DNA of 60,015 nt, the filler included, from Dugesia japonica (lineage: Eukaryota): NCBI GenBank assembly GCA_001938525.1. It is 6 parts of 6 records of this genome, joined end to end, with 100 filler letters (N's around TTAATTAATTAA, not from the genome) between each part and the next. Parts side by side here need not be neighbours in the genome. Positions count along the whole stretch, not along the records: positions 20,939 to 31,794 come from MQRL01501996.1; 5 more parts are not named here. The stretch is one strand, 5' to 3'. The position numbers and the translations under genes were made by a program. How positions within the stretch are numbered: position 1 is the stretch's first letter; each line of letters begins with the position of its first letter. This document shows positions 1-60,015 of the stretch, piece after piece. The notes beneath the pieces are model-generated. The model saw only the letters and a list, made by a program, of their open reading frames with translations. It ran no database searches and was not told the DNA's origin.

Positions 1-197
1 AATTTATCAAAATACAAAATATTGGAAGATTTATCGAGTAATCTTTATTGATTACTAATTGAAACGTTGTATATGTTATTTAATAACATATTGAATGAAA
101 GAAACGATTATGAAATCTAAAATATTATGATAATAAAATATTGGCAGCAAANCGATCGTGTTCGGTTAATTACTTAAGAAAAATAAAATGTTCTTAC

Positions 198-478
198 TTG
201 AACATTTTTGACTTGCTCAAGATAATTTTGTAAAGGTTCGATAAATTTTGTTCGTGTTTTATTCATCAATTCTTGATGAGCCAGTCCAATTTTATTATGA
301 CTTTCACCAGAATATTGAAGTGCTATACTGTAATTACTTTGGGGGTCTATTTGATTTGGATTCTGTTTCAAATCTTGACTAACTGAAATCATTGTTTCAC
401 CAACAATATTAGCTGGAGATGTATGAATAATTCGTTTTCCATCCAGTTTTTCATAGACCATACTTTCCAATCGGTATG
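198..478 (-). CDS. Internal exon of an endophilin-B-like N-BAR protein
   Basis: Translation YRLESMVYEKLD...NYSIALQYSGESHNKIG...KFIEPLQNYLE resembles the endophilin-B BAR region (RxEEFxYEKLD...FLTPLRNFLE). Bounded by a minus-strand acceptor (ttt ag, 480-479) and donor (gtaaga from 197). Confidence 0.75.
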
Positions 479-599
479 CTAAATTAAAATAAATTTATCA
501 ATATATTTTTCCAATTACAAAAAATTCTATTTTTACATGTTTTTAAAATAACCAGGTCGAAGAAAAAACTTTTTTTTAAAAAGGTATATTTACTTTAGC

Positions 600-1258
600 A
601 TGGTTTCAAAAGAATTTAGATTAATTTCTGGTGGTGCAAACCTTGAGCAACATTTTTTAGATGTTGGTCAAAACGTTGAACGCGCTCTTAAATTTCAACG
701 AGATCTGGAGATTTATTTAGCGGGGTAACTATAATTATCCAAGGAACTTGCAAAATAGAAAGTGCAACAGAAAATAACAAATTTTTTAACAAAAGTTCGT
801 ATCGTAAGAAAGTCACTCATTTAATTACAATGAAATTATTGTACAAAGAATTAATTGGATTCAAGCTTAGATGAAAAAATAGAAAATTCTAGTGAGGGCA
901 GCGACTTTGACCCAACAGTTGTAAAAAACTGAATGCAATATCAAGCAGCGAAGAAGAATAAAAGTTAATTAATATTTCTCTGTAGTTTTAAAGTTAAATT
1001 TTTTGTTGTTTTTTAGCGTGAATAAGTTTCTAATTTTGTTTTATTTTGTATTGAAATATATGTATTTGTTTAATATATACATCAAATATTACCTATATAA
1101 TTGTTTATTTTTTACACGGGTTTCTTTAAAAAAATTATTTTTTTTTTACTTAACCGGTTCACAAACAACCTGAAGCAAATCCATTTATTTACTATAGCAC
1201 TCGTGTCTTTTCTACACGGTTTTCTAAAGAACGTATCTACCGTGTAAGGAGTTGGTTG
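600..1258 (+). mobile_element. pogo/Tigger-like DNA transposon 3' remnant
   Basis: Degenerate RALKFQRDLE...KVQQKITNF resembles a pogo transposase C-terminus; ends in a Tigger-like terminus (gaacgtatctaccgtgtaagg...gttgTA). Confidence 0.45.
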
Positions 1259-1444
1259 TATTTGAGTTTTTAATAATTATGTGTATATAAATCTCAATTC
1301 TAGATCAGACCTTGAAACAAGCTAATTTTGGATTCAAGTTCAATTTCAGGTTCGCATTCAAAATTGATCTTGTTTTAAGAAAAAAATATTGGATAAAAAA
1401 TATTTTTTGAACTCGAATCGGTCGAAATATTAGGTTTACAAATA

Positions 1445-2190
1445 CAGTTAAACCCGCTTAACATCAAAAATAAAGGACCTCAAAATATCTTGATGTTAGC
1501 CGAGTTCTTTTAAGCGGATTTTTAACAGAGGTGCATATTAGGTTAGCAAGTAGCAACAGTACATATTTCCAAGTACAATTACATATAATTTTCATATTAA
1601 TACATTCTAGTCTATTTTTAATGAAGACGCATAGTTTATAGAGACAATTCAGCCATGCTGAACTCTGTTACATCATTACACGACGCAACCTTCTTTTCAT
1701 AACCACAGATACCGCATTTCATTGGATATACACATGTGAATATCTGTAATCTTTATACAACCTATTTGAGCCAACAGCCATGGTTGAAAAATGTTGATTT
1801 ATGTCACACAAAACACGTATACACGCAACACTGCTTAGATTAGCATCTTGGATACTGCAAACTGGTTGGTTAAGCAATTTGAGTTATGCATATCGTCACC
1901 GCTATTTATTCAAAAAAGTGAATTTTCCATTTTTAAACATGATAATTCAATCCTAATACTAATAAAGCAAGTTCCTTCAATTTATACGCTTTAAGTACAT
2001 AACCTACGCATTAATATATGTGTATTTGTATTTACATGGATTACATAAAAGGATTACATAACGATATCTATGGTATGTTGTGATAGTGACGTGATGTTAA
2101 TATCGTAAAACTCTCTCAAAGGACCAAAAGGTCTCTTGATGTTAGACGAATTATGATGTTAAATTGGTTGATATTAAACAGGTTCAACTG
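1445..2190. mobile_element. Non-autonomous pogo/Tc1-type element (MITE) with TA target duplication
   Basis: TA-CAGTTAAACCCGCTTAACATCAA ... TTGATATTAAACAGGTTCAACTG-TA imperfect TIRs; subterminal TTGATGTTA repeats. Confidence 0.75.
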
Positions 2191-3840
2191 TATGTGTAAA
2201 CGGGAGCTAGTTCGAGATTTGAATTCTGCACAATTCGAATAGAGATTTTTAGTAAGTATGTATTAATTATAAAGTATTATTATTCTTGAATTGGTATTGT
2301 AATTAATATTACCTTATATTGTCATTATTTTTATTAATTATCTTAAGGATAAATTATATTTCTGGTCATCTGTTTCCTAATAACTATTAAAACAAATAAT
2401 TCTTAATACTTTTAAAAAAATTAATTTTAAAATAATTAATTTAGAACTGACTGAAATTTATAATTTTATAATTGTCTATAATTCATTTTAACATGATAAA
2501 ATTTTAAATTTAGTCAAAAAAATACTTTCATACGTCGATTTAATAAATACCGGATGGGCAATAAATTTTGTTAGAGGACCAGAAAATATTTTGTATCAAT
2601 ATAATTTTTTACCACTTCGTGGTATAGAATTATATATTGATCAAGGTTTTTGTTAAAATTTATAGTAAGAAGCTTAATTAAAGTATCTTAAGACACTAAC
2701 TACTTAATCAAAATCATTTCATGTCTATTTTATAACCGAAACTATCAAAATAAATCTTTTGAAAATTCTAAATTCAATTATTTGCATGAATAGTTAAAAT
2801 AATTAGTATAAAATAAGATATGTGATATAACGGTACACTTAATTTTACAAGATTGAATAGGGAATCATAAAGAATCTTGAAAGAGCAACATGTGACTCGA
2901 GTGCCACATTTTGCCCACCAATATAATAAATATTTAGTAACTGAAATATTGCAGTATAAGCCACACACATAACGGAGGAAAGAAATCTGTGTATAGCCGC
3001 GGCTATACTTTTTGTAATTTTATAACACTATTCGTCAGTAGCTAAGAGACGAAAAACATGGTAAAGTATTTTTGTAATTATAAATATTCAGTAGGTGCCA
3101 ATAGAGTCAGCCAATATTATATGGTGATAATTGGAGTATATATTGTTTATGGTTTGGCGAATGTTGTATGGTGAATAAACAAATTAATAACAAGTTATAG
3201 GGGCAATAAAATCTTTGTAAAAATAACAATTTTTCTTGGGAATATTTACTTGATTACAATACGTATTACGAAAAATTTAATTAATTTAGTTAATTAAAAA
3301 GCATAATTCAGTCATTAAAAGTTTCTAATTTATTCTGTCATTTTAATATACTGCTGCTGTTCATAATTTTGTTTTATTTCAAAATTTATATTGATAATCT
3401 CCGAGCGATTTTTAGTTTATAACTTGGAGATTTTCGTAGCCATATATATTTTACCTATTAGAGATTAACATTGATGTTTCTGATTATCTATCTTATTTTA
3501 TTTTAACAAGAAAAATAAATTCCAAACAAAATTTCTGAAATGTAATTTTTGTTTGACATTATTAGCTCAAATTCCATATGGCCTGGAGATACTATATTAA
3601 AGGAGAAATCACTTAGTCTTATTAAAGAGAAACGATGTTTATTTAAAACAAGCCGTTTAAAATAAATATAATAATGGGATATATAAAATCAAAAAGATAT
3701 TATTTTAATAGATCATTTATTATAATCGTCAAAATGATATATAACTAAAACCATTCATTTCAAATGAATAGATTATTTTTTTAATATTTCTTAGAGATTT
3801 GTTTCTATGAATTATCTTCGAGAAAATTAAGAAAAATGTA

Positions 3841-3941
3841 CAGTCAAACCTGTTTTTGTGCGGTCTCTTTCCATACGATTTTTTATATAGCGCATCAAAT
3901 AAAATCACATAAAAAAGACTGCACAAAAACAGATTTGACTG
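3841..3941. mobile_element. 101-bp MITE with 25-bp TIRs and TA TSD
   Basis: TA-CAGTCAAACCTGTTTTTGTGCGGTC ... GACTGCACAAAAACAGATTTGACTG-TA. Confidence 0.8.
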
Positions 3942-6000
3942 TATCATCAAAACAAATAAAATTTTACCAAATTGCAAATTATTATTTTAATCTAAGCCAA
4001 AGAAACTCTTCGAGTCTACAAAGAAATTTGTGCACCACATTTTAGCTAAGAAAATTTGACTTGTAGCAATTAAAAATTAAAAAAAATTAACTAATATTGT
4101 GGGAAAATTTTAAAATCTTGAGACAAATAGCGAAAAATTATACAAATTAAGACTTTCTAAAAGGTATTTAGTTAGGCCATAAATAGGATTAAAATTTATA
4201 TCTTTGTCTAGCAACATCTAGCAGGACCAAACTTTGCGAACCCGTTATTATAAACAAATTGTAGAAATTTCCCTAAAAAAGCTATCTATTTATTAGGTAC
4301 GAAATGAGTGGGAAGAGATGGTTGGATTTAGGAGATTTGGTGTACGGAGAAGGGGTCTCTACTGAATGCATACGTATGCATAAAGTTGTATATAGCCTGT
4401 GTAACAATATAATTATAAATACAGATCCCCAAAATATAGGTTTTTGTAAATAATGAAATTCAAAAAATCGGCTAAAAAATAAAGCAAAAATACGGTAATT
4501 ATTTTGTATAGAGTGGTTTTATTGTTACCAAACGTTCATTATTGCATTGCTATAAAAATCAGTACTTGAACACGAATATCCATGTCTGATCGATTAAATT
4601 CCCATTTTTTGAAATTGGTGTACGAAAATCTGTTTTCGCTTAAAAGTTCTATTTTATCAATTATTTTGATGCAGTGTTTGAAACGATAAACTTTGAATGT
4701 TCTATTGCATTTCTTTATTGAATTTTAATGTGTAAAAATTTGAGATTAACAAACGAAAAATATTAAAGCAAATGCCTTGTGATGAAGGTTAAAAATCAAT
4801 TTTTCAAGCATGGTTGGAGTAGTGAAGCTAAGTTGTATGTGCTCATAGGGGAATCCAAAAAATATTCCTAGTACAACAAGAGGAGGAGGTATGAAAATAT
4901 ATGGATGCCTCCTAATTTGAATTTCGAATGTCAGTAATAATTCTATTTGGTGGTGAATTGAGTATCTTGTGACTTCCGATAATTATAATAACATTATTCC
5001 AGATGAAACAGTAGACATTATCAATACGTATGCTAAGAATTCTGATAAATTGCTCAATTTATGTTAAATGAATGGGTGTATTTTAAAAATTTAATAGTTG
5101 TAAAATATAGGGTATATGATGAAATATGTAAATATATTGTTATAATATTTAGTTATAAACATTTCGTTAAATTATAAATTTATAAACTGACATGACGTCA
5201 GCAATCAACATTTACAAAAACGAATATCTTGAACTGAAAACAACGAGAAACATGTGATAAACCTTTTGGGAGATGTGAATAAACTTAAAAATAGACAGTA
5301 TAATCATATTAAGAAGAGATTTAGGTTGTTAATTTGTAATTTGTACACTGTACAGAAAACCAAAAAAAGAATTCGCAAGAAAGAATTGTTTCCCAACCTA
5401 TCACTGTTTCTGATCTTAAGAAAAGATGAATTTAGTAGATTTTAAATGTTTATCTGAAGATGAAAAAAAACAGTTATCAAAATACAGTTTTTCATGGCCA
5501 CTTACATCTAAAAAGTGGTTAAAGTTACAAAGTACTGTTCGATATTTTTAAATTTTGAAACTCCATGTGTTCTGCAATCATATAATGGAAGAGAATGTAG
5601 TGCTAATTTAACAAGCATCTAAAAGAACATTAGCACTGTGGATAGTGGACAAGTATACACAAGATCTCAGTGTATCGAAGGCCCCAGTGACAGTTTGAAA
5701 AATTATACTAAATATTTAAATTTACAATTTACTTATGATCATTTTTGTTTTAAAATATATTCATTGCGTATATTTCCATTTGTTATTTGTATAATTATTA
5801 TAAAAAGAATAGACTTAATACTTAACCTAAAAATTCAATATAATAAGGTGTCACATGAGTACGTAATTATCGATATATTATTCTCTCACAATCATATATT
5901 ATTTTGCAAAATGTATGCTTGATATTTTTTGTCGTATATTTCGCGTTTATATTTATTTTTCATCGATTTAAATTATTCATGCTTATTCAGGTTAAAGAAA

Positions 6001-6968
6001 ATGGAAGAAAATCTGCCATTAAAGCCTTAAGTTAATGTCATTGGGGAAAAGATTTAAGTGCACGAGCAACAGCCGCCGACATGTGTGCCCTAGAGGACGA
6101 GGGAACCATTGGTTTTGCTGCAGTATCAATTTGGTTCAAACGTTTCAATGGTAAAGACACTAGTCTTGGTGATAAAACACTTGAAGGAAGACCAACAATG
6201 CTGAAATCAGAGGTCCTAGACAAAGCTGTAAAAGCCAATTCTAGAATAAGCACATGTCAATTACCAATGTATGGGAGTTCAAAATCATACATACATTGTC
6301 ATCTCATCCATCTCCGGAAAGTAAACAAAAGCTATCGATTTTTACTACATGATTGACTTCTCCACAAACACAACGCCGTGTGGAATGGTGCCATAAACTG
6401 TTTGCTAATCCCCAGGACAACAATTTCTTCAAACGATTGTCACCTGCGATAAGAAATGAATCGTGTACCACAATCCTGATATAAGAAGGCAGTGGATGGA
6501 CCTTGGACAGCTTGCAGAATCTATCGTTAAACAGTAACGGTTCGGACTAAAGGTTATATTATATGCATCGGGAAACTATAATGGTTAGCTGCACTTCGAA
6601 ATAGTTCCAGATGAATGTGAAATTATGGCCGATCTTTACTCTAAAAAACTAGAAAGAATTTAAGTATTTCTGTCCAAACGCTACCCTTCTCTTGTCAACC
6701 GTGGACAAGTTCTTCTGCAGAATGACAACTCACCATCGCATGTCGCTCGAACCACTCATCAGAAATTAGAAGACCTAGATGGCATCGATTTTCTACTCAA
6801 TCCAGCTTACATCCAGGACAAAACTTCGAAAATATTCACCAGGTTGAAACTGGAGTTCAATTTTATTTAGCTTATAAAGAATCTGCACCATATCACCGCG
6901 AAATATTACAATTGAGTGAAAGATGACAAAAGACCACAGATTGTAATGGATTGTATTTTGAATATTAA
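6001..6968 (+). pseudogene. Degenerate mariner (Mos1-type) transposase
   Basis: HTH region (WFKRFNGKDTSLGDKTLEGRP), TCDKK*IVYHNP (~DEKW), LQNDNSPSH (~HDNARPH), NPAYIQD (~PPYSPD); many stops and frameshifts. Confidence 0.9.
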
Positions 6969-7337
6969 TTGTGTTTATATGATTTTTTAATTTTATGACT
7001 ATGAAATTAATATTGTCATATTCACTCGGCAGATATATTATTATAATTATTATTAATCCAAATAAACAAATAACTATTATAATTAATAAAATTATTAATA
7101 ATAATTATATTTTATAAAGTAACTAAACAAGTTGAAATTTTTTTTACAGATTTCATATTTCATGATTAGTTTTTAATGAAAATATTTTTACTTCCTTTTT
7201 CAATATTGTTTTAAAGATAACAGTGGATTTTGTTTAAGTTGAAACGATTCCATTAAACTAAAACGCTTTTATATAAACATTTTCACTATATGAAATTAGA
7301 TTAATATAAATTATAATTGAAACTCATTTTAAATTGT

Positions 7338-7800
7338 CTAAATTTTTGTTGATTTTATTTGGAAAATGTTGTAAACTCTCAGCAAGTTTCTCGAATACAG
7401 TAATAAGAAAATATAATAGCAGACATGAACCGAATGTTCGGTGAATTTTTGGATCCCATTTTTGTACCAATACCGGGGTTTGGAGTCAAAGAGTACTGTA
7501 TGATTTTTTTGAAGATCTACTCTATTCTCAAAGCTCCACCATCTGAGAAAATATGTCATTGATCGAAACAGATGAAATTCAGAAGCCCTAAGGGATGACG
7601 AGTAAGCTGAATCCGGTAATATATCAATATTCGATCAAGACTGTTGATAATTTGCATTGATTTCCGTGAGACATGTGGCCCAACATTTTCCGTTCATAAC
7701 CAAACTTTTTTCCGGTTGATTAAATATTTTGCTTTCATATCTTTGTGAATTCTTTCCAACTGTTTTGAGTAAATATCGGAGTTTATACTTTGACCATCTG
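7338..7800 (-). pseudogene. Mariner transposase C-terminal fragment
   Basis: Minus strand reads GQSINSDIYSKQLERI, LPDSAYSSSLRASEFHLFRSM (~HPPYSPDLAPSDYHLFRS) and FDSKPRYWYKNGIQK. Confidence 0.85.
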
Positions 7801-7802
7801 AC

Positions 7803-9110
7803 ATTATTGTATTATTGTAAGGTCATTCTTTCAACATGTATTATTGTAAGGTTATTCTTTTAACATATGATATTACACTGTTCGTCTTTTAACATGCATT
7901 ATTGTAGAGTAATTATTTTAACATGTATAACTGTAGGGTTATTATTTTAACATGTATAATTGTAGGGTTATTGTTTTAACATGTATAATTGTAGGGTTAT
8001 TGTTTTAACATGTATNNNNNNNNNNNNNNNNNNNNNNNNNNNNNNATTGTAGGGTTATTGTTTTAACATGTATAATTGTAGGGTTATTGTTTTAACATGT
8101 ATAATTGTAGGGTTATTGTTTTAACATGCATTATTGTAGGGTTATTCTTTTAACATGTATAATTGTAGGGTTATTGTTTTAACATGTATAATTGTAGGGT
8201 TATTGTTTTAACGTGCATTATTGTAGAGTAATTGTTTTAACATGTATTATTGTAGGGTTATTCTTTTAACATGCATTATTGTAGAGTAATTATTTTAACA
8301 TGTATAATTGTAGGGTTATTGTTTTAACATGTANNNNNNNNNNNNNNNNNNNNNNNNNNNNNNNNNNNNNNNNNNNNNNNNNNGTTATAATTTTAACATG
8401 TATAATTGTAGGGTTATAATTTTAACATGTATTATTGTAGAGTTATTCTTTTAACATTTATTATTGTAGGGTTATTGTTTTAACATGTATTATTGTAGGG
8501 TTATTCTTTTAACATGCATTATTGTAGGGTTATTAGTTTAACATGTATTATTGTAGAGTAATTGTTTTAACATGTATAATTGTAGGGTTATTGTTTTAAC
8601 ATGTACAATTGTAGGGTTATTGTTTTAACATGTATAATTGTAGGGTTATTGTTTTAACATGTATAATTGTAGGGTTATTGTTTTAACATGTATAATTGTA
8701 GGGTTATNNNNNNNNNNNNNNNNNNNNNNNNNNNNNNNNNNNNNNNNNNNNNNNNNNNNNNNNNNNNNNNNNNNNNNNNNNNNNNNNNNNNNNNNNGTTA
8801 TAATTTTAACATGTATAATTGTAGGGTTATAATTTTAACATGTATTATTGTAGAGTTATTCTTTTAACATGTATTATTGTAGGGTTATTGTTTTAACATG
8901 TATTATTGTAGGGTTATTCTTTTAACATGTATAATTGTAGGGTTATAATTTTAACATGTATTATTGTAGAGTAATTATTTTAACATGTATTATTGTAGGG
9001 TTATTATTTTAACATGTATTATTGTAAGGTCATTCTTTAATCATGTGAGTTTACAGTGTCAGTCTTTTAACATGTATTATTGTAGGGTCATTCTTTGAAC
9101 TTGTATTATT
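7803..9110. repeat. 29-bp tandem minisatellite (AACATGTATAATTGTAGGGTTATTGTTTT)n, gapped
   Basis: Period of 29 read directly (e.g. CATG at 7951 and 7980); degenerate edges; three N gaps. Confidence 0.95.
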
Positions 9111-9426
9111 TATCTTATTATTATTTATTTTAATTGCGCACTTTTGGGATCATTTTTCTAAAAAGATTCTTGTTTTCTTAAGGTAAGAAATTAATTATTT
9201 GATGAAATTTATACAGGCAAATTCTATATTAATAGCACGTATTAATAATATATATTTTATACTGTCAAAATGAATGCTATTAAACCGCTTCAGTGAGGGT
9301 TTGAGGAAATAATTATAAATTGATAATTTTAGCCAATAGAAAATAGAGTTAATTCAGTACTAAGTTTCAATCAGTTCTTTTCAATGATAATTATTTATAA
9401 ATAGCAGAGTTGTAGTAGTAACATAA

Positions 9427-10534
9427 ATGATGTCCCAAAATATTAGTTCTGATTTGGAAAATGAATTAACAATTGAAGATTTACGTAACATGGTGGCAGC
9501 GGTAAATACCGATTATTCCATTACAGAGAGGTTATTGCCGAAAGTTTTCTGCAGAACAGATGATATTGAGAAATTCATCAAGCGGTGTGAATTGTATTTT
9601 GAAGCTAAAAACATCACCCATGTGAAACAACAGGAGAAATTAGTCTCTTGTTTGCTAGATGAAGATTTGTTGGAGGAATATGCAAAGATGAAGGATTTCA
9701 GGCCCGTTTACGTATGGCATTTGAGAAAGAGAAAGATGTTATCAAATATTTTCAAAATTTGATTAACTACAGGCGTGGAAATGAAGAAATTCAAGTTTAT
9801 TTTAAAAATGTAAAAGATTTAGTGGAAAGATTATTTACAAATAAAGACTTTACAAAAGACAAAATGGTAGCAAAGATGCTAGTATATTGTTCAGAAACAC
9901 AAAAAAGTTGAAGAAGAAGTGACTTTGAGGAAACGAGAGAATATAGAAGAAATTGAAGAAACAATGACGGTAGTAGATCCAGGAGAGAAAAACAGAGATC
10001 GAGTTGATGCAGTTAGAAGTTACGCGAGAGTTACAAATCGAAATTATCAGAAACCTGTAAATCATACAGTGATCAAAGAAAGAAAAAGCAAAATATCGAA
10101 TGTTGGTTATGTCATAAGATCGGTCATAATAAAGTAAATTGTCCAACCAAAAAAGTGGTAGTGTTGGAGTTGTCATAAAACAGGACATATAAGTCGAGAT
10201 TGTCCAAATAAAAAACCAACAAAATGTTTTGGATGTGGAAAGATTGGTCATATTAGAAAGCTATGTCAAGAAGTGAGGTGTAAACGATGTGGTAATGGTG
10301 GACATAAAGCAGAAGAGGGCTACACAAATTTTAAAATGAAAAGAACAAGTGAAAAATCTATGACTGCAGAAAGATCAAGAAACCAATATAATCGAGTACA
10401 AGCGAAATCAAGTTTCTTGGACACATAATTAGCAGGGATGGTGTCAGTACTGATCCGTCAAAAATAGAATCTATAAGAACATTTGGCAAACCTAACTGCG
10501 TGAAGAAGTTACGAAGTTTCTTGGGAATTTGTAA
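9427..10534 (+). mobile_element. Ty3/Gypsy remnant: frameshifted gag with four CCHC-type knuckles, joined by deletion to an RT C-terminal fragment
   Basis: CWLCHKIGH, CWSCHKTGHISRDC, CFGCGKIGHIRKLC, CKRCGNGGH; then KFLGHII...VSTDPSKIESI...KKLRSFLGIC. Confidence 0.85.
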
Positions 10535-10634
10535 NNNNNNNNNNNNNNNNNNNNNNNNNNNNNNNNNNNNNNNNNNNNTTAATTAATTAANNNNNNNNNN
10601 NNNNNNNNNNNNNNNNNNNNNNNNNNNNNNNNNN
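10535..10634. other. Artificial scaffold linker N44-TTAATTAATTAA-N44
   Basis: An identical 100-bp spacer with stops in all six frames recurs five times. Confidence 0.97.
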
Positions 10635-12559
10635 ATTATTCTTTTATTGATTTGCCACAAAAAAATTCCCCGAATCAATCTGTCTATTTAATTTACCTCA
10701 CAAAATGTTTGGCAGTTTTGTTTATTAAATGTTTCAATCCTATTTTAAACTTTTTAAAGCACTATAAACAAAATTATTTAAAATTGCATGTATGTACTTA
10801 TTCTTTTTATAAAATCCTAACAATAAATCAAAAATATATATTTCGTCAATACCATTTTATCCATACCATTTTGTCCTAAAACCGGGGAAACAGTTGAGTG
10901 TAGTTCTTATTCAATCGATGATCATATATGTTCTTAGTCAGTTAATTTCTTTGATCGAGAAGAAATGTTCTAAATATTTCAGATAGAACATTTGCCACTG
11001 CCTTGTCCGAGGCATCTGTCTAAACGAATGTTTTAGTGTAGTCTTTCCTTACAGTATAGGTGTAGTAGAAAACATAAGCGTCACTTGATATTTTGGAGCT
11101 TATTTCTTATCCTGAATTTAATTTTACTTCATCACACATCTTGTTTAGAAAATGTGTTAATTGTGAAGAAATACGAGCTAAGTTATTGTTAGAATAATTT
11201 TACTAATATGTTTTGAATTTCCTAACGAATCAATTATTTTCTCGATTTCTCGCATTGGATAACAGTCAGAAGGAGTTTGATAATCCTACACTAATCGTAA
11301 TATTCCATTTTTTTAAACAAATAAAGAAGTACCTGATTCTTCAATTATGCCTTTAATTAACATCCCAATTTTATTATTCATGGTATCTGGAAGGAAATGT
11401 GGAACTATATATCACTTGCGATCTATTAGTATTAGTAATTAATAAATAAGTATTATCTATTAATTGCGTGCTGAATTCTATTGAATTTGCCAATCTCGGT
11501 TAGATGATAAGACTTGGCAGACTAATTTTTTATATTTATGAAAAAATTCATCTGACAAATTTTCATTGATCTGGATGTGATTCCAATCTGCTATTAAATA
11601 TTTAGATTCGAGAACCAATTATATAATTATTTCTTGTTGATTTGTCCTAAGTATCAAAAGAATAACATCAAATATCCTGTATGTTTTCTCTGTTCACCCT
11701 GTAACAACGTTATCCACGTTGGGCAGTAGGATTTCTTTCACCAACATACACAAAACACTTCAGAGTGTTCAAACAGAAACTATTTTTAACTTGATTAAAA
11801 ATTAAAAATATTCTTAATTACAAATCCTCACATATTTTATTTATTCTTTATTTCATTTTATTCTTCGTTCACAAATACTAGACTATGTATAACACTAGAT
11901 TCACTTTGATGATATGGATTTAAGCTTTTTTTTTATAAAATATAAATATAAAACTTATGAAAAGAAAATATTTATTTTTAATCTTTTGTCACATTTACAT
12001 TCATAATTTTGTTTGAACATATTTTTTTTACAAGTATAACAAGTATTTATAATCATTAGTGTTCTATTTGACACCATTTTTGCGCATCAGATTTACTGCT
12101 CGAGGCTTTTGCTTTACTAGTCTTCAGTTGTACTTGTTCATTCCTGGAATTTTTTGTATTCACTCGTAAGTTTATATGCTAATTTAAACGAATTCTTTTT
12201 TAATATATTCAATGGTTTCTTTATAAAATATCTATGGATTTATTGCCGCAGATCGAGTATGTTAAGTACATATTTTACTCCCTATAATTTAAACACAGAT
12301 TTGACACTGCTTGCCATTTGTTCAGTTGAGTTTGAATCACATTTTTTTGGAACGACAATAATTTCAGATATTAGCTTCTTTTATCAATTTTAGAAAATTT
12401 ATGCTTAGATACATATTCTAAAGATAATTGATTTTCTAAATCATAACAATTAATTTCAATCATGATTGTATTTTCAATTTAAACCTGTTTTTATTAAAAC
12501 CATATGAAATAGAAATCAATCTTTAATAAAAATAATTTCTCTTATTTCCTATTGGTTGA

Positions 12560-13700
12560 AATTATTCCCTTATATTAATCTTCTTAATGGACTTTGTAAG
12601 TTTTCCACATTTCTCTCCAGCCACTTTCTATTTTATCCTGTACCACATACCGTCTTTCGGCAATTTTCTCAATTATTCAGTAAGGACCTTCAAATCTATC
12701 TTGGCTTTTCTTGTTTCTACCTTGATTAAGACATAATCTCCTATTTTGAATTCTCTAGTAGCAGCCACTTCTGAAATGTTTTTTTAATTCTCTCTAAAAG
12801 TTCTGACTAGTACCACTTTTTTCTGTCAATTTTCTTTAAAAATACCATATAATTTTAATATACCATATTAGTTAAATTCAAAATCTCACAAGTCTCCATA
12901 AATTTTTATTGATTATTACAAGTCTTATTAAATTGAAATAATGATGAAGAACAATTCACGGTATTCAAACAAATAATTTGAGACCTTTTAATAAAATATA
13001 TTTTTTAAAAATATCGGTTTTCTTTTTTAAAATATTTTAATTACGATAATTTTATAAAACAATTTTTTATAAATTTATAATTTCCCATAACAAAAAATAT
13101 TTTAAAACATTTTAATATCATAAAACAATTTTTATAATTTTATACTTTTACCTAATATAAAATATTTCATTTATGATAATTTTAAAAAACAATTTTTTAT
13201 AATTTCCTATAATAAAAAATATCGATCTTGATTTTAAAACATTTTAGTTCCAGTCGTCTTCTGCTTTGTTGCGTTTATCGTAAATTCTACTTCGGCAAAA
13301 GATCTGTCCAATCTATTATCTTTCTCTCCCGAAGTGTGACATTAATTAAATCTCCAATTGTCACGAAATATCTCTCAATTTGTTCGTTTGCTTTGTAATG
13401 ATAGGGACTTAAAAAGCTAAGTTTTTAATATCTAGCTTTTGTCCAAACTCTCTCATAACTCTAGATTCAAACGATATTCCACAATATAGTCATCTCTTTT
13501 GGACATCCAAATCTCAAAATTAATTTTAATCCACTTCTCAAAAATAGATTTTAGTATTGTTATCTCGTCTTGTCTAGGCAGTGCTATAAGAATCAGATAT
13601 TTACTGAACTGGTCTATTACTTCAAGTATGTAATTTTTTCGTCCACTTGTTTCACGCATTAGCCTACATATATATGTGAATATGACTTCAAAGAAATTCA
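12560..13700 (-). mobile_element. Gypsy integrase remnants
   Basis: YILEVIDQFSKY, SPYHYKANEQIERYF, and the C-terminal DRFEGPY (GPY/F) motif; fragmented. Confidence 0.75.
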
Positions 13701-14970
13701 TATTTTGTATAATTTTCATAAATTGTAAGAAGATATTCATTAGATTTTTAAAATAATGTTTTATTACTGGGCATTTGAAAATTTTTATGATTATTCTATC
13801 TTTTTATTAAAAAATATTTATTAAATAGTTCCAACGAAGATGGTTTTTTGACAATTTTGATGCTAGATATAAACTAGTAAAAACATTTATTAGTTCATTT
13901 ATTTGTTCATTTTATATTATATGATTCAATAAGTTTGAGCACTATATATTCACCAAAAGTTGTCGGTTAATCCCGAACCTCATATTTCTCTAAATATGGT
14001 TACCCATTAATGATATATTTACTATGACGAAAAATAATTTTTATCATTATTCACTAAAGAAAATTTTGGTATTAAATCTCGGTAATCTCTCGTAATTTAA
14101 ATTTTGAGTTAGAGAAACAGAAACCCAGCATACTTTATTTTAAGTGTTTGAGTATTTCTTTTAAAAATTCTAATAAATTTAACGTGATATTATATAAAAA
14201 TATATTTAATATGTAAATAAGTAAATGTTTCGCTCCTAATAACAGATCTGAAAGGTATGATATATATGTTTTTTATTTCAATGAAAAGTTATAGTTCACC
14301 AATGCTTCTTTAAACATACTCTTTGTGAAGGACCTCTACTATCTAATAACAGAAAATTAATTTTCTAAGTAAAGCTGAATAATTAATACGCTCTGGTATT
14401 TCATTTGTAACATAATTGATACCTAAATTATTTTTTTGAAATTATTTTTATTTACATTAATCATTCTCTATTTTTATTATTTTACCTGTATCTTGCAATA
14501 AAGCTTCATCCATAATTATTCGTCATAATCCCATCCATTTCAAGGGTTTTAAGTTAGTAATGGAGCACTCACAAATCTTGTAACAATAACAATAGAAAAA
14601 TAACAAGGTAAGCTGAAATAACTGAAATTTAAAAAGGAAAGAATAATTTAAGATTAAATAAAATAAGTTATATAATAAGTTAGTCATAGCCGCATGAGAG
14701 TTCTTCAAAATTAATTAAAACTAAGATTTTTATTTTTAATCACCTTTTGTCCGAGTTTCACCATAATCAGTATTATTTTTGCTTCCTATTAATTACTCCC
14801 ACAATATTGAGAGCACTACGCATTTCACAAGTTGAAATCAACGATTTAAATATAATGATCATTATTTCTGATAAAATATTAATTTGTAGAAATCACAAGA
14901 TCAGTATGAGTGTTCAAGTAATGAAGGCAAAAAGTTGATATTCCCTCAATATTCTAAACGACAACAGTAC

Positions 14971-15034
<64 letters not shown>
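14971..15034. repeat. (TAT)n microsatellite running into a gap
   Basis: Direct reading. Confidence 0.95.
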
Positions 15035-16242
15035 NNNNNNNNNNNNNNNNNNNNNNNNNNNNNNNNNNNNNNNNNNNNNNNNNNNNNNNNNNNNNNNNNN
15101 NNNNNNNGTTTTGATTTTACTGTTCATGTGTGATATGTTTTTTATATATCAGTGACGGGCTCAAGAATTTTTCATGGTGGGGCGAAAAAAATAATTACTT
15201 CATTTATTATTTAATCAACCTGGAATTTAATTTTTGTTTAAAAAAAGTGAAATTAATGATTTTTCTTTAAATTTAATAATTTTTAATTAATTTCACAGAA
15301 ATTCCGTAGAAAAGTCCATTTTTAAATATTTCATTTTTTAATTAATTCAAATTTTCATGGGAATCCAAGTGTGCAGCCCAAATTTTTAAAATAATTTCAA
15401 AATCATTTACATGCTCAGATTTTTAAAACTTTTATTGTCTGTTGAGAATTGGACTGGGGTTATTTTTGGTTTTTTCAATATTTTATATCGATTGTTCGAA
15501 AAAATAAAAAGTATCTCTAATTTGATCATCACCCCATTTGTTGGGCTGAAACAGCCACGAACTTAAAGAAACGATAAATAAAGTTAAAGGAATTTTAATA
15601 AAGATGCAAATGTTCAAGGAAATTTAGTGCCAAAGTATAATCAGAAAAATAAGAGAAACAAATAAAAATAAACTACAACTTAAAGAAATAATTGCTAAAA
15701 GAAAATAAATAATAATTAAAATATTGCTCGAAATGATTGAAAGAAAGAAATAATAATGAAAGTATTGGAAATGCGGGAATAAATAATGAAAATAGTATAT
15801 TGCTCAAAAAGAGAAAAAAATTAATGAAAAATAAATATCAATCAGAAAATAAAATGAACTAATCAAGGAGGATACAGAGTTAATTAAATAAATATATAAA
15901 GAGATAAACGTACAAAACTACAACAAAAGAATATGAAGTTGTGAGAGCGGAACACAAATCTGAAGTGACGTGAACTAGCTCTATCTCAAACCAACCGCAT
16001 GATGACATACATAATCAAAGCCAACTGAGGAGTATTAATCGCAATAGTTCGAACACTACTAGGTTTCTCGAATCAACGACCATGTCACAAAAGAAGATAA
16101 GGGTAAGAAGATAATAACGATCGACGATATGTTATAATTTTTTATAAATAAAACTTTAACTAATTAATTAAATTAAATCTTTAATCTTGAATTACGATTA
16201 CTTCTCACGAAGTGAGAAGTAATTTTCTCTCTCTATAGTTAT

Positions 16243-16430
16243 TTCTCTCTTATCTTGGTTTTATACCTTTGTACTGATGATTACTTTCTTTTAAAAGTAG
16301 GTATCCCGAAGCTGGCAAAAATTTGTCGACACTTCGCTAGTCTATGCGGGACTATGTGGTATTCCGTCTTTGAGAAAGTCCATTGATGTTATATTTCTCT
16401 CAATTTTAATTTATTTTCTTCGTATATTTC
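16243..16430. repeat. Dispersed ~190-bp repeat; direct copy at ~18685-18872, diverged inverted copy at ~16590-16680
   Basis: gtaggtatcccgaagctggcaaaaatttgtcgacacttcgctagtc...gggactatgtgg is shared between copies. Confidence 0.85.
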
Positions 16431-19400
16431 CTAAAATTAAGATAATAAAATTATCTTAATAAAATTGTTATTTATCTTAATAAAATTAAGATAAATAAAA
16501 GAATTAAGATAAAAAAGAATTAATATAAAAAGCGGTCTATAACAAAGAAAATAAACTGCAGCTGTTAAGAATGAAGTATAAAGATGTGATATCCCATAGT
16601 CCCAAATGGACTTATAATAGATATCACAATGCACGAGGCGTTGTCAAATTTGTGCCGACTTCGGGGTATCTACCCCTAGAAGATATTAACACAAAGAAGA
16701 ACGATATAAAGAAGAATATCAATCAAAACAATCAATAGAAAGTGTCCACGAAGAAATAATAACATCAAAAATTTCGAAACCGAACACATCTATTCGATAG
16801 AGAATTTTATGTTGAGTAAGAATAACACGGTGAAAAATCGCCAAAACGTATACCCAAGGAAATAAATAGAAATAGCAACAAAAAGCAAACAAGTACAATT
16901 TTTATTTAAGTTTAATTTTATGATAAAATTTATTTAATATTTTTACACTAGTTAGATATATCCTAAATTACTAAACTAAATTACTAAACCACTTTGTCGG
17001 GGCTGCGGTTTAGTATTTTTAGTAATTACTTTTACAATTATTTTTATATTCAATTGGAATTTTAGATACATCGTTTTTATTAATTTTTTTTTACTTTCTC
17101 GTACTACGATTGTATTATTAGTTTGGGTTTGTCGTTCGTTATCGTTATATAGCTTTTTCTATATTCGGTTATGGATCACCCACTGCGGATCTGTTCTTGG
17201 TTCTACTATAGTGTACCATAATTTATGTGTTCTAGAATTAGAATATTATAGTTTGGAACATTTTTTCCAGAAATACGTAAAAACATTGATGTTTTCTGGA
17301 TTTATGCCATTTCAGCCGCAACTTTACTGATTTATCTCTAGGCCTCGTTAGTACTTATAAAGTGAGGAGTGTTCACTGAGCCTGGCTGGTGTTTGGTTAG
17401 AATGNGTTAATGTTTAAATTTTTGGTTTGCATTTTTAGTGCGAAAAAGTAAAATAAATAAAAAAAAGTTGATTTCAAGAGAAAAGCAACCTTTTCATTCT
17501 GTATTTAAGTTACTTGATTTTATAAATAGGTTTTGGGGCCCGGGCGATTGATCCCCTTTGATTTGATACTGGCCGAGATTATGCAAATGTCTTTTGTTGA
17601 AAAGCCAGATGTAGTTATTTCAGTTGTTCACAATTTGTTTGAATGCTTTAAACGACATTGGAGACCGACTGATTCAAGGCTAGTGTTCAATAATTGGTTT
17701 TAAATGTAAACGATATTCTAAATGTTTAATTTAATTAAATATTGAAAATTTCGTTTTGATTTAAATTTATTGAATGTATTATATTTTGATGCAGACGTTA
17801 ACACAAAATTTGAGTGTTATTCTGTATTCTAATAAATTTCAAAGTCTACAAGCACGATATTAAAATATTAAAAATAGTAAAATTATTGCTTTGACATCGT
17901 CTAAATATTCATTTCTCCAACATAGTTTTGCGTACGTACGCAAAGGGTGTTTCTGAACATGTACGGAATGCAACAGGGGAGCATACGTTATATATGGATG
18001 AATCCTCGCTGAAAAATTCCTGTTTACATTTATACTTCTTTAAACATTCGTGAGATTAACCTTTCTTTACTCCTGTCATTATAAATTTGATTTATTTTAA
18101 ATGCTTTTATCAATAATTTTTTTTGTATAATTTATTTTTTTTATTTAGTTTCTTATTTGATTTTCTAGTTATTTTTCTATATTTGATTGTTATAATGATT
18201 CCTGTTTTAACATTATCATTATTCATATTATAAATATATAATTTTATCACATTTTGTGTTTTAGATTGCTTAAATTTCAAATGGAAATTTCTGATAAAAT
18301 TGTAACAAACAAAGAAAAAATCCATAAAAATATATATTGATGTAATAAACTTGTAATTTTTTATATTATCAGAACCTAAAATTTGGAAATCTTTATTTTG
18401 CACATTTAATATTTTTGAAGATATTAGAAAAGGCTTTGAAATTTAGTTGCTATTTTGTACTGGTATTTATTAAAATTTCAAATTGTCTCAGCTGTAAAGC
18501 ATTCGATTATTGTGCTTCTTGGAAATATTAAGAAATATGCTGTATCTTAAACGTAAATGTGTTATAAGTTATGTGAAATTATAATTTCAGTGAAATAATT
18601 TATTTTACGTCCCAAATGGTTTTCATTATTAAAAAACTTATTAAAAAATATTGTTGGTCTTAGAGGTTATGATGTTTTCTTATTTCTCTCTTATCTTGGT
18701 CTTATACATTTGTATTGATGATTACTTTCTTTTAGAAGTAGGTATCCCGAAGCTGGCAAAAATTTGTCGACACTTCGCTAGTCCATGTGGGACTATGTGG
18801 TATTCCTTCTTTGAGAAAGTCCATTGATGTTATATTTCTCTCAATTTTAATTTATTTTCTTCGTATATTTCCTTTTTTACATCATCTTGAATTGACAATA
18901 TGACAGATTTATTTACATACAGCCAACTAAGGAGATTCGAGGATCGTCTCTTCTGTAATTACACAATCTGGACCCACGTTCTTGTTTCCGTCGTAGTCTC
19001 GCAACGTCTTAATATTAACCAGGATAGTAGCCTCACGATTCGCTTTGCTTTTCACTATTTAGGCAAGCATACTGTTATTTAAAATCAGCGAAAGTTTGCG
19101 CCGGTGGACCTCGCCCAATCTTTAGGGTCAACAATTACTTTATTGTGATGCTGTCCGAGTCTTTAAATTCTTTGACTTCCTTCCGTAAGCGTTTTATCTC
19201 GACCCCGTTTCTTAGTTGCTTGGCCAATAACTCATTTCGGGTTGGTTTCCTGATCGTGAATGCATTTTTATTTCTTCAAGTTGCTAACATTTAATGATAT
19301 TAATATAGACTTAATTTCGACTCGCTTAATATCAGCTATCATTCGCTTGCCCGCTTGATTGTGAGTAAGTAACCATACGGTTCCACGCTCCGTGATAATT

Positions 19401-20838
19401 GGTGGCTTAGATACTCGATTTACCAGATTCGCGAGAACTAAAGTTTGTTACTTTATCTGTCCTCGCAATGGCTCTATGTGCAATTGCTCAAATTTCTTTT
19501 TGCTCTCCGATCTCGATAACCCTGTTTGGCTGAAACAGCTCAGTTAGAAAATAATTTTGAGTAAACTGAAGAAATTAGAGATAACGAACTCTGAGTGGGT
19601 TAGAAAATGATTAAAATTAAAAGAAATAAATACTATTAAATCATCAATAAATTAACTGATAATAAAATAAATGAAGGTATTAAATAAATCAACCAATCAG
19701 AAATAAAATTAGAAAATAAAGAAGTGAGTAAGATTAAAAGTATCAAAATGAAAAGGGATAATAAAGCATAGGAATAATTAAATCGTTAATAAGAAATAAA
19801 AGAAAACAACGATTTCTATAAATCGATAAAATAAGGATCATGAGAATTTACATATTATGATTTGAATAGAAAATCATAATTAGATTAAAAGAAACAGATA
19901 AATTAAAAGATCGGAAAATGCTACGAAAAGTTAAGATTTAAATATTGAGAAAAATTAAATAAATTCAGAAACAAGTAACCATTAAAATAAATTATAATTA
20001 AAGAGGAGATTAATAACTGAATGTGCTCAAGAAAATGATGAACCGAAAAAAGAAAGAGAATGAAAAAGTCAGAAATACAAAGAATAATAATAAAAATAAT
20101 AAATGCATATCACGAAATAAAAAGAATAATAATTAAATAATTATTTAATGAATACTTTTTACCAAAATAATAAAGGAAGTAAGTAAATAAATCACAAGAA
20201 ACGATATAATTCTCAAAGAAGATAATAATCAATGAATAAAAAGCACGAAAGCTCAAATGATATAAATGCGGCTCACGAACTAGAAAGAAAGCTCAAATAA
20301 TCCAAAATTAAATGTATAAATTATGTCAGGAAATGGTATTTAAGAAATAATAAATGAAATGAAATCGAAAATAGAATTCGAATATGTTATATATTATTAT
20401 TTATAATTATATGCATGTTATAAAAGTATAAATATAATAAAATAATTAATTTAAGAAAGTAGGATTAAAACAAAAGTATTTTATTAAAAGATTTTAGTAA
20501 AAATTGGTAGGAATTAGTAGAAAAGAGATATGAAATAAATAAGTATTATTTTTACCGTTAAAAACGTTTATAAAATTATTATAATGTGGTTAGAATAAAT
20601 CATAAAGTATTTAAATAAGTAGAATGTAATATTATTATTTCTAGTTAAATTATGAGGAAGGAAACGGAATTAAGAAACCAGAATTATGTAAAAAAAATTA
20701 ATAGATAATTAACAGTTAAATTAAGATTTTGAAAACATTAAATTTCTTACATGTATTCACGTATAAATCCTTATGTATAATATAGAAACAAACTATCTAA
20801 AAATATTATTTTTGTTATAAATATTATTAATTTTATTA

Positions 20839-20938
20839 NNNNNNNNNNNNNNNNNNNNNNNNNNNNNNNNNNNNNNNNNNNNTTAATTAATTAANNNNNN
20901 NNNNNNNNNNNNNNNNNNNNNNNNNNNNNNNNNNNNNN
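20839..20938. other. Artificial scaffold linker
   Basis: N44-TTAATTAATTAA-N44. Confidence 0.97.
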
Positions 20939-21251
20939 GGGGGGGTAGAAAAAGTGGAGGTTCAGTGCGGACATGTCTCACTACTCAGAACCAATGAAGA
21001 ATAACCCAGAGAAACAAAAAAGTGAAGATGAAGAAAAAATTAATTGTTGTAACAATAAATGTCAGTATGAACATGAATGGTAAGTTGACTTGGACATTAA
21101 ACCATGACTACTTTTGGTGTTTCGTTTTTGGTTTCTCTGTAAAATAAATTACCTCACATTTATACTTCATTTCTCTTTTCATTAACTTTTATCACTATAA
21201 TTGCTGTCAAATCAATGATTAACTCATCTCGACTTATTAATTTTCTTTCAG

Positions 21252-23005
21252 ATAAAAAATGGAACGAAAGTGGGAAATGCTATTAGACGGGCGTACCGGT
21301 AGATTAATATTCAAACGATATAAGAACCCCATAACCGAGACGCTGGGGTGTTGGTGGACCGTTCTAATCTGTCTACAGAAGAGGCAGAGGACGAGCGACA
21401 ATGGGACGCCCCTGAACGTCGTGCTTTTTATGAATGGAATGGCACCAATCGAGATCGAGAGTTATATCATTCCACTACGGCTTTTCCTCTGGTTAACAGT
21501 TAAGAGCTTCGTACCACCAGTGAGTAGCGCGAAGGCCCTTTGGTGATTCCAGTTTCAACGGCCCGTTTACCACCTTTCTCCAGATTGACCAAATTCGTAA
21601 ATAATACACTTTGGGAGATCCGAAATAGGGAGAATGGCGGTAGCGCAGAAAATGTAGTTTTAGGTGCTAATGACAAAACTATATAACAATTCGTATCTCT
21701 TGATGACCACTTTTAGTGTTAATAAATTATTTTAGTCTTTATTTAAGCATCTTTTGTTAACTCTTGATCTTAATCACCATAATTTAATGGTTTACCAAGC
21801 ACTAAGTAATTGGTTATGATGAGGTTTCAACTTCAATAAAACCGACTAATTATTTATCTCCTCATTGTTTACATATAATATTTTTAATACATTTCTATTC
21901 CAGTTTATTCTTCACTAAATCGTTTGTGGCTCCCACTAAAAAGTGCGAGAAACAAATGAGGACAAGAAGGTGACGTGGGACTTATACTGTCTCGCGAAAC
22001 GTCGATGGAAGACCAATACAGCTACCGCCAAATGTAAGGTATAAAAGAAAATGCATAGCGTTTCGCAAAGAAGCAGAGGCCTCCCATACCCAAGAGAGGC
22101 TTTGGAAAACTTAAATTAAATCATTAACTGAAATTATCCGGTCCCTCCATGACCGAGAAAATAAACTGGTCACAGATATTTTGGCTTTAAGGGAGGCCAT
22201 GCCACTAGAGCCACCAATGGTGGATAAATCCACACAGACTTCACGCCCTTAACTTGATGTTAATCCTTTGGATAATGAAAATACATTATTCTACTATAAT
22301 GGGCCATTCGTGTTTTTCACTTAAATGAGTTTCTTAGTTATTTAATTATCTAAATTAAATTTACATGATTTTCTCTCTCTTAATTACTTCTTTTGTAGTG
22401 CCGAGAATCAGACTTTCTACCAGTTTACGTCGCTGCCAAAAATTATTACTTGAGCGCCATATAAAGAGACAAAACGAAGGCGCGCTTCTACAACACCTTG
22501 CCCAGCGCAACCGGTTAATTAAGAAGTTAGACATCATAGTCAAAAAGCAAGGCGACTTAGCCGAACAGACAAAACAAATACTCCTGCACAAAATCGAGTT
22601 CATAAAGCAATGCATTGTTGACCTTGCCAGTCGTCTTTGGCAAGAAACATGAACAGCGAGGATGATAAAGCTATTTTTGGCTTCATCCCTAATGAGCCAA
22701 CCCAGTGGTTAGACACGGTTGCGCTGGATCAATGTAATCAATTATGTAATCAATTGGAAATAAATTTTTAATTGTAGTACAATATTAATTCGTTTTTGTT
22801 AAATTAAATTATAGGGAGAATATGGAACCCGAAACTAAAGGTATATGAGTGTGTACTTCAAATAAATGGTGGAATTCAACCGCTCTATACTGAAAATCTA
22901 ATTAGGGACATTAGATAAATTATTGAAAGGGCTATTTGAAGGGCGGTTTTCCCACGCCCCACTTTTTTACATCTAACTCAGGTGAGACCCTAACAAAGAA
23001 ACCAA
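21252..23005 (+). pseudogene. Cassette of four degenerate coding blocks of unknown function (copy A)
   Basis: Blocks begin at ~21252, 21904, 22399 and 22815, each after a pyrimidine/AT tract and AG. Peptides align with the inverted copy B. Confidence 0.6.
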
Positions 23006-23049
23006 TAAAATATTCTTTTTAAGTAATTATTTTTAATTATTTTATTATT

Positions 23050-24330
23050 TAATATTGTTGGGGTTCCACCTGAGTTGAATGTAGAAAGATTATAACTGGG
23101 GGAAAAGACAGCCTTCCGGGGACCATTTCAAGAATTAAACTAATGTCCCTAATTAAGTTATCGGTATAGAGCGGATGACTTCCATCTCTAACTTGAAGTG
23201 CACACTCGTATACCTTTATTTTGGGTTCATTATTTTCCTATTATTTTAATTTATCAATCAAATTAACAATAAATTCGAACTAAGATTTATTTTTTGTTAA
23301 TTACATATAATTTAGAGCACCAGAGTCTAACCACTGTGTGGGCTCACCATTCGTAAAATCGAAGGTGATCTCATCGTCGTCACTATTCCAGTGGACCCAT
23401 GTTTCCTGTTTGAGGCGGTTTGATAGGTCGGCGATGTATTGTTGTAAAAATTCAATTTTTTGAGTGAGAATTTGTTTAGTATGTTCAACCACTTCGCCCT
23501 GTGCAAAGGATTCTACCTTTTGTTTCCAAGCACGTTCCTTAGTGTGGGAGGCTTCTACTTCTATTTGGTAACTGCGGCATTTATTTTGATACCGCCTTAT
23601 CTTGGCGTTTGCTGCTGCTACTTCGGCCTCCCATTTTCGTTTCGCTAATTTATAAAGATCCCAAGACATATCTATGTCCTCACTGCGCTCTCGGATTTTT
23701 TTGGAAGGTCCAAATGAACGGTTGCGGAATGAATGTACTAAATAGAATCAGATTTAATTAGATTACTCAATATGGTGATAGTAGACGAAATATCTCCTTG
23801 ATCATAAGTTATAGTTGGACCAGGTCTCTAAGCTAATCGGAAAAAAGTTTTTTAACAATTATAAATAGTTTGCATGAATAAGACTGACAGACAAGGATAA
23901 ATACTCAAAGAAGGAGACACATCTTAACAATTTTCCAGTCAACATTTATTAAAATTAACACTACAAAAAATGGGATATAATAACACAGTTTCAGTTTTCA
24001 GAATTTACTACCGGTTCAGTATTCTCGACATTTGCGAGGTTGGTTGGCTCCCTAATGCCCCAAAGCAAGTTGGTGATAAATGCCTGTACTGCAGGGCGTG
24101 GAGCAGTTGCCCTGTAGGTAAACTAAGTAGCCAAGTTCTGCGTGGGTCAAACCCAATTTAGATGATTCTGGCGTTCACCAAAATTTTGAATGCGTTCCAC
24201 TAATGCTTCTACCGGTGGTAACTTGGTGTGGTCAACTAATATTCCCGCATTTCTATTATATGGGTTGAGGTGACGCCGAAAATTATTCGCCGCGTCCGTC
24301 GTGTATAAATCCTCTCCCGGTTACTTAGTA
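23050..24330 (-). pseudogene. Inverted diverged copy B of the same cassette (includes ORF 23301-23669)
   Basis: WDLYKLAKRKW vs WDLYCLAKRRW; TKQILTQKIEF vs TKQILLHKIEF; KVYECALQ...PLYTDNLIRDI vs KVYECVLQ...PLYTENLIRDI; NPYNRNAGILVD vs NP-HNRDAGVLVD. Confidence 0.7.
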
Positions 24331-24402
24331 AGGTTCCATAGTAATATGGTCTATGATATTTAAAGGTTCCATAGTAATATGGTCTATGATATTTAAAGGT
24401 TC
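24330..24402. repeat. 32-bp tandem repeat (AAGGTTCCATAGTAATATGGTCTATGATATTT)n running into a gap
   Basis: More than two copies visible before the N run. Confidence 0.85.
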
Positions 24403-24924
24403 NNNNNNNNNNNNNNNNNNNNNNNNNNNNNNNNNNNNNNNNNNNNNNNNNNTATGGTCAAAAATGTGTCAAAGATGTCTAATATGTGCTAAATAATATA
24501 AAAAATGTCATGTATTGAATAAGTAAGTAAGTTTAATTGGAATTCCTGACCATTTTGCGAATCTGAGTCTAGTCAACTATTGACGATGATGACTGATTGT
24601 TTTTAAAACAATTGTAGTGGTGTTCAATTATGTCCGAATGTGAACGGATAGAAACACTCCTACTGGAGATGCACATACTGTAATCGAGCTTAGCCTAGTT
24701 AAAACTACGCAAGCTAATCGATAAGCTCAATTATGAACGGACTCGTGTTGGATGCTAAAGACCTTGATGGATTCATTCCGTCGAACTGTACATGTTAGAG
24801 GAGGTAATGCATTGGTATGGAAGGAAAAGAAGACTGAAACAAAGCATGAAAATAATTAATAATTTAAACTAATGTACTTATTAAAAAAAATTAATGTCTT
24901 ATTCTTTAAATACCTTTGAGCATA

Positions 24925-25415
24925 TATATTTAGACTGCCCATACCATGCATAAATATCTTGTAATAATATCTTATAAAATATCAAGACTGAACCATACAT
25001 TGCATAAATATCTTGTAATAATATCTTACAAAATATCAAGACTGCCGATATCATGTAAAATATAGAGACTCCTCCCATCTCATGCAAAATATCAAGACTG
25101 TCCTATCTCTTACATAAATAAATTAATTTAATTAAATTTTTTTAAATTTAATTATATTAAAAAGATTTACCCCCACGTTGAAATTTTAAATTCCTCCCCG
25201 CCCCAACCGCCAAAAGAAATATTAAAATTTTAATTACTCACAAAATTCCACTAATATTAAAACAAAAAATATTTTCATTAATTAAAACAAAAAGTTCCAA
25301 TAATTAAAAAAAATTCCATGAATTCAAACAAAAATACAACTCGATAACTCATACTGTGGCAATGCGCCCCTCTCCACTTCATTAAAAAAAATTCAATTTT
25401 TATTTCTTATACTAT
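24925..25415 (-). mobile_element. Polinton-like terminal/subterminal region, inverted homologue of 51927-52330
   Basis: The reverse complement shares the subrepeats (g)cagtcttgatatttt(g)catg and the segment aattttgtg.g.aatt.aaattt.aa...tttggcgg. Confidence 0.65.
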
Positions 25416-25559
25416 AGAAAAACCGCGATAACCCATAGCAAATCTGTTACTAGTGAATCAGTTGCAATTCTAATAATTCAAAAAAAATTTTGTCATTGAT
25501 ATCGATCGCTTTTGCAACTTAATAGTTAAAATAAGAAAAAATTTCTCTATTGGTCGTGG

Positions 25560-28500
25560 ACATTTAGTGGCACTAATTTGACCAAGATTTTAAATTAAAT
25601 CGGGGAATAGTTTGTTGTTCCGGGTTAATAATGGAGTTATTGAGAATGAATTTTAGCATGATTTAAAACTTTATTTATAAAAATTGTCACAATAAATATT
25701 GTTATAAAGAAGTCCAACTAGAGTTTCTAAAATATATTTTAAGATAATATGACATCATCGGCTTCTATATATATTGTTTTAGAAGCCAGCAGTCTTGGCG
25801 AAATCTATGAAATAATAATACGGGACTAAAACAATTAAATCAACATACCTGACATGCACACATACAATCAAACATAATTAATTTATACGAGCACTGAGAT
25901 GATTTTGTAATCATCTCACATCCCCCTCGTTTTAAATGGCTTTAGCCATACTATATTTCGAACTATCTCTTTACCTTCAAAATTTCTCAATTTAAAGCTA
26001 TTATTGTGTATTTCATTTATAATTTTATAAGGTCCTCCATATCTATTATCCTGTTTATCTCTTATGTCTATTTTTGCCAGTACATTATCACCAATTTTGA
26101 AATGTCTCTGAATTCTTTTATCTTTATTTTAATCATTAATCCTATTAGCACCAATAATAACTTCCTTTCTTTCGCATTGAACATTATTCAATCATTTAAT
26201 ATATTTTAATGAATCTTCGCAAGATGGGATTTCATGCATAAACATTTCTTTGTTTATCTTTTTGCCAAAAACAATTTCTGCTGGGCTACATTTTAAACTT
26301 TTTTGGGTTGTCACATTCAAAGCAAATTCTATATGTTGTAGTGTATCTTCTTAATTTTTATGTAATTGGTCCTTTAAACTAAAAGATAGTCAATCTCTTA
26401 TTGTACGAAATTGTCTCTCTATTTGTCAATTGGCTTGGTGATGAAAGGGACTTGAATAAATAATATCAAAATTAAATTTTTCTGACAAATTTCGTATTAA
26501 ATTTGATTCGAAACCTTTGTCTCTATCTACATGAATTGTTTTACGGGTCCCAAATTTTAAAATCAATTCATTTAAAAGTAATTTGGTGATGGTTTTTGCA
26601 TCTTGTCATGTAACAGCCTTTAAAATCGTATTTTTACTAAATTGATCAATTATAGTAAAAATGTATTTCTTTCAAGTTAATGTGACCTGAAATGGTCCGC
26701 AAAAATCAATAAAAATGCTTTGAAATATTTCATATACATTACTTTTAACCATAATTTCTTTAGTTTTGTGTTGGGTATTTCAACTCAACAAAAGATTTTA
26801 TGGTTCGTATTTGAAATTAATGGATAAATATTTGGTTCGTGATTTTATGGGTGTTGATTTTAACCCTGTGTATATTTAGATACAATACTATATAATCAAT
26901 ATTTTAATCAAAGATATAAATAGGGTTATATCGTGTATGTTGCCATATATAAATAAATAAATAAACACTTTTAAAATGCCCTTTATTTTTTATGTATAAC
27001 AAAATATTTTTCTAACAATAAACCCTTATCAGCTAATTTTAATAAACCAGAATACAGTTTCCCTGAGAGGTCAGTGTCTCTGTAAATAAAACGACAGATT
27101 CAACTAAAAATGTAGCCTGTTTATATAATAATTTTTCTCAACAGCTGCTACCTACTTAAAATACCAATTACAAAAATAAACAATTATTTTTACAGAAATG
27201 AAATACTAGTCACCTTTTTTTCTTTCAATAAAAAATCAATCAAGATTATATTTTCAGTCAATTGTTTTTAGAAAATATTGTCAATTCAAAAAAAATCAAT
27301 AATGTTGAGAAAGTTTTTTTGGTTTTTTTGCACTCAACATAAAAGTGATTGCCTTATGGTCTGTCCTTAAAATGAATTTCTTTCCATATAAGTATTGTTT
27401 AAAATATTGTACAAAGTGAAAAATTGATAACAATTCCTTCCTAGTTATGCAGTATCCAATTTCATGTTTATTCATGCTTTTCGATCCATATGCAATGATG
27501 ACTTCTTTTCCATATTCATCATGTTGTGATAAAACTGCGTCCATTGAATCAAAACTTGCATTTATATCTAAAATAAAAGTTTTCTGAAAATTTGTATGTC
27601 TTAATATTGGTGTTTTTGTGAGACTTTCTGTTAGACTTTTAAATGCTTCTTCACATTTTTCAGTCCAAACTAATTTTACCTCTTTATTCCCAATTGATTC
27701 TTCCAATGGTCTGCCAATTTTCGAATAATCTTTTATGAATTTGCTATAATAATTTGTTAGACCTAAAAAGCTACAAAGATGTTTAATGCATCGAGGTTTT
27801 CCAAAATTGTTTATTGCTTCTATCTTTGAATTATCAGTTTTAATCCCTTCCTTATTTATAATATGACCTAAGAACTTTAATTCTGATACTAAAAAACGGC
27901 ATTTATCTGGATTTATTTTAAGCCCCCATTTCTTAATTCGTAAAAATATTTTTTCAATCCTTTCTTTATGTTCATTTAAATTTTTTGAAAATACTAATAT
28001 ATCAAACCAGAGCTTCTTTCCACATCATGTCTCTAATAATAATTGACATCAATTTTTGGAATGTCGATGGAGCAGCAGCAATACCAAATGGCATTCGGTT
28101 AAAACAATATTGTCCCATTTTAGTCGAAAATGCCATCTTGAGCTAAATATTTTCTTCCAACTACAACTGATAGTATGCATTTCCAAAGTCTATGAATTAA
28201 AAATATTTTGCCCTATATAACGAATCAAGCATCTCTTCAATATTTGGAATTGGAAAAGCAGGTTTTTTATTTATTTAATAATCTGAAATCTAAGCACATT
28301 CTTATTTCATTTGATTCTTTTTTTAACGCATACAATCCGAGAGGTCCATGGGTATTCACACTTTTTTATAATACCATTTTCTTCGAAATTATTTATAATT
28401 TCTACTATTGTTTTTCATAGTGCATCGGCTGCCTTCTAGCTTTCATTAATATCGGTTTGCAATCGGTTTCGATTTTATGTTTTAAAATATCTGTTTTACC

Positions 28501-30060
28501 AATATTTCATTTATTGCTCATAAAATTTCAATATATCTCAGAATGATATCATGAATACTATTATCATCATTTAATTTTAATTTTTAATAATAATATTTAG
28601 GGCACTTCCATTAGCGCATAATACTTGCTTGTTATTAACATTTTTGTTATTAAATTTAATATTTTTAATTTCCTTAGCTATAGTTTTACTCATTACGCTT
28701 ATTTTCGCCCCAGTATCAAATAAAGCATTAAAATAACTTCCATTTAGTTTAAAATTATTAAAAGGTCTACCATCAATGTTACAATAATTAACAACATTCA
28801 AAAATTCAAGCATACAGATATCAGTCAATCTATTTTCATCATTCATATTTTTAAATATAGATTCAATCATTGAATCATTTTCAATCACACCAATACTATT
28901 ATTAAAATTATTCAAACAATCATCATCATACTCAAAAAAACTAGTCCTCATATCATTAATATCATATCTTACACATAATTTATGACTCCTATCCTTTCCC
29001 CGTTGACTGGAGCCTTGGCATTTCCCTAATCATCATTGTTAGCATCTATCTCGTTTGTCTCGTCATCATATAGAGCAGCAACTTGATTTCTTATATTGGT
29101 AAGATAGTATCTGTCATCTCCATGGTATTTGTCATTGCTGTAATCTTTGACTTGGTTTCTAATATTCTTTCTTTTTTTGGTGTCTCCTTGATGGTAACAT
29201 TTATAACTCAGATGTTTTCTTCGATTACAGACAGAACATCGTATATGTGGACAATCACGGCGTAAGTATCCAAATTCATGGTATCCATAACATTGACTGG
29301 ATTCTTCATTTTTATTAAATTGAAAATATTTTCTTTCTTCTCTACTTTCTGGATACATTTGTGTTGTTTGTTGACGCATTGGATGTTGAATTGAATTCAT
29401 TGGTTTCTTTAATGAATATTTCCTTGATTGTTGGATTTCTGGAATTTGTCTTTGATTATTGCTATTTCCAGAGTTGGTTACAATTTGCATTTTGTTGACA
29501 TTTTTAAACTCCAGCATATGATTGTTTATCTATCACATTGATTTGTGCCACTGGTTTATTTTTATCGATACGATGCAAAATATTTTATATATTTGCATGG
29601 AGTTGGACCTTTCTGTACGTTTTTAGTTACAATCTGTTCATCTTCTTTAAATATTTTCCCTCTTAATAAATCTTCAGTCATCTTTGAATTTCATCCTTCT
29701 GTGTTTCATTGTCAAGACAATGCTTCAGGAAAAATGCGATCAATTTAGTACTGGTTAATTTATGTCGCATAACATTTTCAATGTATTTTTCAATTTTTGA
29801 AATGTATACATCCACCGAATCGTTTCTTCTTTTGTAATTTAGGAATTTGATTAGATCGTCAGCTAAATCTAGGCTTTTTAAAAATGCATTTTGCATTCTT
29901 TTTTCATAATCTTCTTCTGTAGTTTCATCAAATTTTATTCTTGACTCTTCGTCTAAATATGCTCTGTTAACAATATTTCGTTGGTTGTTGTCGAGCTGGA
30001 TCATTGAAAAATATTACTCCATGTTCTTCAAATATTCTTCAACATCATATTCTTTGCTGA
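25560..30060 (-). mobile_element. Degenerate Ty3/Gypsy LTR retrotransposon (gag-PR-RT-RH-IN, PPT and 3' LTR)
   Basis: gag with knuckles (29026-30004); protease ALFDTGAKISV; RT RMPFGIAAAPSTFQ with the YxDD partly deleted; RNase H (27296-27706); integrase FIDFCGPF/IIDQFSK/SSPFHHQAN. PPT AAAACGAGGGGGA is followed by TG at 25920. The distal LTR end is uncertain, and there is an unrelated insertion at ~26780-27295. Confidence 0.92.
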
Positions 30061-30134
30061 GGAAGAATTAATTGATTTATTTAAACCAATATAAATAGTA
30101 TTATAAAAAATGCAATAAATTATATATTTATAAA

Positions 30135-30196
30135 ATGCAGTTGATCAATGATGCCGTTTATCAAATTGTTGGTTCAAGCGGAAGCGGTCAACATTA
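30135..30196 (+). pseudogene. 5' stub of a Polinton packaging ATPase
   Basis: MQLINDAVYQIVGSSGSGQ matches MERLRNDAIYQIVGPSGSGK at 52523. Confidence 0.75.
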
Positions 30197-30998
30197 TCTA
30201 TTGTGGCTTAAAAATCAACATTCTAGATGAAAATCGATATTTTATGTGAAAAATAATCACAATGTAGTTGAAAATGTATATGTTGTATGTAAAAAAATGT
30301 ATTATATGAAAATATTTATTTGATTGAATTTAAATTGAAAAATAATTTATTAATCTTTGTTAAATCATAAAAATATAAAGCAGTTAATTGACCTTTGTTA
30401 TAATCAAAAACATGCCTTTGTTATTTTCATGACTAATATTTTTGTAAATGCAACAATATACTACATTGCAGTACTTTAAAATTATTTTATTAACAAATTT
30501 TTTTCATACCACAACTAAATATAATACGTTGTGATATTTTAAGATTTCATCTAAATCTTATTGGTTTGCGACTAAAATTTTGCAATGTGTTTTACTGCAT
30601 TAATTTTGCCACAATTTTCAAAACTAATTTTCAAATCAAGGTAAAATTACTGCCAAATTTTTTGTGTTTCATTTATTTTGATTCATTTTTTATTATTATT
30701 TTAATTTTAGATAAAATGAATAGTGAAAATAAAAGAATTTAACTATGCGAAAAAGATTACATGAAGAAGTAAATTTATTTATAATTTAAAAATTTATTAA
30801 TTTAAAATTATATATATTTAGGTTTTAAACATCGCAGAGGAAAAATATGGAGCAGCTGCTACAGAAAGTATTTGAAAATTAATGTAATAATGTGTTAACA
30901 ATAAATGTTTTACTAGATAATTGTTTTGTCTTATTTACTTTTTNNNNNNNNNNNNNNNNNNNNNNNNNNNNNNNNNNNNNNTAGTAAAATAATAAGTG

Positions 30999-31755
30999 TC
31001 TCTTATTATAAATAGTTTTTTAATTATGAATACAATAGGGCTTGCAATATAGATGGATTACAGCAACAAATACTTAATAATTTTGATAAATGCAATAGGG
31101 TTGCAACAGGAGCCTGGAAATTTTATTAAATATAATAGGTATACATTTTGCATGTTTACTGTATAATTAATACAAGTTAACTGTACAAATAAACTTTACA
31201 TTACACAGTAACTATGTAAATTACCCTTATACAGTTATAAAACTATTTACTTATAAGTTTGTATATAAATAATACAAGAAAGAAACAAAATTATTATTCA
31301 ACTGTATTTATTTAACAATGATAAAATTACATTGCATATGTGACTTTTAAATTGATTCATGTTGACAATAATTTTGAATTGTAAAATAAAAATTTTATTT
31401 TACGAAAACTACTGCTTTTATACTCACNNNNNNNNNNNNNNNNNNNNNNNNNNNNNNNNNNNNNNNNNNNNNNNNNNNNNNNNNNNNNNNNNNNNNNNNN
31501 NNNNNNNNNNNNNNNNNNNNNNNNNNNNNNNNNNTTATATAAATAAGACATACTTTTCAAACTAAGATCACTTTTAAAAACTTTAATAATGAATTATTCA
31601 GATATGGATGGCTTTTATTCCAAAACTACAATCATAAAACTTAACCTTTATGGTTGTTATGTAAATAATACAAGGTAACTATGTAAATAATATACTCATA
31701 GACTTATAAAATTGTATATTGTATTCATAATTAAAAAACTATTTATAATAAGAGA
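30999..31755. repeat. Perfect 39-bp inverted repeats (30999-31037 and 31717-31755)
   Basis: TCTCTTATTATAAATAGTTTTTTAATTATGAATACAATA and its exact reverse complement. Confidence 0.85.
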
Positions 31756-31794
31756 TATAGACTTATAAAGTAAATTTGAAAGGCCGAAATGTAT

Positions 31795-31894
31795 NNNNNN
31801 NNNNNNNNNNNNNNNNNNNNNNNNNNNNNNNNNNNNNNTTAATTAATTAANNNNNNNNNNNNNNNNNNNNNNNNNNNNNNNNNNNNNNNNNNNN
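31795..31894. other. Artificial scaffold linker
   Basis: N44-TTAATTAATTAA-N44. Confidence 0.97.
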
Positions 31895-32171
31895 CAATAA
31901 TGATTTTCCGGTTTTTTCTAATAAAATGTAATTTTATCTAATTATAGTAACTGATTCCAGCCAATATTCTATCCCCTTGGTAATTTCTTTTTATATTTTG
32001 TATTTCTTCCGCTTTTTCATTAATATAATTATTATAATTTTAACCGAATAAACATTATTCTTGATTAGGCTTCTTTCCAGCCCCTAATTATTATTTTGGG
32101 ATTCCAATCCCCTTCTTTCTTATTTTATGATTTGAGCACTCGGCCTTGTTTTTCTTCTCAAACTTGGTGTT

Positions 32172-33538
32172 TCATCCCAATAATTTTACTGTTATCTCTT
32201 TTGTTGCCATAGTATTAACTGTGTTCTTTTGGCACGCTTCACACTGTCTTATCCCTTCTGTGATTGTCTTCTTCAGTTCTTCCATGTTGTAGTTGCTAAT
32301 TATATAGCTGGTCATTTTCTCTGTCCCTGCATGTATTACAATGTATGTATCTCTTTGATCATTGATATTCTTTTCTCTTTTGGAATCCAAATTTTCTCAT
32401 CATTTGTTTTCACTATATTTATCTGTCTTGTTTTCATCTTCCTCCATCTTTGGATCTTCATGTTGCATTTGACATTGAGTGCACGTTCCGCATTTCATTC
32501 TTGAGAGCATATCTACGTTTGTGTGTTTTTCGCTTTGTCTTTATATTATTTCCTTGTCTTAGCTGCTAAGGTAATTCATCCATATCTGGAACTGAGTTGT
32601 TGTCGGTTTGTTCGACTTTTTCATGAATACGATGGTTTTGTGACCTGCCCTTGTTATGAATTTTTTCCATATAAATAATGTTTAGAGTGGTTGCAGAATT
32701 AGTAGATTGCTAGTAATTCCTACCGTGTGATACAGTAACCCTTCTCATGTGATGTCATTGCATGTGAATCGTAAGCAATAACTCTTTCTATTCCATCATC
32801 ATCATTTTGTGATATGACCCTTCCTATCGCGCCGAAACTGACGTCAGTATCTAAAATAAATGTTTTCTTTATATCCGGGAATCTTAGAATGGGTGCTTCT
32901 ATCAGTGCTTGTTTCATTTCTGCGAAAGTTTTCTCACATAGATCTGACCTTATTAGCTTGGCGCTGTTGCTTCCACATAATTCTTCTAGAGCTTTTGATT
33001 TCTTTGAATAACTATTGATAACCCTTCTGTAATATATTGCATATTCCGAGGAAGCTTCTCAGACTCTTTACACATTTGAGTTTCTCAAAATTCTTGATTG
33101 CTTCATTTTCATTCGATCTGTTCGAATTCCTTCTTAAACTATTATGTGACCAAGAAATTTCACTTCTTTGCGTAATAGGTGACATTTTTCTGGATTCACT
33201 CGCAACTCTGCCGTTTGGATCCGCTCTAATACTTGACGCAGAGTATATAATGTTCTTTTAGTCCTTCTGAGAATATCATTATGTCATCCATATACACTAT
33301 CGCTCCATCTAGACCATTCAATTCTTTTCTCATTAGTTCTTGGAATGTTCCTACTATGCCGAAAGGCATTCTGGTGAAGCAATATTGATCATTTTTGGTA
33401 GAAAAGGCTGTTTCCTCTTGTGACTCTTTTTTTTAACGGTATATGGTAATACGCGTTTCACAAGTCTATGGTACTGTCTAACATTTTTTCTACGTTTGTT
33501 TCTCCTCTTTTCCATTACAACAGTTTGAGATAAATTTG
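32172..33538 (-). mobile_element. Ty3/Gypsy pol remnant (RT, RNase H, integrase zinc-binding region)
   Basis: RMPFGI, VYMDDIMIF, LRSFLGICN, FILDTDVSFGAIG, HAG...CEACQKN; frameshifted. Confidence 0.9.
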
Positions 33539-33655
33539 ANNNNNNNNNNNNNNNNNNNNNNNNNNNNNNNNNNNNNNNNNNNNNNNNNNNNNNNNNNNNN
33601 NNNNNNNNNNNNNNNNNNNNNNNNNNNNNNNNNNNNNNNNNNNNNNNNNNNNNNN

Positions 33656-34545
33656 ATTTATTCTTAGTATTTATAAGGGAAAGCAACGACTTTTTATGGC
33701 ATTGTAATGTTAACTTTTTCTCTATGCTTATATTACTATGAACAATATTTACACTAATTTCTAATAAATCGTCAATAAAAACCATTAGAAATGCCTGTAA
33801 CATTTTCATTGTGGACTCTTTTGTAACCTTGAGTAATAATTTTAAACAAGGAAGACTTTGTTGAAATGCCACAATTTTTATTTAATTAAACTTACAGATT
33901 GTTTATAATCTGATCTATTTTCCTGTTGATTGAATCCTTTATATTTGGTTGTTTCTTCTTTATCTTTGTTTGCTTCTTATTAGCAATCTTTGATTGTTTC
34001 TTTGATTGCATATTTATTGACTTCTTTATTGTTCTCTTTATCGGCCATTTTATTGCTTTCTTAATTGAATTGATATAATTTGGAATAATATTATTGTCAT
34101 CATTATTAGTTTGATTGTTAGTTTGATTAATTCTTTTAGGATCAACTAAAACTTGAGTATATTTTGACATTTGTAAAATAATAAATTATCTTTATTGTTT
34201 ATATACTACAACACNTTTTAGAATGAAAATATCAGTTCGAACTGTAAGTTCACCTAGACAATTCTGTGAAAAATTTAGAAAAATATATCCATGAGGTTTT
34301 ATCTTTAAAAGCGAACTTTCATCTTCAAATGAATCTAATAAAAATTGGCGATTATTCTGGTACGCTAAAATTAATAAAATATTTAAATCAGCACTGAATT
34401 CCTACATTTGAAAAATATTATTCATTGGATACGAAAGTCTTCTAAAACTATTTTAATGTATTTTTGGTTGTTTCTTTCATCCATCTATTGATTTTTCTTA
34501 CTTTAATTTTAACTTTTTGTCTATATGAAGAATTTATTTTGAATT
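33656..34545 (-). mobile_element. Second Polinton fragment: ATPase remnant, basic protein (33892-34170), PW/pX-like small protein
   Basis: KPHGYIFLNFSQNC...VRTDIF; K-rich 92-aa ORF; DDLLEISVNIVHSNI. Same order as 52523-53825. Confidence 0.8.
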
Positions 34546-34956
34546 TTACTTCAATTAATTTTGTGTTTGTACACACAAGTTTATATTAATAAGATTTAGA
34601 TGAATNNNNNNNNNNNNNNNNNNNNNNNNNNNNNNNNNNNNNNNNNNNNNNNNNNNNNNNNNNNNNNNNNNNNNNNNNNNNNNNNNNCCCTTATACAATC
34701 AACGAATTCGAGAATTTTAATCATCAATTTACTTGAAATGTCATTAGTAATTGATATACCTATTTTGTTTGGTAGTATTAGTTAAAAATTAACTCTTCTT
34801 TAATTTCTGAAAATTCCTAATTGCAATAGTTTATAATTGTTTATAACAAATCTTTGAATTTTAAATGTGAATTTATCGATTTCAAGTATAAATATATTAA
34901 CGTTACTTGTTTAAATATTATTTAAGCATAAGTTAAAAATTTTAAATATTATTACA

Positions 34957-36507
34957 ATGAGTAAATCAATCATTACATTACAATTAGGAAATTATGCTAA
35001 TTTTATCGGAAGTCATTATTGGAATCTTCATGAATTCTCATTTAAAAATTTGAATACACATATTGATAATGATGTGAATTATTATGAAGGATTAACGTTA
35101 AACAACGAAGTTACATTCACTCCTAAAGTTTTATGTTGGGATTGGAAAGAAAATTTGGGTGCTAGAATTGTAGATGACATTTATGAAGAAATTGAAAGTC
35201 ATGGAGACACTAATTGTCAAACACGAAGAGATATAAACAGTTTAAAGGCTGATTCTTGTAATGGGAAGCTTGAAAAACACACTGGATTTACTGATGAAGA
35301 ATTAAAAGTTAATAAAACCAATAAAATAATTAATAAAGAACATACGGAATGGAATGAATATTTATATGCAAGATATCATCCAAAATCTCTAACTAAACTG
35401 CCAAAATTGTATCAAGAGTTCGACAGTGGTAATTTTCGATACTTTTTACAAGGTCAACAATTGACCGAAAGCAAGGAATATAATGAGTGTATGATTGAAC
35501 AGACGCGATATTTTGTTGAAAAATGCGATATGCTGCAAGGATTTCAGGTAATGTGTGATTCAAATGACGGTTTTAGTGGAGTTGGTATGAACTTTTTAAC
35601 TCATTTATCAGAAGAATATAGGAAGAACATTTTGTCCTTTCCAACAAGCTCTTCGACAGATGGTAACGATGACGATAATCTTTTCAATAAAATATTTTTA
35701 TATAATGAAATGAATTCTAAATCAGTATTTTGGTCACCAATTAGCTGTTTTAATGACAAAAATAAGCCCGTAGAAATTGCTAATGTCAATTATAATCAAT
35801 CTAAATACCACACTAGTGCAATTCTAGCTGTTGCACTTAAATCTTTATTATTACCTTGTTCTTTTAATAACTCGAATTATTCTTTATCAGATTACAGTGA
35901 TGTTATAGATAGGCAAAACAACAAAATGGCTTCATTAGCTTTATCTTTACCATTTCCTATTAAGCATAATGAAACCCTAGAAAAATCATTGTTAAATCTT
36001 TTACCGGAAAATTGTTATTCTGTGTTGAATCCTTATTCTGAAGAAATCGGAAAGTTTAATTCAGTTATTGGAAGCATTTTCGGTATCGATGAAACTCGTC
36101 AGAAATATGTGAATCGAACATCTAACGGTATTTACGATCATTGTTCAAATGTATGTGAAATGATGGAACAATATGTCAGTAATACTTGTTTGGCTAAAAA
36201 ATCTCGATTTTTCAGTTCAACTGATAAAATTAATTTGCAAAAACCGTTTCCTAATATATTTTCATCGATTATCGATAAATTTGCTGGCGAATTATTACCT
36301 GTTACTAATGAGAAAATATTTTGGCACTGTCCAAAGTCTATTCCTCTTTCGACGATGTTGTATTCCAGTGATAATAATGAGAGCTTGCTGAGAATTTATG
36401 AGTCAGCTAAATCATCGTTCAAAAAAAGAAAGATCTCGACTTGTTTATTACAAATGGAGGCGGATTCAATCACTGAAGCTATCGAAAATTTTCGAGATAT
36501 TATTTAA
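34957..36507 (+). CDS. MSTO1: Protein misato homolog (tubulin/FtsZ-like), single exon
   Basis: IITLQLGNYANFIGSHYWN, FTPKVLCWDWKENLG, RYFVEKCDMLQGFQVMCDSNDGFSG, YHTSAILA; intact 516-aa ORF. Confidence 0.95.
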   Translation: MSKSIITLQLGNYANFIGSHYWNLHEFSFKNLNTHIDNDVNYYEGLTLNNEVTFTPKVLCWDWKENLGARIVDDIYEEIESHGDTNCQTRRDINSLKADSCNGKLEKHTGFTDEELKVNKTNKIINKEHTEWNEYLYARYHPKSLTKLPKLYQEFDSGNFRYFLQGQQLTESKEYNECMIEQTRYFVEKCDMLQGFQVMCDSNDGFSGVGMNFLTHLSEEYRKNILSFPTSSSTDGNDDDNLFNKIFLYNEMNSKSVFWSPISCFNDKNKPVEIANVNYNQSKYHTSAILAVALKSLLLPCSFNNSNYSLSDYSDVIDRQNNKMASLALSLPFPIKHNETLEKSLLNLLPENCYSVLNPYSEEIGKFNSVIGSIFGIDETRQKYVNRTSNGIYDHCSNVCEMMEQYVSNTCLAKKSRFFSSTDKINLQKPFPNIFSSIIDKFAGELLPVTNEKIFWHCPKSIPLSTMLYSSDNNESLLRIYESAKSSFKKRKISTCLLQMEADSITEAIENFRDII

Positions 36508-37129
36508 TTTTAAAACAATTTAATATTTGTTCATGAAATTTTTTGATTTTGTTATACTTTTAAATGTAAATATTTTTGTTTTGTCTGTATTTTTCGTGTT
36601 ATANNNNNNNNNNNNNNNNNNNNNNNNNNNNNNNNNNNNNNNNNNNNNNNNNNNNNNNNNNNNNNNNNNNNNNNNNNNNNNNNNNNNNNNNNNNNNNNNN
36701 NNNNNNNNNNNNNNNNNNNNNNNNNNNNNNNNAAAGTTTAATAAGTAAAAAATTGCATTAAAATACAAATCTTAATTTATTAATACTATCTTTTTCCGAA
36801 AATAAGACACTGTCTTACTTTCCTTTTTTAGTTCAAAATACGTGCTAGGGCTTATTATTGGGGTTGTCTTATTTTTCAAGATATATTCGTGTAATATTTT
36901 TTAAAATTTATTCGAATTCAGTCATTTTGAAGATGGTCATAACTTATAAGAAAAAGGAATCTGTATACCAATTGCTTATTTAAATTAAGCAGAAATAAAA
37001 TTTTTATTAAAGTGATAATAGGGCTATAGCCCCATGGCACAAGCCTTTTGGGCGGCAATTTTTATTTGTGATATATATTTTTTTGTTATTATTAGTTTTA
37101 TAAAAATTCATTCTTCATTTAATTAGTTT

Positions 37130-37528
37130 TTACGTATTTTAAAAAAAATATAAATGAAGACATAATTAGAAAGCATGCTGCAAAGTTGTGCGAAATGTAT
37201 CAGAAAGATTTAGGAAATAACTTTATCGAAGAATGTCTACATTTTAAATATGTGAATTTATTGGAAAATATATCTACTGCAGAACTTAGTTTAAAGATAG
37301 AAATCGAGCAGAAAATTGAATCTTCATTTCCAAACGTGGTCACAGCACTGCGCATCTTTTTAACTATCGCCACTACAAACTGCAATGGTGAAAGATCATT
37401 TTCAGCAATAAAAAGAATAAAAAATTATTTACGATCTTCTTTGGGACAGAGCAGATTCAATGATTTAAGTATTTTATCCATTGAGAGAAATTTATTTGAT
37501 AACTTAAATACGAGTGATATTATTGATC
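37130..37528 (+). pseudogene. hAT transposase C-terminal dimerisation domain, copy 1
   Basis: FPNVVTALRIFLTIATTNCNGERSFSAIKRIKNYLRSSLGQSRFNDLSILSIE. Confidence 0.9.
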
Positions 37529-38059
37529 NNNNNNNNNNNNNNNNNNNNNNNNNNNNNNNNNNNNNNNNNNNNNNNNNNGAATTCTATAAAACGATCAATG
37601 GTTAAGTCCAACAATTATTCTCGTAATAATTGCAATTGTAAAAAAATATATTTATACTGTTAAAAGTTTAATAAGTAAAAAATTGCATTAAAATACAAAT
37701 CTTAATTTACTAATACTATCTTTTTCCGAAAATAAGACACTGTCTTACTTTCATTTTTTAGTCCAAAATACTTGCTAGGGCTTATTATCGGAGTTGTCTT
37801 ATTTTTCAAGATATATTCGTGTAATATTTTTTAAAATTTATTCGAATTCAGTCATTTTGAAGATCGTCATAACTTATAATACATAAGAAAAAGTATACCA
37901 ATTGCTTATTTAAATTAAGCAGAAATAGAATTTTTATTAAAGTAATAATAGGGCTATAGCCCCATGGCACAAGCCTTTTGGGCGGCAATTTTTATTTGTG
38001 ATATATATTTTTTTGTTATTATTAGTTTTATAAAAATTCATTCTTCATTTAATTAGTTT

Positions 38060-38484
38060 TTACGTATTTTNAAAAAAATATAAATGAAGACATAATTAGA
38101 AAGCATGCTGCTAAGTTGTGCGAAATGTATCAGAAAGATTTAGGAAATAACTTTATTGAAGAATGCCTACATTTTAAATATGTGAATTTATTTGAAAATA
38201 CTGAAAATATATCTACTGCAGAACTTAGTTTAAAGATAGAAATCGAGCAGAAAATTGAATCTACATTTCCAAACGTGGTCACATCACTGCGCATCTTTTT
38301 AACTATCGCCACTACAAACTGCAATGGTGAAAGATCATTTTCATCAATAAAAAGAATAAAAAATTATTTACGATCTTCTTTGGGACAGAGCAAATTCAAT
38401 GATTTAAGTATTTTATCCATTGAGAGAAATTTATTTGATAACTTAAATACGAGTGATATTATTGATCAGTTTGCCAAAGAATAA
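38060..38484 (+). pseudogene. hAT transposase C-terminal domain, copy 2 (part of a ~0.93-kb tandem duplication, 36733-37528 and 37661-38468)
   Basis: Same motifs as copy 1; differs by SNPs and a 9-bp indel. Confidence 0.9.
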
Positions 38485-38541
38485 TCTAGGAAAATAAATA
38501 TAGAAGTAATTTTTGTTTCTTGTTTGCTTTAAGGTTTGTTT

Positions 38542-40804
38542 TTAATCCATATAAGTCTGCTGTACCCAAATGGGAACAGCTCCCTAATTTCCATTTCCTG
38601 CTGATTGGTATACTTTCCATTTCAGCACTGCTTGCTATTTCGTAATAGATGGAGTACAGATCGACGAAAAAGTAGCATATGACAAAGTGGTTGATTAAAA
38701 ATACAAAATTAGGGGATTTTCAAACTTATTTTTTGTTATTTGAAGTTGATTGAATTAAAGTGATTAATTTATTGCTAGTGTTTTAAATTATTTAATTATT
38801 TTACATAAATATATAGCATTCAATACATCATTATCCACTAGAGATTGTCGATGCCCTCGCGGCTTATTCTCCAAACTGAGGTCACCATCACAAAACTTGT
38901 GGAACCATTATTGGCATTTGCGAACATCAAGTACTTCACCGTAAACATTGCAGATATTTTTAGTGGCAACAGTAGCATTTGATCCGCGTTTAAACTCATA
39001 CAACATACAATGGCGAATATGATTGTCATTTGGTAAATTTTCAATCATCTCTAAAATCGATAAATTAAAATATGATATATATGTATATATAAATTTTAAT
39101 TACTGTATGTAGTTGACATCGGGCTTTAATTTCAAATTGATTTTTCTTATTACTTAAACAATGGTATTAAATATTATTAAAAAAGTGAACTTTCAATTTG
39201 AAAACCCTAATACTAAAAGTGTTGTAAAATTCAATGTAAGTAAAAAAAAAATTTCCTTTTCGTCCGAGTGTCCTAAACTGTAGTGTACCCAGTTGGGTAC
39301 ATTATTATATTCGAAAAATATTATTCTATATTATTATTATTATAATATTATTATATTATTATTCTATTCTAAAATATTCGTAATTTATTTTTATAATTTT
39401 GTGTTGAAATTTTCAGATTGGAGATGCATAAGCGAGATTTTAAATGTACGGAACAATTTAAGGGATTAGAGGAAGCTGTACAATATATTATGGAAGAAGA
39501 TTTGGACGATATTGATGTGCTCATAATTCTTCCTGACCCGGATGTTGTAACAGATAATGAAAAAATTGATGATGATCGTTAGTTGAGTTTGGAAGACTCA
39601 ATGTATCATTAATATCAAAATTCGAATTCATTATAACACTATTGAAAATCAAAACTTTATCCAACAATATTTGTTAAACAAACAAATCAAAATCCCGTGT
39701 TTTCATTGGTGATCATTTTTCAAAATCTAAAACTGTAATTTATTTATTTAAAATTTAATTTAATTTATTTCAAACATTTCATTTATTTATTTAAAATTTA
39801 AGGCATTTTCTTTCACCTTGAAAATTTTATTTATTAAAAATATACATTATTATCCAATCATCATTTTTGAATTTTTTAAATTGAACTTAATTTATTTAAA
39901 ATTATTTTAATTTATTTCAAACATTTTATTTATTTAAGATTGTATTTTATTATCCAATCATCATTTTTGTATTTTTTAAATTGAATCTTAATTTATTTAA
40001 CATAATTTTAATTTAATTTATTTCAACCAATTTTATTTATTTATTTAAAATTAAAATAAATTTCCGTTTACTGAAAAGTTTTAATTTATCATTTAAAATA
40101 ANNNNNNNNNNNNNNNNNNNNNNNNNNNNNNNNNNNNNNNNNNNNNNNNNCTTTCTTTTAAACAAAAGATTTTAAAAATATGATCACCAATCACACAAAA
40201 AATTTAACTTGCTTTTTTAACACAATGATAATGAAAAAAGTCAATTTCTGAAGAAGACAAAGTCGAAATATCGATTCAATCTCTAAAAAACAATAAAAAA
40301 TTATTTTGATCGAAGCTTATATTTTAAATGAATGATAATCTAATTGGAAATGAATTACCAAAAGATATACCTGGTAGTGTGGAAATATTTATAAATAATA
40401 TTGCAGATGTAACTGATGGACTTCCACACAAAAGATCAAAGAAAGTTGAAAGAGAATCGGGAACTATTCCCCAAGGTATGGTACAAGACAACATCGGCCA
40501 ATTTCCTGAGAAGCTAATTAACCGCCTGAGGTGTGCTATTTGCTCTGCTCGAATTCGTTGGCGTGGTAAGAAATGTCTCAAAACACTATGTGTTGAAATA
40601 GGTTGTTTTGAAAATTCCATACTTCATAAATATATTGTATGTTATGCCCAATGTACCTACTTGGATACATGGTTATTACGTTCAAAATAAATTAAAAAAA
40701 TTTAAATTAATGCTTATGTTTTATTATTAGACACACTAGTATTTCAAATATCGCCAAAATCAAAATTTGTTTTATCAGTTTATCTGTGGGTGTAAATGGG
40801 TTAA
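38542..40804 (+). mobile_element. Internally deleted piggyBac element
   Basis: TTAA-tccatata ... taaatggg-TTAA ends; repeated palindrome TGTACCxxxTGGxxACA (~38560, 39285, 40652); acidic N-terminus IDVLIILPDPDVVTD; C-terminal Cys-rich RCAIC...KCLKTLCVEIGCF. Confidence 0.8.
38810..39281 (-). mobile_element. 5' mariner fragment nested in the piggyBac
   Basis: From ATG 39048: MIENLPNDNHIRHCMLYEFKRGSNATVATKNICNVYG...CQ*WFHKF...LENKPRG (Mos1 HTH); TA-CAGTTTAGGACA terminus at ~39281. Confidence 0.85.
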
Positions 40805-41185
40805 AGGTTTTTATATTTTATTTAATTCAATTTTGTGTTTTTGTTTAGTATATAGGTAATGAATTGATTTTTTCTAGTTCTAACACTTATGTATAACTTT
40901 GCCGTACACCCTGCTTCCATTTGCTTATCTGTTAATTTTCTTGCAAAGAGGGGTGCATTATTTTTAGTACCCGTGGGAGCCTAATTTCTTAAGACGGTCC
41001 TGACTATAAATTAGTTTATAAATTTTTTCAAAAACTGACGTTTAAATTAAGCAGCAATAAAAGTACTATTAATTTTTTGTAAAGTAATTATTAATTAAAC
41101 TCAATCAAAATAATTATGAAAGTAATTGGCTAAAAAATTAGTTTATTTTTTATTCAAAGGAGAAATTTTAAATTAAAATCCTATA

Positions 41186-41315
41186 TAGTTATAAAAATAC
41201 GACTTGAGGTGACTAGAAATTTTTTTCTGAATTTCAATTTAATACCGTCAGATGGTCTGAACCTCGAGTGAAAAAGGAAAGTGTCTAGTCACCTCAAGTC
41301 GTATTTTTAAAACTA
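41186..41315. repeat. 32-bp inverted repeat (one mismatch) with a 66-bp spacer; MITE-like
   Basis: TAGTTATAAAAATACGACTTGAGGTGACTAGA ... TCTAGTCACCTCAAGTCGTATTTTTAAAACTA. Confidence 0.85.
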
Positions 41316-41720
41316 CTGGTTTTCTATAGTTTTTTATATTTTTGGTTCGGAATTTTTGAATAAATTTTAAAATAATTTGTCAATTATATTTTTTATTAAA
41401 TATTTTTTAAAATTTAAATACATTTTAAATTTGGAAAACAAGTAATTTTTTGTGATATTTATATTTTTGATAGGTTTTTATAAAATTTTTGTTTTGAAGT
41501 AATATAGAGATAAAGTAAAAGAGAAATTTTAATTGCTAGTATTAAATCATATTTGCTCGAATTGATCTTGAACTATAGATTCCAAAACTTTGCCAAAATT
41601 AGTTTTGTGTTATAACTATTTCGATTAACAACTTAAAATTTAAAGAATTAAAAAATTTATACCCAGATGTTATGATGACAGACGCAGGGAAGAGGTTGAG
41701 CGAAGAAGGGTAACCAGATG

Positions 41721-41820
41721 NNNNNNNNNNNNNNNNNNNNNNNNNNNNNNNNNNNNNNNNNNNNTTAATTAATTAANNNNNNNNNNNNNNNNNNNNNNNN
41801 NNNNNNNNNNNNNNNNNNNN
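41721..41820. other. Artificial scaffold linker
   Basis: N44-TTAATTAATTAA-N44. Confidence 0.97.
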
Positions 41821-41919
41821 TCTTTATACCATTTTAAAAAGTTATTAAAAATTAATTAATATTTGCACAATATTTTTATATCAATTAGTCATTAATAATG
41901 TTGAATGTTTTTATTGGTT

Positions 41920-42470
41920 TATTCAAACATCGCGGAATTATAAAACGTCACTCGATTCGGAACTGGCATAAATATTTTATGGAAACTGGAACAATACATA
42001 ACAAACCAAAAGCCAAGAAGTCCTGATGAAGATATTAAAATTATCCGCGAAATCCATTCGTACAGCTAATATAGGGAAATAGAACGTGACAATCCAAAGG
42101 TCAATGTGGATTATTGGAATATTCTTCTTTTAAGAAAAAACAATAACAGCAGATATTTATCTTAATACTGTAAGAGTTCATTGCAGTTCTAATATCATNN
42201 NNNNNNNNNNNNNNNNNNNNNNNNNNNNNNNNNNNNNNNNNNNNNNNNNNNNNNNNNNNNNNNNNNNNNNNNNNNNCCCCGGATATAACAGCACCAATTT
42301 TTCTTATGTGAAAAAAATTATTCGCTGTATAGGACCAAGATTAAGGTTATGAATGATCTGAAACAAAGAATAACTACCACTGAAGACGCCTTTGATGAAG
42401 TCATACTAAGAAGAACATAGACGGAAATTGCGTAACTAATGCAACTAGGGAAGAACAAGCCAAAATTTTG
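41920..42470 (+). pseudogene. Highly decayed Tc1/mariner-superfamily transposase
   Basis: IRNWHKYFMETGTI, PDITAP...YVKK, DLKQRITT resemble Tc1/rosa-type motifs. Confidence 0.55.
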
Positions 42471-43407
42471 TCTTTATAAATCACTTGATAATGTTTTTAA
42501 GCGTTTTAACAGTTTCCTGTTTCATTTGTACTTTCGATAATAACAATAACAATAGTATTAAGACTTGTGAACACTCTCTGAACATTCTAGAATTTCCAGA
42601 TTGATGGATGGTTAGTAGAAATGATTCCTTGAATATTATCACCCCACCATATTATTATTCGTTTTTTTCCATTTTCCGAATTTTCCATTGGTTGGTGCAC
42701 CATTCGAAACACAAATAAATTTACGAATTTCTTTATTATAATTAAACTTCCTGGAGAATTACGATTTTTTATTATTTTTTAATAATCTTTACAACATATC
42801 AAAAATATCAAATTATTAGACCGGAACCCAGCGCACCAATGTAGCGAATTTTCCAAATTTCTTTTTTTTGCGAGGTAGGGCCTTAACAATTTATTTATCA
42901 AACAGGTTAGAAACCATTAAATTAGATTTTTTAAAATTATATTAAAAGCATGGATATTTGAGGAAATTTTCTCCAAATACTTTATACTTTTTGTCTGGGT
43001 ACCGTTTAGACAATTAACTCTTTTATCACCTATTTTACCTGTTTTAAAAAATTGTGGTGTTCTAACCTATTACTACTACTAACCTACTCATAATTTCTAG
43101 TTTAAATCATAATAAATCGATATTTCAACTCTGGAGACTTTTTATCTTAATTTTACACTCGGAGACTTTTTGTCCTGTAAACGTATTTAAATATAGAGTT
43201 CATGGAAATTTTTGATGTTTTAATATTTTTTACAACGAAAAAACACTAAATTATTAGACCGGAGACCAGCGCACCAATGTAGCGAATTTTTCAATTGTTA
43301 GAGCACCGTTCGAAACAAGAATAATATACACGAGTAAATTTATGAATTTAAAATGGAAAAAAGTCGGTGAAATAAATATAAAAATATCCGAATTCAATCA
43401 ATCTTAC

Positions 43408-44628
43408 CTTCAGAGTAGAATAAATCCGATCAACGATTGACTCAGCGATGAGATTCTTAATCGATAAATTAGATATATCCAAAATTTTCTCCGTGTATTT
43501 ACTGTCAGCACAAATAGCGGGCATATGCCTGACTTTGAGTGGTCTTTTCGAGTCATCTTCGTCAGTACAAATCACAATACTATGTCTCGGTCGTTGTAAA
43601 TATTTTTCACTTCTATGCCAATAAGAAAATGTTAACTTAGTTCCTCTCGTATAACGGACATCGTAAATCGGAATTCCATGTGCATAACGCTGATAATCAT
43701 TGATTTGTTCGTGAAGTACTTCCAATTGTAAACTGATGCTCATAGAATGCATCATATCATAGAGATAATACAACGATGAACTGCTACTCATATTATGAGA
43801 ATGTAATCTCGCTTGGATTATTTCATGCATTGCTTTCAATTGATTAATATGAACCAATGATCGACCCCGACAAACATTGTTTCCTTTAACCAGAAAGTTA
43901 ATATTCAACAGTTTCCATGGATGATCAAAATGGTCAGACATTAGAGTACAGGTTACCGTAAATTCATCCGGAACAGTAAATGTAACTCTACCATTCGAAA
44001 TATCAATATTTCTCATCCTATAGGGAATTTTAGAATTGCTTAAACGTATTCGTAAAATCCGATTAAGCTCATCAAACATTCGAATTTTATCGAGTTTGTT
44101 AATTCTTTGTGATTTTAAAACGGAAAATTTGATAATATTGGGTAATCTAGAATATGTTTTTGTAGCAAATATGTCAGCGGAAATAATAGGCAATATATTT
44201 TGTAGTCTAGCATATGGTAATCTATCTCTTGCCAATATTGAAAGATCTTCGGCAGTATTCATTAAAAACAAACTTTGTTCATCCAATAAATTGGATATTT
44301 TCTCACATTTATCAACTTTCTGTGCTGATGGAGTCCACTTATTTAACGCTTGAAGTCTGATTAAAAGATATCTCGTTCTGTTTAGAAATTTTGCTATTTC
44401 TGTTTTTTTATCAGCATCATCTTTGCTAGGTAGTAAATCAACTAACTGATGAAAATCTGTATAGGTTTTTAAAGCGACGTGATTAATCATAACACCCATT
44501 GAAACAGCCTTGGGTTTGTTTGGTAACTGAGGATTATGAATAGGCATATTTGCAGGAAATGATGAAAATTGTTTAATTTGATTTGCATTATTAGGTGAAA
44601 ATATTTTCATCGGACTACCAAAACTCAT
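43408..44628 (-). CDS. MED14: Mediator subunit 14, first coding exon (gene presumably continues beyond the scaffold)
   Basis: LLIRLQALNKW, ARDRLPYARL, TYSRLP, NGRVTFTVPDEF, PWKLLNINFLV, SLQLEVLHEQ; donor AAG|gtaaga at 43408/43407. Confidence 0.93.
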
Positions 44629-44889
44629 TTTCGTTTTATTAATTTAATATTAATAAAATGATAGAAAATATTTGATTTATGATTTTACGATGAATATTAA
44701 AACAAATATTATTTTTTTAAAAACAAAATATTTTAAGTTATAACTATTATTTTATGAAAATTCTAAATCCGAATTAAAAATTAAATTTTATTAATATAAA
44801 ATAAATTCTATTAATTTTTTTAATGTATATATAAATAAAAAAGCTTCATTTTACTTAGAAATAATTTAAGAAAAACTACAATAAAGAAT

Positions 44890-45467
44890 TTATTCAGGAA
44901 TTTTATGTAAAAGTAACAAAGGATTATTCAATTCAGCAGTAGCCAAAACCTGTAACTTTTCGTGTATAGATTTCTTTGTCTTATTTAAGTACCAACAAAG
45001 AATCATATCTTTAACTGTTCGTCCGACAAACTTAAAAATTTTTATTTAATTTTAAAACTTAAATTCACAACTATTACCACTTTTGTTAATAATTTAAAAT
45101 TATATTTAAAAATTTCAAGTAGCATAAACAATTTCAAAACATCTTCATTCGACCAAATTATTTGACTGTTTTGCATAAGACTAATTTCTTCATACGAAGC
45201 CACAAAATCACCATTATTATGTGTTAAAACTGAAAGACTGGTGGATTCACAAATTCTAAATACAATTAAAATTAATAATTACAAAAAAATTCCAAAATAA
45301 CCCATAATTATTTTTCGCATCACGAATAAATTGTAACAATTTTTCCTCACTATTTTCCGCCACCACATTTGGTGACCACAAAAGAACTTCGCGTGAATTA
45401 TTATTGACTACAGAATACATAAAAAATAATATTTAACAAAATTCATACTAGAAATATTATCTGACAT
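44890..45467 (-). CDS. Small ELM2-SANT protein (CoREST/RCOR-like), 4 exons: 45467-45449, 45407-45302, 45255-45078, 45030-44890 (147 aa)
   Basis: Three GT-AG introns (41, 46, 47 bp) splice in frame. LLWSPNVVAENSEEKLLQFIRDAKNNYG, WSNEDVLKLFMLLEIFKYNF and GRTVKDMILCWYLNK match the ELM2 tail plus SANT1 of RCOR. The 5' end is uncertain. Confidence 0.75.
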
Positions 45468-47302
45468 GACCTTGATTGATTTATATTATTAAAACAATGA
45501 GTAAACTAAAATAAAACAATAGTTTAAATAAACAGAGAAAAATTATTTATTTTATATATTTCAACTTCAAAGTGCGAATGATTAAAATATTTTCATAAAT
45601 TTGTGATTATTCCTGAATAGTTATAATAAATGAATCAATTAATAAAACTAGTCTAACATTTTGAAGTTAACTAATGATTAAGTAAATATTTTAAATGTTA
45701 CTAGTCAAAGAATGTTATGATTTCGTTAATTACAAAATGTATTTTTATCAAATTATGTATTGCGAGAATAATTAATTGGGCGTAACCATTGATCGTTTTT
45801 CAAAATTCATTAAAATAAATGAATCGATCAATTTTTTTGTTTTTGATAATAGTTCTAATTTTCGACTTTGTCTTCGTCAGAAATGGACTTTTTCAAAGTC
45901 AATTTCTAACGAAGAAATATTATTTCGAAATATTATCAAAAACAAAAAAAGTTTGATCGAAGCATTTTTAATGAATTAAAATCCTTATATTGAAATATCA
46001 CGAAGCATTTAATATTTGTCTTTATTTTGTTTGCTTTATGTGTATTTAGTATATCATCTTTGTTTCCTATACGTTGATCATTACGGTTTATTTCCATCAC
46101 CACAAAATTTTAATACAAGTACCCTTAATTTGCTTTTAGAATCTTTCCGAATCCTTCGGTCGCGCATTAATACTCTTCTATAATAATATCCGTTATCTAA
46201 TTCCGCATCAAAGTGTTATATCTTGTGCGGAGAAATAACAATTTTATTAACTATTCAATATGACTCCAAATTCTACTTCGAAAATTATATGCGCGTAGGG
46301 TTATAAATATAAATTATAATAATAATAAATAACTAAGATAACAATTATGTTTTATAAAACTTTATTTAAATAAATCAAATATATAAAACAAAACTAAATA
46401 AAATTAGAACTAATATCAATTCGATNNATTTTACGGATTTAGCGAGAACCGCTCTATATAAATTTTAATTGAAGGATAAATACCGGTATTACACTACCGT
46501 CCTGATAAGTTATGAAGCGTGGGTCTAAATTTCCTGACCACACGTGTTAACTCAAGATGTGTATTTTAATAAGTAATTTTATAACAGAACACAGATAATA
46601 TATCAGTGTTTGAACCACTGTAATATTATCTAATAAAAATTTAAATGATTTAAAACGAAACAAATAATAATCTGAACAGGTTTATATTTGTTCTACAAAT
46701 CAAAAATATTACCTTTACTGCTGGCAATTAGCTCTTTTAAATTTTATTACTGCTTTTTATATGAACTGCTAATTTAGCTAAAACTTATGTCTGAAAACTA
46801 CTGATTTTCAATCAGTATTTATAATAAATTTAATGAGCATGTGTGTTAATACGTATAACAAAAAAATAAGAAAAATATTCATGATTACTAAATATAGTAA
46901 TAATTTATTTCTCAATTAAGAAATACAAGTGAACAAAAATATTGATTAATTTCTTATTATTTTGAGTTACTAAATTTAGTATTTTATAAAATTCTTTTTA
47001 TTAAATTGAATAACCTTGAACAAATTAATAAATTGATAAGATTAAACAAATAGAAAATTTTAATAATTAATTAAAATTTTTATGAATAAATTAATAAACT
47101 AGATAAATTAATGTAAGCTTAGCTTACAACCCTAACACAAGGATACTAAATTTGTTATATAACTTTTATATACTTTTTACAATCTTGAAATTTTAAATTT
47201 TTAAATTTTTTCCCCGTTAAACTTCATATTTACCTACTCTAAACAGACACCTTTTGTTCACCTTGAAGGAAGAGTTTTTCGATATTAGTTCTTTAGGCAA
47301 TG

Positions 47303-48327
47303 TGTTGGGGTGAAACACTTGAGATTTAAAAATAAACCACCGATTAGGTACACCTGAAATTTGAAAGGATTTAACAAGAAAGAAAACGAAGAACACAGAC
47401 AAAAGAAGGAGTTAGACCAGTTATCGAAATGAATAATTGAAGAAAAGACTGAAATAAAGGAACTAAATATGAGAAATGATCCGTAACCTAGTGAGTTACA
47501 AGGGAAGGAAAGAAATATTGGAAAAGAAAAAACGGACTGAGAGAACAAAGAAAGGAAAATTAATAGCGGAAGAAAATAATTCATTAAGTAAAAGAAAGGA
47601 AATAATCAACTTACAGTAAATAAATTAAATGAATTAATTGATAAAAGAAAACAGCAGAATGAAATTAATTTCGAATCGGAAAACAAAGAAATGAACATTG
47701 AATTACTATTTTGGAAGAAAATAAAATAAATAATTTATTTATTTAAATAAAATAAATCGAACAATTTAAAATAAATTATTTTTAAAAGAAAAATAATTAT
47801 TTCGTGAAAAAGTTGCAAAAACGACCACTTCCCATGGTGAAAACATTAGCAATTAAAAAGATTCTGGTCAAGAAAAAAATCGGAGATATTGAAATTCTAA
47901 GTTAAAAAATCGTTATGAGTCTCAGAAAAAAGATACAAGGGTTTGAAGGTGGACCAATAGATTCGAAATCTAAAAATATCAACCAATAAAAAGAACGCAT
48001 GTGACCATCTGGCAAATAAAAGCGCCAAGAATTTATATCCACCAATAAAATAAACGAGGGTGTAGAAAAAACTGGTATAAATACCGATGTAATTTTCAAT
48101 AAAATATACACTTTTTATCAAGGAAATACGGAAAATAAAACGAAATGTACTCGGATTCCGAGTCAACGGCCCCGTTCCGAAGATCTGGATTTTTTGGGGG
48201 ACACCAGATTCAAATTCATTGCGGGGTTTTACCAGGTCAATTACCCTAGACTTAATTTTATATAACGTTCGACCCACCTAGATTTTATCATATAAGAAAT
48301 CAACCCACTTAGGGTAAAATCTCAACA
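47303..48327 (+). mobile_element. Solo LTR, 1025 bp
   Basis: TGTTG...CAACA termini flanked by a 4-bp AATG target-site duplication. Confidence 0.75.
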
Positions 48328-49358
48328 AATGTATAGGCAGTTTTTGATTTACTTTCTTATGATTTTCCTTTTAATTAAAAAAATTAAACTGACACCATAA
48401 AATTGATTTTCTTGTTTCGCTGATTTGTAATTTTTTGTAATTTACGTAATCTATACTCAATTTAGTATTTTCTATAGAATGATATAGATGCCAAGACTAA
48501 GTTTAAAATTAGTAATTTTTTATAATTTTTAAAACTTTTTATTCTTTTATAATTTTTTACTATTATGTGTGACTAAAATTTAAAGTGCACCATATGGCTT
48601 TACATTTTATTTCGTATCCAACAATACAAAGTTTGTTTTCATAGCACATTTATACCGCTGACTAGATGTGAGTCATTGTTTTTTGTTTTTGAAATTGGTC
48701 GAAAACAAAGCGCTTTATGAAAGTAATTTTTTTGCTAAAGTAAATACACTTTTTTATTATCTATCGAGTATTAAAAGTTTAAAAACAATGTTTAAAATTT
48801 GTACTTCACGTGATTTTATAGATTTTAAATCTTTAATCACTTTTTATACAAATATTCAATTAAAAATACAATTACATTTTTATGATTGCCATAATTTTTT
48901 GCACAGAACTATATTAAGTTTGTTGCTATAATTTAAAAAGGAAAATTTAAAGATTTTAAAAAAAACAATTAAAAAATTTTAAAGATTATAAACATGTTGA
49001 CGTTTATAACAATTAAAGCTCAGATTTGAATATTTACTTGTTAACTAAAGATTTTACCTCACTCAACTAATCAGGTAAAGGTCCGTATTGCAGAAAAGTA
49101 TAAATATTTTTTTCAACGAAATTGATATTCTTCAACTTGAAATGCTCACTAATATTTCTTGAGTAAAATTTTGCAAAATTTTAATTCATTCTTTTAATAA
49201 TTATATTTTTCTTGTTTTCAACCTGAAATTGAATCAGTATTTATACTGATTTTTCAATAATTAAATACATACAAACCTAGTCAAAGAGAAATATAACATA
49301 AAGCACGCAGTAATTTCTTGAAATTTACAAAACTCAACTGATTACTGTATAAATTACT

Positions 49359-49470
49359 GGGTTATATGACAATTTGACACATGACAAATCGACACAAAGA
49401 CAAATCGACACAGANNNNTCGACACAGACAATTCGACACATAGACAAATCGACATAGACAAATCTACACA
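49359..49470. repeat. 13-17-bp tandem subrepeats (GACAAATCGACAC), probably a DNA-transposon terminus
   Basis: About 7 copies following GGGTTATAT. Confidence 0.7.
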
Positions 49471-50162
49471 TATTTTTTATAATTTATAATTTTTTAATAT
49501 TTTTTATTATTTTTAATAACTTTTACTGGTAATTATAATAAGTCATTAAGTATAATTTTTAATAATGGATTTCTTTGGTATCATTTTGGTGCAGACATTG
49601 TTTCCCCTTGGTAATTATTTCCTCCAGTTAAAAATAGAAATAGGAATTAAAAAAAAAATATTAATTAATTAATTAATTAATTACTAAACATAGAAATAAA
49701 TTAATTTCCTCCTGGAAATAATGTAGTGCTGCTTTGTTATTTTGAAATTTTGTTGTGACGTTTAGTGATATTGATTAATTTGAGAAATTATAAAATTTTC
49801 TACAGTAAGAATTATTTGTATTTAAATTTAAAAAACATACCCTCTCATACCTAATTCACCAATATGATGCTAGAGTAGGCTTCATTCATACCCCAAATTA
49901 ACCAATACTATTATTACTTTTTAAATTCAACATGTAAAAATCACTGTCACACCTAATTGACAATATACTTTAAAAATGTAAATAATTTGACGATTTGACA
50001 CTACAAGAAAAAGGTTTGAAACTATCTCTTGCAGATATTGATATTTCTGTCTGTTTTACTTCTGAACGACTTGTTTGTGCATGGGCTAGAGTAAACCTGT
50101 GGACTTCAATCTCAATCTAATGTCGATGTTAGTTTCAAAATCACTTTTGAGACCAACACTTA

Positions 50163-51394
50163 CGGGTGCCAGGTATCCGGTTTTGAACCGGACAGTCAGT
50201 TAATTCAACTGCTTTTCCGGTGGAGAAAAGATAGAAGGACCGGACGTACATTTGTCCAGTATTCCTTCCGACGGTTCAAAAATTTTTAAATTTAAATTTT
50301 ATTTACCTCAGTAGGCTATGGAAATTCTATTTTATAAAAATTATAGTTTAATATGTAAAATATTAAAGTATTATTTAAAGTTTTTTGCTGGTGTGGTAAA
50401 GTGATAAATTAAAAAATAAATTTGTTCTTTTATAACAATCAACTAGGTCTGTATAACTTTAATAGCCAAATAATTTTAAATTAATTTAAAGTAATTCTAG
50501 TTAAGAAATGAGTGAGGTAGAAAGTGGTTCCACAACAAAGAGAATGAAGTGCAATTACAATGCAGATTGGCAAAAAAATTATAACTGGGTCAGTGAAGGC
50601 TATGTTTGACATGAAAAATCAAACAGCAAAACAAGATGCAAACTTTATAATATAACGTCTACTGTTATTATATGATGGCATTAAAGCCCTAACTCATCAA
50701 TGTAACTGTATATGGATCTGATATCGCTAGCGTGAATTACAAAGCAAACAATTCAGTTTTTCAAAGACTAATGAAGAAAATAAAACCATTAATGTAGATC
50801 ATTGTAATGATCATATAATTCATAATTGTGCTAAAATGCTTTGAAATTATTATCCTTNGACATTGAAAACGTTATATTGAAAGTGTTTGCTGAGTTTTCT
50901 AATTCAGCCAAAAAGCGAGAAAATTTGAAAGAATGTTATGATTTATCATGTGTTGAATTGTTTGGTCACCAAATTATTGTAGTGTATGCATGTTTGTTAG
51001 TTTGCACTTGATGTTCAATATTATTCAACAAATTTCAAAAACTTTTAAATATTGAGATTCTTTTATTATATCTTTTAAAATTTTTAATTAACGTAAAAAA
51101 TCCAGTGTTGTATGTTTGTTCGATTTATTTGAAATTTTATTGAAGTTTTAAAANATTGAAAGATTTAATGAAAGTTATTCAGAAAATGACCAAGAAAAGT
51201 ATTCAAAAATAGTTAACTTTACTGATGATAGTTTTATCTTTCAATGAAAGTTAAATTTAAAAACGAACAAGAAAACATTTTGAAAGCATATAATTTAGAA
51301 AATGATAATAAAACATAAACTTTGATAATAATGATCAAAATTTTAAGTTTTAAACATCAAAACGTATGATACAAATTTATATAAATTTTATTCC
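50163..51394 (+). mobile_element. hAT element 5' end with decayed transposase
   Basis: GGGTGCCAGGTATCCGGTTTTGAACCGGACAGTC terminus; KCNYNADWQKNYNWV, DIASVNY, HCNDHIIHNCAK, FSNSAKKRENLKE. Confidence 0.7.
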
Positions 51395-51494
51395 NNNNNN
51401 NNNNNNNNNNNNNNNNNNNNNNNNNNNNNNNNNNNNNNTTAATTAATTAANNNNNNNNNNNNNNNNNNNNNNNNNNNNNNNNNNNNNNNNNNNN
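51395..51494. other. Artificial scaffold linker
   Basis: N44-TTAATTAATTAA-N44. Confidence 0.97.
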
Positions 51495-51926
51495 GTGCGC
51501 TACTATCTATCTACTTATATAATTGAAAATTATTACCCAATAAAATAATTATAACAATTTTATTTTATTCGTCGAAATCTAAAGATATTAAACAAAAAAA
51601 GTATTAGAAAAGTAAGTTATCATAATAATAATTATGAATTTTTATGTCGAATGTGCTTTGATTTTTTATTTTAACGGCTTTTATTCGATTGGTTGATATT
51701 AGTATTTAGTATAAGTGTTAAAAAAACTTTTCGGGCGGGCGAGAGTGGTATGGATGGAAAGAGAATTAATTATCAGATTTTTAAAGATATATTTGAAATT
51801 TTTCGGTTGGGAGTGTGTGACGTTATAATGTTTTCAAATCTTTATTTTTGTTTAAAATGCTGTATTTTGCAAATAAAGAAAACAACGCATAATTAGTTAT
51901 CGAAGTGCAGGTTTTATTAATAGCTG

Positions 51927-52450
51927 AGTAGTGAGTAAGAAAAAAAACGCAGCTCATATATAATCAAAAACGTGGTAGTGCGGTAATATGTACTACTTAA
52001 TCATGTAAAATATTAAAAAATAATTAAATAAGGGATAAAATAACAAAAATGTTTGTTTTAATTAACATATAAATTTTGTGGGAAATTCAAATTTCAAAAA
52101 ACCTTTGGCGGGAAATTCAAAGATTTATTTTTTGAATGTGAAATTTAAATTTATTTTAGAGCAGTCTTAATATTTATGCATGCTATGTGCAGACTTTATA
52201 TTTTGCATGGTATGGGGAGTTTCTATATTTTACATGGGAAAACTCTATATTTAGCATCGGGAGTCTCTTTAAATTGCAAGAGATGGGGCAGACTTGATAT
52301 TTTGCAAGGGATGGGGCAGTCAAAATTCCTAGGCATTTGATTTTCAGTGTATGTGTGTTGCATCTGTGTTGCATCCTAGTTGTATTTATATAAAAAATCA
52401 ATAAAAATTCCCAGGCACGTGATTTTCAGTGTATGTTTGTTACTATCTAT
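51927..52450 (+). promoter_or_regulatory. Putative Polinton left terminus and subterminal repeats
   Basis: Starts AGTAGT (typical Polinton end); GGGAAATTCAAA twice; ~23-30-bp subrepeats at 52160-52325; immediately upstream of the ATPase. Confidence 0.6.
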
Positions 52451-52522
52451 TCCATACATATTGCATTAACTTTCAATTATAAGCAATGTAATAAAGTATG
52501 AATAAATTTTAAAAAAAATAAG

Positions 52523-53122
52523 ATGGAGAGATTAAGAAATGATGCAATCTATCAAATTGTTGGTCCTAGTGGTAGTGGGAAAACTTTGTTTGGATGTCAA
52601 TTATTGAAATTAAAGTTATTCAAATCTAAATTTAAAAACATATACTGGCATAGAAGTGCAGATGAGGAGCATGGATTGATTAAATCTGAATTTTGTAATA
52701 CTAAAATGAAAATCATAAATGGTTTTGATTCTAATTGGACCAAAAGATTAAGACCAGGTTATGTTATTGTTGTTGATGATCTGTATCAGGAGGCAAACAA
52801 AGAAAAAGATTTCAATAATTTATTCATAAAAATATCGAGACATCGTAATGTTACTGTGCTATTTATTAATCAAAATCTATTTCATCAAGGAGGTAGTCAT
52901 AGAACCTTCAATTTAAACGTTCAATATTTGATTCTATTCAAAAATCCTAGAAATCAGACTAGAAATAACAGACAATTTTTTATTGAATTATTTCAAGATG
53001 CAACAGAAAAACCACATGGATATATATTTCCTGACTTTACACAACACTGCCCAGATAATTATAGGGTGAGAACAGATATATTCAACCCTAATGGTATCAC
53101 AGTATATAAACAAAACAGGTAA
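52523..53122 (+). CDS. Polinton/adintovirus A32/FtsK-like packaging ATPase (possibly with a small deletion)
   Basis: Walker A GPSGSGKT, Walker B VIVVDDL, SRHRNVTVLFINQNLF, LFKNPR, PHGYIFPDF, RVRTDIF. Confidence 0.92.
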   Translation: MERLRNDAIYQIVGPSGSGKTLFGCQLLKLKLFKSKFKNIYWHRSADEEHGLIKSEFCNTKMKIINGFDSNWTKRLRPGYVIVVDDLYQEANKEKDFNNLFIKISRHRNVTVLFINQNLFHQGGSHRTFNLNVQYLILFKNPRNQTRNNRQFFIELFQDATEKPHGYIFPDFTQHCPDNYRVRTDIFNPNGITVYKQNR

Positions 53123-53142
53123 TTTTTATAATATTATATAAA

Positions 53143-53430
53143 ATGGTAAAGTTTAAGAAAATTGTTGTTGATTCAGTTACTGATGGTGATGTTGTTAAAC
53201 AACGAAAAATGGTGAAAATTGAAGAAAAAAACAAAGCAATCTTAATAAACAAAATCTCACCAAAAATCAATCTTATAATAAAAAGTATGCAAATAAGAAA
53301 GAAATTGAATAAGTTTAAAAAACATTCAAAAGTAGTGGAAAGAAACTGGATATCACATAAGAAAACATATACAAATAAGAAAAATGAATTGAATAAGTTT
53401 AAAAAACTTGCAAAAATTACTGGAAAATAA
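53143..53430 (+). CDS. Small Lys-rich basic protein, putative virion core protein
   Basis: Very basic 95-aa ORF; a positional counterpart exists at 33892-34170. Confidence 0.55.
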   Translation: MVKFKKIVVDSVTDGDVVKQRKMVKIEEKNKAILINKISPKINLIIKSMQIRKKLNKFKKHSKVVERNWISHKKTYTNKKNELNKFKKLAKITGK

Positions 53431-53502
53431 CTGGAATTGATGAATGTAAAATGGATATCATTATAAACAATTAACTGGTATGTCTTTGTTATTGAAATAA
53501 AA

Positions 53503-53824
53503 ATGAAATTAGAAAGAAGTATTCTGTTTTTTACTGCTTTGATTAAATCATCAAAATTAATGACAATGAGAATTTTGGACTCATTTCTACCAAATCTTAT
53601 GGATGATTTACTTGAGATTATTGTAAATATTGTTCGTGGTAATGTAAATTTGACCAAAACTAGAAAGGAAACATTGAAAAAACCAAAAAACCTTACTATT
53701 GCTTGTAAATACAAAAAATAGGAGATTGATGAGGAAAGTAATACGAGATAATCAAGTTGGTGGATTTATAGTAGCATTACTTCCAATTAGATTGGTTGCA
53801 TTGGGCTTAACTCAATTCAAATAA
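53503..53824 (+). pseudogene. Polinton PW/adenovirus pX-like small protein, frameshifted near 53715
   Basis: LLEIIVNIVRGNV...RKVIRDNQVGGFIVALLP, containing an xGG/F adenain-type cleavage site. Confidence 0.7.
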
Positions 53825-53917
53825 ACAATTTGTTCTTTTGACCAATATATTAATAAACAATGATTAGATTGCAATCATTACCTAATTTTGACTTAAAGTT
53901 AGCATCGAATTGTTGTA

Positions 53918-54724
53918 ATGGGAAAACTAAAGACAATATGGGCGGATCCAAAAAACCTAGCAGGTTTTCAAGTTGTAGAAAAGTTGATAAATGCAGGTCA
54001 AAAAATGAAAAAAAAGACAAATAAGTGGTTATCTGGGCAGCTAGCGTACAGCCTAAACAAGCTAATATTGAAAAGATTTCCAACAAGAGCATATAAAACA
54101 TATGGTATTGATGATTTATGGCAAATGGATTTAATGGAGATGATTCCATATTCAAAAATGAATAAAGGTTACAAGTATATTTTGACATTTATCGATAAAT
54201 TCAGTAGATTTGCAAGAACTGTTCCTGTTAAATAAAAATATGCTAATGATATTGAACCAGCAATAGAGTCAATGTTTAAAAATGGACATCCAGATAATTT
54301 ACAAACAAATTTGGGTAAGGAATTCTACAATTCTAAGGTTAAACAACTTATAAATAAATTAAAAAATAAACCATTATAGTGTATTCTTTCAGTATAAAGA
54401 TGCACATGTAGAATGATATAATTGCACATTGAGAGATGCATTGAAAAGTACTTTGTACATATTGGTAATAAGACTTGGATAAATGTTATTCCGAAACTTA
54501 TTCAGTTTTATAATCATTCTGGTTATAAGGGATTAAATGGTGCAAGACTGGTTAATGTAAGTACAAACAATCAATTAAATTTATGGTTATCACGTAAACA
54601 TTCAAAAGCAAATGAAAAACCAAAGTATGAAGTTGGCGATCATGTGAGAATCTCGAAAATATTAGTTTCCCCATTTATCAAGAATTTCAATAGTAATTGG
54701 AGTGATGAACAAATATCAAGATGA
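53918..54724 (+). pseudogene. Polinton retroviral-like integrase (disrupted)
   Basis: DDLWQMDL, YKYILTFIDKFSRFA, LQTNLGKEFYN, YNHS, KPKYEVGDHVRISK, NWSDE; stop at 54233 and frameshifts. Confidence 0.92.
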
Positions 54725-55664
54725 AACAAAAAAAGAAAAAAAAGATAAGCACAATCATCAGGAAAGGCCTTCACGAGTAATGGACCATGACTCATATAAA
54801 CATGACAGGCAGCTAATAAGTAAATACTGAATGAAATTATGTATGTTATTTATTAAAATTCTATTGTAGGACATGTACAAAGCACGTGAATAGGAGATTC
54901 AACAGGAATTTTGCAATATTTACACAGTAGTGGTTATCTATCATAGCATTTCTGTCTGATGGATAGAAGAAAGGATAGTTAGTTTCCTTCTACTCATAAT
55001 TTTTGTTGAGGTTTTTGTTAATAGAAATACTAATAGTAGAAATTCAAGCACTAGGAAGAGAACCCCAGCTATTAGAGCCACCAAGTTCTGAGAAATGGGC
55101 ATATGATCTCATTTTTATGTTCAATGATAAGCATTTTATCCGAAAGAGCAGGCTTAATTGCAATGAAATACCAAACCAGATGAATTATCTGGATTAAGTG
55201 TAAAATTGATTTTATTAAATTGTTTTAAATAAAACAAATGCTTTTGAACACTCATAGCACCAACAAGTTCCTTTAATTTTTGGCCCAAAATAAGAGCAGA
55301 TAAACCTAAACGTGTGATTGGTGTTGTAAAATGTTTGACAGATTTAAACACTTTAAATCGTAAATAGTTGACCTTAAAAAAGGAGGGTGGGGGTGTTCTT
55401 ATGCGTTTCTATCAATCTACTTTTGTATATTTTCATTAATGAATATAATCAAAAACAACCAAACAGTAGATTCCTTGTATATTTTCATTATAAAATTGGC
55501 ACTGATCTGAGTCCATGGATATTTACATGATGAAGTATTTATAGAGAAGAGTCTTTGTTTATTTATTATTTAAAAAATCATGATGTGTAATACTTTTCTT
55601 CAAAAAGTATAAATGTAAGGACAAAAGCCATTATTGTAATGAAGGATCAAATATTTATAAAGAT

Positions 55665-56550
55665 GAATACCCAAAACTAAAACTTGTGATAAAGCTTTTA
55701 ATGAGATGAAAGATGCATTAACAAAAGCACCGATATTGAGCTTTCCAGAAAACAAAAAGATGTTTGTACTAGCTACAGATGTGAGTTTTGATGCAATTAG
55801 AGCAGTTTTATCGCAAATAGCTGAAGGATGTTCAGAGCAAGTCATTACATATGGGTCACGTGCAATGCCAGCTCTTCTAGAACAAGAAAATAATTATTGA
55901 CTATTTACTATTTTTGTAACCCTTTTAAACATTATTTGAATTGAAAAAGCTTTTTGATGAGAACAGATTACAAGGCAATAGCATTTATGAAAACGACGAA
56001 CAAGTCAATCACTCAGCTAATTTCAGACTTGGATGAATTTTCTTAGTAGCCTAGAAATGGTATTAGAATTTAGACAAGGTACGAAGCATATGAATGCAGA
56101 TATACTTTCGAGAATGAATTTTACAATAATTAACAAATTATGAGAATCCAAAGGAAGGAAAAATAAAGACCAAAACAATTAATAGTATATCAGGTTCATA
56201 TACATATAAATGGCCAAGTACCATAGAATAAATTGAACAGATAAAAAATGGTAATAAAAATGGAACATGTAATTCGATTAATAGAAGATATCATGAAAAC
56301 AAAAGAAGGCAAAATATAGATCCCGTCAGAAAGGAAAATTCAAATGGTAAAAGAAATGCATAATTTATTGGTGCATGCAAGCACGGCAAAAGTCATAAAT
56401 TATTTAAAAATGAATATAATATAGAAAACTTGACAGAAACTATGTAAAAAGTAGTTAAAGAATGTACAGCGTGTGAAATGAACGCAGTAACAACAATTTG
56501 AACAAAGGAGGAAACAATGAAATTAAAGTCTAATGAACTATATAAAGCTA
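55665..56550 (+). mobile_element. Gypsy RNase H/integrase remnant between the Polinton genes
   Basis: LTKAPILSFP...LATDVSFDAIRAVLSQ, HMNADILSR, LVHA...CTAC. Confidence 0.85.
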
Positions 56551-56659
56551 TATTAAAACCATATAATTACCACATGTAAACCGATTATACCCTGAATAAC
56601 AATATAGTTACCATTTAAACCCTATATAACAACACTAAAATCATATGAAATTCTTTTAA

Positions 56660-56950
56660 AACCATATAGTTTATAAAGCCTAAAAATTATTGCTGCTTAA
56701 AAAACCTGAAAACATTTCCCAACTAAATACACAGGGAAATACAAAAATACTTGCCGCCTAATGAGCCTAAATTATTTTCCCAACTAAATACACAGGGAAA
56801 ATGAATAACAGTCACCACCTAAAAAGCCTAAATAATTTTCAAAACTTAAAAACAGTTAATCCTATTACGTAAAATTTCACCGATGAAATTAATCTGATGA
56901 CATAATTTGTGTGCAAAATGTTTTCCCAACTAAATACACAGGGAAATTTA
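56660..56950. repeat. ~61-bp repeats containing an invariant 25-bp TTTCCCAACTAAATACACAGGGAAA
   Basis: Copies at 56715, 56776 and 56922. Confidence 0.85.
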
Positions 56951-58199
56951 AAAAACAGTAATATAATAATGTCACGACTAATTACTTACATTATGTAATG
57001 CATACAAATGTGTGCCGTCGCATATTTACATTAGAAAAATACAAAAATACTTATGTATATTTCATTAATAACATGATATGTAAATTGTACAGATTAAACG
57101 CATTAATAGTTATAGATAGATTGTATAGATTCCCTTGAATTATTTCCCTTTATATGATGTAATTATTAAATTCATTGACCTTATTGGATGATTATAATAA
57201 ATGAATTAGTTTTTCATAAATCTAATAACTTTCTAGTGACATGAAGTAAATATTTAGAAATAAATACAAGGCTTCTGGTAACTTTTAAAAATATATAGGG
57301 ACCTTTGGTAACTTTTTACAAAAATTACCGAATCTCTGGTAATCTTTGAAATATTTTAAGGGCATTTACTATACATATGAGTTATTTCCCCTATGTTTTA
57401 AACAGGATTTTTAAAATGTTTCTGACGTCTAATAACCTTTTGAAAAAATAACAGGATCAATGGTAAATCTTTTGAAATAGTTAAATGACGTCCGCTAAAA
57501 TTTTAAATTTATTTTACGGACATCCGGTAACTTTTTGATTAACATCAACCTAATTTTATAACAATTGATTAATAAACTCATTAATTTATATAACTACTCT
57601 TTAAATCCCTTATGTATACCTCATACACTTTATATAAATCGTATACAAAGCCTATGATAACTTTAGTAGAAGAAGACATTCACTCTGGCTCACTTGTGAA
57701 ATTTAGTCTTTTATGTAATCAACACACACACAATATACATGACATATGAACTATTACGTAATCGCCCTTATGGAACTTGACATTACATAAATCAATACAA
57801 AATTACTATGTTACATAATATATTCATCATTATCATCATTACTATTGATAACTATAATTATTATTATTGTCATTATTGATCTTATTTTAGGATTATCTGT
57901 CTTTTTTGTTTCGTTTTTTATCACTACCACACCTATAACTTACATATTACTTATTAAAATATTTTAACTCTACAAATGTATATTTCCTATTATTAGTATC
58001 ACTATGAATAAATCTAAGACGTCATTATACAATAAATAATATTTCTTACAATAACTATTTCTAATCTTATCATTATATCAAACATAATATACAGTCTGTT
58101 ACATTAAATTGTCCAGTACAATCAACATTGACAAAAACCATCGAAATTTGACCAATAACATCAACTATATTTTCACGTGGACAACAAAAAAAAAGTATA

Positions 58200-59715
58200 T
58201 TCCCGTACAAATTTGCACTTTATGTGAAATGCTCATAAATCAAACTGAATTACCAGCACAATGGCAAGAAATAATAAGCGAAGAATATGAGATCGCAAAG
58301 TCTGCATGGATAAAATCAGGAATAAATAACTTGGTGGAATACATGATGTACTATATATGAAACTAAACATATACTTGTTAGCTGATGCATTCCAAACATT
58401 TTGTAAAAATGCACTTGAAGAACATAGATTGGAACCGCTACGATTTGTTTCATTACCAGGATTGATCTAGTCAAATGCTCTCAAATCGATGGATAGACCA
58501 ATAGAATTACTACAAGACGTTGAAATGCATCGTCTATTTAAGTTAGGAATTTGTGGATGAATGAATTTTGTGAACAAGCATTATATCCAGGCAGATGGGA
58601 ATATCTCACAGCTTTACATTGGCATTAATAACCTTTATAGTTGGGCCTTAACACAGTCTATACCATATAAAGATTTTGAATTTATATCAAAAGATCAGAT
58701 AAAAAAAACATCAAAGGATATTCGTCAATAACAATAACGAGATTAGATACCTGCTTAAAAATGATCTTGAAATACCTATTGAACATCATGGTAGGTTAGA
58801 TTAATTACCTTTGGCTCCAGAACATAAATTTCTATCTGAATCAAAATTTTCTGATGATACATGAACCAAAACGACATTATATCGTATATTGGCGATTGTT
58901 AGAATTATATATAAAGCTCGTGGCTCGTGTGACTGCTATGCATAGAATAATACTGTAAGACAGTAGAGAATATGAAGAATCTATTGGATCTCTGGATATG
59001 TAAAAATGAGAAATTAGTAACATACACCAGTAAAGTTGCATTTAAGAAAACAATGGATATCGCAGAAGGACTCAAAGCCGTATTGTTAGATAAAGATACC
59101 ATTTATATAGATAGACCGAGTTATATTGGCAAGTGATTCTGGATTTGAGTAAATGGCAAATGTACAGGCTCCGATATGAAGAATTGGAAAAATATCGTCA
59201 ACAATTTAATTGTAAAATTGATATCATTGCTGAAGATTCGGTTAGCTTTTTTCTTATCATGTACCAAAGTAGATAAAAACCAACTATTGTGTCAGATGAA
59301 ATCAGATAGTCTCTTGAATACAAGCAATTGCCTTAAATATCACCCACTCTATTCCAACAATATGGCCAATGGAATTGGATTGTTTAAAGATGAAGGAGAA
59401 GGTGAGGATTATACTGAATGGGTAATACTACGACCTAGTTTGAAGAAGGAAGATTCTAGTACAACAATGAAAGCAAAATGTATCAGTTTAAAACAAACAG
59501 ATATCGATCATCGAAATTATTTAAATGTATACAACTCCGATGAGGATGGAGATGGAGAACCAAACAAAATAATGCAGACTACCTTCCAATCAATAAATCA
59601 CCAGGTTTACAAAATAGAGAATATGAAACGCGTATTGTCTTGCCTGGATGATAAGCGCTTTTGGAGCAAAAGAAATACTAGTATGACATATGACTATTAT
59701 AACATTAATAATTAA
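58200..59715 (+). pseudogene. Polinton protein-primed DNA polymerase B (pPolB), decayed
   Basis: LADAFQTF, FVSLPGL, IELLQDVEM, INNLYSWAL, LPLAPE, RPSYIG...LDLSKWQMY, GLFKDE, KRVLSCLDDKR. Confidence 0.9.
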
Positions 59716-60015
59716 ATAGTAAGTGTTTAACTGCGGTCGTAATGACATTTGATTGTCGAAGAAGAAGAAGAAAAAGAAGAAGACTAAATGATGATTACTT
59801 AACAATTTCTTGTAATTTTCTGTTTAAATGATGAAATAAATTTTGTTATATATTTTGTGTTATTTATTATATATTAAGTTTAATATAATGATAAGATTAG
59901 AAATAGATATTTTAAGAAATATTATATATTGTATAATGACTTCTTAGATTTATTCATAGTGATACTAATAATAGGAAATATACATTTGTAGAGTTAAAAT
60001 ATTTTAATAAGTAAT

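Follow-up and report, generated by a model that had tools for sequence, protein, structure and literature searches.

Paired units and their reading frames

The window, a 60,015-nucleotide stretch of AT-rich eukaryotic DNA from Dugesia japonica, consisted of pieces of about 10 kb with 100-nt linkers between them. The feature occupied one whole contig (20939–24402), the first in the scaffold piece at 20939–31794, and comprised two related arms facing each other tail to tail. Arm A was a unit of ~2,040 bp on the forward strand (20955–22995), likely a 3' LTR, which began with TG at the left and ended in ...AACA at the right. Arm B (23056–24330, reverse strand) was a diverged copy of this unit with the same ...AACA end, the start of which was lost in satellite and an assembly gap. 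An AT-rich spacer, likely host DNA, lay between the two ...AACA ends; the original prediction had put it at about 60 bp near 23020, and it measured exactly 60 bp (22996–23055). That prediction had also described collinear, homologous blocks in opposite orientation, and this was upheld by local DNA alignment, which scored above 200 shuffles for every block (z = 6.3, 15.2 and 17.9 for blocks 1, 2 and 3, respectively, and 29.3 for block 4 with the tail). In contrast to the blocks, the spacer separating block 1 from block 2 did not align (z = -0.2 against 200 shuffles). Identity between the arms ranged from 49 to 82%, and a third copy was not found anywhere in the window. The peptides quoted for the blocks were all present in six-frame translation, but those of block 1 were spread over two frames in arm A, and over three frames in arm B. 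A stretch of ~420 bp confined to arm A (22126–22547), without a match in arm B, was absent from the earlier description, which had also recognised neither the splice-like signals nor that the unit is a repeat.

Within arm A, the sequence suggested a short leader (20973–21085, forward strand) ending at a GTAAGT donor-like site (21080); GTAAGT occurred in the window at a background of 0.16 per kb per strand. The leader contained ATGs in all three phases, so that a match in phase with downstream frames had no discriminating power. ORF1 (21252–21686, forward strand) had its own ATG at 21259, 7 nt past an acceptor-like AG, and was disrupted by a frameshift near 21330 and two internal stops. Its counterpart in arm B (23991–24330, reverse strand) was 5' truncated and was interrupted by two internal stops and, close to the start, by frameshifts. 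ORF1 stopped near the same place in both arms and was followed by AATAAA, a motif that is common in such AT-rich DNA. ORF2 (21904–22252, forward strand) followed an acceptor-like AG kept in both arms, and was interrupted by frameshifts near 21940 and 22037 and one internal stop; it included a motif of ~38 nt (22133–22170) common to very many copies, and its product was predicted to form a long helix with a C-terminal heptad. ORF3 (22399–22771, forward strand) began with TG directly past an acceptor-like AG and was broken near 22650 by a 10-nt gap relative to arm B. Its predicted product combined a basic N-terminal half (18 K+R in 84 residues), a zipper-like heptad and an acidic tail. No transmembrane stretch was found in the ORF products. 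Block 4 and the tail of arm A (22815–22995, forward strand) were conserved at the DNA level, contained three stops, and are a candidate R/U5 region or fourth ORF.

In arm B, block 4 (23049–23237, reverse strand) was open for 62 codons, lacked a start codon at its beginning and extended past the end of the unit. The fusion of blocks 2 and 3 in frame was verified: the frame at 23301–23747 was open for 148 codons, or 122 counted from the first Met. Other copies joined an arm-B-like block 2 to the stretch otherwise confined to arm A, through opposite-strand joints from 22128/22133 to 23502/23505/23547. Therefore, the 122-aa ORF is part of a chimera of ORF2 and ORF3 (23301–23737, reverse strand) created by internal deletion. 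A single-sequence AlphaFold model predicted helices at residues 17–82 and 85–115 (mean pLDDT 73, pTM 0.37), which break at the fusion point. At its outer side arm B was cut off by a 33-bp tandem repeat (24330–24402), followed by an N gap; the tandem joints were also seen in RNA reads.

Coding signal and searches for homologs

The arms were aligned as DNA and codons were counted afterwards in eight ungapped stretches totalling 184 codons; unreliably aligned regions, namely the 5' part and the 3' half of block 1 together with the beginning of block 2, were excluded. Differences at first, second and third codon positions numbered 54, 44 and 102 (chi-square, p = 5.5e-7), and pN/pS was 0.34 (bootstrap 0.27–0.43); dN/dS is not given because synonymous sites were near saturation. 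Only two codon pairs contained a stop in the proposed frame, against 11–27 in the five other frames. Four of these control frames gave pN/pS of 1.19–1.50, while the antisense frame that shares third positions gave 0.46, with 11 stops against two. By reading frame, pN/pS was 0.31 for ORF1 (29 codons), 0.47 for ORF2 (66 codons) and 0.23 for ORF3 (60 codons). The excess of third-position differences held for blocks 1 (p = 0.016), 2 (p = 0.031) and 3 (p = 1e-5) separately, which bears out for these three the claim that the arms diverged while coding; the ratio near 1 that would have spoken against it was not observed. Block 4 was 82% identical between arms, with differences of 3/5/8 (p = 0.13), so coding was not established there. 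Its pS was 0.26, compared with 0.66–1.07 upstream. Instead of a gene, block 4 may represent a cis-acting sequence. The partial decay proposed for the pair is real, since exact-match contigs from other runs covered most of the reading-frame breaks. ORFs 1–3 were kept under purifying selection, and both present copies are dead remnants.

Nothing resembling a known host gene or transposable element protein appeared in the searches. None of 11 pieces exceeded the curated cut-off in Pfam, and the best values in PHROGs (E = 0.016) and the PDB (E = 0.49) did not indicate a real homolog; ORF1 was compared with Pfam and PHROGs only. A word-based protein search returned none of 19 candidates at E = 0.1 for the arm B ORF (protein lengths 81–259 only) and none of one candidate for the ORF2 piece of arm A (lengths 55–177 only). 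The sole HMMER match of the arm B ORF among 1.84 billion representatives (E = 4.5e-20) was a spurious one to a nematode tandem-repeat protein, being the sum of 14 weak matches of 24.6 bits each. The ESM Atlas gave nothing usable (best 0.86). One of 15 stretches matched in IMG/VR, antisense to a phage tail gene, and a scan of metagenomes for the motif gave three GC-rich loci that shared the motif only; both results were attributed to chance. Three Rfam matches all fell far under the gathering score, and no tRNA was found. Proteins of this host are poorly represented in databases, so these blank searches are weak evidence of novelty: for the host's misato, the best match was 58% (unnamed), named entries reached 25–30% and no near-identical entry was present. 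Searches of the literature yielded no report of rows of ORFs in planarian LTRs, and Grohme 2018 or Repbase may already annotate the family. On their sequence, ORFs 1–3 would appear to be a set of small proteins belonging to no known family.

Mavericks and endogenous DNA viruses typically contain small orphan ORFs in a row, separated by AATAAA. The arms could accordingly be read as a stretch of accessory genes from a Maverick/Polinton or another endogenous DNA virus, and the window does contain a Maverick-like remnant (A32 ATPase, rve) at 52.5–54.7 kb. However, this remnant sits on another scaffold piece and has no sequence in common with the arms, while genes for polB, integrase, ATPase and capsid were absent from the 10.9-kb scaffold piece to which the arms belong. 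There was no true match in IMG/VR or PHROGs, and two internal fragments would not be expected to share a terminal base. Such an origin is very improbable.

Dispersed copies and the ends of the unit

Contigs differing at 0–1 positions, from runs of up to three studies, covered parts of both arms (21301–21621, 21843–22094, 22335–22771, 23214–23454, 23425–23684 and 23655–24340), although none of those listed spanned the junction itself. These near-exact contigs from other runs ruled out sequencing error, and confirmed the original view that the pair is not an assembly mirror. At 80% likeness, 4,341, 5,229 and 4,543 contigs matched the stretch in three DNA runs. Summed depth along the stretch varied from 13 to 89,162 (run X1), against 6–9 for exact-match pieces; depth does not measure copy number, and ratios of these values therefore indicate no more than an order of magnitude. 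On this rough scale, the ratio of summed to single-copy depth was ~10 in block 1, 30–130 in block 3 and ~200 in block 4. It rose into the thousands within the first 110 bases, in the ORF2 motif and in the junction bin, all of them short. The first bin of arm A and the junction bin were thus among the three deepest, and the motif internal to ORF2 was as deep as the ends of the unit. In run X8 (organism B), 389 contigs matched in short exact pieces at a depth of 2–4, reflecting either a relative or carry-over. The arms are very probably copies of a mobile repeat. The original description of an undescribed family, diverged while coding and since decayed, held for blocks 1–3, but what it described is a dispersed, high-copy repeat with a fixed end, and not a one-off.

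RNA reads matching the stretch were few: four runs from three studies, of 10.5, 13.6, 11.6 and 13.2 M reads, gave 17, 163, 14 and 179 matches, respectively, equivalent to 1.2–13.6 reads per million, a level without a control gene for scale. Most were partial fits to the shared ORF2 motif, the ends or the satellite, and four reads matched at 99% or better. No splice joint was listed among the matching reads of the four runs.

The two arms ended in register at ...AACA (22995 and 23056). Inside this boundary they matched at 24 of 30 positions, against 8 of 30 outside. Among the joints listed with intervening letters, four of eight had an end at 23050–23056, with unlike flanks. A boundary shared by both arms, beyond which other copies continue into unlike sequence, signifies a fixed element end with variable neighbours. 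These observations bear on whether the facing pair might itself be the unit, either as an inverted architecture found family-wide or as a dsRNA hairpin under selection. The region 22740–23310 folds at -227 kcal/mol (z = -21), as any inverted repeat would, and similarity climbs toward the junction, which gene conversion could cause. Against this, other copies leave at 23050–23056 into unlike flanks, the conservation of block 4 and the tail is family-wide (about a hundred-fold single-copy depth), RNA reads are few, and a few near-abutting pairs are expected by chance (roughly, for 1e4 ends in ~8e8 bases). A paired unit is accordingly a remote prospect. The arms were quite probably two separate insertions of diverged lineages, rather than a single inverted duplication, and their tail-to-tail arrangement is probably incidental. 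The value of the pair is that it places two lineages side by side, and so exposes selection.

The character of the ends was assessed against those of known elements. LTRs end in TG...CA. Arm A has such termini, as do Ty3/gypsy LTRs, its left end (TG at 20955) being inferred and not mapped. Directly before the TG, at the contig edge, is a candidate polypurine tract (20939–20954, forward strand; 15 of 16 purines), in the position that such a tract occupies before a 3' LTR (PMC12789967). There were four such tracts in the window on both strands, by a criterion that was set post hoc and that failed to detect the Ty3 remnant's own tract. Other copies also had a G-rich purine run upstream of 20954 (10 RNA reads, agreement 0.61). 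A TGG primer site was absent after the right end of either arm. A purine tract at the left with no primer site at the right gives the look of a 3' LTR, although a missing primer site is also expected of solo LTRs. AATAAA occupied corresponding positions in the two arms (22759 and 23291). No TATA, transcription start or poly(A) site was located; there was neither a shared TATA-like site nor a pile-up of RNA read ends. No gag, pol or integrase was linked to the arms. A Ty3 remnant on the same scaffold piece, which begins with TG near 25920 after a purine tract of its own, had no homology to the arms and is a separate element. Overall, that each arm is an LTR is judged slightly better than an even chance.

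The same ends might belong to a gene-carrying DNA transposon or a rolling-circle element (Helitron- or Helentron-like, or another of TG...CA type), with ORFs that were captured or are specific to the element. A fixed end and high copy number suit any mobile element, and no reverse transcriptase was linked to the arms. The start of arm A had a 13-nt imperfect inverted match to its own tail, the best of four tests, but the score was reached by 112 of 2000 shuffles; the other comparisons were reached by 245, 1362 and 861, the last being an 8/10 inverted match between the start of arm A and the end of arm B. Terminal inverted repeats were therefore not significant, and a DNA transposon leaves the purine tract and TG unexplained. 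Helitrons are defined by 5'-TC, 3'-CTRR and a 3' stem-loop (PMC4344730); the unit ends in ...AACA, not CTRR, and its terminal folds were weak and differed between the arms (-2.8 and -3.6 kcal/mol). Folding did not reproduce a hairpin that had been recognised by eye near the right end. The outer ends, where an LTR element would show a 4–6-bp target-site duplication, abut assembly gaps or satellite in both arms. A transposon or rolling-circle origin is improbable. A Penelope-like element was rejected, there being no CTGANGA...GAAA hammerhead core on either strand and no credible Rfam match; that such arms were copied from one template is contradicted by their likeness of 49–82% with a signal of selection.

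Splice-like signals and proposed accessory genes in a probable LTR

Strict acceptor-like sites on the sense strand of arm A were found at 21252, 21584, 21904 and 22399, three of the four being at the starts of blocks 1–3. At a background of 0.78 per kb, the rough probability of this by chance is 5e-5, a value that is too small because block starts were partly defined by acceptors. The AG before block 2 was kept in both arms although the spacer upstream does not align. No GTRAG donor was found at the end of blocks 1–3 in either arm. Besides the leader site, GTGAG occurred at 21520, inside ORF1, and at 22982 in the tail (CAG/GTGAG). ORF2 and ORF3 were in the same phase (phase 1) after their acceptors, and shared no ATG there. 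Both donor-like sites are preceded by G, not A, and a start codon for ORF3 split as A/TG was thereby unsupported by donors in the window.

One interpretation of these signals is that the blocks are exons of a single spliced gene, belonging to a mobile element or an expanded host family, and the arms pseudogene paralogs. Base composition agrees with this, the blocks being GC-rich (0.43–0.46) and the spacers between them AT-rich (0.14–0.28), with acceptor-like ends. GTAAT, a possible weak donor, closes block 3 in each arm, so blocks 3 and 4 could be a two-exon gene; the CERV of Cer1 is a five-exon accessory gene (PMC10309623). Yet no GTRAG donor ends blocks 1–3, and ORF1 has its own ATG, a like stop position in both arms and then AATAAA. 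AATAAA is found past block 3 too, at the same place in both arms, common as it is in AT-rich DNA. The fixed end, extreme depth and scarcity of RNA reads count against a host gene. We consider a single spliced gene quite improbable; judged by sequence, a leader joined to each of several acceptors accounts better for the anatomy of the splice sites than a single multi-exon gene does, which is not proof.

Our preferred reading, to which we assign a probability of about one half, is that the arms are decayed, diverged LTRs of ~2 kb from an element of Ty3/gypsy type, which landed separately 60 bp apart. Each unit carries small ORFs, three of them or perhaps four, which would lie in U3; if the arms are LTRs, these genes would likely encode accessory proteins of the element itself. 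In a full element, the ORFs would be expressed from the 3' LTR, the short leader being spliced alternatively onto the acceptor before each. Splicing of one leader to many acceptors is a possibility that we rate at rather less than even. The cis-acting R/U5 end would correspond to block 4 and the tail. ORF2 and ORF3 might encode small proteins that oligomerise and regulate the RNA or the transcription of the element itself, by analogy with Cer1 CERV, Rev and MMTV sag/rem, but this role is doubtful. Both copies would be dead, and juxtaposed by chance.

The closest systems share parts of this organisation. Planarian giant gypsy elements have accessory ORFs and thousands of copies (PMC6431247). 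Among them, Burro/GYPSM1 resembles the arms in both respects and likely in host group, and its internal part of up to 25 kb in a total of >30 kb implies long LTRs. Its accessory ORFs, however, are described as internal or in the polyprotein, with no mention of any inside the LTR, and the arms matched none of the domains named for it (PMC6431247). Planarian LTR elements are de-repressed upon knockdown of the piRNA pathway (PMC8532177). MMTV sag and rem and HIV-1 nef have coding sequence in the U3 of the 3' LTR and are expressed from spliced RNA, as proposed here, but these vertebrate retroviruses have one ORF plus one exon where the arms have three or four ORFs in a row. In addition, Sag is membrane-bound, whereas the products of the arms have no transmembrane stretch, and there is no homology (PMC12789967). 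The CERV protein of Cer1 in C. elegans, a lineage-restricted accessory protein of a Ty3/gypsy element, is made by splicing and contains a leucine zipper, resembling what is proposed for ORF2 and ORF3, although the products of the arms are ~110–140 aa and no homology was found (PMC10309623). Cer1 is described as sister to a flatworm errantivirus (PMC13524379). In the Drosophila MDG1 group, sORF1 and sORF2 are likewise small accessory ORFs of LTR retrotransposons that homology searches miss, with a poly(A) site in between; unlike those of the arms they are upstream of gag and read from RNA that is not spliced, sORF2 encoding a transmembrane fusogen (PMC11952523). For errantivirus env, splicing to a short leader or to an AU dinucleotide supplies the start, recalling the TG of ORF3 after its acceptor-like AG, but the donor-like sites here are preceded by G, not A (bioRxiv 10.1101/2023.08.03.551782).

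The fullest form of this reading is a large, old lineage of animal Ty3/gypsy elements in which the LTR is an accessory cassette, comprising three to four small, conserved U3 genes, each spliced to a common leader, two of which would encode zipper regulators of a new family. It is put forward tentatively, with the odds against it. To our knowledge, LTRs that contain protein-coding sequence have been described in a few vertebrate retroviruses, with single genes in each. If the proposal is true, the organisation of complex retroviruses would have been reached separately in an invertebrate retrotransposon, every solo LTR would scatter a self-contained row of genes through the genome, and new protein families would lie hidden by repeat masking.

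A decayed Ty3/gypsy element beside the inverted arms

The scaffold piece that carries arm B, the minus-strand member of the two facing repeat copies, also contained a decayed, ordinary Ty3/gypsy element on that same strand (25600–30013), with remnants of a gag-like frame, a protease, RT/RNase H and an integrase-like domain. A purine tract and TG were found near 25920. When arm B was compared with this remnant, homology was not found.

Other features of the window

Two coding frames were delimited: misato, a single open frame of 530 codons on the plus strand (34915–36507), which was strongly divergent from every named homolog, and a MED14 frame of 431 codons on the minus strand (43348–44643). 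Tandem repetition was seen in a satellite array with a 29-bp unit (7714–9162) and at 36733–38484, where a hAT C-terminal fragment forms a 930-bp duplication. An A32-type ATPase and a basic ORF, together with integrase frames that are broken, made up a Maverick/adintovirus-like remnant at 52502–54724. At the end of the window, inverted arms of 164 nt each (91% identical) flanked a frame of 188 codons (59149–59715) that produced zero matches when Pfam was searched; the whole region (57946–60015) is possibly a DNA transposon.

Signals within arm A

Arm A opens with 50 bases that folded as a nested hairpin (20959–21003; -8.9 kcal/mol, without shuffle control) and contained the palindrome GGACATGTCT, which resembles a p53 half-site, chance alone predicting one such half-site. 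Within ORF2, one of the small orphan frames of arm A, a motif of approximately 38 nt (22133–22170) was the chief site of RNA reads inside the arms, and its DNA depth equalled that at the element's ends. This motif may be a cis-acting signal overlapping ORF2.

Follow-up and report, generated by a model that had tools for sequence, protein, structure and literature searches.

The TIRs of Polintons (Mavericks) are long and contain tandem subrepeats. Among vertebrate Mavericks, the commonest end motif is (AGT)2, with (AG)3 also in use, the mean TIR length is 402 ± 276 bp, and accessory regions flank the core; intact elements are described as free of introns, with a TIR at each end and target duplications of 6 bp (PMC8097293). 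Nematode Mavericks are reported to carry a region of 2–5 kb adjoining the TIR that is high in GC, poorly conserved and intron-bearing (10.1101/2022.07.12.499685). A TIR-adjacent cargo architecture is thus already known from both vertebrate and nematode Mavericks. In the account given of butterfly polintons, the core genes hexon and adenain are duplicated inside 2-kb TIRs at both ends of the full element (10.1101/2025.02.07.637071), while the accessory genes described for adintoviruses, namely PLA2X, GasderminX, Cupiennin, Oncoid and Adintoc, are small ORFs, some of unknown function (PMC8502044).

The locus considered here comes from Dugesia japonica (GCA_001938525.1), an AT-rich eukaryote, and lies in a window (the whole stretch of DNA analysed) of 60,015 nt, in which six scaffold pieces are joined by N44-linker-N44 spacers. 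Positions 20939–31794 (MQRL01501996.1) form the scaffold with the gene cassette under study, and positions 51495–60015 the scaffold with a reference Polinton. Transposon debris is abundant in the window. When 56 homologues, out of 120 listed, served as tblastn queries, Polinton-type ATPase remnants came up in three of the six pieces. One of these (33717–34359, minus strand) combines a C-terminal ATPase piece with the small ORF downstream of it; the host gene Misato starts about 600 bp away. Misato (516 aa, 34957–36507) and the N-terminal part of a second host gene, MED14 (426 aa, 43348–44628), both have long, uninterrupted frames. A perfect 39-bp inverted repeat (30999–31037 and 31717–31755, about 700 bp apart) is possibly a MITE.

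With moderate confidence, we interpret positions 20939–25415 as the terminal cargo region and one TIR of a decayed Polinton/Maverick, a different element from the one at 51927 though related to it. The original prediction had offered two readings of the cassette, terminal accessory cargo or a palindromic satellite; cargo fits the data, whereas the satellite is without direct support. The likeness to vertebrate Mavericks consists of the (AGT)2 end of the reference copy, a TIR of about 400 bp and extra ORFs between TIR and core; the tip of the cassette copy is degenerate and its scaffold ends at 20939, unlike the intact elements of that account (PMC8097293). The nematode cargo described by Widen et al. 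(10.1101/2022.07.12.499685) likewise forms a TIR-adjacent block of a few kb, poorly conserved and with GC above that of the core; its genes are of the intron type, as those of the cassette may be. The cassette region, at least 3.9 kb long and high in GC relative to the core, falls within the 2–5 kb range of that cargo. In contrast to that cargo, the cassette has no attached core, its genes are orphans of 60–150 codons arranged as a diverged inverted duplication, and their splicing is inferred. Butterfly polintons also carry Polinton-linked genes twice and inverted (10.1101/2025.02.07.637071). Unlike theirs, the duplicated genes of the cassette do not belong to the core; the copies stand tail to tail and share about 60% protein identity.

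The Polinton-type terminal repeat occupies 24925–25415 on the minus strand. Its reverse complement had been predicted to match the region upstream of the Polinton ATPase on another scaffold, and a match to 51927–52325 was confirmed. Self-blastn of the window aligned 25052–25120 with 52236–52171 (79.7% over 69 nt, E 7.6e-8) and 25074–25114 with 52315–52275 (85% over 41 nt). The local alignment score is 66, and none of 300 dinucleotide shuffles scored above 43. When 282 window tiles were scored on both strands, 66 was reached only by the three that overlap the terminus site, the next best scoring 44. Read outward, the repeat comprises subrepeats at 24925–25105, a middle segment and a degenerate tip at about 25415. 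The CAG[TA]C-type subrepeats said to be common to both termini are indeed present and follow the same order in the two copies; the score of the match was reached in 0/1000 shuffles for the inner subrepeats and likewise in 0/1000 for the outer part. The predicted aattttgtg...tttggcgg segment was also recovered in both (9, 1 and 0 of 1000 shuffles under three scorings).

The proposed correspondence of the degenerate ends (tatagtataagaaa against agtagtgagtaagaaa) is there to be seen, but taken alone it is not significant (193/1000 shuffles). At the collinear position, the cassette copy reads TATAGT/ATAGTA and not AGTAGT: the intact end motif is absent, and this copy of the Polinton end is decayed. 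The position of the tip is supported by its spacing to a shared 14-mer, which is 124 nt in the cassette copy and 125 nt in the reference copy; the AGTAGT/ACTACT hexamer itself occurs 17 times in the window. Homology between the termini was not significant outside the tip (401, 693 and 597 of 1000 shuffles) or inward of the last subrepeat (350/1000), and its inner limit is the innermost subrepeat in both copies. Such a limit is expected if one copy represents the ATPase-side end of an element and the other the opposite end. In a heavily gapped alignment of 386 columns, the two termini agree at 213 of the 266 columns that are aligned; at about 80% identity, they are ends of different though related elements and do not belong to a single one. 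A profile built from both termini found no third copy in the window. An origin of the terminus as a gypsy LTR was rejected, as no direct-repeat partner was found (303 and 300 of 1000 shuffles) and a separate LTR candidate lies beside it. The reference terminus also contains TTTGGCGGGAAA (about 52100–52115), which we take to resemble an E2F site, and TTTGGCGG is kept in the cassette copy (25205–25215).

The reference terminus (51927–52325, plus strand) begins with AGTAGT, the motif given for vertebrate elements in PMC8097293, is about 400 bp long and ends 200 bp ahead of the A32 ATPase. The core that follows (52523–54724, plus strand) comprises the A32 packaging ATPase, two small ORFs and a broken rve integrase. 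The ATPase ORF (52523–53122) is open, scores above the cut-off of Pfam Pox_A32, and has 126 homologues at E ≤ 1e-10 that are up to 74% identical. For the broken integrase gene, the Pfam rve match (E 1.9e-4) is below the curated cut-off, and an IS481-type DDE model matches at E 2.5e-5. Further along, the stretch 58088–59715 is a putative protein-primed PolB, judging by its motifs; it has no match in Pfam, PDB or NCBIfam. A 146-bp inverted repeat (96%; 57946–58091 and 59870–60015) flanks this stretch, and the window ends inside the repeat. Between the integrase and the putative PolB, the reference Polinton is interrupted by a gypsy RNaseH piece (55600–56100) that resembles pieces at 27361–27585 and 32494–32868.

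Inward from the cassette terminus, the order is ORF4, a 33-bp array at a 50-N gap, arm B, an AT-rich centre, and arm A in mirror order. Arms A and B form an inverted duplication of 3.5 kb that involves three small genes. The orphan ORF4 (24630–24872, plus strand, hence directed outward to the terminus) had been predicted as a decayed ORF at about 24630–24860, and it proved to be a single frame of 80 codons with four in-frame stops, at 24681, 24696, 24756 and 24765. The inner boundary of the terminus lies 52 bp past the ORF4 stop, with no recognisable unrelated DNA in between. As predicted, arm B points inward from the terminus, its genes being on the minus strand: ORF1 (23991–24320), with two in-frame stops; ORF2 (23301–23737), the only long open frame in the cassette, with 148 codons stop to stop and 122 aa from the ATG at 23669; and ORF3 (23049–23237), with 62 open codons and no in-frame ATG. 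The AT-rich centre (22997–23048) contains AATAAA on both strands (23004 plus, 23046 minus) and may be a terminator region common to both arms.

Arm A, on the plus strand, carries the orphan ORF1 (21252–21686), with four in-frame stops; two blocks of this ORF are homologous to its arm B counterpart (C-terminal block, 0/2000 shuffles). Two coiled-coil ORFs follow, against one in arm B. The first, ORF 2a (21904–22252), is broken by stops and frame changes; tblastn and alignment pair it with the N-terminal half of the arm B ORF2. In the other, ORF 2b (22399–22771), which has one frame change, it is the second half that matches, and its partner is the C-terminal half of the arm B ORF2. A view of ORFs 2a and 2b as paralogues was rejected (best p 0.05 among nine frame pairs). 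ORF3 of arm A (22808–22996) is broken and without an in-frame ATG, and the ORF3 pair is the block most alike between the arms (82% nt). Every cassette gene except ORF2 of arm B is therefore interrupted or without an in-frame start.

An acceptor-like AG lies at homologous positions upstream of ORF2 in both arms, directly upstream of ORF 2a in arm A; another, at 22398, precedes ORF 2b. Upstream of arm A (20939–21251, plus strand, without a terminus), a motif scan found a strong pair of splice-like signals, GTAAGT as donor (21080) and TTTTCTTTCAG as acceptor (its end at 21251), which could delimit an intron. From these signals, the cassette genes are probably spliced. A second overlapping frame in ORF1 was dismissed: the bias at third positions favours one frame, and the other is taken for a by-product. 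The 33-bp unit (24330–24402, minus strand) has two open frames (11 codons) and contains ATGGAACC; in both arms, the similar ATG(G)AAC[CG] stands close to where ORF1 and ORF3 start (21259, 22822, 23230 and 24339), and it also occurs at eight sites outside 20939–24924. The innermost gene pair (22816–23238) could form an imperfect hairpin, with weak matches to Rfam miRNA models far below the cut-off.

By Pfam, PHROGs and NCBIfam, none of the cassette proteins is similar to an accessory protein known from Polintons, and no Polinton core gene (PolB, integrase, protease, capsids) was found in 20939–24924. The adintovirus accessory genes, too, are small ORFs of animal Polintons (PMC8502044); Pfam gave no match in the cassette to domains of their kind. 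ORF2 of arm B had no match among 19 word-sharing candidates (81–259 aa), none in phage genomes, nothing below E 0.49 among PDB sequences, and 0 of 32 matches in BFVD at E ≤ 0.001. Its sole phmmer match among 1.84 billion representatives, P0001 (E 4.5e-20), was rejected, since it adds up 14 weak matches to a repeat, at 24.6 bits apiece. A model of the protein from a single sequence has two long helices and a low-confidence acidic tail (mean pLDDT 75, pTM 0.33). ORF1, including the pieces in arm A, had no homologue in the profile libraries scanned. The model of ORF3 is poor (pLDDT 52); no phage match was found, and two of its 59 pattern matches in prokaryotic genomes were set aside as coincidences over 11 residues, with a stop after them. 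For ORF4, with X in place of the stops, there was no candidate among proteins of 44–140 aa and none in Pfam, PHROGs or NCBIfam; nor did the window contain a clear second copy, the best scores elsewhere being 48 and 45 against 392 for ORF4 itself. A hammerhead ribozyme, which would have pointed to a Penelope/Terminon-like element, was not found; Rfam gave six weak matches on 20939–26000, all below the gathering score and none of them a ribozyme.

The arms are about 60% identical in protein, and their silent sites are saturated while the protein is conserved. In six ungapped blocks, mismatches at first, second and third codon positions number 59, 46 and 104 (p 1.7e-6), and pS is 0.78 against a pN of 0.26; the blocks were picked by protein similarity, which inflates the result somewhat. 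The low pN relative to pS and the codon-position bias indicate that the cassette genes were functional long after the duplication. The innermost pair departs from this pattern, with a pS of 0.33 against 0.65–1.0 for the outer pairs: 6 of 18 silent sites differ between the ORF3 copies, compared with 82 of 95 in the outer pairs (p 9e-6). This suggests either exchange near the centre or extra constraint.

The interpretation as cargo fits the (AGT)2 end of the reference copy, about 400 bp long and placed ahead of an ATPase and an rve integrase, together with the raised GC and intron-like signals of the cassette. Under it, the terminal repeat would be the end on which the integrase and the protein-primed polymerase of the element acted, the core genes would lie left of 20939, past the scaffold end, and the cassette would be copied and inserted as a passenger. 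From about 24460–24630, ORF4 would be transcribed outward and arm B inward, arms A and B converging on a common AT-rich terminator. By analogy with other Maverick cargo, the products are probably host-acting accessory proteins, ORF2 perhaps a coiled-coil adaptor with an acidic tail. The cassette copy would have died after insertion, and a gypsy element would then have landed beside its end. Among the points that count against this interpretation, the association is known from a single locus, the side with the cassette has no attached core gene, the degenerate tip is not significant by itself, and the cassette proteins are unlike known Polinton accessory proteins.

The alternative that survives best, which we consider unlikely though far from negligible, is that the two parts are neighbours by chance, a solo Polinton end or small non-autonomous piece having inserted beside an unrelated foreign gene cluster that stems from another endogenous virus or a lineage-specific host family. 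Element debris is dense and nested in the window, and because Polinton debris is common there, adjacency of cassette and terminus comes cheaply. On the other side of the terminus, 29 bp beyond its tip, ends a probable gypsy 3′ LTR (25445–25920, minus strand), with a purine tract followed by TGT...ACA; TG...CA ends and a purine tract are the usual signs of an LTR. It adjoins a decayed gypsy retrotransposon (25921–30013, minus strand) with gag, protease, RT-RNaseH and integrase recognised by Pfam. Neither is part of the Polinton-type element. Beyond the gypsy lies a 5′ fragment of another Polinton ATPase gene, together with the region upstream of it but no terminus (30087–30245, plus strand; tblastn E 2.5e-4, matched by 25 of 56 homologues). 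Unlike the cassette terminus, this fragment does match the ATPase promoter region of the reference Polinton (0/1000 shuffles). The order terminus, gypsy, ATPase fragment is weak evidence for two Polintons arranged head to tail and broken up by the gypsy, the cassette lying at the end opposite the ATPase. A chance insertion sits less easily with a terminus that is correctly oriented and whose full inner boundary lies so close to the ORF4 stop.

Base composition bears on the same question. No other 3.4-kb stretch of the window is as rich in GC as the cassette: its value is 0.372, while the best stretch that starts outside 17500–24500 has 0.302. The 0.372 of 20939–24402 compares with 0.275 for the ATPase-integrase region of the reference Polinton. 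GC3 is 0.39–0.46 in ORF1, ORF2 and ORF4 and 0.29–0.34 in ORF3, against 0.21–0.29 in the ATPase and integrase, 0.18–0.24 in the gypsy and 0.23–0.26 in the two host genes; two putative PolB pieces, at 0.34–0.38, are near ORF3. CpG o/e is about 1 for ORF1, ORF2 and ORF4, compared with 0.24–0.63 for the ATPase and integrase genes. The composition of the cassette is foreign both to the two sampled host genes and to the neighbouring core genes. The raised GC matches the nematode type of cargo, but a compositional difference fits an unrelated origin equally well, and the difference from the ATPase and integrase in GC3 and CpG counts for chance neighbours. The difference in GC3 from the two host genes counts against them, as does the breakage of all cassette genes but one, in contrast to the open frames of Misato and MED14.

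Less probable again is a palindromic, non-autonomous satellite or second genome segment, ordered terminus, cassette B, cassette A, terminus, and replicated and integrated in trans by a Polinton. It is doubtful that the cassette is such a quasi-palindromic, gene-bearing entity of about 4.5–5 kb, with a terminus at each end and neither replication nor capsid genes, and that it would hold two long-diverged, selected sets of spliced orphan genes around a central terminator, with exchange near the centre. The two arms do share their end point and run towards a single terminator, both were under selection, no core gene is present, and the far lower silent divergence of the innermost gene pair is suggestive of exchange between arms. 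Set against this, no terminus was detected in 20939–21330 (754 and 717 of 1000 shuffles), a weak test that covers about 320 bp upstream of ORF1 in arm A, and the scaffold start (20939–20960), a G run and a purine-rich stretch, does not match the terminus. No counterpart of ORF4 was detected in the first 320–390 bp of arm A (best of 36 frame pairs p 0.04, uncorrected), and the arms are unequal in gene content and saturated at silent sites. As the scaffold ends at 20939, there is still room for a second terminus. No description of a gene-bearing palindromic Polinton satellite was found in the parts of the literature covered, which is weak evidence of absence.

The cassette and the terminus are separated by a 50-N gap (24403–24452) inside a 33-bp tandem array (24330–24459), and the original prediction had asked for contiguity there. 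To the left of 24403 stand 2.2 identical copies of the 33-bp unit, and the first seven bases to the right carry it on, as well as is seen at 323 of 57,928 window positions (0.56%); ORF4, to the right of the gap, has the GC3 and CpG content of the cassette. Contiguity is favoured on these two counts and not by the whole-flank alignment to the 33-bp repeat (169/1000 shuffles) or the comparison of arms A and B across the gap (95 to 672 of 1000), neither of which is significant, and a collapsed array appears more likely than a misjoin. That the join links unrelated contigs, leaving only ORF4 inside the terminus, is most improbable given the continued unit and the matching composition of ORF4, even with the non-significant flank alignment and with fixed 50-N gaps also found in a 29-bp tandem array (7808–9110, three gaps) and between the copies of an 800-bp near-duplicate. 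The latter (36733–37528 and 37663–38467, 95.8%) is probably an assembly overlap or two haplotypes.

Mavericks are reported to carry cargo genes between animal species, and a nematode cargo gave rise to a selfish toxin (10.1101/2022.07.12.499685). If the cassette is cargo, it adds an orphan, compositionally foreign family to that repertoire, and its unusual part is the old mirror-image duplication. It also gives a probe for intact copies, a result useful to specialists and expected in kind. Were the cassette a satellite, it would represent a hyperparasite of a polintovirus, or a segmented form of one, in the germline of an animal. The locus would become important if a second terminus, and not core genes, lay to the left of 20939, which would indicate such a Polinton satellite or segment.
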